Source: Candidatus Kuenenia stuttgartensis (GTDB lineage Bacteria; Planctomycetota; Planctomycetia; Pirellulales; UBA1268). From it: DNA of 64,000 nt. The stretch is from assembly GCA_945870505.1 (NCBI GenBank), contig CAMBSN010000002.1, positions 10,366 to 74,365 on the forward strand, written 5' to 3'. Of the stretch, positions 1-64,000 are shown piece by piece. Positions within the stretch are counted from its first letter, which is position 1. Every line of letters begins with the position of its first letter. The position numbers and the translations under genes were made by a program. The notes under the pieces are model-generated. The model was not told the DNA's origin. It saw only the letters and a program-made list of their open reading frames with translations, and made no database searches.

Positions 1-204
1 GTCAACGAGCGACATCGACATCAGCGTGACGCGGTCGCGGATCCCGAGGCGTTCGAGGCCCGTGAACCGGCCCGCTTGCGCATCGCGGCTGGTACCGACC
101 ACGGTGTAGCCGAGGTCGACGAGATGCTTCGCGAGGTAGGCGCCATCCTGGCCGCCGATCCCGCAGATCAGCGCGGTGCGGTCGGTGGGATTGGGGGGTG
201 TCAT
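1..204 (-). CDS. gmd: GDP-mannose 4,6-dehydratase, N-terminal 68 codons (the gene runs off the left edge of the window)
   Basis: My own reverse-strand translation from the ATG at 204..202 gives MTPPNPTDRTALICGIGGQDGAYLAKHLVDLGYTVVGTSRDAQAGRF... The G-x-G-GQDG-x-YL-x(5)-GY-x-V-x-G N-terminus is the typical Gmd Rossmann signature. This ORF is not in the supplied ORF track. Confidence 0.75.
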   Translation of the reverse strand, partial: MTPPNPTDRTALICGIGGQDGAYLAKHLVDLGYTVVGTSRDAQAGRFTGLERLGIRDRVTLMSMSLVD

Positions 205-293
205 GGGCGGGGAGGGTAGCATCCCACCCCCCCCCGACGAAACGCCGCTTTCCCGCCGGGACAGTCGTCTTCTTCGGAGGAAAACCTGCCTGT

Positions 294-593
294 CCTGAGG
301 GCTCGGGGCTGCCAATGCCCCATCGCCGGACGTTCGCGTCGGGCATCCTGCCCGACGCTCACTGCATGTCCGCTGCGCTTCGCCATCCTGGCTACGCTTG
401 CTTCCATAGCCCGGCTCACGGGGCACGGGCAGCCCCTCGCTGCTCTCCCCCGTAGCACAGGTTGTCAACCTGTGTGTCTTCCTCTCGTAGCACAGGTTGT
501 CAACCTGTGTGTCTTCCCGGGTCGCATTGGGCTCGCATGTGATCCCGGCCGGCTGCGGTGGCCCTCCGACGCGCGAGGATCAAGTGCGACCCG
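294..593 (+). repeat. Family-A intergenic repeat, copy 1 (about 300 bp, with the hairpin core duplicated in tandem)
   Basis: Aligns by eye with 27286..27585 and 49212..49498. It has inverted arms ggggctgccaatgcccc (305..321) and ggggcacgggcagcccc (420..436). The core cgtagcacaggttgtcaacctgtgtgtcttcc occurs twice (451..482 and 486..517). Confidence 0.85.
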
Positions 594-595
594 TC

Positions 596-1561
596 TTAGC
601 GAGCGGCGAACCACTCGGCGGTGAGGGCGATGCCGTCGGCCAGCGGCACGGTGGGCTGCCAGCCGAGGACAGTCTTGGCGAGCGCCGCATCGACGAGGTT
701 GCTTCGCAGGTCACCGGGGCGGGCGGGGCCGTGGAGCGGAGCCGGCGCGGCGACCGTGCGGCCGCGGGCCTTGGCGGCCGCCGCGACGGCGGGGCGAATG
801 AGAGCCTCGAGTTCGACCACGTCGGTGCCGATTCCCGTGCCGATGTTGAGGCTCGTGAGCGTGCCGGGCTTGCAGCGGTCGGTCGCCAGGAGCGCCATCA
901 CGTTGGCCCGCGCCACGTCGGGGCCGTAGACGTAGTCGCGGATGTAGCGGCCGTCGCCGTTGATCGTGCCCGGTTCGCCGGCGAGCAGTTTCTTGCAGAA
1001 GATCGCCACCACGCCCGCCTCGCCGTGCGGGTTCTGCCGCGGGCCGTAGACGTTTGAGTAGCGCAGAGCCACCGCCGTGAGGCCATGCTCGGCGGCATAG
1101 AAAGAGAGGTAGCGCTCGCCGACCCACTTCGTGATCCCGTAGGGACTCACCGGGTTGGCCGGCGTCGATTCGGGGGCCGGCGCACTGACGTCGCCGTAGA
1201 GCACGCCGCCGCTCGATGCGAACACGACCCGCTTGCAGCCCCCCGCGACGGCGGCGTCGAGGACGTTGATCAGCCCGATGCAGTTGACCCGGGCGTCGAA
1301 GAGCGGCTCGCGGACCGAGCGGCTCACCGACATCTGGGCCGCCTGATGGCAGACCGCGTCGGGCTTCTCAACGGCGAACACGCGGCCCACCGCCTCCGGA
1401 TCGACGATGTCGGCCACGTGCAGCGGCACGCCGGGGGGCAGATTGTCGCGGGAGCCGCTGGAAAGGTCGTCGAGCACGGCGACCGCGTGCCCCTCGCGGA
1501 GAAGCGCGTCGACGATATGGCTGCCGATGAACCCGGCGCCGCCGGTGACCAGGATCTTCAT
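596..1561 (-). CDS. NAD-dependent epimerase/dehydratase (UDP-glucose 4-epimerase-like SDR)
   Basis: Contains MKILVTGGAGFIGSH (GxxGxxG), a YGITK catalytic Y-x3-K, and SNVYGPRQ. The start was chosen at MKILV (1561), not the upstream M of the 596..1630 ORF. It lies next to gmd. Confidence 0.85.
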   Translation of the reverse strand: MKILVTGGAGFIGSHIVDALLREGHAVAVLDDLSSGSRDNLPPGVPLHVADIVDPEAVGRVFAVEKPDAVCHQAAQMSVSRSVREPLFDARVNCIGLINVLDAAVAGGCKRVVFASSGGVLYGDVSAPAPESTPANPVSPYGITKWVGERYLSFYAAEHGLTAVALRYSNVYGPRQNPHGEAGVVAIFCKKLLAGEPGTINGDGRYIRDYVYGPDVARANVMALLATDRCKPGTLTSLNIGTGIGTDVVELEALIRPAVAAAAKARGRTVAAPAPLHGPARPGDLRSNLVDAALAKTVLGWQPTVPLADGIALTAEWFAAR

Positions 1562-1729
1562 GCGAGTCGTCTTCTCCTGCTTCAGTTCGCGGAAACGTGT
1601 CGGAAGCCGCCGCGCCGGCGGGGATAGCATACCCTTCGGTCCCGGCGGCGGCGGTTTTGAGCCATACTAATGCGGCTAGAGCGGTCTGGCCGGAAGAGGC
1701 CGGCCCCCCTTCCCATCCCGGAGTCCCGC

Positions 1730-2761
<1,032 letters not shown>

Positions 2762-2789
2762 GCGGACCGCGCCGCGCAGGGGCAGCCGC

Positions 2790-3701
2790 ATGTTCACCGA
2801 CCGACAGCCACGCTCGTTTCTCGACCCCGCCGTGCTCGCACGGCTGGCGGCGGTGCCGCTGCTCGCGCGGCGGCCGATGGTGGGCACCGTCTCCGGCCGC
2901 CATGCCAGCCCGCACCGCGGCTCGAGCGTGGAGTTCGCCGAGTATCGCAAGTACGTGCCCGGCGACGACCTCCGGCGGCTTGACTGGCGGGCCTTCGGCC
3001 GCTCCGACCGCCACTACGTGAAGGAATACGAGGCCGACACCAACCTCCGGCTCTGCCTCGTGCTCGACACCTCCGGCTCGATGGAGTTCACCTCCGGCGG
3101 CGTCACGAAGATCGAGTATGCGCGGCGGATCTGCGGGGCGCTCGGCTACCTGGCCAGCCAGCAGGGCGACGCGGTTGGCATCACCTGCGTGGCCGGCGGC
3201 ATCGTGCGGACGCTCCCACCGCGGCGAAGCCCGGCCCACCTGCGGCTGGTGTTCGACGTGCTCGAGGAGGCGAAGCCGGCCGGCCCCACGCGGCTTCCTG
3301 AGGTGCTCCACGAGATCGCCGAGACGACGCGGCAGCGGGCGGTGGTGGCGATCGTCTCGGATTTGTTCTGCGAGCCGGAGACCCTCGCGACCGCGTTCAG
3401 CCATCTCCGGTTCCGCCGTCACGACGTCGCCGCCTTCCACCTCCTCGATCCGCAGGAGCTCGCCTTCCAGTTCCAGCGGCCCACGCGGTTTCTCGACATG
3501 GAGGGGGGCGGGGCGATCTTCGCCGACCCCATCGACATCACTGACCGCTACCACCGGGCGATGGAGGACTATCTCGCCGACCTCCGCCGGGTCGTGCTCG
3601 AGTCGGCCGTCGATTACCACCGCGTGGTCACCGACCAGCCCTATGAGCAGGTGCTCGCGAGGTTCCTCGTGGGCCGGGCGGCCGGGAAGGGTCTGCGATG
3701 A
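2790..3701 (+). CDS. DUF58 family protein (vWA-like, MoxR partner)
   Basis: Contains EFAEYRKYVPGDDLRRLDWRAFGR (the DUF58 hallmark) and a MIDAS-like LVLDTSGSM. It directly follows the MoxR gene. Confidence 0.85.
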   Translation: MFTDRQPRSFLDPAVLARLAAVPLLARRPMVGTVSGRHASPHRGSSVEFAEYRKYVPGDDLRRLDWRAFGRSDRHYVKEYEADTNLRLCLVLDTSGSMEFTSGGVTKIEYARRICGALGYLASQQGDAVGITCVAGGIVRTLPPRRSPAHLRLVFDVLEEAKPAGPTRLPEVLHEIAETTRQRAVVAIVSDLFCEPETLATAFSHLRFRRHDVAAFHLLDPQELAFQFQRPTRFLDMEGGGAIFADPIDITDRYHRAMEDYLADLRRVVLESAVDYHRVVTDQPYEQVLARFLVGRAAGKGLR

Positions 3702-5704
3702 CGTTCCTCCAGCCATGGGTGCTCGTGGCGTTGCCACTGGTGGCGCTGCCGCTGATCATCCACCTCATCAACCAGCGGCGGTTCCAGACGGTGCGGTGGG
3801 CGGCGATGCAGTTTCTGCTCGCGGCCAAGGCGCTCTCGCGGGGCTATTCCAGACTTCGGCATTGGCTGATCATGGCACTGCGGATGGCGGCCGTGGCGGC
3901 GGTGATCCTCGCCGTCGGCCGGCCCCTCTCCCGCGGCTGGCTCGCCCTCGCCGGCGGCGGCAGGCCCGACTCGGCGATCGTGATCCTCGATCGCAGCCCG
4001 AGCATGCAGGCTGTCGCCACGGCCGGCGGCGAGTCGAAGCTCGACACCGGCCGCCGGCAACTTGCCGACTCGCTGGCCACGCTCCGCGCGGGAAGGGTGC
4101 TGGTACTGAGCGATCCCGCGAAGGGGCCGGAGGAGGTGGCGAGCCCCGCGGAGATCGTGGAACTCGTCTCGGCTGGGCCCGTTGCGGCGGCGTCCGACCT
4201 GCCGGCCCTGCTCCAGAGCGGCTACGACTTCATCCGCGAGAACGCCGCCGGCACGACCGAGCTGTGGATCTGCTCCGACCAGCGGGCCAACGACTGGAAG
4301 CCCGATGACGGCGCCTGGGGCGGGATCCGCGACGCCTTCGCGAAGCTGCCGCAGCAGGTCCGCGTGCAGCTGCTCTCCTACGCCGCTCCTGCCCCGGGCA
4401 ACGTGGCGGTCCGCGCGTCGAACGTGCGGCTCGAGACGGTCGGCCGCGATCGCCGGCTCGTGGTCACCGTTGCGGTGTCGCGGCAGGACGACGGCGGCCG
4501 GCTGACGCTGCCGGTGAAGTTCGAGATCGGTGGCATCTCGACCGCCGTGGACGTGGAACTCACCGGCCGCGAGGCGGTGCTCAAGAACCACGTCATCCCG
4601 CTCGAACGGTCTGCGGCCGCGCGGGGCTGGGGCAGGGTCTCGATTCCCGCCGATGCCAACCCGGCCGACAATGAGTTTTTCTTCGCCTACGACGCGCCGC
4701 CACCGCGGCGGTCGCTCGTGGTCGCAGAGGATCCGGCCGCCGGCCGCGTGCTCGAACTCGTTGCGGCCATCGCTCCCGACAAGGCGGCGGCGCTCGTGGA
4801 CCTCGTGCCGCCTGGCGGGCTCGCGGCGGCGGCCTGGGATGAGGCCGCGGCACTCTTCTGGCAGGGGCCGCTTCCGGAGGGCCGCGATGCGGAACTCGTG
4901 CAGGCGTTTCTCGGCCGCGGTGGTCAGGTCGTGTTCTTCGCGCCGGACCGGCCCGCCACGGCCGAGTTTGTTGGCTGCGCGTGGGGCGAATGGACGGCCC
5001 CCGCCAAGCCTGCGACGGCGGAATCGTGGCGGACCGATCAAGACCTGCTCGCCAACACGCTCGCGGGCTCGGCGCTGCCGCTGGGCGATGTGGAGATCCG
5101 CCGCTCGTGCGGGCTCTCCGGCGATCTCGTGCCGCTGGCATCGCTGCCGGGCGGCGCGCCGCTCGTGGCGCGGGCGAGCCGAGCTGAGGGCGTCACGTTC
5201 GTGGCCACCACGCCCGCCCCGCGCGACTCGTCGCTCGCCGCCGAAGGCGTCGTCCTCTATGCGCTCGTGCAGCGGGCCATCGACCGCGGCCTTACGGTGC
5301 TCGGCGGCGCCCGGCAGGCCGACGCCGGCACGGCCACCGCGGAGAACGCGCGGGCATGTGGCACCTGGACGCGGCAGGGCGGTGCGGCGGCATCCACCGA
5401 GGCGGGATTCCACGCGGGCGTGTTCGCCTGCGGTGATCGGCTCGTGGCCGTGAACCGGCCCGTGGCCGAGGACGCGGCCCTGCCGGTGGCTGACGAACGC
5501 ATCGACGCACTCTTTCGCGGGCTCTCCTTCCAGCGGATCACCGGCACCGCCGGCGACACCGACAGCATCGTGCAGGAGATCTGGCGGGCGTTCCTGATCG
5601 CGATGCTGCTCGCGCTCGTGGCCGAGGGCCTGCTCAGCCTGCCGCGGCCCGCCGCGGCCGATCGCGCCGCGAAGACCTCGCGGCCGCTGGAGGCCGCGGC
5701 ATGA
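3698..5704 (+). CDS. BatA-type N-terminal double-transmembrane domain protein
   Basis: The N-terminus MTFLQPWVLVALPLVALPLIIHLINQRR matches the BatA/aerotolerance N-terminal motif. A C-terminal TM segment is present. The start overlaps the DUF58 stop (ATGA). Confidence 0.75.
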   Translation: MTFLQPWVLVALPLVALPLIIHLINQRRFQTVRWAAMQFLLAAKALSRGYSRLRHWLIMALRMAAVAAVILAVGRPLSRGWLALAGGGRPDSAIVILDRSPSMQAVATAGGESKLDTGRRQLADSLATLRAGRVLVLSDPAKGPEEVASPAEIVELVSAGPVAAASDLPALLQSGYDFIRENAAGTTELWICSDQRANDWKPDDGAWGGIRDAFAKLPQQVRVQLLSYAAPAPGNVAVRASNVRLETVGRDRRLVVTVAVSRQDDGGRLTLPVKFEIGGISTAVDVELTGREAVLKNHVIPLERSAAARGWGRVSIPADANPADNEFFFAYDAPPPRRSLVVAEDPAAGRVLELVAAIAPDKAAALVDLVPPGGLAAAAWDEAAALFWQGPLPEGRDAELVQAFLGRGGQVVFFAPDRPATAEFVGCAWGEWTAPAKPATAESWRTDQDLLANTLAGSALPLGDVEIRRSCGLSGDLVPLASLPGGAPLVARASRAEGVTFVATTPAPRDSSLAAEGVVLYALVQRAIDRGLTVLGGARQADAGTATAENARACGTWTRQGGAAASTEAGFHAGVFACGDRLVAVNRPVAEDAALPVADERIDALFRGLSFQRITGTAGDTDSIVQEIWRAFLIAMLLALVAEGLLSLPRPAAADRAAKTSRPLEAAA

Positions 5705-7905
5705 GCGAGCAGGCGCTGCGGTTCTTCACGACACCCTGGACGATCGGCATCTCGATCGCGCTGGTGCTGGCGGTGGTGGTCGTGGCCTTCCTCACCTGGA
5801 AGCGGAGCGGCTTCGCTGTCGGGACCGGCTTCGTGGAACTCCTGCGCATCCTGATCGCGGGCCTCGTCGCCATGCTCCTCAATCAGCCGGAGTGGGTCGA
5901 GGAGTATCGGCCCGACGAGAAGCCGACGGTGGTCGTGCTTCACGACGCCTCGCGGAGCATGGATACGAAAGACGTGGTCGCGACCGACGGGAGCAATGCC
6001 GCCGGTCCGCGGACGCGACGCGAGGCGGTGGCGCCGCTCGCGGAGAGCAGTTTCTGGAAGCCGCTCGAGGAGCGGTTCCAGGTGGTCGTGGAGCCCATCT
6101 CGCCGGCGCCCCCGGGCACGGCCACCGACCTCGCCGAGCCGCTGGCGCAGGCGAGCGAGCGATTTGCCGCGCTCCGTGCGGTGGTGCTTGCCAGTGACGG
6201 CGACTGGAACAAGGGCCGCCCGCCGCTCGACGCAGCGCAGACGCTGAGGCTCGCGCAGGTGCCGGTCTATGCGGTGCCCACCGGCAGCCCTACGAAACTT
6301 CCCGACCTCGACCTCGCGAGCCTCGACTGCCCCACGATGGGCGTGGCGGGCAAGCCCGTTCGCGTGCCCTTCACCGTGGTGTCGTCGCTGCCGACCGAGC
6401 GGGTGGTGGTGGCGACGCTCGCGATGAGCACCGGTGAAAAGCTCGTGAAGGAAGTCCGCATCCCGCCGATGGCCACCGTCACCGACTGGATCTACTGGAC
6501 GCCCCCGGCGGTCGGTGACTACACGGTCACGCTCACCATCCCGGTCGAGCAGGGCGAGGTTCTCGCCGACAACAACGAGCGGACGGCGCCGATCGCGATC
6601 CGGCAGGAAAACCTTCGCGTGCTTGTCGTCGAGACGGTGCCGCGGTGGGAATACCGCTACCTCCGCAACGCACTCTCCCGCGATCCGGGCGTCGAAGTGT
6701 CGTGTCTGCTCTTTCAGCCAGGGCTCACCAAACGGGGCGGCGGCACCAAGGACTACATCCAGAAGTTCCCCTCGGGCCTCGATGAACTCTCGAAATACGA
6801 CGTCGTGTTTCTGGGCGACGTCGGCGTGGGCGAGGGCCAACTCACCGAGGAGGACTGCCGGCTCCTGAAGGGGCTCGTCGAGTATCAGGCGAGCGGACTG
6901 GTGTTCATGCCCGGCTGGCGGGGCGAGCAGGCGTCGCTTACGGGCACCGCGCTCGACGAGCTCTGCCCGGTGGTGATCGATCCGGCCCGACCCGACGGCA
7001 CCGCGAGCGACGGCCCGCGGCGGCTCGTGCTCACCGAGGCAGGCCGCAAGAGCCTGCTCACGAAGCTCGCCGACGGTGGCGCCGAAAACATGGCCGTCTG
7101 GGAGAGCCTGCCGGGCGGGCAGTGGTATGGCCCCGTGCTTCGGGCGAAGGCGGGCAGCGAAGTGCTCGCGGTCCACGAAGACGCCGCCAACGAATACGGT
7201 CGGATCCCCCTGCTCGTGACACGCACCTATGGCGCCGGCAAGGTGCTCTACATGGCGACCGACGGCGCCTGGCGGTGGCGCAAGGGCGTGGAGGACAAAT
7301 ACCACTACCGGTTCTGGGGGCAGGTGGTCCGCTGGATGGCCTACCGCCGCAACATGGCGAGAGGCGAGCGGATGAGCCTGTCGTTCGCACCGGAGCAACC
7401 ACAGCTCGGACAGACGATCGCGCTGGATGCCCGTGTGGCCGAGGCGAGCGGCGAGCCCCTTTCCCGTGGCGAGGTGACGGCGCGGATCACAGCGCCCTCT
7501 GGTGGCGTGGAGACGGTGCGGTTCTCGCCCCCCGGCGGCGACGGCGAGTGGGGTGTGTTTGCATCGACGTTCATGCCGACGGAGCCGGGCAAGCACGACC
7601 TTGTGCTCGCCTGCAAGGAGACGGGCGACACTCTCGAGGCATCGATGTTCGTGCAGGGCTCGGCCGAGGAGGGGATCGGCAAGGCCGCGCGGCCGGAGGT
7701 GCTCGCCGAGATCGCGCAGGTGACGCGGGGCAAGCTGGTGCGGCCGGACGAGATTGCAGGGCTCGTCGAGTCGCTCGCCGCCCTGCCCGACCCGCCGCCG
7801 GCGGTGCGGCGGCTGCAACTCTGGAGCCATCCGCTCGTCGCTGCGGGGCTCGTCACGCTCCTCGGCCTCTTCTGGATCGGCCGCAAGCGTCAGGGCCTCG
7901 TCTGA
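5701..7905 (+). CDS. Membrane protein with a vWA-like segment and a class-I glutamine-amidotransferase-like (DUF1355-like) segment
   Basis: It has two N-terminal TM helices and the vWA-like motifs VVVLHDASRSMD and VVLASDGDWNKG. The central PRWEYRYLRNAL...KYDVVFLGDVG...SGLVFMPG segment resembles the GATase1-like domain of Bat-cluster proteins. A C-terminal TM segment is present. The start overlaps the upstream stop as ATGA. Confidence 0.65.
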   Translation: MSEQALRFFTTPWTIGISIALVLAVVVVAFLTWKRSGFAVGTGFVELLRILIAGLVAMLLNQPEWVEEYRPDEKPTVVVLHDASRSMDTKDVVATDGSNAAGPRTRREAVAPLAESSFWKPLEERFQVVVEPISPAPPGTATDLAEPLAQASERFAALRAVVLASDGDWNKGRPPLDAAQTLRLAQVPVYAVPTGSPTKLPDLDLASLDCPTMGVAGKPVRVPFTVVSSLPTERVVVATLAMSTGEKLVKEVRIPPMATVTDWIYWTPPAVGDYTVTLTIPVEQGEVLADNNERTAPIAIRQENLRVLVVETVPRWEYRYLRNALSRDPGVEVSCLLFQPGLTKRGGGTKDYIQKFPSGLDELSKYDVVFLGDVGVGEGQLTEEDCRLLKGLVEYQASGLVFMPGWRGEQASLTGTALDELCPVVIDPARPDGTASDGPRRLVLTEAGRKSLLTKLADGGAENMAVWESLPGGQWYGPVLRAKAGSEVLAVHEDAANEYGRIPLLVTRTYGAGKVLYMATDGAWRWRKGVEDKYHYRFWGQVVRWMAYRRNMARGERMSLSFAPEQPQLGQTIALDARVAEASGEPLSRGEVTARITAPSGGVETVRFSPPGGDGEWGVFASTFMPTEPGKHDLVLACKETGDTLEASMFVQGSAEEGIGKAARPEVLAEIAQVTRGKLVRPDEIAGLVESLAALPDPPPAVRRLQLWSHPLVAAGLVTLLGLFWIGRKRQGLV

Positions 7906-7915
7906 TTCCCACTGC

Positions 7916-7947
7916 CACCCCCCGTAGCACAGGTTTTCAACCTGTGG
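7916..7947 (+). repeat. Solo copy of the family-A hairpin core, 11 nt after the stop of the 5701..7905 gene
   Basis: cccccgtagcacaggttttcaacctgtg; the 8-bp stem is cacaggtt/aacctgtg with a 3-nt loop. Confidence 0.7.
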
Positions 7948-8066
7948 AATCGCGGCCGGCGGGCCAGCGTGCGTGGAACACCCGTGGAGGACGCGATACG
8001 ATCGGCGTTCATTCGTCGCTGTGCCACTTGTGGGATCCGAGAGCTCGCGACGTGGAGACGACCGCC

Positions 8067-9323
8067 ATGCATCGTCCGTTCACGTGGAGCGTGCTCGTGG
8101 TGCTGGTCACGGCGTGCGCCGCCGCGGCCCGTGGGGATTGGCCGCACTGGCGGGGTGATGGCGGCAACGGCGTGTCGCTCACCGCGCGGCCGCCCGTGGC
8201 GTTCGGGCCCGACAAGCAGATGGCCTGGAGCGTCGAGATTCCCGGAAAGGGATCGTCGTCGCCAGTCGTCGTGGGCGACATGGTGTTCGTCACCACGGCC
8301 GTGCCGGTCGAGGCCGCGGCCGGGATGCTCGACTTCCGGCTCCTGTGCCTCGATCGCACGACGGGCCGCGACCGCTGGTCGCGGTCGGCCGTGAAGGCGG
8401 TGCCGCACGAGCGGACGCACGAGACCAATGGCTTCGCCTCCGCCTCACCCTGCACCGACGGCACGCGGGTGTATGCCCACTTCGGCTCCCGCGGGCTCCA
8501 CGCTTACACGGTCGACGGCACACACCTCTGGAGCCGCGACTTCGGCGACATGACTATTCGCAACGGCTTCGGCGAAGGCTCGTCGCCGACGATCGCCGGC
8601 GAGTTCGTGCTCGTACCCTGGGATCACGAACAGGGGTCGATGCTGTTCGCAGTGGACGGGAAGACCGGCGCCATCGTCTGGCAGACGCCGCGAGACGAGC
8701 CCACCTGCTGGGCGACGCCGCTGATCGTCGACGATCCGCAGGGCGTCCGTCAGGTGGTGATGAACGGGCAGCATGCGGCCCGTGGCTACGACCTCGCCAC
8801 CGGCAAGGAACTCTGGCGGTGTGGTGGCCAGGCCGAGCGGCCGGTCGCGTCGGCCGTGGCCGCCGACGGCGTCACGTACCTTGCGAGCGGCTTTCGCGGC
8901 GCGTTCCTCGGTGCCTTCGATCTGGCCGGCCGCGGCGACCTCACGGGCACCGCCCGCGTCCGCTGGAGCAAGGATCGCGACACGCCCGACATCGCCACGC
9001 CGCTGCTCTCCGAGGGCCGTCTCTCCTACTACAAGGAGAAGACCGGCTTGCTCACCTGCGTCGATGCCCGCACGGGCCGGCCGCACTTTGAGACGGTCCG
9101 GATTCCCGGCGTGGGCCGCACGTATGCCTCGCCCGTGGCCGCCGCCGGCCACGTCTACCTCACCGACCGCAGCGGTCGGATCACCGTGATTCGCGATGCT
9201 GACGCCCTCGAGGTCGTGGCGGAGAACGACGTCGGCGAGGGCGTCGATGCCACGCCGGCCCCCTCGGGCGATTCGCTCTTCGTCCGCGGCGAGCGGCGGT
9301 TGTTTCGCTTCGCCGCGCCCTAA
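8067..9323 (+). CDS. Secreted PQQ-like beta-propeller repeat protein (BamB-like fold)
   Basis: It has a signal peptide (MHRPFTWSVLVVLVTACAAAARG) followed by DWPHWRGDGGNG, and repeated G..LW motifs typical of PQQ-like propellers. The upstream part of ORF 7122..9323 overlaps the previous gene and the repeat and looks non-coding. Confidence 0.8.
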   Translation: MHRPFTWSVLVVLVTACAAAARGDWPHWRGDGGNGVSLTARPPVAFGPDKQMAWSVEIPGKGSSSPVVVGDMVFVTTAVPVEAAAGMLDFRLLCLDRTTGRDRWSRSAVKAVPHERTHETNGFASASPCTDGTRVYAHFGSRGLHAYTVDGTHLWSRDFGDMTIRNGFGEGSSPTIAGEFVLVPWDHEQGSMLFAVDGKTGAIVWQTPRDEPTCWATPLIVDDPQGVRQVVMNGQHAARGYDLATGKELWRCGGQAERPVASAVAADGVTYLASGFRGAFLGAFDLAGRGDLTGTARVRWSKDRDTPDIATPLLSEGRLSYYKEKTGLLTCVDARTGRPHFETVRIPGVGRTYASPVAAAGHVYLTDRSGRITVIRDADALEVVAENDVGEGVDATPAPSGDSLFVRGERRLFRFAAP

Positions 9324-9344
9324 CCCCGCCGCCTGGCCCCCGTC

Positions 9345-9386
9345 TTGACGGCTTGCGAGCGCAAGTGTATTAGTGTAGTAATACAC
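9345..9386 (+). promoter_or_regulatory. Candidate sigma70-like promoter with an overlapping operator palindrome upstream of the GntR gene
   Basis: TTGACG (9345..9350), N17, then TATTAG (9368..9373). There is a perfect 8-bp inverted repeat GTGTATTA-N6-TAATACAC (9365..9386) and a second palindrome CTTGCG-AG-CGCAAG (9352..9365). The patch is locally AT-rich within a GC-rich genome. Confidence 0.5.
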
Positions 9387-9416
9387 AAGATTTTGGCGCC
9401 TCCTAGCTTCGCGCGC

Positions 9417-9830
9417 ATGTCCCGTTCCGAGCCGCTCTTTATCGTTCACGCCTCGTCCGGGGTGCCGATCTACCGGCAGCTCGTCGATCAGGTGGAGGCG
9501 CTTGTGGCTGGCGGCCGGTTCCGGCCGGGCGACGTCGTGCCGAGCGTGCGGCAGGTGGCCGCAGCCTTGGGCGTCAACCCGATGACCGTGTCGAAGGCCT
9601 GGAGCCGACTCGAGGCCGACGGCGTGCTCGACCGCGATCGTGGCCGCGGCATGGTGGTGGCGGCGCGCCGCGAGGCCGTGTCGCTCGCCGACCGCCGCGC
9701 CGAAGCGCAGCCGCTCGTCGATCGCGCGGTCACCCACGCCCTCCACCTCGGTCTCGCGCCCGCGCAACTGCTGGCCATGGTACGGGAGTCCCTCAAGGAG
9801 CATCGGTCATGCATGATTCGCCCTTCGTGA
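9417..9830 (+). CDS. GntR-family transcriptional regulator (short, YtrA-like)
   Basis: Contains PIYRQLVDQVEALVAGGRFRPGDVVPSVRQVAAALGVNPMTVSKAWSRLEADGV, a GntR winged-HTH. It has only about 137 aa and a short C-terminal tail, as in the YtrA subfamily. It is followed by an ABC ATPase. Confidence 0.85.
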   Translation: MSRSEPLFIVHASSGVPIYRQLVDQVEALVAGGRFRPGDVVPSVRQVAAALGVNPMTVSKAWSRLEADGVLDRDRGRGMVVAARREAVSLADRRAEAQPLVDRAVTHALHLGLAPAQLLAMVRESLKEHRSCMIRPS

Positions 9831-10723
9831 TTGAAACCGACGGCCTTACGAAGCGGTTCGGCCTCCGGACCGTGCTTGATCGCGTCACCCTGCGGGTGCC
9901 ACACGGGCAGGTGATCGGCCTTCTCGGCCTCAACGGCTCCGGAAAAAGCACGCTCATCAAGTGCCTGCTCGGGCTCCTTCGGCCCGACGCTGGCCGAGCT
10001 GCCCTGCTCGGCACCGGTTCGTGGCAGTTGGCCGCGCGGGAGAAGTCCCTGATCGGCTACGTGCCGCAGGAGTCGATGCTCTATCCCTGGCTGACGGTGC
10101 GGCAGACGGTGGCCTACGTGTCGAGCTTCTATCCCTCGTGGGATCGGGCATGGGGCGACGAGCTCGTACGGCGCTGGGATCTTTCGCCCGGCCACCGCGT
10201 CGGGCCGCTCTCAGTCGGCCAAAAGCAGAAGCTCGCCCTCGTGCTGGCCCTCGGCCACCGTCCGGAGGTGCTGATCCTCGACGAGCCGGTGGCCAGCCTT
10301 GATCCCGTGGCCCGGCGATGGTTTCTGGAGACCGTGCTCGAGACCGTTGCGGACGGCGTGGGCACCGTGCTCTTCTCCACCCACATCACCTCCGACTTGG
10401 AGCGCATCGCCTCGCACGTGGCGCTCCTCCGCGACGGCCGGCTCGAGTTTCACGACGAGATCGACGCTCTCAAGGACCGGATCAAGCGGCTGCGGATCAC
10501 GGCCCCGGTGGATCTGCCCCGCGACCTCCGCCTGCCGGGCACGCTACGGTCGGTCGTGAGCGGCAGCCAGGCGATTGTGACGCTCGACGAGGTCAGCGAG
10601 CCGCTCATCGCCGGCATCCGGGAACGGCTCTCGGCCGACGTGGTGGTGGACGATTTGAACCTCGAGGAGATTTTTCTTGAGCTTCACGACGCCGAGTCGG
10701 CCGCAGCCGCCGTTGGGAGGTGA
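9809..10723 (+). CDS. ABC transporter ATP-binding protein
   Basis: Contains Walker A GLNGSGKST, signature LSVGQKQK and Walker B LILDEP. It overlaps the 3' end of the GntR gene. Confidence 0.9.
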   Translation: MHDSPFVIETDGLTKRFGLRTVLDRVTLRVPHGQVIGLLGLNGSGKSTLIKCLLGLLRPDAGRAALLGTGSWQLAAREKSLIGYVPQESMLYPWLTVRQTVAYVSSFYPSWDRAWGDELVRRWDLSPGHRVGPLSVGQKQKLALVLALGHRPEVLILDEPVASLDPVARRWFLETVLETVADGVGTVLFSTHITSDLERIASHVALLRDGRLEFHDEIDALKDRIKRLRITAPVDLPRDLRLPGTLRSVVSGSQAIVTLDEVSEPLIAGIRERLSADVVVDDLNLEEIFLELHDAESAAAAVGR

Positions 10724-10728
10724 TCGAG

Positions 10729-11865
10729 ATGGCATCGTGTCGCCGCCTCGCGCTCGTGCTCCTGGCCATGCTCGCGCGGCCATGGATCTGGCTCATGCTT
10801 GCGGTCTGGGTTCTGTGGCCGGTCCTCTCACTACTGTCACTGCTGTTGAACGTGATGACCCCGTCGGCCACGCTGACGCCCGTCGCCATCGTGTCCGGCC
10901 CCACGGTGCCGCCCAATGGCGGGGCCGACGTCCGCGAGGACCGGCTGGCGACGATCACAGACTGGCATGCGCTGTGGGCTCGCGTGTTCGTGGCGGCTCC
11001 GGGCGGAGGATATACGCTCGTCGAGGCGGACAGGGATCGCAGCGAACGACTTGGCGACTGGGACATCCTCGACCGACTCCCGGCGCTCGAGCGGCTCTGG
11101 ATGACCGCCCCCGACGTGCTTTCGGAAACGGGCTGGCGGCGGATCGGCGACCGCGCAAGGCTCGAACTCCTGTCGCTGCAGAACGTCGGCACCTGCTACG
11201 CCGTGGGCGACGATGGCTTTGCCCGTGACGGCCGCGAGGCGCTCTCACGGCTGACCCGCCTCCAGCACCTCGAACTCCGTGGCACTGGCCTCGACGCAGG
11301 CATGCTCCTGCCGCCGCTGCCCGCGCTCGAAGCCTGCGGCATCGGCTGGAGACACCTCGAGGAGAATCTGACAACGCTCGCCGCGGGCTCGCCCCGGCTG
11401 CACTCGCTCGCGCTGGAGACCTTTCCAGAGTTTCAGTTCACGCCCGGCATGCTCGCTGCCCTCCGGCAGATGCCGGCACTTCGCACGGTCTTCATCGCCG
11501 CGGCGGTTCAGCCCGAAGAGGAGCCGGCGATGGCCCGCCAGGTCGCCGAACTTGGGCGGGCGGTGCCGAAGGTCCGCGTCCGACCGGGCAGCTACTCCAC
11601 GAAGCGGGTGCGGGCCGTGGGCTCTGCCACCTTCGCCCTCGCCGGCATCTGCTGGGTGTTGTGGTTTCAGGCGGCGACGCTGCTCTCCACGCCGCTGGCG
11701 TGGATGCTGCCCCGCCGGTTTCCGCCGCACGCGGTCTGGCCAACGGCCGTGGCAGCGGCTGGCAGCGCCGCGTTTTTTATCCTCTGCCAGAGCTTCGGCG
11801 TCGCCTGGCTGCCCGCGCTGGGGCTGGCCCTGTTTGCCGTCGGCGTTGGGATGTTATGGGCCGGT
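10729..11865 (+). CDS. Membrane protein with a leucine-rich-repeat-like domain, N-terminal part (the reading frame appears to break near 11.86 kb)
   Basis: A GGGAGG Shine-Dalgarno sits 8 nt upstream of ATG 10729. The product has an N-terminal TM helix and an LRR-like segment (LTRLQHLELRGTGL..., SPRLHSLALETF..., MPALRTVFI), followed by TM helices. After about 11865 this frame becomes Arg-rich nonsense while the +1 frame continues as a plausible TM protein. Confidence 0.55.
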
Positions 11866-11875
11866 CTTCGACGAC

Positions 11876-12928
11876 ATGCCCGGATGGCCCGCTCGGCTCA
11901 CGTGGCTGGCGATCGGCGCCGACTACGCCGGCGGCCTGCTGATTGGTGGCACGTTCATGGGAGCGCGGGCTACGGCCGACCGCTGGTTGATGGGGTACGA
12001 ACCGGCGGCAGCCGTTGCCCTCGTCGTCGCGGCGGCCGCCGCGCTCGGCTGGAAGATCGCTCGGGTCGCACGGCTACCGCGGATCCTGGCGGAAGGGGGT
12101 CGGGAGGCCGCGGTCGTGTTGAGCACGGGCGGCGGCCAGCCTGTGTCGCCGACAGGCCATGCCGACCGGAGGTGGTGGATGCACGATGTGCCGATCGACA
12201 GGCAACTGACTCGTCCGCTGCCGACAGCGACCTCCGCTGCGGCCGGGTTCGCCGACATGCTCCGGCGGCCGCAGTCGCGGCTGACGGCTCAGCTGAACGT
12301 CGCGGTCGCGATCGTCCCTGGCATGCTGGGTGGGTTGGCCGCGATCAGCTCTGAAAGCAGCCAGTCGCTGATGGTGCTCGTGGAACGGGTTCCGCAATTG
12401 CTCACCGGGTTTGCCGGGATATCGGCCGCCGCTGCGGTCTCGCAGACGGCTGGAATGTGGTGGCAGCGTCGAAACAGTCTCATGCTCGACTTCCTCCGGC
12501 CGGTGTCGCGACGCGACTACTGGCTGGGCCTTCGCGCAGCGGTTGCCCGCGACCTCGCCCCGCCGCTGGTGGTTGCGGCTGCCGGTGTGGTGGGCGCGGT
12601 GATGTGGTGGGGCCAGGGACGGATGCTCCCCTGGCTCGTGTCGGGGCTGGGGTTCGTGGGCGTGGTTGCGGTGGCCCATGCGATGGTGCTGCTCATCGCC
12701 ATTGGCCGCCGACCGCTCGTCACGGCGACGATCGCCATCGTTGTTCTCGTCGTGGCTGCCTTTGGGCTTCTCGCGACGGTCTTCGAGTCGATTTCGTACG
12801 GTTGGTATGGCGAGCCGCTCCCCTTCCCGTGGTGGCGGGCCATCGCGGGGGCCGCCGTTCTCCTTGCCGCCGGCCTCGCGATTCGCGCCGCCGTGCTCTG
12901 GCGGCTCGAGGATCGCGAAATCGCCTGA
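11876..12928 (+). CDS. Polytopic membrane protein, either the C-terminal part of the gene above or a separate gene (first in-frame ATG is given)
   Basis: Frame of ORF 11552..12928. It contains hydrophobic helices (LTWLAIGADYAGGLLIGG, VVGAVMWWG, LVSGLGFVGVVAVAHAMVLLIAIG, IAIVVLVVAAFGLLATV). It lies downstream of the ABC ATPase, as expected for a permease-like partner. Confidence 0.55.
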   Translation: MPGWPARLTWLAIGADYAGGLLIGGTFMGARATADRWLMGYEPAAAVALVVAAAAALGWKIARVARLPRILAEGGREAAVVLSTGGGQPVSPTGHADRRWWMHDVPIDRQLTRPLPTATSAAAGFADMLRRPQSRLTAQLNVAVAIVPGMLGGLAAISSESSQSLMVLVERVPQLLTGFAGISAAAAVSQTAGMWWQRRNSLMLDFLRPVSRRDYWLGLRAAVARDLAPPLVVAAAGVVGAVMWWGQGRMLPWLVSGLGFVGVVAVAHAMVLLIAIGRRPLVTATIAIVVLVVAAFGLLATVFESISYGWYGEPLPFPWWRAIAGAAVLLAAGLAIRAAVLWRLEDREIA

Positions 12929-13009
12929 TTGTTCAGAACGACGTAGGCGGTTACAGCCCTCACGTCATCGAGCGGTGGTCCTTCTCTTGCCTGCCACACC
13001 CAGTCGGAC

Positions 13010-13027
13010 TAAACTAAGTCTAGTTTA
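13010..13027 (+). promoter_or_regulatory. Candidate operator palindrome upstream of the Phd/VapC cassette
   Basis: TAAACTA-AGTC-TAGTTTA is a perfect 7-bp inverted repeat in an AT-rich patch 55 nt upstream of the antitoxin ATG. Confidence 0.4.
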
Positions 13028-13081
13028 TGTCGAGCTTGTTTGGATGCGAGAACGTGGGTCGCAGCCCCACGAGGTATCTCC

Positions 13082-13324
13082 ATGGCCACCGTGATCAACA
13101 TCCATCAGGCGAAGACCCACCTCTCGAGGATCGTCGATGAAGCGGCGGCCGGCCGGGAAGTGATCATCGCCAAGGCAGGCCGCAAGGTGGCGAGGCTGGT
13201 GCCGATTGACTCGAAGCCACGACCCAAGCGGTTTGGCGGGCTCAAGGGGCGGATCAAAGTGCCGGACGACTTCAACGCACCTCTCGACGCCGCCGTGATC
13301 GCCACCTTCGAGGGCCGATCGTGA
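13082..13324 (+). CDS. Type II antitoxin, Phd/YefM family
   Basis: Contains MATVINIHQAKTHLSRIVDEAAAGREVIIAKAGRKVARLVPI, a typical Phd/YefM N-terminus. It is 80 aa long, and its stop overlaps the toxin start (GTGA). Confidence 0.85.
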   Translation: MATVINIHQAKTHLSRIVDEAAAGREVIIAKAGRKVARLVPIDSKPRPKRFGGLKGRIKVPDDFNAPLDAAVIATFEGRS

Positions 13325-13716
13325 GCAGGATTCTTCTCGACACCCATCTGCTGCTCTGGGCGGTCGCCGAGCCCCGGAAGCTCCCGCCCGGGGCCCGCAG
13401 GCGGATCGAAGAGGCAGACGTCTTCGTCAGTGCGGCATCTCTCTGGGAGGTGAGCATCAAGGCCGCGTTGGGAAAGCTCGCGGCAGATCCCGCCGAACTG
13501 CTGGCGGAGATTGAGCCCGCGGGATTCACGCTGCTGCCGATCACGGGCGAGCACGCCGCGGCCGTCGCCAAACTGCCTGCGGTGCATGCAGACCCGTTCG
13601 ATCGGATGCTCGTGGCCCAGGCAAAGACGGAGCCCCTGCTTCTGTTGACCAACGATGCCGTGCTCGCCGGGTATGGCGACTGCGTGGAACTGGTGGCGGC
13701 GAAGCCGCGACGCTGA
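13321..13716 (+). CDS. vapC: Type II toxin, VapC (PIN domain)
   Basis: The PIN acidic residues are in the expected contexts: LLDTH, SLWEVSIK, HADPFDRMLVAQA and LLTND. GTG start. Confidence 0.85.
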   Translation: MSRILLDTHLLLWAVAEPRKLPPGARRRIEEADVFVSAASLWEVSIKAALGKLAADPAELLAEIEPAGFTLLPITGEHAAAVAKLPAVHADPFDRMLVAQAKTEPLLLLTNDAVLAGYGDCVELVAAKPRR

Positions 13717-13727
13717 ATGTCCGTGGC

Positions 13728-14324
13728 TCACGTTGCCGGGCGGCGGGCCACCGGTGAGACTTCCTCGAGCCGAAACTCCTTACGGCTCAGCGCCTCGTAG
13801 TGATGGCCGATGTCGATCTGCGCCCCCTCCGTGACCTGATTGCCGTGCTCGTCGAGGCGGGCATTCATCGTGGCCTTCTTGCCGCTGCGGCAGATGGTCT
13901 TGATCTCGATGAGGTTGTCGGCCCAGGCCAGCAGGTACTTGCTGCCCTCAAACGGCTCGCCCTGGAAGTCGGTCCGGATCCCGTAGCAGAGCACCGGCAC
14001 CGAGAGCTGGTCGCAGACCCGTGTCAGCTGCAGCACCTGCAGCGGCGTGAGGAACTGCGACTCGTCGATGAGTACGCAGTGCACCGGGCCATCGGCCTGC
14101 GAGTGCTTGACCGCGTCATAGAAGTCGTACGACGCGTCGAACGCGATCGCCTGGGCGGTGAGGCCGATGCGGGAGTGGATGAGGTGCGCGCCGCTGCGGC
14201 TGTCGATGGCTGGTGTGTAGAGCAGGGTCCGCATGCCCCGCTCTTCGTAGTTGTGGGCCGACTGGAGCAGCGTCGTGCTCTTGCCCGCGTTCATCGCCGA
14301 GTAGTAGAAATAAAGTTGGGCCAT
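13728..14324 (-). CDS. tdk: Thymidine kinase
   Basis: Contains [30 protein letters not shown] (P-loop), VLIDESQF, and the C-terminal zinc-ribbon region C..C / ...GHHYEALS. Confidence 0.95.
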
Positions 14325-14337
14325 GATCTCTCCAGTG

Positions 14338-15108
14338 TCAGCGCTTGCCCCTCGGGCGCACAGCCCCGCGGCTTCGTCGCCTGGCGGAAGCGCTCCGCGG
14401 CAGGTCGATCCCGTGGGCGAGTAGCTGCCGCTCTACCTGCTCGACCCAGCCACGATTGGCGGCAGGGCTTGCCGGGCTGGGATGCAGAATGCTCATGATC
14501 GGCGGGCCGTCGTCACCGAGCGCTTCCCGGGCCCGAGCCGCGGCGAAGCTGCCCACGCCGATCACCCGCTTCGGCTGGCACCACGTCACGAGCCGTCGCA
14601 GGGCCTCGTCGCAGAGTTCAAAGAGCGGCTCTCGCTCCGCGGCGAAGAGCTTGTCGGGCGTGCGGTTCCGCCCCGACGCTTCCATGAACACGAGCGGGCA
14701 GTAGTTCGCGACCAGAAAGCGTTTGCTGAAGGTATCTGCCGAACCAAACCGATCCTGCACCCAGCCCCACACCCGGCGGCCACTCACCTCGCTCCGCGTG
14801 CAGGCAAAGCCCTCGATCGGCCGCTTCGGATGCACGCTCTTCGGCTGGTCCACCTTTGCCTCGATCCCCAAGAACTCGCGGACGAACCCGACCTCGCCAA
14901 AGGGCACGCCCGTCTGGGCCATGCCCAACGGCCCCGGGTTCATTCCCAAGAGGACCGCATCGACCCCCTGCCGCGCATACCGCTCGAGATAGGCCTCGTG
15001 GCTCCGCCGTGCGTAGATGAGCGGGTTGTAGGTGCACGCCGTGGGCGACCGAAACACGAGGGCATCCGTCTCTCGCGCGAGCCAGCGTGCGATGGCGATG
15101 GGGTTCAT
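14338..15108 (-). CDS. Uracil-DNA glycosylase, family 3 (SMUG1-like)
   Basis: [17 protein letters not shown] and HPSPASP match the two SMUG1-family active-site motifs. The start was chosen at MNPIAIARW. Confidence 0.85.
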
Positions 15109-15245
15109 GAAACGGCCACGGCACAAGAGTCCGGACGGGATGCGTGCGGGATCGTACGGTATCTGCCCGGCGAGACTCCTGCGAGCCTCCTGCCGCAGTC
15201 CCCGGAATCAGGCCGACCAATCGGGTCGGCGTTTCCGCCGCGTGG

Positions 15246-18200
15246 ATGCGGCTGAAACGCTGCGGTAAGATAAGGTCGATCGGCGCTGGGCCGAACGCCG
15301 CTGGAGTCGTCGGTTTGACCGCGCCCCAATCGCCTGTGCCGAAGCCCGCCCGCCCGCGCGACGGCTGGATCACGCTGCCGGTCGACCTCGTGGGCCGACT
15401 GACGGCGTTTCGTGGCCGTGTCCGCCGGATCAAGTTCTTCGAGGCGGCCTGCGCGGCCTGCGGCGGCGTGGCCCTCGCGTTCCTGGCGATCTTCCTCTGC
15501 GACCGCCTCGGTGAGACGCCTGTCCTCGTTCGCACCGCGATCTTCGCAGCCGCACTGGCCGCCTGCGTGGCGGTGCCGCTGGCGATCGTCCGCTGGGGCT
15601 ACGGGCTTGGGTCGCTGGAGCAGGTGGCGCGGCTGATCGAGCGGCGGTTTCCAGCGGTGGGCGACGAACTGCTCGGCATCATCGATATCGTTCGCACCGG
15701 TGCCACAGGGCAGTCGAAGTCGCGGGCCTTGTGCGAGGCCGCCGTAACGCAGGTGGCCGAGCAGTCGCGGCGGGTCGACTTTCGCGACGCGACGCCCCCT
15801 GCGCGGCTCGTTGCCTGGGCGGTGGCTGCCGGCCTGCCGTTCGCCGCATGTGCCGGAATCGCCGCGGTGGCGCCCGACGCAGCCGCCAACGCCTGGGCCC
15901 GACTCGCCGCGCCGTTTGCGGCGATCGAGAGGTTCACCTTCGCCCGCGTCGCCTCGCTTCCGGAGCGGGTCGTGGTGCCGCATGGCGAGTCTGCCGAGGT
16001 GCGCGTGGCGCTCCGCGACGATACCCGCTGGCGGCCGGACGACGCGGCCTTGTGGATCGGACGACAGCCCCGGCTCTCGGCGCGGCGCGACGGAGACCAC
16101 TATGTGTTCACGCTGCCGCCACAGGTTTCCGACGGTCTGCTCACCGTAGCGGCCGGCGATGCCCGACAGCGAGTGTCGCTCGCGGCCGTGCACCGGCCGG
16201 AACTCGCCGGCATCGAGGCCGAGGTGGTGCTGCCCGAGTATCTCCAGCGACCGGGCAGCCGCCGGCAGGACATCCGCGGCGGAATGATCTCGCCGGTGAA
16301 GGGAAGCAGTGTGTCGGTCGTCGCCACCGTCACCCGCGACCTCGCCGAGGCGACGGTCGATGGCGAGGAGGTGCGGCCCACCGGCAGGGAAATTCACACG
16401 CCACCCCGGGTCGTCGATGGCGAGGCGAAGGTCTCGCTCTCGTGGCGGGATGTCGACGGTCTCGAGGCGGCCGCGCCGCTCGAACTCCTGATCGCCGCGC
16501 GGGCCGACGAACCGCCGATGGTGGTGATGCTCGATGTGCCACAGACGCGAGGCATCCTTCTCGAGACCGACACGCTGAAGTTCAAGGTCGCAGCCCGCGA
16601 CGACTTCGGCATTCGTCGTGTGGGCCTCGAATGGGAGGGGCTCGCCGACGCCTTTGCGTCGGCCGGATCCGCGGGCGACGCCGCGGCGTTGGAAAAAGGC
16701 GAGCGGATCCTGCAGGCGGGTGGCGGCGACGTGGAGTCGCTCGATGCCGCGGCGACGTTCTGCCCCGACGCCCTCGGGATTCGACCTCAGCCGATCGCGA
16801 TCCGGGCCTTCGCCGAGGATTACATGCCCGGCCGCGGTCGCGCGGTGTCGTCACCGCTGGTGCTCTACGTTGTCGATCGCGCGGAGCATGCACTCGTGCT
16901 CAACACGAGGCTTCAGCAGTTCCGCCAGCAGGCGAGCGAGGTTCGCGACCGCGAGATGGGCCTGCTCGCCACCAACAAAGAACTGCGAAAGCTGCCCGCC
17001 GAGCAACTGCTCTCGCCCGAGAGCCGGGGCCGGCTCGAGGCACAGGCTGCGGCCGAGGAGGCCAATGCCCGCCGGCTCGAACGGCTCGTTGACGAAGGGG
17101 CCGAACTCGTTCGCGAGGCGCTCAAGAATCCCGAGTTCGAGGCGAACACGCTCGAGCAACTCGCCGAAGATATTCAGACGCTCGCCGATATCGCCGAGAG
17201 CCGGATGCCCGGCGTGGCCGACCTCCTCGCGCAGGCGGCAAGTGCGCGGCGTGGCGGCGACAAGCCACAGGCCGCCGATCCTCAGCCCGCCGATCCTCAG
17301 CCCGCCGAGGGGAAGCCGTCGCCGGGCGAGCAGAAGCCGAGCGAAGGCAAGCCGGACGAGCAGGCGTCGTCGCAGCAGCAGCCCGGCGGCGAGTCGCCAC
17401 GGGTTGGCGAGCAGCGGGAGCAGCCAGGCGGCGGAGCGGCCGACGGGAGTGAGGATGCCCCGCAGGAAAAACCGCCGATTCCGCAGGTCGTGGACACCGA
17501 GTCGTCGCAGCAGCCGAAGGGCGATGAGCAGGGCGAAGGGAAACCCGGCGGGTCGGGCCGGTTTGGCCTCCCCTCGACGCAGGCCGGCGTGGCGCCCCCC
17601 AAGGAACCCGAAGCGCAGGAGGAGCTTGCGGCCGACGAGGCGCTCGACGAGGCGATCGCGAAGCAGGAAGAACTGCTCGCGGAGTTTGCGAAGGTGGCCG
17701 ACGAACTCACGGCGGTGATGGCGCGGCTCGAGGGGAGCACGTTCGTGAAGCGACTCAAGCTTGCCTCGCGGGAGCAGGGGGAGATCGGCAGCCGGATCGC
17801 GGCGATGGCAGCTGAGGCATTCGGTAAGGCCGATGGGCAGCCCGCGCCGGTGAAGCGGGCGCTCGGCGACGTCCGCGATCAGTCACTGCGGGAGACCGAT
17901 AGGATGTCGGCCCTGATGGACGACCTGCAGGCCTACTTCGACCGTCGGCAGCTGCCCGCCTTCCGCACGGTGCTTGAGGAGATGAAGGAACTCGACACGC
18001 TCGGCAGCCTCCGCCAGCTCTCCGATGACGTCATCAAGGAGGCGGGCATGTCGATCGCGCAGGCGGAGTTTTGGTCCGACACCTTCGATCGGCTCGCCGA
18101 CGACCTCGTGCCGCCATCGCAGGGTGAGGGGAGCGGCGAGGCGGGCGGACCGCCGCGGGAGAGCGTGCCGCCGGAGGTGGTGCTCGAGGCGATGAAGATC

Positions 18201-18767
18201 CTCGAGGAAGAGGTCAACCTTCGCGAGGAGACCCGCGTGGCCCAGCAGGCAAAGAACGCGGTGGCTGCAGACGAGTATGCGGCCCAGGCGGAGAACCTCG
18301 CCGACCGCCAAGACGCGCTGGCCGACCGGGTCGTCGATCTCGTCGATCGGCTCCTGGAGCAGCCCGATGGTGAGCAGACGTTCGGCCAGGAGATCCAGCT
18401 CTTTGAGAAGGTTGAGGAGGTGATGGCGGAGGCGACCGACACCCTCGCCACGCCCGACACCGGCCCCAAGGCGATCGGTGCCGAGACGGAGGCGATCGAA
18501 CTGTTGCTCGCCGCCCAGGCGGCGGCCTCGAACGGCGGTGGAGGTGGCGGCGGCGGCGGCGGGGGCGCGGGTGCCACGCCGGGCGGCGGTGGCACCGGCA
18601 CGGCCACCAGCGCCGCGCTCGCGCTCGCCGGCCGCGGCAACCGCAGCGGCCGCGGCGAGGGGGGCGAGAAGGATCAGGCCACCGGCACGAGCGGCCGGGT
18701 GTTGCCCGAGGAGTTTCGCGCTGGCCTCGACGCCTACTTCAACAAGTTCGAGAAGGAGCGAAGGTGA
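15246..18767 (+). CDS. Large (about 1170 aa) membrane-anchored protein with coiled-coil and low-complexity regions, resembling DUF4175-type proteins
   Basis: Two TM helices lie near the N-terminus (GGVALAFLAIFLCD, AIFAAALAACVAVPLAIV). The middle is a long acidic/Pro/Gln-rich disordered stretch (PQAADPQPADPQPAEGKPSPGEQKPSEGKPDEQ...). There is also a run of 11 Gly and a C-terminal LPEEFRAGLDAYFNKFEKE. The start is uncertain (15144 or 15246). The DUF4175 assignment is from memory only. Confidence 0.6.
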   Translation: MRLKRCGKIRSIGAGPNAAGVVGLTAPQSPVPKPARPRDGWITLPVDLVGRLTAFRGRVRRIKFFEAACAACGGVALAFLAIFLCDRLGETPVLVRTAIFAAALAACVAVPLAIVRWGYGLGSLEQVARLIERRFPAVGDELLGIIDIVRTGATGQSKSRALCEAAVTQVAEQSRRVDFRDATPPARLVAWAVAAGLPFAACAGIAAVAPDAAANAWARLAAPFAAIERFTFARVASLPERVVVPHGESAEVRVALRDDTRWRPDDAALWIGRQPRLSARRDGDHYVFTLPPQVSDGLLTVAAGDARQRVSLAAVHRPELAGIEAEVVLPEYLQRPGSRRQDIRGGMISPVKGSSVSVVATVTRDLAEATVDGEEVRPTGREIHTPPRVVDGEAKVSLSWRDVDGLEAAAPLELLIAARADEPPMVVMLDVPQTRGILLETDTLKFKVAARDDFGIRRVGLEWEGLADAFASAGSAGDAAALEKGERILQAGGGDVESLDAAATFCPDALGIRPQPIAIRAFAEDYMPGRGRAVSSPLVLYVVDRAEHALVLNTRLQQFRQQASEVRDREMGLLATNKELRKLPAEQLLSPESRGRLEAQAAAEEANARRLERLVDEGAELVREALKNPEFEANTLEQLAEDIQTLADIAESRMPGVADLLAQAASARRGGDKPQAADPQPADPQPAEGKPSPGEQKPSEGKPDEQASSQQQPGGESPRVGEQREQPGGGAADGSEDAPQEKPPIPQVVDTESSQQPKGDEQGEGKPGGSGRFGLPSTQAGVAPPKEPEAQEELAADEALDEAIAKQEELLAEFAKVADELTAVMARLEGSTFVKRLKLASREQGEIGSRIAAMAAEAFGKADGQPAPVKRALGDVRDQSLRETDRMSALMDDLQAYFDRRQLPAFRTVLEEMKELDTLGSLRQLSDDVIKEAGMSIAQAEFWSDTFDRLADDLVPPSQGEGSGEAGGPPRESVPPEVVLEAMKILEEEVNLREETRVAQQAKNAVAADEYAAQAENLADRQDALADRVVDLVDRLLEQPDGEQTFGQEIQLFEKVEEVMAEATDTLATPDTGPKAIGAETEAIELLLAAQAAASNGGGGGGGGGGGAGATPGGGGTGTATSAALALAGRGNRSGRGEGGEKDQATGTSGRVLPEEFRAGLDAYFNKFEKERR

Positions 18768-19843
18768 TGGTGAGGCGCACGATCCTCGGCATCGCGATGG
18801 TCGCGGCGGCGATGACGGCCCGCGGGCAGGGGCCGGTCGTCCGCTATGGCGATCCGGTGCCCCGCGATGTCCGCGAGATGTACGACGCCGGGTTGCGGTA
18901 TCTCATCAAGACGCAGGACGACAGCGGCGCGTGGAAGGACGGCCAGGCCGGCCCCGGCGTGACCGGCATGGCGGTGATGGCGCTGCTCGCCTCGGGCGAG
19001 GATCCCAACCACGGACCCTACCGGGTGCCGATCCGCAAGGCGCTGCGGAGCATGATCGTGTCGCAGAACGCCGAGACGGGCTTCCTCGGGTCGGGCCAGG
19101 GGCAAGACAGCATGTACCAGCACGGGTTCGGCATGCTGGCCCTCTCCGAGGCCTATGGCACTGTCGACGACCGTACACTGTGGACGGAGGCCTCGGCCGG
19201 CGGGCAGAAGGGTCGGCCGATCGGCCAGTCGCTCGAACTGGCGGTGCGGTGTGCGGTGACGAGCGCGAAAAACAACCCGCACGGTGCCTGGCGGTATTCA
19301 CCAGATGCCAAGGACGCCGACACGTCGGTGAGCGGCGCGGTCTTGATGGGCCTGCTCGGGGCGCGCAATGCCGGCCTCGAGGTGCCCGATGAGACGATCG
19401 ACAAGGCGATCAAGTACTACGCCTCCATGACCGGCCCCAACGGCCAGTTCGGCTACTCCGGCGGCCCGGGCGGCGGCAGTGATGCCGTCACGAGCATCGG
19501 CGTCCTGGTGATGGCGATCGCCCGACAGAAGGCACTGCCCCAATACGTCAAGTCGGCAACGTATCTCAAGGGTCGATCGCTCGGCAACGAGCAGGGGGGC
19601 GCGGAGGGCTATCCGACCTACACCCGCTACTACCGGGCGCAGGCGCTCTTTCAGGCCGACGTCGCCGTGTGGGAGAAGTGGAACGCCGGTCTCGTGAAGG
19701 AAATGAAGGCGATGCAGGCCAAGGACGGCAGTTTTGCGGGGTTCGCCGGCCGTGGCGGCGGGTTTGGCGGCACCGTCGACACGTCGCTGGCGCTGTTGTC
19801 GCTCGCGGTCAACTACAAGTTCCTCCCGGTGTACGAACGATGA
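18764..19843 (+). CDS. Secreted prenyltransferase/squalene-oxidase-repeat (alpha/alpha-toroid) protein
   Basis: It has a signal peptide and repeated Q..DG.W-type motifs (KTQDDSGAWKDG, NPHGAWRYS, GPNGQFGYS, QAKDGSFAG). Its ATGA overlaps the upstream stop. Confidence 0.75.
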   Translation: MMVRRTILGIAMVAAAMTARGQGPVVRYGDPVPRDVREMYDAGLRYLIKTQDDSGAWKDGQAGPGVTGMAVMALLASGEDPNHGPYRVPIRKALRSMIVSQNAETGFLGSGQGQDSMYQHGFGMLALSEAYGTVDDRTLWTEASAGGQKGRPIGQSLELAVRCAVTSAKNNPHGAWRYSPDAKDADTSVSGAVLMGLLGARNAGLEVPDETIDKAIKYYASMTGPNGQFGYSGGPGGGSDAVTSIGVLVMAIARQKALPQYVKSATYLKGRSLGNEQGGAEGYPTYTRYYRAQALFQADVAVWEKWNAGLVKEMKAMQAKDGSFAGFAGRGGGFGGTVDTSLALLSLAVNYKFLPVYER

Positions 19844-20871
19844 GACGTGCCGTCACGACCCGCTGGTGGAGGAGTTTCTCGGCGGTGATCGCCGCGGCGG
19901 TGATCGCATCGGCCGCGATGGGCGATCAGGAAAAAACCTTCAACCAGCCGAACGATGAGGCCATCGAGGAGTTCGTGCCAGACAATAATGAAGAGCTCGT
20001 GATCGACCTGCAGGCGGAGGCGAGAATCGAGAATGGTCCGCAGCCTACGCCCGCGGCCCCCGTCGGCGGATTCCTCGGACTGGGCCTGCGGGCGATGTTC
20101 AATGCGATCGCGCCTCAGCCCCAACTGGACCAGCAGGCGATTCCTGCCAATGAAGCCGAGGACGGCGAGATGCCCAAGGACCCGGCGCAGGCCCAGTTGT
20201 GGCAGCAGCGGAAGCAGATTCGCCAGCAGGCCAAGCACATGGAGCAGCTCTTTCAGCCGGTGCTCCGGACCGAGCTCGAGATGGTCCGCCAAGCCTGCCC
20301 AAAACTTTCTCCGGAGGCGCGACAGGAGGTGCTCGCGGCCGGTCGGGCGGCGGTGACGAAGACGGCGCTCGAGTTTGCGACCCGGCAGATGCTCGGCGGT
20401 CAGCCCCGGCGGGCCTTCGACGCCCGGCGAAGCATTCAGCTCCCCATCGCCGAAACTCTCGAGCCGCACGCCTCCGCCGAACAGGTGGCCGCCTACAATC
20501 GCGAGCAGGCGGCGCGGATGGCCCGCCGCGCCGAGGCTGCCCGCGTGGCGATCATCGCCAAGCTCGATCGGCAGCTCGACCTCTCGGCGGCGCAGCGGCG
20601 GGCGATCGAAGACGACCTCGCAGCCCGCTGGGAAGAAGCCTGGCTCCGCGAACTTGATGACACGGGCATGGTGATCAACAACTTCCGGCCTGCGCCCGAC
20701 TACGCCAACGGCTGTATCGAGCCGCACCTCGACGACGCTCAGCGGGATGAGTGGATGCAGTGGCGAAAGGCCGCTGGCATGGCGGTGGTCGGCAGGCACG
20801 TCGGCTGGAACTTCGATGGCCAAGGACTCCACCAGGAGGACGACTGGTGGACGCAGGGAGACTCGCCATGA
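19840..20871 (+). CDS. Secreted alpha-helical protein of unknown function with L[STD]xxQ motifs
   Basis: It has a signal peptide (RSFSAVIAAAVIASAAMG) and is helical and charged. It contains LSAAQRRAIEDDL and LDDAQRDEWMQW. ATGA overlaps occur at both ends. Confidence 0.55.
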   Translation: MRRAVTTRWWRSFSAVIAAAVIASAAMGDQEKTFNQPNDEAIEEFVPDNNEELVIDLQAEARIENGPQPTPAAPVGGFLGLGLRAMFNAIAPQPQLDQQAIPANEAEDGEMPKDPAQAQLWQQRKQIRQQAKHMEQLFQPVLRTELEMVRQACPKLSPEARQEVLAAGRAAVTKTALEFATRQMLGGQPRRAFDARRSIQLPIAETLEPHASAEQVAAYNREQAARMARRAEAARVAIIAKLDRQLDLSAAQRRAIEDDLAARWEEAWLRELDDTGMVINNFRPAPDYANGCIEPHLDDAQRDEWMQWRKAAGMAVVGRHVGWNFDGQGLHQEDDWWTQGDSP

Positions 20872-21890
20872 GACGTGTGCGGCGACTCTGGGAATGCGCG
20901 GCGCTGGTTCTCGTCGGCGCGCCGGCGTGGGCTGAGGACGATCGTGTCATCGAGGAGCCGCCCACGCCGCAGGCCCAGGGAGAGCAGCAGCACCTCATCG
21001 ATCTCGGCACCAACTTCGACGCCAACCTCTTCGAGCAGCAGGGCAACGGCTGGGTGCTCCGCGGCAATGCGAATATCGTGATGCCGCAAGGGCAGTTGAT
21101 TCTCAATGGTCGCCGCATGATCCTCCCGGGTGGGATCGCCGTCGCCGAGGAGCAGTCGCCCGAATCGCCGACGTTCTCCCGGGCGCGAATCCTCGGCGAG
21201 AAGCGACTCGAGCGGATCGCCGCGTCCTGTGACCTGACCGATCCCCAGCGGCGGAAGCTCCGCCTGGCGATGGAATCCGACATCCGCCGGTTTGCCGCCG
21301 TTGTCGACGCCACGCGGGCGAAGTACGCCGGTGTCAGGGTGAACCTCAACGATCAGGAAGGCCAGAAGAAGTGGCACCAGTTCCAGCAGGACGTGCAGGA
21401 GTGTCGGCAGTTCCTGCGGCGGCTGTTCGACTCGGGATCGCTGTTCGCCGCCGCACTGCCCGCGACCCTCGATCCCGCCCAAGTGGCGGGCATCGACGCG
21501 GAGATCAAGGCACGCCGCTCGTTTCGCTGGCGGACCATGGTCGTCTCGACGCTCTCCAAGATGGACGACATGCTCGGCCTGACCCAGGCCCAGCACGACC
21601 TTCTTGCGGAGGCGCTGCTGCGGAACGAGCCAGCCCTGCGGCTCGATGAACTCTCGCCCGAGCAGGAGAATGCTCACCTGCAACTGAACCTCGTCTACAT
21701 GGTTCTCTCCGGGGTCGACCAGGGGCGTCTCAAGAAGGCAACGAGCGAGCGGCAGTGGCGGACGCTGGCCTTGCTCATGAACCAGGGCAAGTCGATGCGA
21801 TCGTGGATCGAGCAGCAGGGCATTCTGGAGACCGGCGAGGCGTCCGCCGCACCGCCGAACGGGGGTGGACGGAGGCCGGTGCGGCCATGA
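20868..21890 (+). CDS. Secreted protein of unknown function with L[TD]xxQ motifs
   Basis: It has a signal peptide (LWECAALVLVGAPAWA). It contains LTDPQRRKLRLAM, LDPAQVAGI and LTQAQHDLLAEAL. ATGA overlaps occur at both ends. Confidence 0.55.
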   Translation: MRRVRRLWECAALVLVGAPAWAEDDRVIEEPPTPQAQGEQQHLIDLGTNFDANLFEQQGNGWVLRGNANIVMPQGQLILNGRRMILPGGIAVAEEQSPESPTFSRARILGEKRLERIAASCDLTDPQRRKLRLAMESDIRRFAAVVDATRAKYAGVRVNLNDQEGQKKWHQFQQDVQECRQFLRRLFDSGSLFAAALPATLDPAQVAGIDAEIKARRSFRWRTMVVSTLSKMDDMLGLTQAQHDLLAEALLRNEPALRLDELSPEQENAHLQLNLVYMVLSGVDQGRLKKATSERQWRTLALLMNQGKSMRSWIEQQGILETGEASAAPPNGGGRRPVRP

Positions 21891-23344
21891 TCCCCGGCGC
21901 ATGCCGCGGTGTGTGGACGTGTCTGGTGATTATCGTCGGGTTGACCAGCCCCGCAGCCGGCGACTCGCCGCCGATCGACCTGGTGCATGACGGGCGACTG
22001 ACGGGTCGCATCCTCGAGACGGACGATCCGGCGGTGGTCCGCGTCGCGGCGGACCTGTTCGCCGAACCGGTCGAGTTCGTGGCCGCGGCGGTGCTGCAAG
22101 ACGGCGAGGCCGCCGACGAACCGCCACAGCTTTCCGGCCTGCCCGGCCGCGTCGGACTCCTGACGTCGGGTGAGACACGGCTGCTCGGCTGCCTGGCGGC
22201 ATGCGCGGATGGCCAGGTCGGCTGGCAGCCGCTCGGCGCGACGCGGCCGGTGGCGTTCGCCGAGAAGAATACCGCCGCCTCGATCGATTATCTCGGGCTC
22301 GATGTCGTTGGTGGCCCGGGCGTCACGCTGACCCGTCAGGGCCGCTCTGGCGACTGGACCGTCGTCGACGTGATCACGGATGGCCCCACAGCCCGCGACG
22401 GCCGGCTTTACGTTGATGATCGGGTGGCGACGATCGCGGAGGGAGCCTTTGGCAGGCCCGTCGACCTGGCGATGGCGAAGGCCGAGTCAGTCAGGCTGCT
22501 CCTCGTCGGTCCGGTCGGCTCGATGGTGCGGCTCGGCGTGGTGCGGGAGGCCGGTACCGAGGAGATCGTACTGGTCCGCGATCTCCAGGGCCGCGATGAC
22601 CTCGCTGGCGCCGCCGCCAAGGACGTGCTCGATCGCGCCCTTGCAGTGCAGCAGACGCTCGGCGGCCACTCGATCCCTCGACCGGCGACGGTGCACCTCA
22701 TCACCGGCGAATCGTTCACGTGCGAGCTGCTTGGCGCGGACGAACGCACGGTCCGGGTCGGTCTTGGCGATCGTGGCGAACTCAGAATCCCTGGCGACAG
22801 CGTGCGGGCCCTCGAGCTCACCTCGGCTGGCGTGCGGCCGATCCTCAAGCAAAAACTCACCCGGCTCCTCACGGTGCCGCGCACACAGCAGGCCTCTCCC
22901 CCCACCCACGTGGTGCGGATGGTGGGGGGCGACTATCTCCGCGGCAGGCTTATCGGCATCGATGCCGAGACCGTTCGCTTCGAAGTGGCCGGCGACATCA
23001 AGTCATTTCCGCGCCGCGACCTCGCCCGGATCATTCGCCTCATGGAGACGGACGAGGCTCCGCCCCGCCTCCGCGCGGCGCTGGCCGACCGCGGCGGGCT
23101 GCCGCTCGTCGTCGTGGGCGGCGACGGTCGGCGGCAGGCGGTCGCGGCCACCGGGATGCGGGCGGATTCCGTCGTCGGCGAGAGTCCGGGCTTCGGGCTG
23201 ACGACCATCCCGCTTACCGGCGCGGCGAAGGTGCTCCTCGGCGAAGCGATCGACGAGGTGTTGGCAGCGGAACTGCCGTATGCCCAGTGGGTGCTCCGTC
23301 CGTCGCCGTCAGCCAAGGCATCCGCCGGCGAACGGAGCCCATGA
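21887..23344 (+). CDS. Secreted PDZ-like domain protein with about five internal repeats of roughly 40 aa
   Basis: It has a signal peptide. The PDZ-like segment is VVDVITDGPTARDGRLYVDDRVATIAEG...VGSMVRLGVVR. Repeated units include TGRILETDDPAVVRV, FTCELLGADERTVRVGL and YLRGRLIGIDAETVRFEV. Confidence 0.6.
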   Translation: MIPGACRGVWTCLVIIVGLTSPAAGDSPPIDLVHDGRLTGRILETDDPAVVRVAADLFAEPVEFVAAAVLQDGEAADEPPQLSGLPGRVGLLTSGETRLLGCLAACADGQVGWQPLGATRPVAFAEKNTAASIDYLGLDVVGGPGVTLTRQGRSGDWTVVDVITDGPTARDGRLYVDDRVATIAEGAFGRPVDLAMAKAESVRLLLVGPVGSMVRLGVVREAGTEEIVLVRDLQGRDDLAGAAAKDVLDRALAVQQTLGGHSIPRPATVHLITGESFTCELLGADERTVRVGLGDRGELRIPGDSVRALELTSAGVRPILKQKLTRLLTVPRTQQASPPTHVVRMVGGDYLRGRLIGIDAETVRFEVAGDIKSFPRRDLARIIRLMETDEAPPRLRAALADRGGLPLVVVGGDGRRQAVAATGMRADSVVGESPGFGLTTIPLTGAAKVLLGEAIDEVLAAELPYAQWVLRPSPSAKASAGERSP

Positions 23345-23347
23345 GTT

Positions 23348-25489
23348 TCAGGCCGCCGGCGTGGGCAGAAGTTCGGGGGCCGTTGGTTCTGACTTCGTGC
23401 CCGGGGCGGCAGGGAGGCTTGCCGGCACTGGTTCGGCCCGGGTGGCCGGGTCGCGGGCCGGAAGTTGCGTGGCCGGTGCATCGGCGCCAAGGTCGGCAAA
23501 GTTTTGCGAGACGGCCCCGCGACTGAAGACTCCCGGCCGCGAGTGGCCGTAGTCGAGATAGAGGCTTGCATCCCGCTGGCGGGCCCGACGGTGGGCGTCG
23601 AAGTAGGCCTTGCCTGGCCACGGCCCTTCGGCGAGGAACACGCCGTTGTATTCCAGCAACGATCCCTTGCGGAAGTGAAGCTGCGAGATCGAGCGGTTGT
23701 AGTCCACGAGCGACCGGTAGTAGGAGCTCTCCGCCTCGGCACGCCGCCGCTGGGCGTCGAGGAGCTGGTCGAGGGTGACGGTGTTGGCGTCGTAGGCGGC
23801 CTGCACGGCCTCCACCTGTCGCTCGGCGGCGACGCGACGATTGAAGTTGGTCTGGGCGAGGGCGAAGTTGGTGTCGACGTTGCGAACCGCCTCGACGAGG
23901 GCGTGCGAGGCCTCGAGCTCTTCGTCTTGAAGTCGGGCCCGTTCGCGGGCGAGCTGCAGCTGGAAGTGCCGAACCGTCGCCAACTCGCGGCGGAAGCCGA
24001 GCGGCATCTGGAACTGAGCCCCCGCCTGCCATTCCTGGAACTGGCCGCTGAACAGGGTCGAGTAGGCGTCGGTGCCGACGAGTGGGTCTGGATTGGCTCC
24101 GCCGTCGGCGTTGTAAGGGTCGTAGTTCTGGTTGATCAGCTGCTCACCCATGCCGAGGAACCGCCAGCGGCCCACCATGTCGAGCCGCGGCAGGATCAGG
24201 TTCTTGGCGGCGACCAGCTCGAGTTCTCGCTGCTTGATCACCCACTTCTGCTTGCGGAGTTCTGCCGACCGAGAGAGTGCTTCGACGAGCGACTGCTGCC
24301 AATCGAAGGAGATCCGGGCCGTCGTCGGCTCATCGGCGGGGCGGATCAGCCGGCCGTCGCTCGCCGAGATCCCCATCATGTATCGCAGCCGGTTTTCGCA
24401 GCGGTAGACGTCGGTGAGGGCCTGCTCCACCTCGCTGCGGAAGAAGAAGTACTGCTCGCGGGCCTGGGCCTCCTTGTCGGCCTCGCCGCCGCGCGACTGC
24501 TCGACGTAGAGGGCGTGGACCTTCCGCCAGGCCTCGAGTGAGCTGTCACGGCCCGCCTTGCGGGCCTCGAGGTTGCGGTAGGCGAAGTAGAGTTCCCAGT
24601 ACGACTGCTCGGTGTCGCTGATGAGGTTGCGGACACCGGCCTCGAAGTCGGCCAGGGAGATATCAGCGTTGATCCGGGCGAGGAGCACGCCGCGGAATAA
24701 CGGTCGGCCGAAGATGTTATCGAACGGGTCCGGACCGGCGATCCGGTTGTAGGTGACGCCGGCGCCCTGGAGGAGCGGCTGGCTGAACGAGAAATCGTAG
24801 TTGGTCGTCCAGGTTGCAGGGACTTCACGAATCGGTGAGTTGTTGTTGTCGTAGATGGTGGAGTTTGAGAAGCCCCACGTGGCACCGGTTGCGCTCCGTT
24901 TCTGGATGCCCGATGTCCAGTTGCCTTGGTCGCCCAGCAACTTCTGCTGGAAGATGAGTGCCCCTGTCGGATTGACGTTTTGCGGCCGGTTCTGTCGCTC
25001 CCAGGTGAGCGAACTGGTGAGCTGGGCGTCGAACAGCGCCAGGGCGGCCTCGACGCCGCGGAACGGCTCGGTCTCGGTGATCGCCGGGTCGTAGATGGTC
25101 GGCGTCTGTTGGGGGCTCGTGAGCAGCGACACGGCCGGCTCGCCGGTCTGCGGGCGGGGGCCACCGAAACTCGCGAACCGGCCGCCGAGATTGCGGAGGA
25201 CCTTGCCGTTTTCGAGCGAGGTGCGGATCGCCTCTTCGAGCGATAGTTCCCAGACGTTGTCGAAGCTCGGGTTCGAGAGCGTCAGCGGCTCGACGGCGCC
25301 GGCTGCTTCATCGAGCGGCGGCTGATCGCTGTCGGGATACTCGAGCTTCTGGATCGAACCCACATAGTGCGATAGGTCGCCGTCTTCAAAGAAGTAGAAC
25401 GGCTGCCGCGGCGCACAGCCGCTCGCGACGAGCGTGAGGCTCGTGACCGCTACCCAGAGTTGTTTTGCGAGTCGTTGCACGGCAGGCAC
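23348..25489 (-). CDS. TolC-family outer-membrane factor, unusually long (713 aa), probable lipoprotein
   Basis: It has a lipobox LVASGC. Two internally similar halves have the coiled-coil and beta pattern of outer-membrane efflux proteins (LEEAIRTSLENG..., LTDVYRCENRLRYMMG, LDQLLDAQRRRAEAESSYYRSLVDYNRSISQLHF). Confidence 0.8.
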   Translation of the reverse strand: MPAVQRLAKQLWVAVTSLTLVASGCAPRQPFYFFEDGDLSHYVGSIQKLEYPDSDQPPLDEAAGAVEPLTLSNPSFDNVWELSLEEAIRTSLENGKVLRNLGGRFASFGGPRPQTGEPAVSLLTSPQQTPTIYDPAITETEPFRGVEAALALFDAQLTSSLTWERQNRPQNVNPTGALIFQQKLLGDQGNWTSGIQKRSATGATWGFSNSTIYDNNNSPIREVPATWTTNYDFSFSQPLLQGAGVTYNRIAGPDPFDNIFGRPLFRGVLLARINADISLADFEAGVRNLISDTEQSYWELYFAYRNLEARKAGRDSSLEAWRKVHALYVEQSRGGEADKEAQAREQYFFFRSEVEQALTDVYRCENRLRYMMGISASDGRLIRPADEPTTARISFDWQQSLVEALSRSAELRKQKWVIKQRELELVAAKNLILPRLDMVGRWRFLGMGEQLINQNYDPYNADGGANPDPLVGTDAYSTLFSGQFQEWQAGAQFQMPLGFRRELATVRHFQLQLARERARLQDEELEASHALVEAVRNVDTNFALAQTNFNRRVAAERQVEAVQAAYDANTVTLDQLLDAQRRRAEAESSYYRSLVDYNRSISQLHFRKGSLLEYNGVFLAEGPWPGKAYFDAHRRARQRDASLYLDYGHSRPGVFSRGAVSQNFADLGADAPATQLPARDPATRAEPVPASLPAAPGTKSEPTAPELLPTPAA

Positions 25490-25736
25490 CGGTGGGGGCC
25501 GGCGGTCTCCGGGTCGAAATCTGTCTCAAAATGCCGCCGCTGCGCCCAAGGGGACTTCGCCGCTGGTGAAAGCGGCGGCTTCCCAACACGTCGCCCCCCG
25601 ACTCCGTGTCCGCACCGCATGCACCGAGGCGCAGCGGCAGCACGTCTGGTATCGGCCGACCTAGCCCGCAAACTTGGAGCAATCGTCAAACTCGACTCGT
25701 GTGCCGGCAGGTTGGGCAAGCCGGGTCAACTGACGA

Positions 25737-26777
25737 TCAGCGGTCGGGCCATCCCGGGGTCACGGAGTCGCTCACGGCTTCTCCATCCCGCCAGACGAAC
25801 CGGGCCGAGACCACTGGAAACCGGGCGATCATGGCCGGGCCGCGTTCGTGCCCCAGCACGCTCGCCGCCGTGGCAACCGCGTCGGCCGTCGTGCAATCGG
25901 GGGCGATCACCGTGACCGCCGCCGGCCCGGCGACGCCAAGGCCTGTTCGTGGATCAACGATGTGGCTGAATCGCCGGCCGTCGATCTCGACGAACTGCCG
26001 CGCGTCGCCAGAGGTGGTGATCGCGGCATTCTCCAGCACGACCACCTGACCGGCTCGGTCGCCCGGCATCGGAGCCACCTCGATCCGCCAGCCGTCGGTT
26101 CCCGGGGGCGCCGCCGAGACGGCCACATCGCCCGACGCGTCGACCATGGCCGAGGCGATGCCGCGGCCGGCGAGCACTGCGAGCACGCGGTCGGCCGCGT
26201 AACCCATGCCGATACCGCCCGGGTCGAGCCGCATGCCGGGCCGCGTCAGCGACACCGTGCGGGCCTCGCGGTCGAGCACGACCGCATCCCCGCCGACGGC
26301 GGCTCGGGCAGCGGCGAGCTTCTCGGGCCGAGGCAGGTGGCCGGAACGGCGCGACTGCCGCCAGAGCGTGGTGAGCGGCCCGACGGTGATGTCGAACGCT
26401 CCGTCGGAGAGCCCGCGGATCTCGTTGGCCCTCGCAAGCATGGCCCAGAGGTCAGCGCCCACGCGGATAGGCTCTGGCGTCGGGGCAGCTACCGACAGCC
26501 GCGAGAGTTCGCTCTCCGGGTCGTAGTCGGAGAGGATGCGTTCGAGCCGCTCAGCCTCCGCGAAGCCCGCGGCGAGCGCCTGCTCGCCGGTCTCCTGGTC
26601 GCGGGCGTGGACCGTGATCGTCCAGGCCACCCCCATCAGCGGCCTGGTGGCGGCGACCCGCACCGTAGTGGCGTCCGCGGCGGTGGGCTGGCCGTGCATG
26701 GCAGTACCGCGACCGCAGCCCGCGCAGGCCAGGACCGCTGCCGCCAGAGCCAGTTCGCGATACACTGCCGTCACCAT
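25737..26777 (-). CDS. apbE: FAD:protein FMN transferase (ApbE family), probable lipoprotein
   Basis: Contains GAFDITVGPL, LDPGGIGMGYAADR and SGD...F..DG..FSHI.DPRTG. The lipobox is LACAGC. The start was chosen at MVTAVYRE. Confidence 0.85.
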   Translation of the reverse strand: MVTAVYRELALAAAVLACAGCGRGTAMHGQPTAADATTVRVAATRPLMGVAWTITVHARDQETGEQALAAGFAEAERLERILSDYDPESELSRLSVAAPTPEPIRVGADLWAMLARANEIRGLSDGAFDITVGPLTTLWRQSRRSGHLPRPEKLAAARAAVGGDAVVLDREARTVSLTRPGMRLDPGGIGMGYAADRVLAVLAGRGIASAMVDASGDVAVSAAPPGTDGWRIEVAPMPGDRAGQVVVLENAAITTSGDARQFVEIDGRRFSHIVDPRTGLGVAGPAAVTVIAPDCTTADAVATAASVLGHERGPAMIARFPVVSARFVWRDGEAVSDSVTPGWPDR

Positions 26778-27267
26778 GAGCGATGCTCCTTCGAGTCCGG
26801 CCGTCACGATCGCCTTTGAGTGCACGCCGCTACGGAGCGTGCCTCGGTTTGACATTCCGCTCGACGCCTCACCGGTCTACCGGGTCAGGCTCGAGCGGAT
26901 GCAGCGGGCCGTGGCCTCTCACGGTACCCGCAACGCCTACTACCTTACCGACGGCGGTTGTACCTTCCGATTCACCAACGATCCCGCCCTGGGCTGGGTG
27001 CGGTTTCGGTTCGAGGGAACGCTGCTCACCGATGACGCTGACGCCCGGACGATCGGCAGCGATCTCGACGTCGCCCTCGATCAGGAAACCTGCGACTGGC
27101 TCACGCAGCCGGCGGTCGAATGGCTCAAGCTGGCGGCGAAGCATGCCGTGGAGATCGAGTTCGACCGCTACATCGCCGCGGGCGATCTCTCCCGGGCGCT
27201 CGAACGGCTCGCCCGCGAGCAGGCCGCCAGCGACGCCGCCGGCGGCTACCTCGGCATGAACCTCTGA
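26776..27267 (+). CDS. Hypothetical protein (163 aa)
   Basis: The sequence composition looks protein-like (MSDAPSSPAVTIAFECTPL...RFRFEGTLLTDD...EIEFDRYIAAGDLSRALERLAREQ). I recognise no motif. Its ATG overlaps the apbE ATG on the opposite strand. Confidence 0.5.
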   Translation: MSDAPSSPAVTIAFECTPLRSVPRFDIPLDASPVYRVRLERMQRAVASHGTRNAYYLTDGGCTFRFTNDPALGWVRFRFEGTLLTDDADARTIGSDLDVALDQETCDWLTQPAVEWLKLAAKHAVEIEFDRYIAAGDLSRALERLAREQAASDAAGGYLGMNL

Positions 27268-27285
27268 TCGGGTTCACACGTGTTC

Positions 27286-27585
27286 CAGAGGCGTTCGCGA
27301 GGCTCTGAGCTGCCCGTGCCATCTCGCCGGACGTTCGCTCCGGGCATCCTGCCCTTCACTCACTCGAAGGAAACCTCGCTTCGCCCTCCAGGCTCCGCTC
27401 GGTTTCCTACGCCGCTCGATTGGCACGGGCAGCCCCTCGCAGCCTCTCGTAGCACAGGTTTTCAACCTGTGTGTCTTCCCCGATCGCATCATCGCTCGCA
27501 TGTGAATCCGGCTGCGGCGGCGCCGGCTTCTCGCGTGACCATGCCCGAGGCCTCACGGCCTTCGGCTTCGACGAACCGTGACACA
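27286..27585 (+). repeat. Family-A intergenic repeat, copy 2 (its 3' tail carries a family-B-like segment)
   Basis: It has arms gctgcccgtgcc (27309..27320) and ggcacgggcagc (27422..27433) and the core ctcgtagcacaggttttcaacctgtgtgtcttccc (27446..27480). The tail cccgaggcctcacggccttcggcttcgacgaaccg (27543..27577) resembles family B. Confidence 0.85.
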
Positions 27586-27587
27586 CG

Positions 27588-28252
27588 TCAGGAAGCGCGG
27601 GGGAGAATCTCGAGCAAGACGCTCTCGTGGTCGCGGCCGCGGATCGGCCAGGAGGCAACCCGGCGGATCGTGACGCGCCTGGTGAGCCCGCGGAACCGGG
27701 CGTCGTCCCGCTCCTCCTCCCACCGCGGCCCTTTCACCACGAGCAAGCGGCCGTAGGCGTCGGCGATTGGCTCGAACCAGCCGAGGAGTTTTCCGAGCGG
27801 CGCGACGGCGCGGATGACGAGCGTGTCGAAGCGGCCTGGCCCGGACGGCCGCTTGGCTACGAGGGCCTGCGCGGCGCCGGCATGCGCGGGGATCGTGAGG
27901 CCTGACTCGCGGACAATCTCAGCGACCGCCCGGGCCTTCTTCGCCACGCTGTCGCAGAGCTCGACTCGCAGGTCGGGTCGGAGGATCGCCAGGATCACCC
28001 CCGGCACGCCGCCTCCCGTGCCGACGTCGAGCACCCGCTCGCCGTGGGCCAGGTGCGGGGCGATCGCCGCGGCGTCGGCCACGTCGCGAGACACAAACGC
28101 CTCGGCATCAATGTGCCGCGTGAGATTCAGCCGCTCATTCCATGCCCAGAGGCTGGCCGCATACGCGGCCAGCCTCTGCATGGCTTCAGGCGGAACGACG
28201 AGCCCGAGGCGACCGCATTCCGCCGCGATCGCCTGCACGAGGTCGTCGTTGA

Positions 28253-28256
<4 letters not shown>
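27588..28256 (-). CDS. rsmG: 16S rRNA (guanine527-N7)-methyltransferase
   Basis: Contains [10 protein letters not shown] and the SAM motif [13 protein letters not shown]. Length and layout fit GidB/RsmG. Confidence 0.9.
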
Positions 28257-30427
<2,171 letters not shown>

Positions 30428-30669
30428 GGGAGATCCTTCGGAGGAAAGAGGTGATGAACGGCAGGATGGAACCGGTTCCGGGTCTCGCGACGCCGAAACA
30501 CAATAGACGATCAGGGTCACGCGTGTCCGCTCACACGCGAAACCTCAGGATCAGGTTCGGCCCGTCGCAGCCAGAAGAAGTTCGGCGACGGACCACGTTT
30601 CAAGCAGCGCGAAAGAATATCGGCGGGACGAGCTGTGTTCAAGGCGCGGCAGCCTGCTGCCCGGCCGCT

Positions 30670-32412
30670 TCAGCGGGCGGCCGTGGACCGGCCCGACGGG
30701 CGGGTGGCCGGACGGGGCACCGCACGCCGAGCGACGTCGGTTGCCGCCGCCAACGCCGCGTCCCCGGAGGCGACAGGCATCTGGCCGTCCACGGGCCGGG
30801 CGGTCGCGTGCACCGCGACGTCGGGCTCCACGCCGACGCCGCTGTACGGGAGACCCCGCGGGGAGAAGAACTTCGCCGTCGTCAGTCGCATCCCCACGCC
30901 CGCGGCATCGAGCGGGAAGATGCCCTGGATCGAACCCTTCCCGTAGCTCCGTGCCCCGACGATCGTGCCCCGCGCGTGGTCGCGGATCGCACCGGCGAAG
31001 ATCTCACTGGAGCTCGCCGAGTCACCGTCGATCAGCACCACCAGTGGCATCCGCCAGGTGCCGGGGCGGCCGGCCGAATAGTTGAAGTCTTCGTCCGGGC
31101 TGCGGCCCCGCGTGGCGACCACCAGGCCCCGCTCGAGAAACAGATCGGCCACGTCCACCGCCGCCGAGAGCAGCCCGCCGGGGTTGCCACGGAGGTCGAT
31201 CACCAGCGCCCGCATGCCCGCGGCATCGAGTCGCCGCAGGGCGGCCTCGAGGTCGGCTGCGGTTGTCTTCTGGAACGAGGTGAGCTTGAGTGCCGCAATG
31301 CCCGCAGTGGCATCGAGCATCCGCACGTCCTCGATGCTCGGCACCTCGACATGCTCGCGGCGGACCGACACGGCGCGAGCCGGCGCCGGTGCCCGCAGGA
31401 TGGCCAGCGTGACGAGTGATCCCTCGGGGCCCTGCAGCAGGTGAGCAGCCTCGTCCACGCCCATGCCGGCGAGCGATCGGCCACCGACGCCCACGAGGTG
31501 GTCGCCGGCGCGGATGCCAGATCGTTCCGCGGGGCTTCCCGGGATCACATGGACCACGAGCAGGCCGTCGGCGGCGCTCTTGAGTTCCACGCCGAGCCCC
31601 ACGAAGTTGCCCTCGATCTGAGCGTAGAGATCGTCGAGTTGGCCATTGGTGAGGAAGGCCGAATACTCGTCGAGCCCGCCGACCGCGGCCGCACTCATCT
31701 CCATGAGCGTGACGGCCGGGGCAACGCCGAGGATCGAGTGGGCGGCGCGGGCGACCCAGGCCGCCACGGCTTCCGCATCCTCCTGGCATCCGACGCTGCG
31801 CCCCGCGACGATCCGCGTCACCTGCTCGCGGTAGACGCTCGCCCGCTCCGGCGTCGCCTGGGCGGCGTGGGTCGCCACGAAGGCCGGCTCCTCGAGGGCG
31901 ACGTCAACGGCCCTGATCCCGCGGTTGACGAGCCGGGCGAAGTCGGGGGTGTCGACGTGATGCGAGCCGATCCGCGAGAGCACCTCGCCGTAGACCCGCC
32001 GAGCGTCAGTCTCGGAGAGGCCGGCGAGTTGGTTGCGGAATGCCGGCTCGGCGTGCCGCCGGGCAACGTCGCAATGGAGTTTGGCGAGGTCGTATTGGTG
32101 GCGGAGCGACGCGGCGAGCGTACCCTTGCGGGCTGCGGTCTCGCAGATACACACGACGTCGGACCAGCGGCCCTGGTGCACGAGCGCCGTGGTGCGGGCC
32201 GCGAGATCCTCGGAGGGAATGGCCGCTGCGATCGACAGATCAGCCGGCTCGGGGGCGACCGGTGCCCAGGTGGCCGGCTCGGCCGCGGTCGTCCACGATC
32301 CGATGCCCCACGCGACCAGCGTCGCCGCGATCAGCCAGCCGCCGCGGACGAGCCGACAGAGACCGCGCGACGGCAGGGGGCGGGCGACTGGCACGATGGC
32401 ATCCGTTCGCAC
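30670..32412 (-). CDS. S41-family carboxy-terminal processing protease with a PDZ domain
   Basis: The PDZ segment is VIPGSPAERSGIRAGDHLVGVGG. S41 motifs are DLRGNPGG, SASSSEIFAGA and YGKGS.Q. It has an N-terminal signal or TM segment. Confidence 0.85.
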   Translation of the reverse strand: MRTDAIVPVARPLPSRGLCRLVRGGWLIAATLVAWGIGSWTTAAEPATWAPVAPEPADLSIAAAIPSEDLAARTTALVHQGRWSDVVCICETAARKGTLAASLRHQYDLAKLHCDVARRHAEPAFRNQLAGLSETDARRVYGEVLSRIGSHHVDTPDFARLVNRGIRAVDVALEEPAFVATHAAQATPERASVYREQVTRIVAGRSVGCQEDAEAVAAWVARAAHSILGVAPAVTLMEMSAAAVGGLDEYSAFLTNGQLDDLYAQIEGNFVGLGVELKSAADGLLVVHVIPGSPAERSGIRAGDHLVGVGGRSLAGMGVDEAAHLLQGPEGSLVTLAILRAPAPARAVSVRREHVEVPSIEDVRMLDATAGIAALKLTSFQKTTAADLEAALRRLDAAGMRALVIDLRGNPGGLLSAAVDVADLFLERGLVVATRGRSPDEDFNYSAGRPGTWRMPLVVLIDGDSASSSEIFAGAIRDHARGTIVGARSYGKGSIQGIFPLDAAGVGMRLTTAKFFSPRGLPYSGVGVEPDVAVHATARPVDGQMPVASGDAALAAATDVARRAVPRPATRPSGRSTAAR

Positions 32413-32594
32413 TTGCCGCGAATGGTCGCGGCGGCCGGCGGTCGATCCGTTGACCGCTCGCGATTATGGATCACGAAAGGGCGGTGGGCAAAAAATCGGG
32501 ACGCCTGAAATCCCACGATCGCGGCCTGAAAAAGCCTCCGCAGCCGCTACGACCGCTACCGCCTGCCGGGACGACACGTTGGTAGGATAGGAGC

Positions 32595-33281
32595 GTGACG
32601 CACCAGCCCCCTACGACCGGTTCCGATGGCCGTGAAGGCGGGGCGGCGATGCCGGCCGACGCCCAACCGCCAGTCACGCTCGTGCTCCTCGACCGCGTCC
32701 GCGACGGCGACGCCGACGCCGTCAACCGGCTCCTCGAGCGACACCGCGCTGCGATCCGCCGGATGATCGACTCCAGGATGGACCGCGTGATCGAGCGGCG
32801 GGTTGACGCCAGCGACATCGTCCAGGATGTGATGATCGAGGCAAACAGGCGACTGGCCGACTACCTCGCGAACCCGACGATGCCGTTTCGGCTCTGGCTG
32901 CGGCACATGGCCCGCGATCGGCTCATCGACGCGCACCGTCGTCATCGTGTGGCGGCGACCCGTAGTCTCGATCGCGAGGTGCCACTGGTGGCCCGCGACG
33001 GCGACGGCTCCTCCGCCGACGGGCTCGTCGGGATTATCGACCGGGAACTGACGCCGGCGGCGGCGGCGACCTGGCACGAGCTGGAGCGGCGGTTCGCTGC
33101 GGCGGTCGATCTGCTCGACGACCTCGATCGCCAGATCGTGCTCCTCCGGCACTTCGAGCACCTCTCCACGGCTGACGCGGCGGAGATCCTCGGCCTGTCG
33201 AAGCCCGCCGCCGGGATGCGGTATCTCCGGGCCATGCGCCGGCTTCGGAGCCTGCTCGACGGCGGCCCCGACGGTTCCTGA
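32595..33281 (+). CDS. ECF-type RNA polymerase sigma factor
   Basis: Region 2 is DIVQDVMIEANRRLADY...FRLWLRHMARDRLID. Region 4 is LRHFEHLSTADAAEILGLSKPAAGMRYLRAMRRLR. The start is uncertain (GTG 32595 or ATG 32649). Confidence 0.85.
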   Translation: MTHQPPTTGSDGREGGAAMPADAQPPVTLVLLDRVRDGDADAVNRLLERHRAAIRRMIDSRMDRVIERRVDASDIVQDVMIEANRRLADYLANPTMPFRLWLRHMARDRLIDAHRRHRVAATRSLDREVPLVARDGDGSSADGLVGIIDRELTPAAAATWHELERRFAAAVDLLDDLDRQIVLLRHFEHLSTADAAEILGLSKPAAGMRYLRAMRRLRSLLDGGPDGS

Positions 33282-33347
33282 GGCCTCACCCGCCGCCGGG
33301 TCGTGCCTACCATTCCCCGGGTTTTGTTCCGCGTTTCATTGCCCGCC

Positions 33348-35087
33348 ATGCCGACCAGTATCCGCGCCATCGATGCCGAACTCGCCCCCGAGCGGGAGGA
33401 GGTCCTCGCGCAGCTCGTCGAGGAACTGTCGGAACGCGCAGGCGGCGACGCGCAGCACCTGCTCGACGCGATGACGCGGACCCACCCCGACCTCGCCGGC
33501 CAGCTTCGCGAACTATTCGCGACGATGTCGATGGCCGACGCCGTGGCCGAGCAGTCGACGATCATGCTGCCCGCCGGCGCGGCCGCGAGCCTCCGCCACG
33601 GCGTTCCGCCCGCGACCCCGGCAACTGACCCAAGCGGCCTGCCGGCTCTCGTTTCGCAGCCCGGCTCGTTCGTTCCTGGAGCCACGCCGCTGCCTGCCCT
33701 GTTTGGCGACTACGAACTCGAAGAGGAGATCGGTCGCGGCGGCATGGGCATCGTCTATCGGGCCGTGCAGCGGAGCCTCGGCCGCACGGTGGCACTCAAG
33801 ATGCTGCTCCGCGGAGATCTCGCCAGCCCCGCTGATCTGGCCCGGTTTCGCAGCGAGGCCGAGGCCGCCGCGCAGCTTGACCACCCGGGGATCGTGCCGA
33901 TCTTTGAGGTTGGCGAGCACGACGACCTGCCTTTCTACAGCATGCGGCTGATCGAAGGCACCACGCTCGCGAAGCGGCTTGCCGAGGGGCTGTTGCCCCC
34001 GCGCGAGGCGGCGGCCTTGCTCGCCAAGGTGGCCGATGCGATGCAGGCCGCGCACGAACGCGGCGTGCTCCACCGCGACTTGAAGCCCTCGAACATCCTG
34101 ATTGACACGGCCGGAGTGCCGCTCGTCTCCGACTTTGGCCTCGCCAAGCGGCTCGAGGACACGGACTCAGTCACGTACACCGGCGCGATCCTCGGCACGC
34201 CCTGTTACATGTCGCCCGAGCAGGCCGCCGGCAGTCGCGGCGACGTGGGGCCGACGAGCGACGTGTGGAGTCTCGGCGCCATCCTCTACCAGACCATCTG
34301 TGGCCGCCCGCCGTTTCAGGCGGCGACGCCGATGGACACGCTCTTGGCGGTGCTCGAAGTCGACCCGCCCGCCCCGCGGTCGGTCAGTCCGGCGGCCGAC
34401 CGCGACCTCGAAATGATCGCGCTCAAGAGCCTGCAGAAGCCGCAGGACCTCCGCTATGCGTCGGCGGCGGCCCTCGCCGCCGATTTGCGGGCCGCGTTGG
34501 CCGGCGAGCCGATTGCCGCCCGGACGGGCGGACTGGCGGACGTGGTGGCACGGGTGTTCCGCGAGACGCACCACGCGGTGGTGCTCGAAAACTGGGGCCT
34601 GCTCTGGATGTGGCACTCGGTCGTGGTGCTGGCGCTGTGCTGCATCACCGACGTGCTTGCCTGGCAGGGCCTCTCCGGCCGTTGGCCGTACCTCGTGCTC
34701 TGGGGCGGCGGCCTCGCGCTCTGGGCGCCGATCTTCTGGGCGCTGCGGCATCGCAACGGTCCCGTCACGGCGGTCGAGCGGCAGGTCGCGCACGTCTGGG
34801 GTGGCAGCATGATCGCGAGCACCTTCCTGTTTGCGATCGAACAACTCCTCGGCCTGCCGGTCCTCACGCTTTCCCCCGTGCTCGCGCTCTTCGCCGGGCT
34901 CGTGTTCTTCGTGAAGGCGGGCATCCTCTCGGGCGTGTTTTACGTGCAGGCAGCGGCGCTCTTCGCCACGGCGCTCGTCATGTGCCTCATGCCCGAATGG
35001 CAGCACGTGATCTTCGGGCTCGTGAGCGGCGCCTGCTTCTTCGTGCCGGGGCTGAAGTACTTCCGTCAGCGGAACCGGCCACAGTGA
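33348..35087 (+). CDS. Ser/Thr protein kinase with a C-terminal polytopic membrane domain
   Basis: Contains IGRGGMGIVYRA, VALK, HRDLKPSNIL, DFGLAK and GTPCYMSPEQ. The C-terminal roughly 170 aa has 5-6 hydrophobic helices. Confidence 0.9.
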   Translation: MPTSIRAIDAELAPEREEVLAQLVEELSERAGGDAQHLLDAMTRTHPDLAGQLRELFATMSMADAVAEQSTIMLPAGAAASLRHGVPPATPATDPSGLPALVSQPGSFVPGATPLPALFGDYELEEEIGRGGMGIVYRAVQRSLGRTVALKMLLRGDLASPADLARFRSEAEAAAQLDHPGIVPIFEVGEHDDLPFYSMRLIEGTTLAKRLAEGLLPPREAAALLAKVADAMQAAHERGVLHRDLKPSNILIDTAGVPLVSDFGLAKRLEDTDSVTYTGAILGTPCYMSPEQAAGSRGDVGPTSDVWSLGAILYQTICGRPPFQAATPMDTLLAVLEVDPPAPRSVSPAADRDLEMIALKSLQKPQDLRYASAAALAADLRAALAGEPIAARTGGLADVVARVFRETHHAVVLENWGLLWMWHSVVVLALCCITDVLAWQGLSGRWPYLVLWGGGLALWAPIFWALRHRNGPVTAVERQVAHVWGGSMIASTFLFAIEQLLGLPVLTLSPVLALFAGLVFFVKAGILSGVFYVQAAALFATALVMCLMPEWQHVIFGLVSGACFFVPGLKYFRQRNRPQ

Positions 35088-35107
35088 GCGTGACGCAACG
35101 AGTCGGC

Positions 35108-36409
35108 ATGGGCACCCGTTTGCAGGCTCACGGCATGCAGAGCAACTGGCCGGCTGCCGTCGCAGGATGCGGTGCACTGGCCTTCGTGGTGCTCGTGCTG
35201 GCGGGGGGCGCCCGTGCCGGTGACTGGCCGCAGATTCTGGGGCCTTTGCGGACTGGCGTGGCGGCCGCCGATGAGCGACTGGCCGATGCCTGGCCGGAGA
35301 CTGGGCCGCGGCAGGTCTGGAAGCGGGACGTCGGCGCTGGGGTGGCGGGCGTGGCCGTCGTGGGGAGCCGCGCGTTTCTCTTTCATCGCGTCGGCGATCG
35401 CGAGGTGCTCGAGGTGCTCGAGGCGACCACGGGCAAGACGCTCTGGCGGGACGACCACGCGACCTCGTTCGTGCCGCAGGTGGGCGGCAGCGATGGGCCG
35501 CTCTGTGCGCCCATCGTTCATGACGGCAAGGTCGTCGTGTTCGGAGCGCAGGGAGTGCTCGCCTGCGTTGAGGCTGCGAGCGGGCGGCGGGTCTGGGAAC
35601 GGCGGACGCATCGCGACTACGACGCCCAGGAGGGCTACTTTGGCGCGGGCTCCACGCCGCTGGTGGTCGCAGGTCGGGTGATCGTGAACGTGGGTGGCCG
35701 GAAGGGCGACGCCGGGATCGTGGCCTTCGACCTGGCGACGGGCGAGACGCTCTGGACGGCGACCCGCGAGGGGGCGAGCTATTCGGCGCCGGTGACGGTA
35801 ACCGCGGCCGGCGTCGATCGGGTGCTCATGGTCACGCGGCTCTCCTGCCTGCTTCTCGATCCAGCCGACGGGAGCGTGCGCTGGTCGTTTCCATTCGGGC
35901 AGCGTGGGCCGACCGTGAACGCGGCGTCGCCAGTGCTGCTGGGAGACGCGGAGTTTCTGGTGACCGCGTCCTACGGAATCGGCAGCGTCTGCGCCGCCTT
36001 TGACACGCGGGGCGTCACGCCGCTCTGGCAAGCCGCCGACGCGCTCGCCTCGCAGTACGCCACGCCGGTGCTCGTCGCGGGCAGCCTCTATGCCATCGAT
36101 GGCCGCGACGACGTGCCGCCGGCGAGCCTCGTCTGCCTCGATCCCGCCACGGGGAAGGTGCGGTGGCGGGAGCAGGGATTCGGCTATGGCACGCTGCTCG
36201 TCGCCGACGGAAAGATCATCATTGCGAAGACTGACGGCGAGGTGCTCCTCGTGCGTCCCGATGCCACGCGGCTCGACGTGCTCGCGCGGTCGCGGCCGTT
36301 CGCGGGCGACGTCCGCGGCGGCCCGCTACGGGCCCTGCCGGCCCTCGCGAATGGCCGGCTGTATCTGCGGAACGACCGCACGCTCGTGACCCTCGACGTC
36401 AGCCCGTGA
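35108..36409 (+). CDS. Secreted PQQ-like beta-propeller repeat protein (paralogue type of 8067..9323)
   Basis: It has a signal/TM segment (AVAGCGALAFVVLVLAGGARAG) followed by DWPQILGP and repeated propeller blades (G..LW, G...W). It starts 21 nt after the kinase stop. Confidence 0.8.
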   Translation: MGTRLQAHGMQSNWPAAVAGCGALAFVVLVLAGGARAGDWPQILGPLRTGVAAADERLADAWPETGPRQVWKRDVGAGVAGVAVVGSRAFLFHRVGDREVLEVLEATTGKTLWRDDHATSFVPQVGGSDGPLCAPIVHDGKVVVFGAQGVLACVEAASGRRVWERRTHRDYDAQEGYFGAGSTPLVVAGRVIVNVGGRKGDAGIVAFDLATGETLWTATREGASYSAPVTVTAAGVDRVLMVTRLSCLLLDPADGSVRWSFPFGQRGPTVNAASPVLLGDAEFLVTASYGIGSVCAAFDTRGVTPLWQAADALASQYATPVLVAGSLYAIDGRDDVPPASLVCLDPATGKVRWREQGFGYGTLLVADGKIIIAKTDGEVLLVRPDATRLDVLARSRPFAGDVRGGPLRALPALANGRLYLRNDRTLVTLDVSP

Positions 36410-36845
36410 CGCCGTCGTGCGTCTTGAGCGTGTCGGCGCCGAAGGGGAGCGGCAAGAAGTCGGCGAGGCGGAACGTGCCGCGGCCGTCGATCACGATCGC
36501 GGTGTCGCCCGTGCCGAACTCGGCGATCACCTGCAGGCAGGCGCCACAGGGCGCGATCTTCGCAATGAGCGCCCCCGACGAGTCGGTGCAGGTGACCGCA
36601 ATCCGCACGAGCCGGCGGCCGCCCGCCACCACCCCCGCGAAGATCGCCGACCGTTCGCCGCAGATCGTCAGGCCATAGGACCCGTTCTCGACATTCGCTC
36701 CCTTGAAGACCGTGGCGCCGGTCTCGGTGAACACGGCCGCGGAGCCGACCCGCCAGCCCGAGTAGGGCGAATGCGCGTTGGCTCCGGCGGCTCGGGCGGC
36801 GGCGAGCAGGGAGTCGTCGGAGGGGAGTGCGGATGGGGTGGACAT
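36399..36845 (-). CDS. cdd: Cytidine deaminase
   Basis: Contains the zinc motifs CGERSAI and PCGACLQ and is 148 aa long. Only the 3' third of ORF 36399..37634 is coding. Confidence 0.9.
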   Translation of the reverse strand: MSTPSALPSDDSLLAAARAAGANAHSPYSGWRVGSAAVFTETGATVFKGANVENGSYGLTICGERSAIFAGVVAGGRRLVRIAVTCTDSSGALIAKIAPCGACLQVIAEFGTGDTAIVIDGRGTFRLADFLPLPFGADTLKTHDGVTG

Positions 36846-37001
36846 CGGCAACCTCGTGGCAGTGGGGAAGAAAGGGGCTGGCGAAAGGGGTGGGGCGTTG
36901 CGGAGTCTACCGCTGCCGTGCGGCCGCGGCGCATTCGACAACATGCCTGCCCGCCGTATGATCACCTGGCCGTGTCTGGCAGGGAATCGGAGAATAGTCG
37001 C

Positions 37002-37637
37002 ATGTCGCGGGTTCAGGTGTCGTCGCATCCGCTGGTCGCGCACCACGTGGTCGCCCTCCGCGATCCGACCACGAAGCCCCCTGCGTTTCGCCGGACGGTC
37101 GAACAGATCACGCGGCTCTTGGCCGTCGAGGCCACCACGACCGTGCCCACGAACGACGTCAGCGTGCCCACGCCGCTCGGCGAGGCAAAGGGCCGGCGGA
37201 TCGCCGAGCGGATCGCGATCGTGCCGATCCTCCGCGCCGGCCTGGGCATGGCCGAGGGCCTTCTGGAACTGATTCCTGATGCCGAGGTCTGGCACATCGG
37301 CCTCTATCGCGACGAGGCCACCCTCCGGCCGCAGGAGTACTACAACAAGCTGCCCGCCAACTGCGGCGCCACGCTGGCGATCGTCGTCGATCCGATGCTT
37401 GCCACCGGCGGTTCCGCGATCCGTACCTGCGAGATCCTTCAGGCCGCCGGCATTCCGCGGATCAGCTTCCTGGCGCTGATCGCGGCGCCGCAGGGTGTCA
37501 AGCGGCTTGCCGAGGCGATGCCCGACGTCTCGATTCATGTGGCGGCCCTCGACGAGGGGCTCAATGACGTCGGCTTCATCGTGCCCGGCCTCGGCGACGC
37601 GGGCGACCGGCAGTTTGGCACCTCGGCCCAGCACTGA
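37002..37637 (+). CDS. upp: Uracil phosphoribosyltransferase
   Basis: Contains HPLVAHH, VPILRAG, the PRPP motif VVDPMLATGGS, and GFIVPGLGDAGDR. Confidence 0.95.
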   Translation: MSRVQVSSHPLVAHHVVALRDPTTKPPAFRRTVEQITRLLAVEATTTVPTNDVSVPTPLGEAKGRRIAERIAIVPILRAGLGMAEGLLELIPDAEVWHIGLYRDEATLRPQEYYNKLPANCGATLAIVVDPMLATGGSAIRTCEILQAAGIPRISFLALIAAPQGVKRLAEAMPDVSIHVAALDEGLNDVGFIVPGLGDAGDRQFGTSAQH

Positions 37638-37695
37638 TTCACTTCACCACGGTCTGACTCGCCCACGAGTCGTCCAGACCCCGGGATGCACCGCG

Positions 37696-39006
37696 ATGCG
37701 AGCCGTCGATCTGATCCGCAGAAAGCGCGACGGCGGTGAACTCACGGTCGACGAGATCCGCTTCATGATCGGCGGCATCGCCAGTCGCGAGGTGCCGGAG
37801 TACCAGTGGTCGGCCATGACGATGGCGATCCTCTGGCGGGGCATGACGCCCCGCGAAACCGCCGCGCTCGTCGACGCAATGCTCCACTCGGGAACGGTGA
37901 TCGACCTCTCCGACATCCCCGGTCCGAAGGTCGATAAGCACTCGACCGGCGGCGTGGGCGACAAGACGAGCCTGATTCTGGCGCCGATCGCCGCCGCCTG
38001 CGGCGTGACGGTGCCGATGGTCTCGGGCCGCGGTCTAGGCCACACCGGCGGCACGCTCGACAAACTCGAGAGCATCCCGGGCTTCCGCATCGACCTCGAT
38101 CTCGCCGCCTACCGCCGCGTGGTCCGCGAATGCGGCCTGGTGCTCATCGGCCAGACGGCCGAGATCGCGCCGGCCGACCGCGTGCTCTACGCGCTGCGTG
38201 ACGCCACGGCGACGGTCGAAAGTATCCCGCTGATCACCGCCTCGATCCTCTCCAAGAAACTGGCCGAAGGGATCGATGCACTGGTGCTCGACGTGAAGAC
38301 CGGCGACGGAGCCTTCATGGCGAAGCGGGAAGATGCCCGGGCCCTCGCTGAGAGCATGACGCGGATTGGCCGCGAACTCGGCAAGCCTGTGCAGGCCCTG
38401 ATCACGAGCATGGACGCGCCCCTCGGTCGCACCGTCGGCAACGCGCTGGAGGTCTGGGAGAGCGTCGAGTGCCTCAAGGGCCGCGGCCCCGACGATCTCA
38501 TGGAGGTATCGCTGGAGCTCGCCGCCGAGATGCTCGTGCTTGGCGGCGTGGCCGCGACCCGCGACGAGGCCCTGGCGAAGTGCCGCCGGTCGATCGCCGA
38601 CGGCTCGGCGCTCGAGCGGTTTCGCAAGGTGGTCGCGGCGCAGGGAGGCGATCCACGGGTCTGCGACGACCCGCTGGGTGTGCTGCCGAAGGCGGCGGTT
38701 GTTGGCCATTTTCGGGCCGAGCGATCGGGATTCATCACCGAGTTACGGGCGTGGGCGGTTGGGCAGGCATCGATGCTTCTGGGCGCCGGCCGGGCCCGCG
38801 TCGATTCCACGATCGATCCGTCGGCCGGAATCGTCTTCCTGCGGACCGTCGGTGATTCCGTGGCGAAGGGGGATGTGATCGCCGAGGTGCACGTCAATCG
38901 GACCCACGCGCTGATGGTGTCGAAGGCGCTGGCGATGCTCGCCGACGCGACGACGATCACCGACGCTCCACCCCCGACGCCATCGCTGATTCTCGAACGG
39001 CTCTGA
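37696..39006 (+). CDS. deoA: Thymidine / pyrimidine-nucleoside phosphorylase
   Basis: Contains IRRKRDGGEL, VDKHSTGGVGDKTSL and SGRGLGHTGGTLDKLESIPG, conserved motifs of the DeoA/Pdp family. Confidence 0.93.
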   Translation: MRAVDLIRRKRDGGELTVDEIRFMIGGIASREVPEYQWSAMTMAILWRGMTPRETAALVDAMLHSGTVIDLSDIPGPKVDKHSTGGVGDKTSLILAPIAAACGVTVPMVSGRGLGHTGGTLDKLESIPGFRIDLDLAAYRRVVRECGLVLIGQTAEIAPADRVLYALRDATATVESIPLITASILSKKLAEGIDALVLDVKTGDGAFMAKREDARALAESMTRIGRELGKPVQALITSMDAPLGRTVGNALEVWESVECLKGRGPDDLMEVSLELAAEMLVLGGVAATRDEALAKCRRSIADGSALERFRKVVAAQGGDPRVCDDPLGVLPKAAVVGHFRAERSGFITELRAWAVGQASMLLGAGRARVDSTIDPSAGIVFLRTVGDSVAKGDVIAEVHVNRTHALMVSKALAMLADATTITDAPPPTPSLILERL

Positions 39007-39034
39007 CCTTGTTTCCCTGGCACGAGGCATCACC

Positions 39035-40267
39035 ATGGGCGATCTCGACCGGTTTCGCGGACTCCTCGGCGTGGCCGTCATCCTCGGCGCCGCCTGGCTC
39101 TTCTCAGAGAACCGCCGCAAGATCTCGCCGCGGATGGTGATCGGCGGGCTGGCGATGCAGTGCGTGCTCGGATTCGTCCTTCTGCGATCGGCAACGGGCC
39201 AGCAGGTTCTCGAGTCGGCGGCGAAATGGGTCGATACGGTGCTTGCCTGCTCCGATGCGGGCGCGAGGTTCGTGTTTGGTGACAAACTCGCCGATCCGGC
39301 GGGGCCCACGGGCTTCGTATTCGCCTTCCGCGTGCTGCCCACGATCGTGTTCGTGGCGGCGCTCTTCGCGGTGCTCTACCACCTCGGGATCATGCAGGTG
39401 GTGGTGCGGGCGTTTGCCTGGGTGACCGCGAAGATCCTTGGGTCGAGCGGCGCCGAGACGCTCAACGCCGCCGCCTCGATCTTTCTCGGCCAGACGGAGG
39501 CACCGCTCGTCATCCGCCCCTATCTGCCGCGGCTCACGCGGTCCGAGCTCGCCGTGGTGATGGTCAGCGGGATGGGGCTTGTGTCGGGGGGTATCCTTGG
39601 GGCGTACAAGGCCGCCGGCTGCGATCTCCGCGACCTACTCACCGCGATCCTGATGAGTTTTCCGGCCACGATCTTCCTCACGAAGATGTTCGTGCCGGAG
39701 ATGGGTGATCCGGAGACACTCGGCACGCTCAAAGTCTCGAACGAGCGGATCGACTCCAACGTCCTCGACGCGGCGGCCCGCGGCACCCGCGAGGGAATGA
39801 TGCTCGCCGCGAACGTGGGCGCGGTCCTGATCTCGTTCATCGCGCTGGTGGCGCTCGCGAACCTCGCGCTCGGCTGGCTCGGCGGCCTCTTCGGCCGGCC
39901 AGACCTGTCGCTCCAGTGGCTGCTCTCGCTCGTGTTCTCACCGTTCGCCTGGCTGATCGGCGTGCCGTCGCAAGACTGCCAGACGATCGGCGGCCTGCTC
40001 GGCACGCGGACGGTGCTCAACGAGATGATCGCCTACTTCGATCTCGGAAAGTTGAAGGACACCCTCACGCCCAAGGCCTTCTCGCTGGCGACGATCGCGA
40101 TGTGTAGCTTCGCCAACATCTCGAGCATCGGCATCCAGCTCGGCGGCATTGGCGCCCTGATTCCCGAGCGGCGGAGCGACCTTGCCCAGCTCGGCGTGAA
40201 GATGCTCGTGATCAGCACCCTGGCCAACGCTCTCTCGGCCGCGATTGCCGGCGTGATCATGCCCTGA
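39035..40267 (+). CDS. nupC: NupC-family (CNT) nucleoside transporter
   Basis: About 410 aa and polytopic. Contains FVFG, FLGQTEAPL and NEM.AY, typical of concentrative nucleoside transporters. It lies adjacent to deoA. Confidence 0.9.
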   Translation: MGDLDRFRGLLGVAVILGAAWLFSENRRKISPRMVIGGLAMQCVLGFVLLRSATGQQVLESAAKWVDTVLACSDAGARFVFGDKLADPAGPTGFVFAFRVLPTIVFVAALFAVLYHLGIMQVVVRAFAWVTAKILGSSGAETLNAAASIFLGQTEAPLVIRPYLPRLTRSELAVVMVSGMGLVSGGILGAYKAAGCDLRDLLTAILMSFPATIFLTKMFVPEMGDPETLGTLKVSNERIDSNVLDAAARGTREGMMLAANVGAVLISFIALVALANLALGWLGGLFGRPDLSLQWLLSLVFSPFAWLIGVPSQDCQTIGGLLGTRTVLNEMIAYFDLGKLKDTLTPKAFSLATIAMCSFANISSIGIQLGGIGALIPERRSDLAQLGVKMLVISTLANALSAAIAGVIMP

Positions 40268-40273
40268 TGGGCG

Positions 40274-41827
40274 TCAGCCGGTGAACAGGGTCGAGATCCA
40301 GTAGAGGCCGCCGGAGAGGGCCATCGCGACTGGTAGCGTGAGGATCCAGGCGGCGGCGATCTCGCGGACTGTCTCAGGCTGGATGCCCGACTTGTTGGCC
40401 CACATCGTGCCGGCCACGCCGCTGGAGAGCACGTGGGTGGTGCTCACCGGCATGCCGAGCGAGTCGGCCATGGCGATCGTCGATGCCGCGACCAATTCGG
40501 CCGCACCTCCCTGGGCGTAGGTGAGGTGCGTCTTGCCGATCTTCTCGCCGACGGTGACCACGATCCGCTCCCAGCCGAACATCGTGCCGATTCCGAGACA
40601 CAGGGCGACGCCCATCACCACCCATTCCGGGATGTATTCCACCGGCTTGGCCAGATCGCCGGCGAGGCCTTTGAGCACCTTGCGGCGGTCGTCGGAGAGC
40701 TTGTCGCCGAACTCGTGCAGCAGGGTGCGGACCGCGGCGCCGAGTTCGACGAGCTGGGTGCGGAGCGCCCAGCGGTCGTCGGCCGACATCCCGGAAAAAC
40801 TCTCCCGGCCGGCGAGGCTCTCCCGCACCTCCCGCGCCAGCGGCAGCGGGTCGAGCGTGGCCAGCACGATGTCGCCGCTCGGGAAGGGATTGAGCATGTC
40901 GTCCACCAGGTCAGACTCGTTGACGGCCGCGGCGGCCACGCCGGCTGGCCGGGCGATCCTCTCGACGCGGGCGGTGGCGATGTGCCGCTCCTTGAGGGCC
41001 GCCATCATCGTCGCCAGCTGTGGCTCGGTGAGCTGCTCCTCCAGTTTCTGGGCCGCGGCCGCCGTGGCGGCGATCCCCTGCGATGACGTGCCCATGTTGA
41101 GCGCGAAGGCGGCAGGCACGATGCCTATGAGCACCAGCATGATCAGGCCCATCCCCTTCTGGCCATCATTGGAGCCGTGGGCGAAACTCACGCCGGTGCA
41201 GGTTCCCACGAGCAGCGCCCGGATCCACCACGGCGGCGGCTGGTCGCCGTGTGGAGGCTCGTAGAGTTCCTTGGCGGGAATGAGCCGCTTGGCGACGAGC
41301 AGCAGGGCCGCCGCCAGGCCGAAGCCGATCACCGGGGAGATCAAGAGCGCCAGTCCCACCTCCGATGCCTTATGCCAGTTGATCCCCTTGAAGACGGAGC
41401 CCTGCTCCATCCAGGCGTTCATCATGCCCACCCCCATGATCGACCCGATCAGCGAGTGGGAGCTCGAGGCTGGTAGGCCGCGATACCAGGTGGCGAAGTT
41501 CCAGATGATCGCGGCGCCCAGGAGGGAGAGCACCATCGCCAGTCCGCGGCCGGTCTTGATGTTGACCAGCAGATCGACGGGGAGCAGGTGGACGATGCTG
41601 AAGGCGACGCCGATACCCCCGGCGTGGACGCCGATGAAGTTCCAGAGGCCCGACCAGATGACGGCCGGCGTCGGCTTCAGGCTCTTGGTGTAGATGACCG
41701 TCGCCACCGCGTTGGCGGTGTCGTGGAATCCGTTGATGCACTCGAAGCCGAAGGCGATCACGAGCGCCACGAGGAGGAGCAGCGTCTGCGGGATCGACAG
41801 CGATGAGAGGGACTCGAGAATCTCCAC
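40274..41827 (-). CDS. PiT-family inorganic phosphate transporter
   Basis: Contains the duplicated PiT signatures GFHDTANAVATV and FAHGSNDGQKG, plus VSTTHVLSSGVAG. There is a long central cytoplasmic loop. Confidence 0.9.
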   Translation of the reverse strand: MEILESLSSLSIPQTLLLLVALVIAFGFECINGFHDTANAVATVIYTKSLKPTPAVIWSGLWNFIGVHAGGIGVAFSIVHLLPVDLLVNIKTGRGLAMVLSLLGAAIIWNFATWYRGLPASSSHSLIGSIMGVGMMNAWMEQGSVFKGINWHKASEVGLALLISPVIGFGLAAALLLVAKRLIPAKELYEPPHGDQPPPWWIRALLVGTCTGVSFAHGSNDGQKGMGLIMLVLIGIVPAAFALNMGTSSQGIAATAAAAQKLEEQLTEPQLATMMAALKERHIATARVERIARPAGVAAAAVNESDLVDDMLNPFPSGDIVLATLDPLPLAREVRESLAGRESFSGMSADDRWALRTQLVELGAAVRTLLHEFGDKLSDDRRKVLKGLAGDLAKPVEYIPEWVVMGVALCLGIGTMFGWERIVVTVGEKIGKTHLTYAQGGAAELVAASTIAMADSLGMPVSTTHVLSSGVAGTMWANKSGIQPETVREIAAAWILTLPVAMALSGGLYWISTLFTG

Positions 41828-42000
41828 GGCCGATCGCTCCAGGGGGGTGCCGCGCCGAACCAGCGGCCGCGGGCCAGCGTCACCCTAAGGGCCAGGGGGT
41901 GCACGAACAACCGTTTTGACGTGTTTGAATACAATTCTCACAATTCGACCGAACCACTCAGAGGCCAGAAGCGTAGATTCAACGCGGAGGAGGACTGCGC

Positions 42001-42762
42001 ATGGCACGTGGAGACCGCCTGGAAGTCGAGCACCGGATCGTTGGCTCGACCGTCACCTACCTGCACCACGGCGTCGATCTCGGCGACGGCACGATCGTGC
42101 ACGCCCGGCCGCACGACTTCCGCAACCCGTTCGGCGGCGGCCGCGTGGTGCGGACGACCCTGACGGAGTTTGCCGAGGGCCGCGGTGTCCGCCTGCGGAA
42201 CGAGCCGGCCGCCGCGTTTTCTCCCGACGAGATCGCCGATCGGGCGCTGGCCCACGTGGGCCGCGACGGCTACGACCCCGTGATCGACAACTGCGAGCAT
42301 TTTGCGAACTGGTGCGCGACCAGCAGTCGCACGAGCCGGCAGGTCGACATCGTGATGGGGCGGGTCGCCGCGGGCGTGTCGCGGGCCGCGGCCGCGATCT
42401 CGGCGCGGGCCGCCGTGGGCACGGCCGAGCGGGTGGCCATTCGCACGGCGCTGGGCACGACCGTTCGCGTCGGCCTCAAGACGATGCTGCCAGCGGCGAT
42501 CGTCGGCGAGGCCGCGGCACTTGCCGCGGAGTGGACCGCGCATCAGCGCGGGGCCAGCGAGCAGCAGAGCCGCAAGGCTGGCGAAGCGGCCGGACTGACG
42601 GCCACGAGCCTCGCCTTCGCCGCCGGTGGCGCGGCGGCGGGGCCGGCTGGCGTGTTGGCCGGCGCGGTGGCCGGCGCCACGATGTGGCTGGCTGGTTCGG
42701 CCACGGCTGCGGCGGCCACTGGCGCGGCGCGGCACATCACCAAGCGGCTTGCCCGTGGCTAG
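42001..42762 (+). CDS. LRAT/H-rev107-like (NlpC/P60 superfamily) domain protein with an Ala/Gly-rich C-terminal membrane region
   Basis: HHGVDLGDGTIVHA (His box) and NCEHFANWC (catalytic Cys motif NCEHF) are LRAT-family signatures. A strong SD GGAGGAGG (41986..41993) lies 7 nt upstream of the ATG. Confidence 0.8.
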   Translation: MARGDRLEVEHRIVGSTVTYLHHGVDLGDGTIVHARPHDFRNPFGGGRVVRTTLTEFAEGRGVRLRNEPAAAFSPDEIADRALAHVGRDGYDPVIDNCEHFANWCATSSRTSRQVDIVMGRVAAGVSRAAAAISARAAVGTAERVAIRTALGTTVRVGLKTMLPAAIVGEAAALAAEWTAHQRGASEQQSRKAGEAAGLTATSLAFAAGGAAAGPAGVLAGAVAGATMWLAGSATAAAATGAARHITKRLARG

Positions 42763-43705
42763 GGCGTCAGCTTCCGGTCCTGCCGGTGCGCCGCCAAGGG
42801 CCGACGTAGCGTTGCTCACCGAGCGCCGCTACGCCGCCGATTCGGCGGCCGCCGACGACTGGTACCTCGGCAACATCCTCCGCGACGACGACCTGCTCAT
42901 CGGGGCACTTGCACGGCGGGGCCTATCGGCAGTCCGCGTCGACTGGGCTCGTGACGACGTGGACTGGTCGGCGTTTCGCACGGCGGTGTTTCGCACCACC
43001 TGGGACTACTTCGACCGCTTCGCCGAGTTCATGGCATGGCTCGAGCGGGTGGAGTCGCTGACGCGGCTGTGCAACTCGGCCGCGCTCGTTCGCTGGAACC
43101 TCGACAAGCACTATCTTCGCGACCTCGCCGCCCGGGGCGTGCCCGTCGTGCCGTCGCGGTTTCTGGAGCGCGGCCAGCCGTCATCACTCGCCGACCTGCT
43201 CGGTGAGACGGGCTGGTCGGAGGCGGTCATCAAGCCGTGCGTGTCGGGGGCGGCGCGTCATACCTACCGGGTGGATCGTGCAACGGCCGCAGCGGTGCAG
43301 CGGCTGCTCGACCCGCTGCTCGCCTGCGAGTCGTTTCTGCTTCAGCCGTTCGTCGCCGACGTCGTGACCACCGGCGAGGACACGCTCGTTGCGATTGCCG
43401 GCCGTGTGACCCACGGCCTGCGGAAGCGGGCCAAGCCGGGTGACTTCCGGGTGCAGGACGACCACGGCGGCACCGTTCACCATCTGGAGCCGTCTGTCGA
43501 GCAGGTGGAGTTTGCCGAGCGGGCGCTGGCGGCCTGCGATGAGATGCCTGCCTACGGCCGCGTGGACCTGGTCCGCCTCGACGACGGCAGCCTCGCCGTG
43601 ATGGAACTCGAACTCGTCGAGCCGGAGCTCTGGCTGCGGCTCTATCCGCCCGCGGCGGACGCGATGGCCGCGGCCATCGCAGCCGTCACCTCAGCCGACA
43701 CGTAA
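42755..43705 (+). CDS. ATP-grasp domain protein (RimK/glutathione-synthetase-like ligase)
   Basis: Contains NLDKHYLRDLAARGVPVVPS, VIKPCVSGAARHTYRV and RVDLVRLDDGSLAVMELELVEP, the ATP-grasp layout. The start is uncertain (GTG 42755, TTG 42812 or ATG 42626). It overlaps or abuts the LRAT-like gene. Confidence 0.7.
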   Translation: MARASASGPAGAPPRADVALLTERRYAADSAAADDWYLGNILRDDDLLIGALARRGLSAVRVDWARDDVDWSAFRTAVFRTTWDYFDRFAEFMAWLERVESLTRLCNSAALVRWNLDKHYLRDLAARGVPVVPSRFLERGQPSSLADLLGETGWSEAVIKPCVSGAARHTYRVDRATAAAVQRLLDPLLACESFLLQPFVADVVTTGEDTLVAIAGRVTHGLRKRAKPGDFRVQDDHGGTVHHLEPSVEQVEFAERALAACDEMPAYGRVDLVRLDDGSLAVMELELVEPELWLRLYPPAADAMAAAIAAVTSADT

Positions 43706-43709
43706 ATGG

Positions 43710-44720
43710 TCAGGGCGCTGCGGCGATCTCGCCGCCCGACCGGCTCACCATGGCCTGGAGCAGGTCGGCCGAAATGTCCTCGGCCATGCCGCGAACACTG
43801 CCGTCGCCGGCCAGAGCCTGAAACACGTTGCCGCCCAGCCGCGACCGCGGCTTGAGGGAGGTTTCCAGGGGCGACTGCCCGAGCCCCGCACCAAATCCCG
43901 TGTAGCGACCGACGTCGCAGACGTAGGGCCAGGAGTAGCGCGGCAGAGTCCAGGTGGCGCCGTCATCGGTCGTGTAGTCGTTGCACTCGGCAACCAGCAG
44001 CGTGTGCGACAGGCCGTCGGTGACCTCGCGTAGCCGCGTCGGCTTCTGCCTGAGGGATGTCGTGTAGATGCCCTTGTCCTCGAGCCAGCCCAATCCTTCG
44101 GGCACGAGCACGCCATTGAAGGCGGTCGGTGTCGGAGCCGAGCCGTAGAACCACCCGTCGAGCCGCCGTGCCGGATCGGGCTGCGCCGGCCCGGGGCCGA
44201 GCAGGGCCGCAAAGTCAAGGCCACCAGGAGCGCGCGAACACGAGTTGTAGACCCAGATCGTGGCGGCCACGATGCTGTCTTCCTGCGTTTCCGGCGGGCA
44301 CGCCAGGCAGTAGGCCTCGTACAGCGCCGCCAAGGCGCCCTCCTCGATGTAGGGCAGGATGGTGATGGCCCACGACTGCGGCCGGATGTAGTCGATGCCA
44401 TCGACCGGCCTGTCATCAAGATGAGACGTCGTCCCCGGCCGTGGCCTGCCCGAGGCGAAGGGAAAGGCCCCTTTGGCATCGGTGTAGCACGAGAGGGCGA
44501 TGCCGACCTGCCGCAGGTTGCTTTGGCACTGAGCGCGGGCGGCCGCCTGCCGGGCCTGCTGCACGGCCGGTAGCACGAGCCCGATGAGGGTGGCGATGAT
44601 CGCGATCACCACCAGCAGCTCCACGAGGGTAAAGCCAGCGAGCGGACCACCCCGCAGCCAAAACGACTCACCGTCGGGCCGGTTCGTCGGATCTGCGTCG
44701 GTGGGGACGGCGTGTTTCAT
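43710..44720 (-). CDS. DUF1559 protein with a prepilin-type N-terminal cleavage/methylation domain
   Basis: Contains [48 protein letters not shown] and a C-terminal ...ALAGDGSVR. This is the abundant planctomycete pseudopilin-like family. The start was chosen at MKHAV. Confidence 0.85.
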
Positions 44721-44770
44721 CGTGCGAGATCCATCATCGAGACTGCGTGGAGTGCCCATCGCCGCGAGGT

Positions 44771-47602
44771 CTAGAACGTGCGGACCTGTGTCTGCGGCTT
44801 GTTGTCGAGACCGATCGACGAGAAAGCAACCTCGCGACCAGCCTGCCAGGCGGCGATCACCGGCTTTGCCTGCCCGCCCAGCATGCTCTGGTAGGTCGAG
44901 GCGATCTGCACAGCGCCGCGCCGCGTTCCGAAGGGCCGGAACGTCGCGATCGGCATGGCGGGCATGTCCTCGTCGCTCGTCATCTCGTCGCTCGTCATCT
45001 CCATGGCCGCCATGCTGCCCATGGCCTTCCCCATGGCCTTCTGCTCCAGCATGCTGCCGTGGCTCGATGGGCTGATATCGGCCATGTTCCAGACCTTCAC
45101 GACGCCGGCTCGCTGGCCCGACTCCGCGGAGGTGATCAGGTTGGGCAGGTAGCTCGGCACCGACGACGGCGCCACATATCCGGCCGCCACCTGCACGCCC
45201 CCCATGTCGTCCGGGTTTCCGGCCACAAAGGTGAAGCACTTCTCCGGGTCAGCCACACCATCCACGATGTCGCGACCGTCGAGGGCCGTGACGATCGGCT
45301 CCCGGCCCGACCGAGCCGAGACGATGATGTCGTCGTAGTTGTCGCCATTGACGTCGGCAACCGACACGTTCACGCCATTCGGGAACGTGCCGGGTAGGAC
45401 GTTCCGGAACGTCCGAATCATGTTCCCCTGGGGATCGAAGAGGCGGACGACCGCAGGGCCATTCGCGCGGGAGCCGGCCACGATCCGCACCGCACCATTG
45501 GAGCTCACGCCGCCCACGGCCAGGCTCACGCCGCCCGTCTTGCGGAGATTGCCCGTGAACGCCTTGAACGCAGCCGTTTGGGTAGTTGAGCCGTTCTCGT
45601 AGACCTTCACTCGCGTGGCCTTGGCGCCGGTGCCAAAGGCCATCGTCTCCTTGGTGACGTTGGTCTTCCAATAAGCGTTGATCTCATCGGCTGTGGTGGG
45701 AAGCGGGTTTGGCAACTCAGCGGGAGTGGTCGAGGTGCCGATGCCGGACGCGGTCACCACCGGGCCCCTGTAGTTAGGAAATGCCTGAATGGTCGCCACC
45801 TCATTGCCTTTCCCGTTGAGCACCTGCGTCGATGGGGCATCGGTGCCCAGGCCCAGTCGCAGGCCCTCGGTGGCGCCGAACTGGAGCACCGGCGACATCA
45901 TCCCCTCGTCTTCATGCTCGAGGATGTGGCAGTGGAAGACGTACTTGCCCGGGAAGTCAAACACCCGGAATCGAATGGTCACACTGCCGAAGGCCGGCAC
46001 CATGATCACGTCCAGCGGCGACACGTAGTTGGCGGCATTCGCATTGGGAAACTTCTTGTCGGGCTCGATCGGGAAGCCGTTGATCTTCGTGACGACGAAC
46101 ACACCCTGGTGGATGTGGAAGGGATGGTTGAGCGGGCCGGCGTTGAGGATGGTCCATTCCTCGATCGTGCCGATCTCGAGTTGCGGCATGACACCCTCGC
46201 CGAACTTCTTGCCGTTGACGTAGAAGTTGTCGATGTTGATGACCCCGCCCTCCTCCACCTGAGGCAGCTGCTCCAGTGTGAACGTTCGCTGGAAGTCAGG
46301 CGTCGCGCTCCAGAGCGGGTCTTCATCCTGAGCGGCAAACTCCGGTACCGCGGTGGTGACGGCATCCCCTTCCACGACGAGGGTGGCCAGCACGTAGTAG
46401 TAGCCTTCGCCGTCTGCGTTGACTCGCGCCTCTTCGCCGCCCCATCCATCCATGAAGTAGTAGGTGCCCGGGGTCGTGGGGGCGGTGACCGCCAACGACA
46501 TCCGGTTGCCTGGGCTGAGCACGGTCAGGGCGGAGATGTCGTTCATCCGCAGTTCGTCGGGTCCGAGCGTCACGTTGTACGGGTGGACGAACGCGCTGTT
46601 TCCGTCCCGGGAAAGAATCGTGGCATTCCAAGGGTTTTGCAGATTGTCGTCGGCGATGACGAAGTTCGTGGCGCCGCGGGCCCCAAACTGGCCCATGTTC
46701 CAGACCTGCGTCTCACCGGGGCGGACGCGGATGATCGGATTCATCTGGCCGTTGATCCGCTTCTGCCAGCCTTTGGTGTAGCCATCGCCGTAGTACGAAC
46801 TGCTGTCAGTGCCCGTCATCATTTTGTACTGGCCATCTGGGGTGATGTTCACCTCCGAGATGGTCATGTTCACCTGCTTGAGTTCGTCCTTGTACTGTGG
46901 CCACGGCTCAAGCGGATTGCCGACCATGATCATGCCGGCCAAACCGCCCTCAACCTGTAGCTTGGAAACCTCGTGCACGTGTGGGTGGATCCAGTTAGGC
47001 CCCACGGTGTTTTGGAAGGTGGAGATCGGGATGTTGACGTCCATGCTCTCGCCTGGCGCCAGTTGGACGTAGACATTATCTCCCTGCCCCTTGTCGTGTG
47101 CACGCGATCCGTGGTAGTGCAAGTTGGAGATGAAGGTTTTAAGCGATGGATCGTGGCCAACGGCAAGATTGTTCGTCAGGCGGAGCTTGAGCAAGTCGCC
47201 ACTGTTGATCTGCAGCATCGTGCCCGGAAAGCCCGCCGGGTACGACGTGCCGTAGGCGTCGAACTGATAGGCCATGGCGTAAGAGTTGTAGTCATGGTCA
47301 TCATCCGGGAGGCTGCTGTAGACGTCCTGGCCGCCGTAGAGGATCGGATTGGAGTCGAAGCCCGCCGTGACCATCTTCACGTTGGCCTCGAGCACGCCGT
47401 TTTGGCTCTTGATCACGTCCATCGGCCGCAGGTCTGCCTGCAGCGATTCATATCCCACGGGGAAAATGACGCTTTGCGCCGCCATCACCGTCCGCTGCTC
47501 GAGCTGCTCCAGATCAAACTGGCTCCGGGCCCGGCTGCGAGTGCGGCTGGCGTGCGAGCGGGAGGTGCGGGACGAGCGAAACCAAGTGCGGCGGATCATC
47601 AA
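44771..47602 (-). CDS. Multicopper oxidase fused to a C-terminal FG-GAP/VCBS-like region and a Met-rich tail
   Basis: Four copper motifs are present: LHYHG, WIHPHVH, HPFHIHQ and [13 protein letters not shown]. The C-terminal region has [15 protein letters not shown] (FG-GAP-like). The tail is [28 protein letters not shown]. The N-terminus is Arg/Ser-rich and ends in [12 protein letters not shown]. Confidence 0.85.
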
Positions 47603-47823
47603 AGCGATCTCCGGGGCGTGCTAGGCGGCAGATATTGGAAACACGAGCCCAATGGAAAAAACTAGTCATTAGGCTCTATTCGTCAGACGGCAACGTAAAG
47701 GTTCAGTGCGGGGGACGCAAGTTTTGGGCATGACGAATCTGCGGATTCGGCCGACTGCGGGGAAATCGGCCGAAAATCAGCTGCAAGGGCCGAAAAGAGC
47801 GTCTTTGGGCAGCGTGGCCGCGA

Positions 47824-49104
47824 TCAGCGATCCGACGCAGGGGCGATGGCCGGGGGCGGGGCGGGCACCAGTTCGTCCGGGTCGAGGTCGGGCGGGGCGT
47901 GCAGCCAGTCGGCCGACCCACGGCCGAGTTCGTAGCCGTGGTGGTAGAGCGTGTTCATTCGTGGCCGGTCGAAGTTGAGGCCGTCAAAATCGAGCGGATA
48001 GTCGTCCGGAATGCAGCGGAGGTTGAACTCCACTCCGTAGCGGTTCGCGAGCACGTACATGCGGTAGAGACTCGCGGCGGCGGTGATCTTGAAGAGTTTT
48101 CCGATCGTCGCCTCCGCGATCGCCAGTGTCATGGGCTTGATCGCCGCATAGCCGGGGCGGTCGTCGGCGCGGCCATTGCGGATCACGAACAGCCGGGCCT
48201 TGACTTCGCCGCGTGCCAGTCCGGCTCCCTCGAGCGCGTCTTCGACGTCGAGCATGAACCCGCGGAGGAACACCTGCGCCTCCGCGCCGCCATCGGAGTG
48301 CATCTCGTAGTAGGTCGTGCCGTCGATGTCGACGTCGAAGTAGACCGGCGGAAAGACCACCGGCACCGAGGCGGAGGCGACGAGCACGTCAATGTAGCGG
48401 CGGCGGGCGTCGGGGCGGCCGCTGGCGGCGATCGCGCCCATGTCCCAGATCGCAAACTCGTTGGCGTCCATGTTCGACGTGCCGATGAACAGCCGATGGC
48501 CCGCACGATGCTTCTTGGCCACGGCTGCAAGCACGTTGTCGTCGATCGCGCCCTCCAGCAGTCGTCGCAGGGGCGTGGAATCGAGGGTTCCGTCGGCGAA
48601 CAGGCTGACGAGCGTGGATCGCCTGCGGAAGATGTTGTCGTTGGTGGTCGTGGTGTAAAACCGCTTAAGCAGCGGGTCATAGTCGGAGCCGAGGAATGCC
48701 GGGGTCGCCTGCAAGGCGCCGGTCGAGATACCGGTGACCACCTTGAAGTCGGGCCGATCGCCCCGCTCGGTCCAGCCGCAGAGCATGCCCGCGCCGAAGG
48801 CCCCATACGACCCGCCGCCGGAGAGGGCCAGGAAGTCGTAGTGCAACTGGCCGTCGCTGCCGCGGTCTGCGGAGTCTTTGCTTCGCAAGGCCTCCGTGAT
48901 CGTCGTCTGCACTCCGGAGGGCGTGAGCGTGTCGACCGTCTCCAGATCGACCGATCCCCACGGGGTGCCATAGGCGGCGGCGTCGGGCGGTGGCGTGGGC
49001 CGACGGCTGCCGGCAAGATAGATCACTGCCATGCCGGCTGCCACGATGAGCACGGGGATCATGGCCCCGAGGATCAGCAGAGCGGCTGTGTGTTTCCAAC
49101 GCAT
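47824..49104 (-). CDS. Patatin-like phospholipase with an N-terminal TM anchor
   Basis: Contains the oxyanion motif LSGGGSYGAFGAG, the nucleophile motif G-I-S-T-G, and the Asp motif SDGGAE. Confidence 0.85.
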   Translation of the reverse strand: MRWKHTAALLILGAMIPVLIVAAGMAVIYLAGSRRPTPPPDAAAYGTPWGSVDLETVDTLTPSGVQTTITEALRSKDSADRGSDGQLHYDFLALSGGGSYGAFGAGMLCGWTERGDRPDFKVVTGISTGALQATPAFLGSDYDPLLKRFYTTTTNDNIFRRRSTLVSLFADGTLDSTPLRRLLEGAIDDNVLAAVAKKHRAGHRLFIGTSNMDANEFAIWDMGAIAASGRPDARRRYIDVLVASASVPVVFPPVYFDVDIDGTTYYEMHSDGGAEAQVFLRGFMLDVEDALEGAGLARGEVKARLFVIRNGRADDRPGYAAIKPMTLAIAEATIGKLFKITAAASLYRMYVLANRYGVEFNLRCIPDDYPLDFDGLNFDRPRMNTLYHHGYELGRGSADWLHAPPDLDPDELVPAPPPAIAPASDR

Positions 49105-49211
49105 GCGAGGAGGATAGGGCGTGTGAGACCGGCCCGTAAAGCGGCCAGGCCTTCTTCCGGGCTGCTATAGAGGCCGCTACCGACCAAGGACTGATGCGAG
49201 TCACGCTTGAC

Positions 49212-49498
49212 CCTGAGGCGTTCACGAGGCTCGGGGCTGCCCATGCCCGTCGCCGGACGCTCACTTCGGCCCTCCAGGCCTTCGCTCGCTCGATGCTTCC
49301 TCCGCTTCGCCATCGTGGCTGCGCGTCGGAAGCAACGCCGGCTCCCGGGCACGGGCAGCCCCTCGCGGCCTCTCGTAGCACAGGTTTTCAACCTGTGTGT
49401 CTTCCCGGTTCGCATTGGGCTCGGGTGTGATTCGGGTAGGGGGAGCAGCCGGATCGGCTGCGGTGGCGTGGCGATGTGCGAAATTCAAGTGTGACCCG
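49212..49498 (+). repeat. Family-A intergenic repeat, copy 3
   Basis: It has arms ggggctgcccatgccc (49233..49248) and gggcacgggcagcccc (49347..49362), the core ctcgtagcacaggttttcaacctgtgtgtcttccc (49371..49405), and the terminal motif tcaagtgtgacccgg. Confidence 0.85.
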
Positions 49499-49520
49499 GA
49501 TGAGTGCACGGTCGTGGCAA

Positions 49521-51473
49521 TCAGCGGTAGTCGGTGAGCGATCCGGGATTCCACGAGACCCGCAGCGCGTTGAGCACGGCCACGACGTCGATCGCCTCCT
49601 GGAGCAGCGCGCCGGCGGTCGGCGGGAGGAGGCCCGCCGCGGCGAGCCCCATGCCGGCCACGCTCGCCACCATCCCGCCCACGGCGCTCTGCAGGGCGAT
49701 CGACCGCATTCGCGAGGCGATGTGGAAGAGTTCGTCAACTCGTTCGAGCGAGCAGTCCATGATCACCGCGCCGGCCGCCTCGCTCGTGACGTCGCTTGCC
49801 GCGCCCATCGCCACCCCCACGGTCGCCGCTGCGAGGGCCGGGGCGTCGTTGATGCCGTCGCCGACAAACACGACCGGCGCCTGACGGACCGCCTCCTCCA
49901 CGATCTTCAGCTTGCCCTCGGGCTGGATGCCCGCGTGAACCTCGGTGATCCCGACGGTGTCGGCAAGCCACTGCACCTCGCTCTCGCGGTCGCCCGAGAC
50001 GAGCATCACGCGGTCGAGCCGGTGGGCGGGGCCGAGGTGGCGGACGAACGATTGTCCGTCGGCGCGTGGCGCGTCGCGGAACCGGAGGAGCGCGGCCACG
50101 CGTCCGTCGATCACCACCACGCACTCCAGCCCGCCGGCGGCAGCGGGGAGCGCGGCGGCACCGGCTGGATCGGCAGCGGTGAGTTTCTGGCGGCTGGTGA
50201 TCGCCACCTCGTGTGGCTTCACGCCCACGCCTGGCCGCTGCACGAGGCCGGTGAGCCCGCGGCCCGGCTTCTCGGCAAGTTCCTCCACCTGAAGCAGCGT
50301 GAGGCCGCGGTCGGCAGCCGCCTGCGAGACGGCCGAGGCGAGCGGATGCTTCGAATAGGCTTCGAGGCTCGCGGCGATGGCGAGCGTGTCGCTCTCCGAC
50401 AGCGATGAGAGCGGCATCACTTCCGTGAGGTGCGGCGAGCCGTAGGTGAGCGTGCCGGTCTTGTCGAAGATGGCCGTGCGGCAGGTGTCGAGCCGCTCGA
50501 GGATGGCCGGATCGCGGATCACGATGCCCCGCTTCGCCGCCAGCGACACCGCGCCGATGATCGCCACGGGAATCGCGATCAGGAGCGGGCAGGGCGTCGC
50601 CACCACGAGCACGGCCAGAAACCGCGTCGCCGACCCGCTGAAATACCACGCCGCCGCCGCGATCGCCACGGCCAGCGGTGTATAGAAGGCTCCGAGTGCG
50701 TCGGCCAGCCGCCGCAGCTGCGGCCGCCGCTCCTCGCTCGTTCGCAGCACCTCCATGATCTTCGCATAGCGGCTGTCGCCCACCACCTTCTCGGTGCGGA
50801 TCTCGAGCGCCGCCTCGCCGTTGATCGAACCCGAGAGCACGGCCGACCCCGGCGCCTTCGCCATCCGGTAGGGCTCGCCCGTGAGATAGGCCTCGTCCAT
50901 CGCGCCGCGGCCGGCCAAGACCTCGCCATCGACCGGGCAGATCTCGTGGGGCAGGACCACGATCACGTCGCCGACGGCGACGTCGGCGAGCGGGATGTCG
51001 GTGATACCCGTGGCCGATTTGCGGTGGGCGAGCGACGGCATCCGCCGGGCGAGGGCCGCAAGCACGTCGCCGGCCCGGCTCACCGCCCGGCTCTCGAGCG
51101 CCTCGCCCCCAGAGAGCATCAGCACCACGAGCACGCCGGCGAGGTATTCGCCAAGCAGCACGCTCGTCACGATCGAAATACCGGCGAGCAGGTCGGAGCC
51201 GAACGTGCCCGCGAAGAGTTTTCTGAGCAGGTCCCAGACGAGCGGGATCCCACCGAGTACGAGCATCACGACGAGCGGCAGCTCGGCGAGCGTGAGGCCG
51301 CGGCCCGGGAACCACTGCGCGGGATCGATCGGCCCGAGCGATACCGGCCGGCCGCCAATCCCCGACCACGTGAGCACCGCCCAGGTCACGAGTGCCAGGA
51401 TCGCTCCCACGGCGATCGCCTCATTGATGGGGATCGTGGGCTTCGTCGCATGGCCGTGGGCCGGTGGTGTCAT
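49521..51473 (-). CDS. Heavy-metal-translocating P1B-type ATPase (no N-terminal HMA domain)
   Basis: Contains TGEP, CPC ([13 protein letters not shown]), DKTGTLT and [10 protein letters not shown]. It is 650 aa long. There is no GMxCxxC motif; the N-terminus is [12 protein letters not shown] followed directly by TM helices. Confidence 0.9.
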
Positions 51474-51483
51474 CGCAACCTTT

Positions 51484-52059
51484 TCAGCTATGCATGCGGG
51501 CGACGGGATCGCCCTGGTCGAGGATCACAGCCTCGGCGGCGGCGAGTTCGTGGAGCCGCTGGCGAACCGCCTCCTCCGGCATGAAGCCGCAGGCGAGCCG
51601 CACGTAGGTGGAGTGGTGCCTCGCCTCCGACTCAAAGAGGCTCCGGTAGAACGTGGCGAGCTCCTCATCGGCCACGTGGTCGGCGAGCACCGAGAACCGC
51701 TCGCAGCTGCGGGCCTCGATCAGGCCGGCCACGAGTAACCGGTCGACGGCTCGGGCCGGTTCCTCCTTGCGGATCAGATCGTGGAGCCGCGCCCCGTAGG
51801 AACTTGGCGCGAGCTTTCGGAACGGGGTGCCGCGCCGCTCCAGAATGTCGAGCACGAGCCGGAAGTGCTCCAGTTCCTCGTTCACGATCTCCGTCATCGC
51901 CCGGGCGAGTTCCACGTGGTCGACGTACGAGAACAAGAGGTTCATCGCCACTCCCGCCGCCTTCTTCTCGCAGTGGGCGTGATCGATGATCACGTCGTCG
52001 AGCGCGGCATCCACCTGGGCGAGCCAGCGGGGCGACGTGGGCGACTGAAGGCTGAGCAT
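51484..52059 (-). CDS. miaE: tRNA-(ms2io6A)-hydroxylase
   Basis: Contains the di-iron ligand motifs [16 protein letters not shown] and EARSCERF...ESEARHH, and has MiaE length (191 aa). Confidence 0.85.
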
Positions 52060-52180
52060 CCGCGGGGATCCAGAGGGCGAGTGAAAAGTGGACGGCGCGG
52101 CGGGCTGTTGCCGCTGCCTGTGGTCAGTGGCATCATACGGCTAAGGGACTGTTCCCGCCGTTGGGCCTCCGGGGTTCGCC

Positions 52181-52588
52181 ATGATCGCCTTCGACCGTCC
52201 CGCCAGTGATTCACCTTCGCCCGTGGAAAAGAACGTGCTCGGCGGTCCGCTCGCCTCCTGCTCCCGCGAGCCGCTCACAGGATTCTTCCGGGACGGTTCG
52301 TGCCGCACCTGCGCCGACGACTCTGGCAGCCACACGGTCTGCGCGGTGATGACGAAGGAGTTTCTGGCGTTCACCGTGAAGGCGGGCAACGACCTGGTCA
52401 CGCCGCAGCCGCAGTGGGATTTCCCCGGGCTCATCGCCGGGGATCACTGGTGCCTGTGTGCAGCGCGGTGGCTCGAGGCGGCCAAGGCCGGCCATGCGCC
52501 CTTGGTGGTGCTCGAGGCGACGCACGAGAAGGCGCTTGAGATCGTGCCGCTCGAACTCCTGAAGAAGCACGCCGCGGACCCGGCATGA
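52181..52588 (+). CDS. DUF2237 family protein
   Basis: Contains PLTGFFRDGSC, GSHTVCAVMT.EFL.F and DHWCLCAARW, the conserved Cys pattern of DUF2237. Confidence 0.85.
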   Translation: MIAFDRPASDSPSPVEKNVLGGPLASCSREPLTGFFRDGSCRTCADDSGSHTVCAVMTKEFLAFTVKAGNDLVTPQPQWDFPGLIAGDHWCLCAARWLEAAKAGHAPLVVLEATHEKALEIVPLELLKKHAADPA

Positions 52589-53352
52589 CCGACTGGCCGC
52601 TCGCTGCCGCCGTGGCGGTCGTCGCCGCGGTCTACGCGTCGGTGGGTCACGCCGGGGCCACGGGCTACATCGCAGTGATGACGCTCTGGGGGCTCGCGCC
52701 GGAGGTGATCCGGCCGACGGCGCTGCTGCTCAACGTGATCGTGGCGACGATCGCCACCGTGCAGTTTGCGCGGGCCGGCCACTTCGATCGCCGGCTGTTC
52801 CTGCCGCTCGTCGTGGCGAGCGTGCCCGCCGCGGCCCTCGGTGGCTGGCTCACGCTGCCAACCGCTGCGTTCGAGACGATGCTCGGCATCGTGCTCGGCT
52901 TCGCGGCGGTCCGGATCGCGATGGAGGCGATCGGATCAGGTCGTGCCGTCCGCGGCGGCGAACCGGAGCCGGCGTCGCGACTACCGAGCGACTCGCTCCA
53001 GAGGTCGGCCGCGCTCGCGGGGATTGGCGGCGCGGTGGGCCTGCTCTCGGGCCTGACGGGCGTGGGCGGGGGTGTGTTTCTAACGCCGCTCCTGCTAGCG
53101 CTCCGCGCGGCTTCTATCCGCACGATTGCCGCAACGTCGGCTGCGTTCATCCTCGTCAACTCGCTTGCCGGCCTCGCTGGCGGCCTGGTGGCGGGCCGCA
53201 CCGTGCCGCTGCCGGGGCTGGAGCTCGTGGCCGCCGCCGCGATTGGCGGCGCGATCGGCTCGCACCTCGGCGCCTTCCGGCTACCGGTCACCGCGATCCG
53301 GCTCGTGATGGCGGCCGTGCTCGCAATCGCGAGCGCGAAGTCGCTGCTGTGA
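52585..53352 (+). CDS. TauE/SafE-family anion (sulfite) exporter-like membrane protein
   Basis: About 255 aa with 7-8 TM helices. It has the duplicated GxGGG-type motif (GLTGVGGGVFLTPLL). ATGA overlap with the DUF2237 gene. Confidence 0.85.
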   Translation: MTDWPLAAAVAVVAAVYASVGHAGATGYIAVMTLWGLAPEVIRPTALLLNVIVATIATVQFARAGHFDRRLFLPLVVASVPAAALGGWLTLPTAAFETMLGIVLGFAAVRIAMEAIGSGRAVRGGEPEPASRLPSDSLQRSAALAGIGGAVGLLSGLTGVGGGVFLTPLLLALRAASIRTIAATSAAFILVNSLAGLAGGLVAGRTVPLPGLELVAAAAIGGAIGSHLGAFRLPVTAIRLVMAAVLAIASAKSLL

Positions 53353-53391
53353 CATACGAACAAGGTGCCAGCCACAACACCGGGAAATCTC

Positions 53392-53495
53392 TCCAGAAAG
53401 CCGACCGGCCGCGAGGCCGCGGGCGAACCACGCTGGACGCGGCATCTGGTGGCGGCGCGCCCCACGCCTCACGGCGTTGGGCTTGTACAAACGGA
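53392..53495 (-). repeat. Family-B intergenic repeat, inverted copy
   Basis: The reverse complement reads ...caagcccaacgccgtgaggcgtggggcg...gcgtccagcgtggttcgcccgcggcctcgcggccggtcggctt, which matches 59951..60050 by eye. Confidence 0.65.
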
Positions 53496-53521
53496 CGCGG
53501 GAGAATCGAGTGTGACTCGGC

Positions 53522-54076
53522 TTATCCAACTCCGGCCTCGCCGCGAAGTTGATCGAGGAGGCCGGATGTGCCGTGGCTGTCCGTCCAGCGGCGAATGTAG
53601 GCCCAGTCGAGCGTCGAGCCTGACACGGCCAACAGGTTCACCACGTCGTCGAGATCCTTACGACGGGCCCAGCGGAGTTTCTGGATGACGACATCTTCTG
53701 CAGTAGCTACCCACGCTTCGCAGCGACAGTCGGGGACGTGCTGCCTGCGCCGGCGTGCGAATCGCTCCCGGTGGTGCGGGTCGTCGCCGAGCCGAAATAC
53801 CTCGATGTCGAAACCGGTCGGGCGAAAGTGGACGATGTTCCGCACGCTGCCCGTGAAGCCCTCCATCATCATCTGCCGATCGAGTGCGAACTCAGCGCCG
53901 AGCCGCTGGCAGAACTCGACGATGTTGAATGCCCCGAACTCGATCACGACGTCGGCATCGTTGGTGGCACGGGGCACGCCGTAGAGATTGCTGGAGTAAG
54001 CGCCCACGAGCATGTAGCCGACGCCCTCTCGCTCGAGGGCTTCGATCAGCCGGGCGACCGCCTGCTCGCTCGTCAT
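53522..54076 (-). CDS. Minimal nucleotidyltransferase (Pol-beta superfamily) domain protein
   Basis: VGAYSSNLYGVPRATNDADVVIE fits the G[SG]-x(9-13)-DxD NTase motif. It has a C-terminal helical region (EDVVIQKLRWARRKDLDDVVNLL). The start at MTSEQAV overlaps the upstream stop as ATGA. Confidence 0.65.
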   Translation of the reverse strand: MTSEQAVARLIEALEREGVGYMLVGAYSSNLYGVPRATNDADVVIEFGAFNIVEFCQRLGAEFALDRQMMMEGFTGSVRNIVHFRPTGFDIEVFRLGDDPHHRERFARRRRQHVPDCRCEAWVATAEDVVIQKLRWARRKDLDDVVNLLAVSGSTLDWAYIRRWTDSHGTSGLLDQLRGEAGVG

Positions 54077-54330
54077 AGGTCGGCGACCGGCGTGAACACG
54101 CCGCGATCCTCGCGCTCCCGGAGGACCTGCAACTGCCGGCAAAACTCCGCGCCGATCTCGGCGTCGGACCAGTCGGGATGACCCGACCGAATGCCCGCGA
54201 TCATGCGGTTCCTTGCGACGTCGAAGAGACGGGCCCCCGCGGTGAGCTTCAGGCCGGGATCCATGTGCCTGGCCTTGGCGGCCTTGTCGCGAAAGATCGA
54301 TTGCTGCAAAGCGGATTCATTCGAGTCCAT
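54073..54330 (-). CDS. Small protein (85 aa) translationally coupled to the nucleotidyltransferase
   Basis: The ORF has protein-like composition (MDSNESALQQSIFRDKAAKARHMDP...EFCRQLQVLREREDRGVF). I recognise no motif. Its stop overlaps the NTase start. Confidence 0.5.
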   Translation of the reverse strand: MDSNESALQQSIFRDKAAKARHMDPGLKLTAGARLFDVARNRMIAGIRSGHPDWSDAEIGAEFCRQLQVLREREDRGVFTPVADL

Positions 54331-54528
54331 GACGCACCCAGTCGGACGAGTCGTTCCTCTGTCGAGCATAGGAGCGGTTTTCCATCGACGTCAACGGTGT
54401 GCCCTACGTCGGTTCATGAGACCTCCAAAGGGTCAGGATAGGAACGGTCAACGGCACTTTCGCGAGCGTTTGACCGGGGACGAATCCCACCATAACGGCC
54501 GCACGCCTTGCGGATGGAAACCCGAGGG

Positions 54529-55062
54529 CTACCGCGCAGGCTCTTGGCCTGCTCCGGGAATCGACCCGATCGGCAGAAACATCGGACGCGGCGTGGGACG
54601 GCTGAGCAGTGCCCCAGCCTCGACGACCAACTCGAAAAACCCGAGGCGCGCGTAGAACCCCATCGCCTCCGAAAGCGCATCCACCACTACGCCGACGCAC
54701 CCAAACCGGCGTGCCATCTCCCGGGCCATTTCCAGTGCGAACCGCACGAGCCGTGAGCCGATTCCGTGTCCCTGGTGGGTTGTGGCGACGGCCAGCCTTG
54801 CCAGACGAAGAACTGGTAGCGGATAGGCCGGCAGTTGCTGTCGCTCACGACGCGGCAGGCGGTTGATCACCATTGATCCGGGTGCGATCGTGACATAGCC
54901 AACGACACGGCCAGCGGACGACGCCACGTAGGTCACGCCGACGTGGAGCCGGAACTGGTTTTGCCCCGCGTACTTGCGAAAGAAACGGTCGAGTTCCACA
55001 TCTCCCGACAAAAATGACGACCGATCGTCATCCGGCCGCAGGGGCCGGATTTCAATCTCCAT
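54529..55062 (-). CDS. GNAT-family acetyltransferase toxin (TacT/KacT/ItaT-like)
   Basis: Contains FLSGDVELDRFFRKYAGQNQ (the typical N-terminus of GNAT toxins), LARLAVATTHQGHGIGSRLV (acetyl-CoA motif A) and FY.RLGF. It overlaps the upstream RHH gene by 11 nt. Confidence 0.85.
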   Translation of the reverse strand: MEIEIRPLRPDDDRSSFLSGDVELDRFFRKYAGQNQFRLHVGVTYVASSAGRVVGYVTIAPGSMVINRLPRRERQQLPAYPLPVLRLARLAVATTHQGHGIGSRLVRFALEMAREMARRFGCVGVVVDALSEAMGFYARLGFFELVVEAGALLSRPTPRPMFLPIGSIPGAGQEPAR

Positions 55063-55324
55063 CGAAGAGGGCCTTCATGGCGGGCGTTGGTGGCTCCGCT
55101 CGCTCGATGCGGCGCACCACGTCCTCGCCTACGGCGCGAGAAAGCTCGATCACAGGGGGCACAACGACGTCGGCCGGCAACTCCTCAAGCGCGGCGAGGT
55201 GATGAAGAATGGCAGTTTCGATGAGGTGTGATTTTTTGACGCCGTGCTGCCGCGCAAACCGCTCCAGTCGCTCCCTCGTTGTGTCGGCGATGACGGCGGA
55301 AACCTGCGATACGCCCGTTGCCAT
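55052..55324 (-). CDS. Ribbon-helix-helix antitoxin partner of the GNAT toxin
   Basis: It is 90 aa long. The RHH-like N-terminus is VSAVIADTTRERLERFARQHGVKKSHLIETAILHHL. Position and overlap are typical of RHH/DUF1778-GNAT modules. Confidence 0.8.
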   Translation of the reverse strand: MATGVSQVSAVIADTTRERLERFARQHGVKKSHLIETAILHHLAALEELPADVVVPPVIELSRAVGEDVVRRIERAEPPTPAMKALFDGD

Positions 55325-55502
55325 GACTCACTCCTGCGGCCGAAGGTGCACACCGAAAAAACGAACGCGAGCATCCATCCTACGAAAATGTAGATTCTCC
55401 GGCAACGATGAATAGCACGGAAACGGGCGTTCATTGAGCCGTTTTTCGCCGTCGGTGCGCACCCTCCTCGCATCGGGCCGGCGGGCGGCCGACTGCGCAG
55501 TA

Positions 55503-55832
55503 TTAGTGGGATGCCACCTTCGAAAACAGGTTCAGCACCACCACGCCGGCCACGATCAGCGACACCCCGAGCACCGCCGGCGGGTCGAGCTTCTCGCCGA
55601 AGGCCAGCCAGCCGATCAGGGCGATCAGCGTGACGCCCGCGCCCGACCAGATCGCGTAGCTCACGCCCACCGGGATCCGCTCGAGCGTGAACGAGAGGAA
55701 GACGAACGCCACGCCGTAGCCGGCGAGGACCATCAGGCTGGGGCCAGGCTTCGTGAACCCCGCCGATGCCTTCAGGAAACTCGTGCCGACAGTTTCGGCC
55801 ATGATCGCGATCGCGAGATACATCCAGTGCAT
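55503..55832 (-). CDS. SMR-family small multidrug-resistance transporter (EmrE/QacE-like)
   Basis: It is 109 aa with 4 TM helices. It contains the essential Glu context AIAIMAETVGTSFLK, plus YAIWSGAGV. The start was chosen at MHWMYL. Confidence 0.9.
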   Translation of the reverse strand: MHWMYLAIAIMAETVGTSFLKASAGFTKPGPSLMVLAGYGVAFVFLSFTLERIPVGVSYAIWSGAGVTLIALIGWLAFGEKLDPPAVLGVSLIVAGVVVLNLFSKVASH

Positions 55833-55957
55833 GCCGCCAGCCTCTCCAGACCATGGCCGAGCCGCAATCGCGGCCCCTTTTGTCTGATAGAGTGTAGCCC
55901 GCACTCAGGCCGTGATATGCGGTCTGCCAAGCCCTCCCGAGAGAGTCGAATCCACGC

Positions 55958-57277
55958 ATGAAGGATGTCGCTTCCGCGCCTGGTGGCCACACGCTCGACG
56001 CGATCCTCTCCGCGGCCAGCGACGAGACGCGGGCGGCGCTCCGCACGCTCGGCGAACTGGTGGGCAACGAGCCGACGATGGTCCTCTCGCCCACGCAGTT
56101 TGCCGTCCGTCATCTCGGCGTGGATCAGCTCGACATCGCGAGCACGAAGTTCACCGGCCCGAGCACGTCGCTCGCCGTGCTCGGCAACCTCCTGCGGCTG
56201 GAGATGGAGCGGCACGCCGCGAGGGTCGTAGTCGGCTCCCCCGGCGACGGCCTGCCGCCGACCTGGTCGCAGCTCGACGTGGGCCCCGACGAGAAGGTGG
56301 CGGTGCCGGGGCGGCTGGTCGCCTTCTTTCCGGGAGGTACGCTCGCCGCGGAGCCGCTCTGCGTGGCCATCGACGACCGCCACTGGCAGCGGGAGTTTGC
56401 GATCCTCTCGTCGCAGACGGCCAAGGAGACGGCCGAGAAGACGCTCGAGTCGTTTCGGGCCCGGCTCAAGACCCATGAAAACCCGCTTCGCGGCCGGGTG
56501 CTCGAGGCCTGCGTCAACGACGGCTGCGTGCGGATCAGCGTGAGTCCGTCGATCACGAGCGAGCGGGGCGGGCTGATCCTGCCAGCAGACGTCTGGCAGG
56601 AGGTGGACGTGTTTCTCGCCTCGGCGACGAGCCGCCGCGACCTGCTCAAGTCGCTCGGCCTCGGCACCAACCGGGGCATGCTGATCGCCGGTCCGCCGGG
56701 CGTGGGCAAGACGCACCTTGTCCGCGTGATCGCCAGCGAGCTCGCCGGCCGCTACACCACGATCCTCGCCGACGCCAACGCCATGCGGCACACGATCGCC
56801 GACCTCTACGCCGAGAGCGACACCTTCGGGCCCACGCTCGTGGTGCTCGACGACATCGACCTCGTGCTCGGCCACCGCGACTCCAGCGGCACCAACACCT
56901 CGCTTGCCGATTTTCTCTCCACGCTCGACGGCGTCCGCCAGCGGGACGACATCCTCACGATCGCCACCACCAACGACCCCAAGTCGCTCGACCCGGCCGC
57001 CCAGCGGTCGAACCGGTTCGACATGGTGATCGCGCTGCCGATGCCCGACGCCACCAGCCGGGCGCGGATCCTCGAGCGGCACCTGGGCCCCCTCGGCCTC
57101 GACCTCGATCTCCACGCGCTCGCCGAGCTACTCGAGGGGGCGACGGGCGCCGACGTCAAGGAAGTGATCCGCCGGGCGGTGCTCGAGCACGGTGACCGCT
57201 TCACGCAGGCCCAGCTCGTCGAGATTGCCGAATCGGGCCGCTGGCAGGCGACCGTCAACCGGCGCAAGTACCTCTGA
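55958..57277 (+). CDS. Classic-clade AAA+ ATPase with an uncharacterised N-terminal domain of about 230 aa
   Basis: Contains Walker A GPPGVGKT, Walker B VVLDDIDL, and the second region of homology ATTNDPKSLDPAAQRSNRFD. Confidence 0.85.
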   Translation: MKDVASAPGGHTLDAILSAASDETRAALRTLGELVGNEPTMVLSPTQFAVRHLGVDQLDIASTKFTGPSTSLAVLGNLLRLEMERHAARVVVGSPGDGLPPTWSQLDVGPDEKVAVPGRLVAFFPGGTLAAEPLCVAIDDRHWQREFAILSSQTAKETAEKTLESFRARLKTHENPLRGRVLEACVNDGCVRISVSPSITSERGGLILPADVWQEVDVFLASATSRRDLLKSLGLGTNRGMLIAGPPGVGKTHLVRVIASELAGRYTTILADANAMRHTIADLYAESDTFGPTLVVLDDIDLVLGHRDSSGTNTSLADFLSTLDGVRQRDDILTIATTNDPKSLDPAAQRSNRFDMVIALPMPDATSRARILERHLGPLGLDLDLHALAELLEGATGADVKEVIRRAVLEHGDRFTQAQLVEIAESGRWQATVNRRKYL

Positions 57278-57389
57278 TTCCCCAGCTTCACTCACGCGTT
57301 TTTCACAGTTGCCGTTCTCCATGCGGACGGCCGAAAAAGGTGTCGGTGAGGCCGAGCGGCCTCGAGCGTGACCCGGCGGGACGAGCGTC

Positions 57390-58502
57390 ATGGCTAGGAT
57401 CGCGATCAGCCTCTGTGGCGAGGGCCGCGGACACGCGGCGCGGATCTGCACGCTCGTGGAGCGGCTCGGTGGCGGCAACGACTTTCTGATCGCGACCACG
57501 ACCGAGGCACTCGAGTTTCTCCGCGGTCGCTGCGGTGGTCGCGGCGACGTGCGGTTCATCGAACTCCCCGGCATCCGGTTTCGCTATGTCGGCGGTCGGC
57601 TCGACGTGTCGCGGACGGTCCTCGACGGACTCCGGTTCCGGGCGCTCGAGCTGCCGGCGCTCGTCGAGCGAATGGTCCGCGAACTCGACCGCTTCGCTCC
57701 CGATCTCGCGATCACCGACTTCGAGCCGGTGCTGCCTCGCGCTGCATCCCGGCTGAGGGTTCCTCTCGTCAGCCTCGACCACCAGCACTTCCTCGTCGCG
57801 TACGACGTGGGATCGCTGCCGTGGCATCTGCGGTGCACCGCCCGTCTGATGGGGATCGCCGTGAGGCTGTTCGTGCCGCAGGCTGCCGCGACGGTGGTGT
57901 CCGCGTTCTTTCGGCCTCCGCTTGCCGCCGGCTGGGAGCATGCCACGCAGATTGGTCCGCTGCTCCGCCGTTCGCTCCTGGCAGCGGTGCCCCATGACGG
58001 CTGCCATCTGGTGAGTTACTTCCGCCAGCACACGCCGCCAGCGGTGCTCGAAGCGCTCGCGGCGGCCGGTGTGCCGGTGCGGGTCTACGGCCTCGGCCGC
58101 CGCGATCCCGTCGGCGGCATTTCGTTTCATGACGTCGACGAGCGGCGGTTCATCGCCGACCTCGCCGGCTGTCGCGGCGTGGTCGCCGCGGCGGGTAATC
58201 AGCTGATCGGTGAGGCGATCCATCTCGGTAAGCCGCTGCTCGTACTACCCGAGCGGGCGCACGCCGAGCAGACGATCAATGCCCACTTTCTTGCCGCCGA
58301 AGGCTGCGGCGAGTTCGTGCCGCTGGAGCGAGTGGACACAGCGGCGGTGCGCGGCTTTCTCGACCGTCGCGAGACGTTTGCGGCGCCGCTCGCCACCCGG
58401 CAGGGCGGGATGGATGGTCTTCCCGCGGCGGCTCGGGCCATCGCCAACGCGATCGCTCCGGACGCCGGCCTCCGTCACGAGGAGATTCGCACGGCTGCCT
58501 GA
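57390..58502 (+). CDS. Glycosyltransferase (GT-B, MurG/MGT-like; resembles the MJ1255/TIGR00661 type)
   Basis: The N-terminus is MARIAISLCGEGRGHAARI (G-rich loop with His). The C-terminal part GNQLIGEAIHLGKPLLVLP fits a GT1/GT28-type nucleotide-sugar binding region. Confidence 0.7.
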   Translation: MARIAISLCGEGRGHAARICTLVERLGGGNDFLIATTTEALEFLRGRCGGRGDVRFIELPGIRFRYVGGRLDVSRTVLDGLRFRALELPALVERMVRELDRFAPDLAITDFEPVLPRAASRLRVPLVSLDHQHFLVAYDVGSLPWHLRCTARLMGIAVRLFVPQAAATVVSAFFRPPLAAGWEHATQIGPLLRRSLLAAVPHDGCHLVSYFRQHTPPAVLEALAAAGVPVRVYGLGRRDPVGGISFHDVDERRFIADLAGCRGVVAAAGNQLIGEAIHLGKPLLVLPERAHAEQTINAHFLAAEGCGEFVPLERVDTAAVRGFLDRRETFAAPLATRQGGMDGLPAAARAIANAIAPDAGLRHEEIRTAA

Positions 58503-58542
58503 CGCCGGCACGACGCCGACGACCCCCACCGGAGCAACGCCC

Positions 58543-59310
58543 ATGAAGGTCGAGTCGCTGTTCATTTCCGACGTGCACCTCGGCTGCCGCTTCTCGCGGG
58601 CCACCGAACTATTCGAGTTTCTCGGCCGCTACGAGCCCGAAAACCTCTACCTCGTGGGCGACATCGTTGACGGATGGAAGCTGCGGCGGAACTTCGTCTG
58701 GGACGACACCGCGAGCTTCGTCGTCCGGCGGGTGCTCGGGATGCTGAAGCGAGGTACCCGGGTGTTCTACGCCACGGGCAACCACGACGAGTTTCTCAGG
58801 GCGTGGTCGCCGCAGACCTTCGGCCACGTCGAACTTGCCGACCAGTTCATCCATCACACCCGCGACGGCCGCCGGCTGCTCGTGATCCACGGCGATCTCT
58901 TCGACCAGGTGACGAAGCACGCCCGCTGGATCTATCGGCTCGGTGACCGGGCCTACACCGCCGCCCTGCATGCCAATGCCTGGAGCAACTCCGTCCGCCG
59001 CCGGCTCGGCTACCCCCACTGGTCGCTGAGTGCCGCGCTCAAGGGGCGGGTGAAGACGGCGGTCAACTTCATCAACGACTTCGAGCGGTTCGTGGCCCGC
59101 TACACCAGGGAGCAGGAGTGCACGGGCGTGATCTGCGGCCATATCCACGTGCCCGCGATTCGGACCCTCGAAGGGATCGAGTACTACAACTGCGGCGACT
59201 GGGTCGAGCACTGCACGGCGGTCGTCGAGCACGTGGATGGCCGGATGGAAATGGTCGGCTTTCACGACGTGGCCGACCGCCGTTCGGCGATCGGGTACCA
59301 TGCCGCCTGA
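58543..59310 (+). CDS. LpxH-family metallophosphoesterase (UDP-2,3-diacylglucosamine diphosphatase-like)
   Basis: Contains the ordered calcineurin-like/LpxH motifs SDVHLG, GDIVDGW, GNHD, HGD and CGHIH. Confidence 0.8.
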   Translation: MKVESLFISDVHLGCRFSRATELFEFLGRYEPENLYLVGDIVDGWKLRRNFVWDDTASFVVRRVLGMLKRGTRVFYATGNHDEFLRAWSPQTFGHVELADQFIHHTRDGRRLLVIHGDLFDQVTKHARWIYRLGDRAYTAALHANAWSNSVRRRLGYPHWSLSAALKGRVKTAVNFINDFERFVARYTREQECTGVICGHIHVPAIRTLEGIEYYNCGDWVEHCTAVVEHVDGRMEMVGFHDVADRRSAIGYHAA

Positions 59311-59356
59311 CCGGCTGGGACGAGTCTGGCCGGCGCTTCCCGCGGAGGACTCGCCG

Positions 59357-59938
59357 ATGGCGACGAAGAAGAACGCGGCCCGCCGCCCGGTGGCGAAGGG
59401 CCGGATCGTGATGCGAACGGGCGAGGCGCTCGTTGAAGACGAGGCCGCCTGGAGCGCGGCCGAGCCCGAGGTGGTGATCGGCGAACTCGACGGGCCGGTC
59501 GGCTACGCGATCGCCAACCTGATCGGCGACCAGACGAAGGGGCATTCGCGAGTGTTTGCGATCCTCAACTCCGACGTCCAGGTGCGGCCGGCCACGCTGA
59601 TGGTGAGCAAGGTCACCGTGAAGAGCGAGAAATACACAAACATCCTCATGGGCACGGTGCAGGCGGCGATCGCCCACGGCGTGCTCGACGCCGTCCGGGC
59701 CGGCGACATCCCCAAGAAGAAAGCCAACGACCTCGGGATCATCGTGTCGGTCTGGCTCGACCCCTCGATCGTGGAGGTGGAGTACGACCCCGAGATCCTC
59801 TTCCGCACCAACCGCGAGGCCACGGCCAAGGCGATCGGCAAGGCGATGCGGCACGAGCCGTCGATCGACTGGCTGCTCGCCAACCAGACGAAAGTGCCGC
59901 ACTACTTTCACGAACTTGCCGTGAAGGGTGAGCTGTAA
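59357..59938 (+). CDS. fae: Formaldehyde-activating enzyme homologue
   Basis: GEALVEDE....EPEVVIGELDGPVG...NLIG and MGTVQAAIAHGVLDAV..G.IP align with my memory of Fae ([24 protein letters not shown]...; QHGVAMAVQDAVAEGIIP). It is about 190 aa. An alternative start is 59411. Confidence 0.75.
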   Translation: MATKKNAARRPVAKGRIVMRTGEALVEDEAAWSAAEPEVVIGELDGPVGYAIANLIGDQTKGHSRVFAILNSDVQVRPATLMVSKVTVKSEKYTNILMGTVQAAIAHGVLDAVRAGDIPKKKANDLGIIVSVWLDPSIVEVEYDPEILFRTNREATAKAIGKAMRHEPSIDWLLANQTKVPHYFHELAVKGEL

Positions 59939-59950
59939 GAGGGCTCCCGC

Positions 59951-60200
59951 CCGTCCAAGCCCAACGCCGTGAGGCGTGGGGCGGGGTGAGGCGCGGGGCG
60001 GCGTCCAGCGTGGTGCGCCCGAGGCCTTACGGCCTTCGGCTTGGACAAACCGGCGGTGAGCGATTTACGCCAGGTGTTTTGGGGTTTTCGCGCGATCCTG
60101 TCCGTCCAAGCCCGCCGTGAGGGGCGGGGTGAGGCGTGAGGCGTGGGGCGGCGTCCAGCGTGGTGCGCCCGAGGCCTTACGGCCTTCGGCTTGGATAAAC
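59951..60200 (+). repeat. Two direct copies of the family-B repeat (about 100 bp each, period about 151 bp)
   Basis: 59951..60050 and 60102..60200 share ccgtccaagccc...gccgtgagg...ggcgtccagcgtggtgcgcccgaggccttacggccttcggcttgga[c/t]aaac nearly identically. Confidence 0.8.
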
Positions 60201-60258
60201 TTTCGGTCGGGTGCGGTGTGGTCGGCGATCGGAAAACCGTATCATGCCCATCGGGTGA

Positions 60259-61572
60259 ATGATGCTCACAGCACGGAGCCGCAGTCTCATGGATGCTTCA
60301 CGACGACTTCGCAGGCGAACCTTTCTCGGTGGAGGCCTCGCTGCCGGTGCGGCGGTCGCGGCCCCGATGGTGATTCCGTCGTCGGCGCTGGGGCTCGACG
60401 GCGCGACGCCACCGAGCGAGCGGGTCCGCGTGGCGGGCATCGGGATCGGTCGCCGCGGCGAATACGACCTCGGCTGCTTCCTCCAGCAGCCCGACGTGCA
60501 GTTCGTGGCGATCTGCGACGTGAAGGAAGCCCGCCGGCAGGCGGTGAAGGGAATCGCTGACAAGCACCACGGCACCACCGAGTGCCGCACCTACCGCGAC
60601 TATCGTGAACTCCTCGACCAGCAGGACGTGGACGCGGTGCTGATCGCCACCGGCCCCAACTGGCACGGCCTGATGGCGATGCTCGCCGCCAAGGCTGGCA
60701 AAGACGTTTACTGCGAGAAGCCCTGCACGAAGAACATCGCCGAGAGCCTCCTGCTCCGCGACACGATGCGGCGGTGCGGCACCGTCTTTCAGGCGGGCAC
60801 GCAGCGGCGAAACCTCCCCCACTTCGCCTTCGCCTGCGAACTGGCGCGGACCGGCCGGCTCGGACGCATCACCCGCGTCTACGCTCATCCAGCCGGCATG
60901 AAGGCCTTCTCCAGCGGCTGGTTGCCAGAGGAGCCGGCACCCGATCCGGCCGTCGCCGACTGGGACATGTATCTCGGCCCGGCGGCCTGGCGGCCGTTCA
61001 ACTCAAAGACACTCGCCGACGGCTTCAACTTCGAAAAGGGGGGCGGGCTCGTCGGTGGCGGCGTGCTGGAGTGGGGCTCGCACTGCGTCGATCTCTGCCA
61101 GTGGGCGGTGAACGACTGCCTGCCACCGACCGACTATGCGCCGCCGGTCGAGGATCAGATCGTCTGCCGCTACGCAGGCGGCGCTGAACTCGTGTTTCGC
61201 GAAAAGGACTGGATCCCGCTCGGCTCGTGCCCCGTCCGCTTCGAGGGGGAAACAGGCTGGGTCGAGGCGGGCGACAGCGGCAAGATCGTGCTCTCGTCGC
61301 CCGAACTGATGGCGGGCCGCAAGGTCGAGGAGATCGGCGGTTACCCCGCGACGTTCCACGTCCGCGACTTCCTCGATTGCTGCAAGACCCGGGGCAAGCC
61401 GAAGGGCAATGCCGACGCCGCCTGCAACGCGCATATCGCCTGCCATGCCGCGAACATCGCGCTGTTTCTGGGTCGGCCGGTAAAACTCGACACCGAGTCG
61501 TGGCAGTTTGTGAATGACGAGGCGGCGAACCGGCTGCGGTCGGAATCGCTCCGTGAACCGTGGAGGCTGTGA
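60259..61572 (+). CDS. Gfo/Idh/MocA-family oxidoreductase with a twin-arginine signal
   Basis: The Tat-like N-terminus is SRRLRRRTFLGGGLAAGAAVAAP. The Rossmann motif is VRVAGIGIGRRG, followed by the EKP motif (YCEKPC). Confidence 0.85.
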   Translation: MMLTARSRSLMDASRRLRRRTFLGGGLAAGAAVAAPMVIPSSALGLDGATPPSERVRVAGIGIGRRGEYDLGCFLQQPDVQFVAICDVKEARRQAVKGIADKHHGTTECRTYRDYRELLDQQDVDAVLIATGPNWHGLMAMLAAKAGKDVYCEKPCTKNIAESLLLRDTMRRCGTVFQAGTQRRNLPHFAFACELARTGRLGRITRVYAHPAGMKAFSSGWLPEEPAPDPAVADWDMYLGPAAWRPFNSKTLADGFNFEKGGGLVGGGVLEWGSHCVDLCQWAVNDCLPPTDYAPPVEDQIVCRYAGGAELVFREKDWIPLGSCPVRFEGETGWVEAGDSGKIVLSSPELMAGRKVEEIGGYPATFHVRDFLDCCKTRGKPKGNADAACNAHIACHAANIALFLGRPVKLDTESWQFVNDEAANRLRSESLREPWRL

Positions 61573-63482
61573 TGACGAGGGCAGGTACAAACTGGTCGGG
61601 GTGGTGCGTGGCGCTGCTGGCCGCCGCGGTCGTGGGGATGGGCCATGCGCGCGGCGAGACGGCGGTGGCGCCGTCGCAAGAGCAGGAACTTATCGCGGTG
61701 ATTCGCTCAGAGACGCCGGAGTCTGAGAAGGCGCTCGCCTTCAAGAACTTGGCGATTCACGGGTCGCCGGCCTGCGTCGAGGCGGTTGCGACGTATCTGG
61801 GCAACGAGCGGCTTGCGTCGTGGGCGCGAATCACGCTCGAGGCGATTCCGGGTGGCGAGGCGTCGGCCGCGCTGCGGTCGGCAAGTGAAACGCTTTCGGG
61901 TCGCCTGCTCGTGGGGGCAATCAACTCGCTTGGTGTGCGGCGGGATGCGGCCGCCCTGCCGCTCCTGGAGAAGCGACTCGGCGATCCCGATGCCACCATC
62001 GCCGTGGCCGCGGCCGCGGCACTCGGCAAGATCGGCACGCCCGCAGCCGCCGCGGCGCTCTCGAAGGCGCTGGCCGCGGGTAAGCCTGATCGCGATGCGG
62101 TGGCCGAGTCCTGCGTGGTCTGCGGAGAACATCTGCTGGCCGCCGGCGACGCGCCCGCGGCGGTGAAGCTCTTCGATGCGGTTCGCCGGGCCGACGTGTC
62201 AGAGCAGCGGCAGGTGGAAGCCACGCGGGCGGTGATTCTGGCCCGGGGTAAGGACGGGATTCCCTTGCTCGTGGAACTCCTACGATCGCCGTCGCAGCGG
62301 CTCTTCAACATGGGCCTGTTCACCGCCCGGCAACTGGCCGCCGGCCCCGACCGCGATGCCGCGCTCGCCTACGAGGTCGACCTCGCGCTCCTGAAGTCGT
62401 TGTCCGGGACCGGCGAGACCACGCTCGCGGCTCAGCGGAAGCCGCTGGTGATCGACCTCCTGGCCGACCGCAATGCGGGAGGCGCGGCGAAGGCCGTGCA
62501 GCAGGCGATCCTGGAGGCAGCGGCGAGCGGCGAGCCCGCGTTGCGGCTCGCTGCGATCCGCGCGATCGGACGCTGCGGCGACGCGGCCTCGGCCGACGGC
62601 CTGCTTGGGACCGCGGCCGGAGCCGACGCCGCCGTCGTCCCAGCCATCCGAGAGGCGATCGCGACGATGACGGCCGACGGCGTGGACGAGCGGATGGTCG
62701 CAGGGCTGACCGATGCCGACGCTTCGGTGCTGCCGCTGGTCATCGGGCTCGTCGGTGACCGCCGCATCGGGGCGGCTACGGCGAAGGTTCTACCGCTCGT
62801 CGATCACAGCGATCCGGCGGTGCGGTCGGCGGCTCTGGCGGCGCTTGGCTCGATCGTCGAACTCGGCGACATCGATGTTTTGATCAAGAAGGCGGCATCG
62901 CCGCGGGACGATGCGGAAGCCGCTGCGGCGGCGACGGCGCTCAAGGAGGCAGCGGTGCGGATGCCCGACCGCGACGCCTGCGCCGCGCGGATCGCAGCAG
63001 CCATCGCGGCCGCGGGTCCGCGGGCCGGCGTGCTCATCGAGACCCTTGCCGACGTCGGGGGCAGCAAGGCCCTCGCGGCGGTTGCCACGGCGGCGAAGTC
63101 GGGCGACCCGTCGCTCGCGGATGTCTCGACGCGCGTGCTCGGCAAGTGGATGACGGCCGACGCGGCGCCGGTGCTACTCGAACTTGCGACGACCGACGCC
63201 GCGGGGCCCTACCGCGGCCGGGCCATGAAGGGCTATCTGCGGATCGCACGGCAGTTTGCCCTGCCGGAGTCTGAGCGGGCGGAGATGTGCCAAAAAGCCC
63301 TTGCCGCCGCCAAGGATCCCGCCGACCGGAAGGCCATCATCGAGATCCTCGTCCGCTATCCACATCCTGCCACGCTCGCGGTGGCCAAAGACGCGATCGC
63401 GATGCCCGATATCAGCGACGAGGCGAAGGCCGCGGTGACTGCGATCGAAGCGAAACTGCCGCCGCCCGCCGGCGGAAAGTAG
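61572..63482 (+). CDS. Secreted HEAT/ARM-like repeat protein
   Basis: It has a signal peptide. Helical repeats of the HEAT type recur, e.g. A..ALG.IG...A...L and D..VR.AA..ALG. The ATG overlaps the upstream TGA by 1 nt. Confidence 0.7.
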   Translation: MTRAGTNWSGWCVALLAAAVVGMGHARGETAVAPSQEQELIAVIRSETPESEKALAFKNLAIHGSPACVEAVATYLGNERLASWARITLEAIPGGEASAALRSASETLSGRLLVGAINSLGVRRDAAALPLLEKRLGDPDATIAVAAAAALGKIGTPAAAAALSKALAAGKPDRDAVAESCVVCGEHLLAAGDAPAAVKLFDAVRRADVSEQRQVEATRAVILARGKDGIPLLVELLRSPSQRLFNMGLFTARQLAAGPDRDAALAYEVDLALLKSLSGTGETTLAAQRKPLVIDLLADRNAGGAAKAVQQAILEAAASGEPALRLAAIRAIGRCGDAASADGLLGTAAGADAAVVPAIREAIATMTADGVDERMVAGLTDADASVLPLVIGLVGDRRIGAATAKVLPLVDHSDPAVRSAALAALGSIVELGDIDVLIKKAASPRDDAEAAAAATALKEAAVRMPDRDACAARIAAAIAAAGPRAGVLIETLADVGGSKALAAVATAAKSGDPSLADVSTRVLGKWMTADAAPVLLELATTDAAGPYRGRAMKGYLRIARQFALPESERAEMCQKALAAAKDPADRKAIIEILVRYPHPATLAVAKDAIAMPDISDEAKAAVTAIEAKLPPPAGGK

Positions 63483-63490
63483 CTGAGGTG

Positions 63491-63511
63491 CGAGGAGCGA
63501 ATCACTCCTCG
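63491..63511 (+). terminator. Possible stem-loop after the HEAT-repeat gene
   Basis: CGAGGAG-cgaatca-CTCCTCG is a perfect 7-bp stem 9 nt after the stop. No U-tract follows, so its function is uncertain. Confidence 0.3.
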
Positions 63512-63630
63512 GCAGGCGGAGGGAGCGGGGCGAGGAAGGCGAGCGTCGGCTATCCTGCCGTTGGCGAGCCAACTCGCACCGTCCCGCAGCCGGATTGGGC
63601 GTGCGGATTCAGAGCCCTGGAGATTGCCCG

Positions 63631-64000
63631 ATGACCCGCGGATGCTGCTCCTTCATGATCTGGTTCTGCGGCACGATCGCGTTTGCCGAGGTGACCTTCG
63701 AGAAGCAGACCCTCACCGAGCGGTTCGTGGCCGAGGGCTGTGCCGTGGCCGACTTCGACAAGGACGGCCACGCCGATATCACTGCGGGCAACACGATCTG
63801 GCACGGGCCAGACTTTGCCCGCACGACCGAGTTCACACCGCCAGCCAATAATCCATCGGGCCCTTCGAAGACGCCCTACGACCCAGCCCGCGGCTACTCC
63901 GACTCCTTTCTCGCCTACGCCCACGACTTCACAGGCGACGGCTGGCCCGAGATCCTCGTCTACGGGCTGCCGGGCGAGCCGGCGCACGTGTTTGTGAACC
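63631..64000 (+). CDS. FG-GAP/VCBS repeat protein, N-terminal fragment (continues past the right edge)
   Basis: My own translation gives MTRGCCSFMIWFCGTIAFAEVTFEKQTL...VADFDKDGHADITAGN...HDFTGDGWPEILV. The D-x-D-G-x-x-D calcium-binding FG-GAP motifs appear twice. Not in the supplied ORF track. Confidence 0.7.
   Translation, partial: MTRGCCSFMIWFCGTIAFAEVTFEKQTLTERFVAEGCAVADFDKDGHADITAGNTIWHGPDFARTTEFTPPANNPSGPSKTPYDPARGYSDSFLAYAHDFTGDGWPEILVYGLPGEPAHVFVN

Follow-up and report, generated by a model that had tools for sequence, protein, structure and literature searches.

Operons that combine a MoxR ATPase, a DUF58 protein and BatA are very widespread, occurring in Bacteroidota, spirochaetes, Francisella and rhizobia, and have been linked to aerotolerance, virulence and envelope integrity. 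To our knowledge, no mechanism is known for these systems, which have been unexplained since 1999. In Bacteroides fragilis and spirochaetes, the Bat operon genes are BatI/MoxR, BatII/DUF58, BatA, BatB, BatC, BatD and BatE. Previous studies showed that B. fragilis bat mutants were partially rescued by reducing agents, and it was proposed that Bat proteins reduce damaged periplasmic proteins; Leptospira bat mutants had no oxidative-stress phenotype (PMC3557215). In Borrelia, the vWA domains of BatA-type proteins face the periplasm (PMC5700661). The alphaproteobacterial MoxR-DUF58-DUF4159(BatA)-GATase1-like operon is named cmdA-D in Rhizobium leguminosarum (RL3499-RL3502) and, according to a title cited in PMC5700661, is a 'broadly conserved operon' whose mutation leads to envelope and morphology defects. 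The four-gene core is also found in Sinorhizobium and Shinella.

The window (the whole stretch of 64,000 nucleotides analysed here) has the same gene order and domains between 1661 and 7905, all on the plus strand (ORF bounds): a MoxR AAA_3 ATPase (1661-2761), a DUF58 protein (2733-3701) and a BatA N-terminal double-TM protein (PF07584, E 9.7e-18; 3647-5704, probable ATG 3698), all three recognised by Pfam, followed by a 734-aa GATase1-like fourth protein (5701-7905). In tblastn, the fourth gene matched the Shinella fourth gene at E 8e-13 and the S. meliloti locus at E 3e-8, and the GATase1_like matches were sub-threshold for the window protein and its alphaproteobacterial counterpart alike. 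However, the alphaproteobacterial operon ends after four genes with no homologue next to it of the five genes, g1 to g5, that lie at 15246-23344 in the window. These five genes are a planctomycetal addition; all loci seen to have them so far are either labelled Planctomycetota or carry no label.

In the window, the fourth gene and g1 are separated by ~7.3 kb of lineage-specific DNA (7906-15245) with genes on mixed strands, among which Pfam identified a GntR regulator (9345-9830, plus strand), an ABC ATPase (9809-10723, plus), a thymidine kinase (13728-14324, minus) and a UDG-family glycosylase (14338-15126, minus); a 544-aa ORF without family name (10720-12354, plus) is also present. The distance from MoxR and DUF58 (1661-3701) to g1 downstream is therefore 11.5 kb. 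Because the intervening genes include divergent ones, the two halves cannot be co-transcribed here, and their functional coupling is read from the relatives only. In 40 of the 47 informative related planctomycete loci, the MoxR(AAA_3)-DUF58-BatA-GATase1-like genes directly precede g1 on its strand, and the distance from the end of the fourth gene to the start of g1 is at most 540 bp and mostly at most 100 bp (tblastn estimate). This adjacency holds even at 35-41% g1 identity, and a BatA double-TM protein after DUF58 is also present in L082 and L087-L089. The split arrangement was found only in the closest relatives of the window (L001, L003, L004, L006 and L008) plus L030 and L081, and in the latter two no Bat genes adjoin g1.

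Based on this synteny and on the MoxR operon present in the window, g1-g5 probably form the distal module, facing the envelope, of a Bat/Cmd-type MoxR system in planctomycetes (probability about 0.7), and in the relatives they are, as judged from gene order, the downstream part of a nine-gene MoxR/'aerotolerance' (Bat/Cmd-type) envelope operon. The preliminary description had taken them for an undescribed envelope system of five genes that stands alone, independent of known machinery. Although this would agree with the physical separation of the cluster behind divergent genes in the window, with the sub-threshold family scores of all five products and with the two loci that have no Bat genes beside g1, it is difficult to reconcile with the same-strand MoxR genes just upstream in 40 of 47 loci or with the operon kept 7.3 kb away in the window genome. 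Such independence appears largely refuted by synteny and is very unlikely. As a Bat/Cmd-type module, g1-g5 would derive from an ancestral co-oriented cluster of MoxR, DUF58, BatA-type, GATase1-like, g1, g2, g3/g4 and usually g5 genes, which an insertion between the fourth gene and g1 would have split in the lineage of the window.

The assignment to the Bat/Cmd type is based on MoxR and DUF58 in a co-oriented cluster (in the relatives), BatA and the GATase1-like fourth gene. As in Bat operons, genes for exported and membrane proteins with domains for protein interaction come after those for MoxR, DUF58 and BatA-type membrane proteins; the SH3-like modules of g5 recall the SH3 domain of BatE, and the periplasmic redox role proposed for Bat has its parallel in the thioredoxin domains of some g5 orthologues. 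However, g1, g2, g3 and g4 are without counterpart in described Bat operons, and no Pfam match above threshold to BatD (PF13584), TPR (BatB/C) or vWA/MIDAS was obtained for g1-g5, the window BatA or the fourth protein. A Bacteroides Bat operon in the strict sense, which these components define, was consequently rejected.

Translation of 15246-23344 gave five consecutive plus-strand ORFs with no internal stops and with the ends given below for each gene, as had been described. GC3 was 0.82-0.88 in g1-g5 versus 0.72-0.77 in long antisense ORFs, and protein-level homologues of all five products are present in related loci. The genes are real, coding and translationally coupled. Inside the cluster, sites resembling terminators or promoters did not exceed chance expectation, which would count in favour of a single unit. 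In Pfam and NCBIfam profile searches, no product scored above any curated family threshold, in agreement with the earlier description of the products as having no assignable function. The gene-order comparison also supported a conserved tight cluster, the genes being co-oriented and closely packed in relatives. What is conserved, however, is not the full set of five: 24 of 51 informative loci lack g5, and in other lineages the g3/g4 pair is rearranged, being duplicated or sited ahead of g2. Signal-peptide-like (Sec-type) N-termini on g2-g5, together with the hydropathy of the N-terminal membrane segments of g1, make the suggested envelope or periplasmic complex a reasonable inference.

The first gene, g1 (15246-18767, plus), encodes a membrane-anchored protein of 1173 aa from ATG 15246. 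Hydropathy indicated three hydrophobic segments (62-85, 91-115 and 187-210) rather than the two TM segments reported previously, while the coiled coil, acidic Pro/Gln linker and poly-Gly tract were found as described. After the membrane segments come about 330 residues rich in beta structure (216-555), then a coiled coil and a variable PQ/acidic linker; in the C-terminal part, a helical domain and the C-terminal tail are conserved, with the poly-Gly tract between them. Which start codon is used is uncertain, as conservation is lacking over the first ~40 residues. There are 104 homologues with identity down to 35%, none of them with a name, and 474 cluster representatives at E<=1e-30; no PDB relative was found. 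Proteins of the DUF4175/TIGR02302 family have 2-3 N-terminal TM helices before a long extracytoplasmic part of low complexity that is rich in Gln and Gly, and g1 resembles them in its N-terminal TM helices and its long region with PQ- and Gly-rich tracts. A fragment of its beta region aligned to positions 185-321 of the Pfam DUF4175 model (PF13779) with 15.2 bits (E 0.005) against a gathering score of 27.3 bits, and 8 of 18 g1-family fragments gave DUF4175 matches (best E 1e-5). However, g1 remained below threshold, full-length g1-family proteins did not match DUF4175, and g1 did not match any of the NCBIfam models, among which TIGR02302 is presumably included. The kinship with DUF4175 would be remote homology at best.

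The second product, g2 (18767-19843, plus; 358 aa, secreted), had been described as a secreted alpha/alpha-toroid, and the AlphaFold (AF2) model (pLDDT 76, pTM 0.78) and Foldseek agree on an (alpha/alpha)6 toroid of the prenyltransferase/squalene-cyclase repeat type. Its structural neighbours are 8paj (monodomain SHC-like), SHC, MstE, AprG, GH76 and C3d, with TM ~0.6 and sequence identity of 12-17%; 8paj, 1sqc and MstE were matched at E ~7e-5, probability 1.0 and TM 0.6. Among the five products, conservation is highest for g2 (median identity 74%), with >3849 homologues and an identity of 71-98% among the 120 listed. The fold and the QW-like G-x-W hairpins are like those of monodomain class II terpene cyclases (MstE; SHC-like 8paj/8pak), and many aromatic residues are invariant. 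Residues 183-187 form a DxDT[ST] motif (here D183-A-D185-T-S) that is invariant in all orthologues, and the earlier statement that no product carries catalytic motifs needs to be qualified in this respect. The motif contains an acidic DxD ahead of an inner helix that may be comparable to the DxD which MstE uses in place of DxDD (PMC12324236).

These features, including the high conservation, could point to a lipid-centred module, in which g2, as an active or ligand-binding periplasmic protein of the monodomain class II terpene-cyclase-like type, would bind or cyclise an isoprenoid (hopanoid or polyprenyl derivative) and g1, g3 and g4 would pass lipid between the membranes. However, the TM score and identity are generic for (alpha/alpha)6 barrels, and GH76, AprG and C3d resemble g2 equally well. 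Moreover, g2 is secreted, the canonical DxDD is absent, and the Pfam SQHop_cyclase/Prenyltrans gathering score was not reached (14.3 against 26.1 bits); the best g2 homologue gave 25.3 against 26.1 bits with SQHop_cyclase_C, and a homologue gave 25.6 against 26.3 with DUF6288. On inspection of the g2 sequence, other repeats show x-D-T-[ST] as a helix cap too, so DxDT[ST] may be structural. As a functional name, the label 'Squalene-hopene cyclase' that public databases give to g2 homologues is not supported. The lipid-centred module is compatible with the Bat/Cmd-module explanation, the two not being mutually exclusive, but it is unlikely. More speculative still is the wider idea that Bat/Cmd-type MoxR systems act on envelope isoprenoid lipids, with the planctomycetal g2 as a cyclase-like component paired with g3/g4 on a periplasm-spanning, DUF4175-like g1 and with MoxR coupling cytoplasmic ATP hydrolysis to periplasmic lipid/protein remodelling; it seems improbable.

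The secreted helical nature of the next two products was also supported. g3 (19840-20871, plus; 343 aa) and g4 (20868-21890, plus; 340 aa) are paralogues (hhalign probability 95.8%, E 7e-9). g4, for which 160 homologues were found, combines a disordered linker with an all-alpha domain at residues 100-320, across which pLDDT in the AF2 model is >90; its N-terminal motif is conserved. The L[TSD]xxQ motifs noted in both had hinted at Spy/CpxP. However, neither a Pfam search of 27 + 26 g3/g4 family members nor a PDB-sequence search with g3 and g4 gave a match, and Foldseek found none for the g4 model among PDB structures (best E 0.5); an identity as Spy/CpxP LTXXQ periplasmic chaperones gained no support.

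The last product, g5 (21887-23344, plus; 485 aa, secreted), is PDZ-like with internal repeats, as first reported: its family profile matched the Prc PDZ at E 2.8e-10, and the repeats were supported by hhalign. The PDZ domain lies at ~136-232, and three SH3-like modules of ~45 aa each lie at 28-85, 262-322 and 335-395; Pfam found PDZ in up to 9 of 24 family members and RimP-C SH3-like in 7 of 24. Similarity to the C-terminal processing proteases (Prc/Tsp, CtpB) is restricted to the PDZ domain. Matches to Prc/CtpB cover just PDZ segments, and g5 as an S41 peptidase was ruled out because an S41 catalytic domain was not found. g5 is a shortened form of a family of ~850-950 aa whose long orthologues bear PA14 or WCGPC thioredoxin domains; in three distant relatives (L081, L087 and L089) the orthologue has a C-terminal thioredoxin-fold domain with WCGPC. 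In the window, g5 lacks a thioredoxin domain, and its surroundings contain no protein with WCGPC.

Around the observed gene content, synteny, folds, paralogy and domain fusions, the topology, physical assembly and function of a Bat/Cmd-type module can be inferred along the following lines. MoxR would be a cytoplasmic AAA+ protein, DUF58 its vWA-like partner, the BatA-type protein a double-TM protein and the fourth a GATase1-like membrane protein. g1 would be anchored in the inner membrane by its three N-terminal helices, predicted from hydropathy alone to be N-in/C-out by the positive-inside rule, and ~960 of its residues would reach into the periplasm, with an Ig-like beta region and coiled coils, then a flexible linker and a platform of conserved helices. 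After export through Sec, the g2 toroid, the g3/g4 helical pair and the g5 PDZ/SH3 protein would assemble on g1; working from the cytoplasm, the MoxR/DUF58 engine would assemble or remodel this membrane complex. Envelope homeostasis is the likely output. A tentative extension is that PDZ, SH3-like modules and the toroid cavity capture periplasmic or envelope clients for thiol-redox repair or quality control. Client binding is possibly indicated by the g5 modules and the modelled g2 toroid, and a redox link possibly by analogy with the WCGPC-bearing g5 orthologues and the Bat literature; since the window g5 lacks the thioredoxin domain and g5 as such is absent from nearly half of the loci, the core function cannot be a redox one. 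The planctomycetal version adds five conserved unannotated subunits to the MoxR operon, including a ligand-binding or enzyme-like toroid, a protein that is thioredoxin-fused in some lineages and an all-helical pair, and it provides ways into MoxR-system function through candidate clients, a scaffold and the redox hypothesis. For annotation, g1-g5 should be read jointly with the MoxR operon 7 kb upstream.

Downstream of g5, a convergent gene on the minus strand (23348-25489) encodes a TolC-like outer-membrane efflux protein (Pfam OEP, E 6.6e-20), with its stop 3 nt from that of g5. This neighbour is present in 41 loci at a median identity of 86%, and such conservation, along with the long coiled-coil segments of g1, might suggest that g1-g5 are an accessory or adaptor of the channel, with the g1 coiled coils acting like a membrane-fusion protein for export. 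However, the orientation is convergent, no HlyD/MFP or transporter family match was found in g1-g5, and the channel gene is a conserved neighbour within this clade only, as it does not adjoin the cluster in L081, L082 and L087-L089, which are distant loci, or in the group with the order g1-g3'-g4'-g2; a role in TolC-dependent export is highly improbable.

The gene junctions had been described as four identical ATGA overlaps. This is correct for three of them (19840-19843, 20868-20871 and 21887-21890), but the g1/g2 junction at 18764-18767 reads GTGA, and g2 could start either at GTG 18764, with a 4-nt overlap, or at ATG 18767, with a 1-nt TGATG overlap. Stop/start overlaps are routine in this genome and not special to g1-g5, as ATGA also joins DUF58 to BatA (3698-3701) and BatA to the fourth gene (5701-5704), and GTGA joins two ABC genes (10720-10723).

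The five plus-strand open reading frames at 15246-23344, namely g1 (15246-18767), g2 (18767-19843), g3 (19840-20871), g4 (20868-21890) and g5 (21887-23344), are present and translate cleanly. They are genuine genes, as protein-level homologues of all five were found in related loci; in this window of about 69% G+C, their GC3 was 0.82-0.88 versus 0.72-0.77 in long antisense ORFs. The preliminary description had reported four identical ATGA junctions and was confirmed in part: three are ATGA, but the first (18764-18767) is GTGA, so that g2 would start at GTG 18764 or at the in-frame ATG 18767 (TGATG). Four-nucleotide overlaps also occur elsewhere in the window (DUF58/BatA, BatA/fourth gene and two ABC genes), and the coupling of g1-g5 is real but represents ordinary operon architecture. 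Promoter- or terminator-like sites within the cluster were not above chance. Pfam or NCBIfam thresholds were not reached by any of the five products; no solved relative was found by sequence for any of them, and an exact-sequence look-up of g3 returned no record.

Upstream lies a complete operon (1661-7905) encoding a MoxR AAA_3 ATPase, a DUF58 protein, a protein with a BatA N-terminal domain and a 734-aa fourth protein with a weak GATase1-like match, with internal ATGA overlaps at 3698-3701 and 5701-5704. Synteny was compared in 80 GTDB loci containing a g2 homologue and in several contigs that carry distant g1 homologues, and 47 loci extended far enough to be informative. In 40 of these, the fourth gene is co-oriented with g1 and ends no more than 540 bp from where g1 starts (mostly within 100 bp, as estimated by tblastn), including loci in which g1 was only 35-41% identical (L082/L083, L087, L088 and L089). 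This adjacency points to an ancestral nine-gene cluster, MoxR-DUF58-BatA-fourth gene-g1-g2-g3-g4-(g5), with the four-gene operon as the probable ancestral upstream partner of g1-g5. The arrangement was split in seven loci, five of which are the closest relatives of the window (L001, L003, L004, L006 and L008); in this lineage the fourth gene and g1 appear to have been separated by the insertion of a block of about 7.3 kb (7906-15245). The block contains a GntR regulator, an ABC ATPase and a 544-aa protein of unknown function, resembling a GntR-ABC triad-like unit, together with minus-strand genes for thymidine kinase and a UDG-family glycosylase, and several ORFs without family. The earlier interpretation of g1-g5 as an independent envelope system is thus supported only in part: an envelope complex is likely, but independence did not hold.

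As read in Sinorhizobium and Shinella, the alphaproteobacterial operon MoxR-DUF58-(BatA+DUF4159)-GATase1-like corresponds to the four-gene core, which has further relatives in the Bat operon of Bacteroides and the spirochaete homologues of that operon. A title cited in PMC5700661 names the Rhizobium leguminosarum counterpart as the 'broadly conserved operon RL3499-RL3502', mutation of which leads to morphology and envelope defects. The function of the Bat operon is still 'elusive' (PMC3557215). In Sinorhizobium and Shinella the operon ends after four genes with nothing g1-like beyond, and g1-g5 are therefore an extension found so far only in Planctomycetota-labelled or unlabelled loci; no description of it was found in the literature searched. 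Taken together, g1-g5 are a planctomycetal extension of a known, mechanistically unsolved Bat/Cmd-type system; they leave that question unsolved but add new testable components. The idea that g1 itself corresponds to the fourth alphaproteobacterial gene (RL3502-like) was wrong, the equivalent being the window gene at 5701-7905. A Gemmatirosa plasmid locus was alike by ORF sizes but has a different vWA/TPR/DUF58/BatA arrangement, and tblastn of g1 against plasmids gave no match. In Planctopirus limnophila Tn-seq, the MoxR/DUF58 pair Plim_0614/0615 and the 'squalene cyclase-like' Plim_0903 were non-essential; these were picked out by product name alone and may or may not be relevant. In L084 (CP090106.1), a 3.7-Mb record titled 'Sinorhizobium meliloti plasmid pSymB' that is probably a mislabelled chromosome, the fourth gene of the MoxR operon is broken or unannotated.

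The conserved cluster brings together the cytoplasmic MoxR/DUF58 pair, BatA-type membrane proteins, the membrane-anchored giant g1 and three to four exported proteins whose folds are of binding type. Close to its N-terminus g1 (1173 aa) carries three hydrophobic segments, and the positive-inside rule suggests an N-in, C-out topology. Next come a beta region of about 330 aa, a coiled coil and a PQ/acidic linker of low conservation, then a helical domain that is strongly conserved and includes the conservation peak (801-960), and finally a poly-Gly tract and a tail that is also conserved. All 104 g1 homologues detected were unnamed, and no PDB relative was found. Scanned alone, the beta region gave a sub-threshold match to Pfam DUF4175 (E 0.005), as did 8 of 18 g1-family fragments (best E 1e-5; Ig-like matches were weaker), while full-length g1-family proteins, including ten distant representatives, gave none; the similarity is treated as remote homology, not as membership. 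The beta-region profile retrieved 474 cluster representatives at E<=1e-30, 1181 at 1e-10 and 5047 at 1e-3; this is a large family whose remote fringe is broad. The helical segments of g1 showed no homology to g3/g4, and no g1 segment showed any to another. We infer that g1 could provide a scaffold in the periplasm for the assembly of g2-g5, and that MoxR/DUF58 would assemble or remodel the complex.

Among the five products g2 is the most conserved, with median identities over loci of 74% for g2, 60% for g1, 49% for g3, 47% for g4 and 37% for g5 (MoxR 90%), and it has more than 3849 homologues. Its AlphaFold model (pLDDT 76, pTM 0.78) is an (alpha/alpha)6 toroid of a generic kind; the Foldseek neighbours (monodomain SHC-like proteins, SHC, MstE, AprG, GH76 and complement C3d) all had TM of about 0.6 and 12-17% identity. 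Its homologues give borderline Pfam matches to DUF6288 and SQHop_cyclase_C, and the database name 'squalene-hopene cyclase' for them is not justified. All orthologues, including the most distant, carry an invariant D183-A-D185-T-S after a G-A-W-R-Y hairpin. The monodomain cyclase MstE has DxD in place of DxDD (PMC12324236), and the g2 motif may be likened to its acid motif as a lead; residue-level sequence alignment of the motif region to SHC or MstE yielded nothing. A lipid-centred function of the cluster built on g2 is considered improbable.

The exported proteins g3 and g4 are paralogous to each other (hhalign 95.8%, E 7e-9). For g4 the model, a helical fold, reaches high confidence at residues 100-320 (pLDDT above 90), and Foldseek against PDB found no match (best E 0.5). 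LTxxQ-like strings had been taken as a pointer to Spy/CpxP; this identity was rejected, since neither family had a Pfam or PDB-sequence match and Foldseek support was likewise absent. Other lineages have this pair duplicated, positioned ahead of g2, or fused. In 12 GTDB loci (L020, L021, L026, L028, L030, L035, L038, L043, L057, L064, L068 and L080), g3- and/or g4-type matches flank g2 on both sides, as would be expected if a further pair of this type preceded it. L050, L061, L066, L069 and others have the pair solely ahead of g2, and L081 and L088 have g3/g4-type repeats fused into 650-660-aa proteins. Each paralogue has two conserved cysteines (g3 C153 and C292; g4 C121 and C179), which may form disulfides with a structural role or act as redox-active pairs.

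A shortened member of a family of about 850-950 aa, g5 contains a PDZ domain (family profile versus Prc PDZ, E 2.8e-10; 9 of 24 members have a Pfam PDZ match) and three related SH3-like modules of about 45 aa (RimP-C matches in the family). Orthologues in L087 (16240-19083), L089 (16800-19565) and L081 (18758-19612) have a C-terminal thioredoxin-fold domain with WCGPC, and that in L082 (15423-17963) has PA14 instead; the window g5 has neither. The thioredoxin fusions recall that reducing agents partly rescued Bacteroides fragilis bat mutants, and that the repair of oxidised periplasmic proteins has been proposed as the role of Bat proteins (PMC3557215). Based on these fusions and precedents, client capture for redox repair or quality control is weakly favoured, with a probability of roughly 0.3. 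It is weakened by the dispensability of g5, which is missing from 24 of 51 informative loci, and Leptospira bat mutants without an oxidative phenotype also count against it (PMC3557215).

The minus-strand gene at 23348-25489, convergent with g5, encodes a TolC-like outer-membrane protein and is followed by an ApbE gene (25737-26876, minus strand). Its stop is 3 nt from that of g5, leaving no room for a terminator hairpin, and its median identity (86%) exceeds that of any of g1-g5. A role of the cluster as a TolC adaptor is considered very unlikely. Only in this clade is the TolC-like gene conserved as a convergent neighbour. Several loci, including L028, L032, L037, L038, L041 and L042, are ENA-derived MAGs titled 'Candidatus Kuenenia' (stuttgartiensis or sp.); the Kuenenia-titled loci are 65-80% identical to the Pirellulales-type cluster, and their bins are probably mislabelled.
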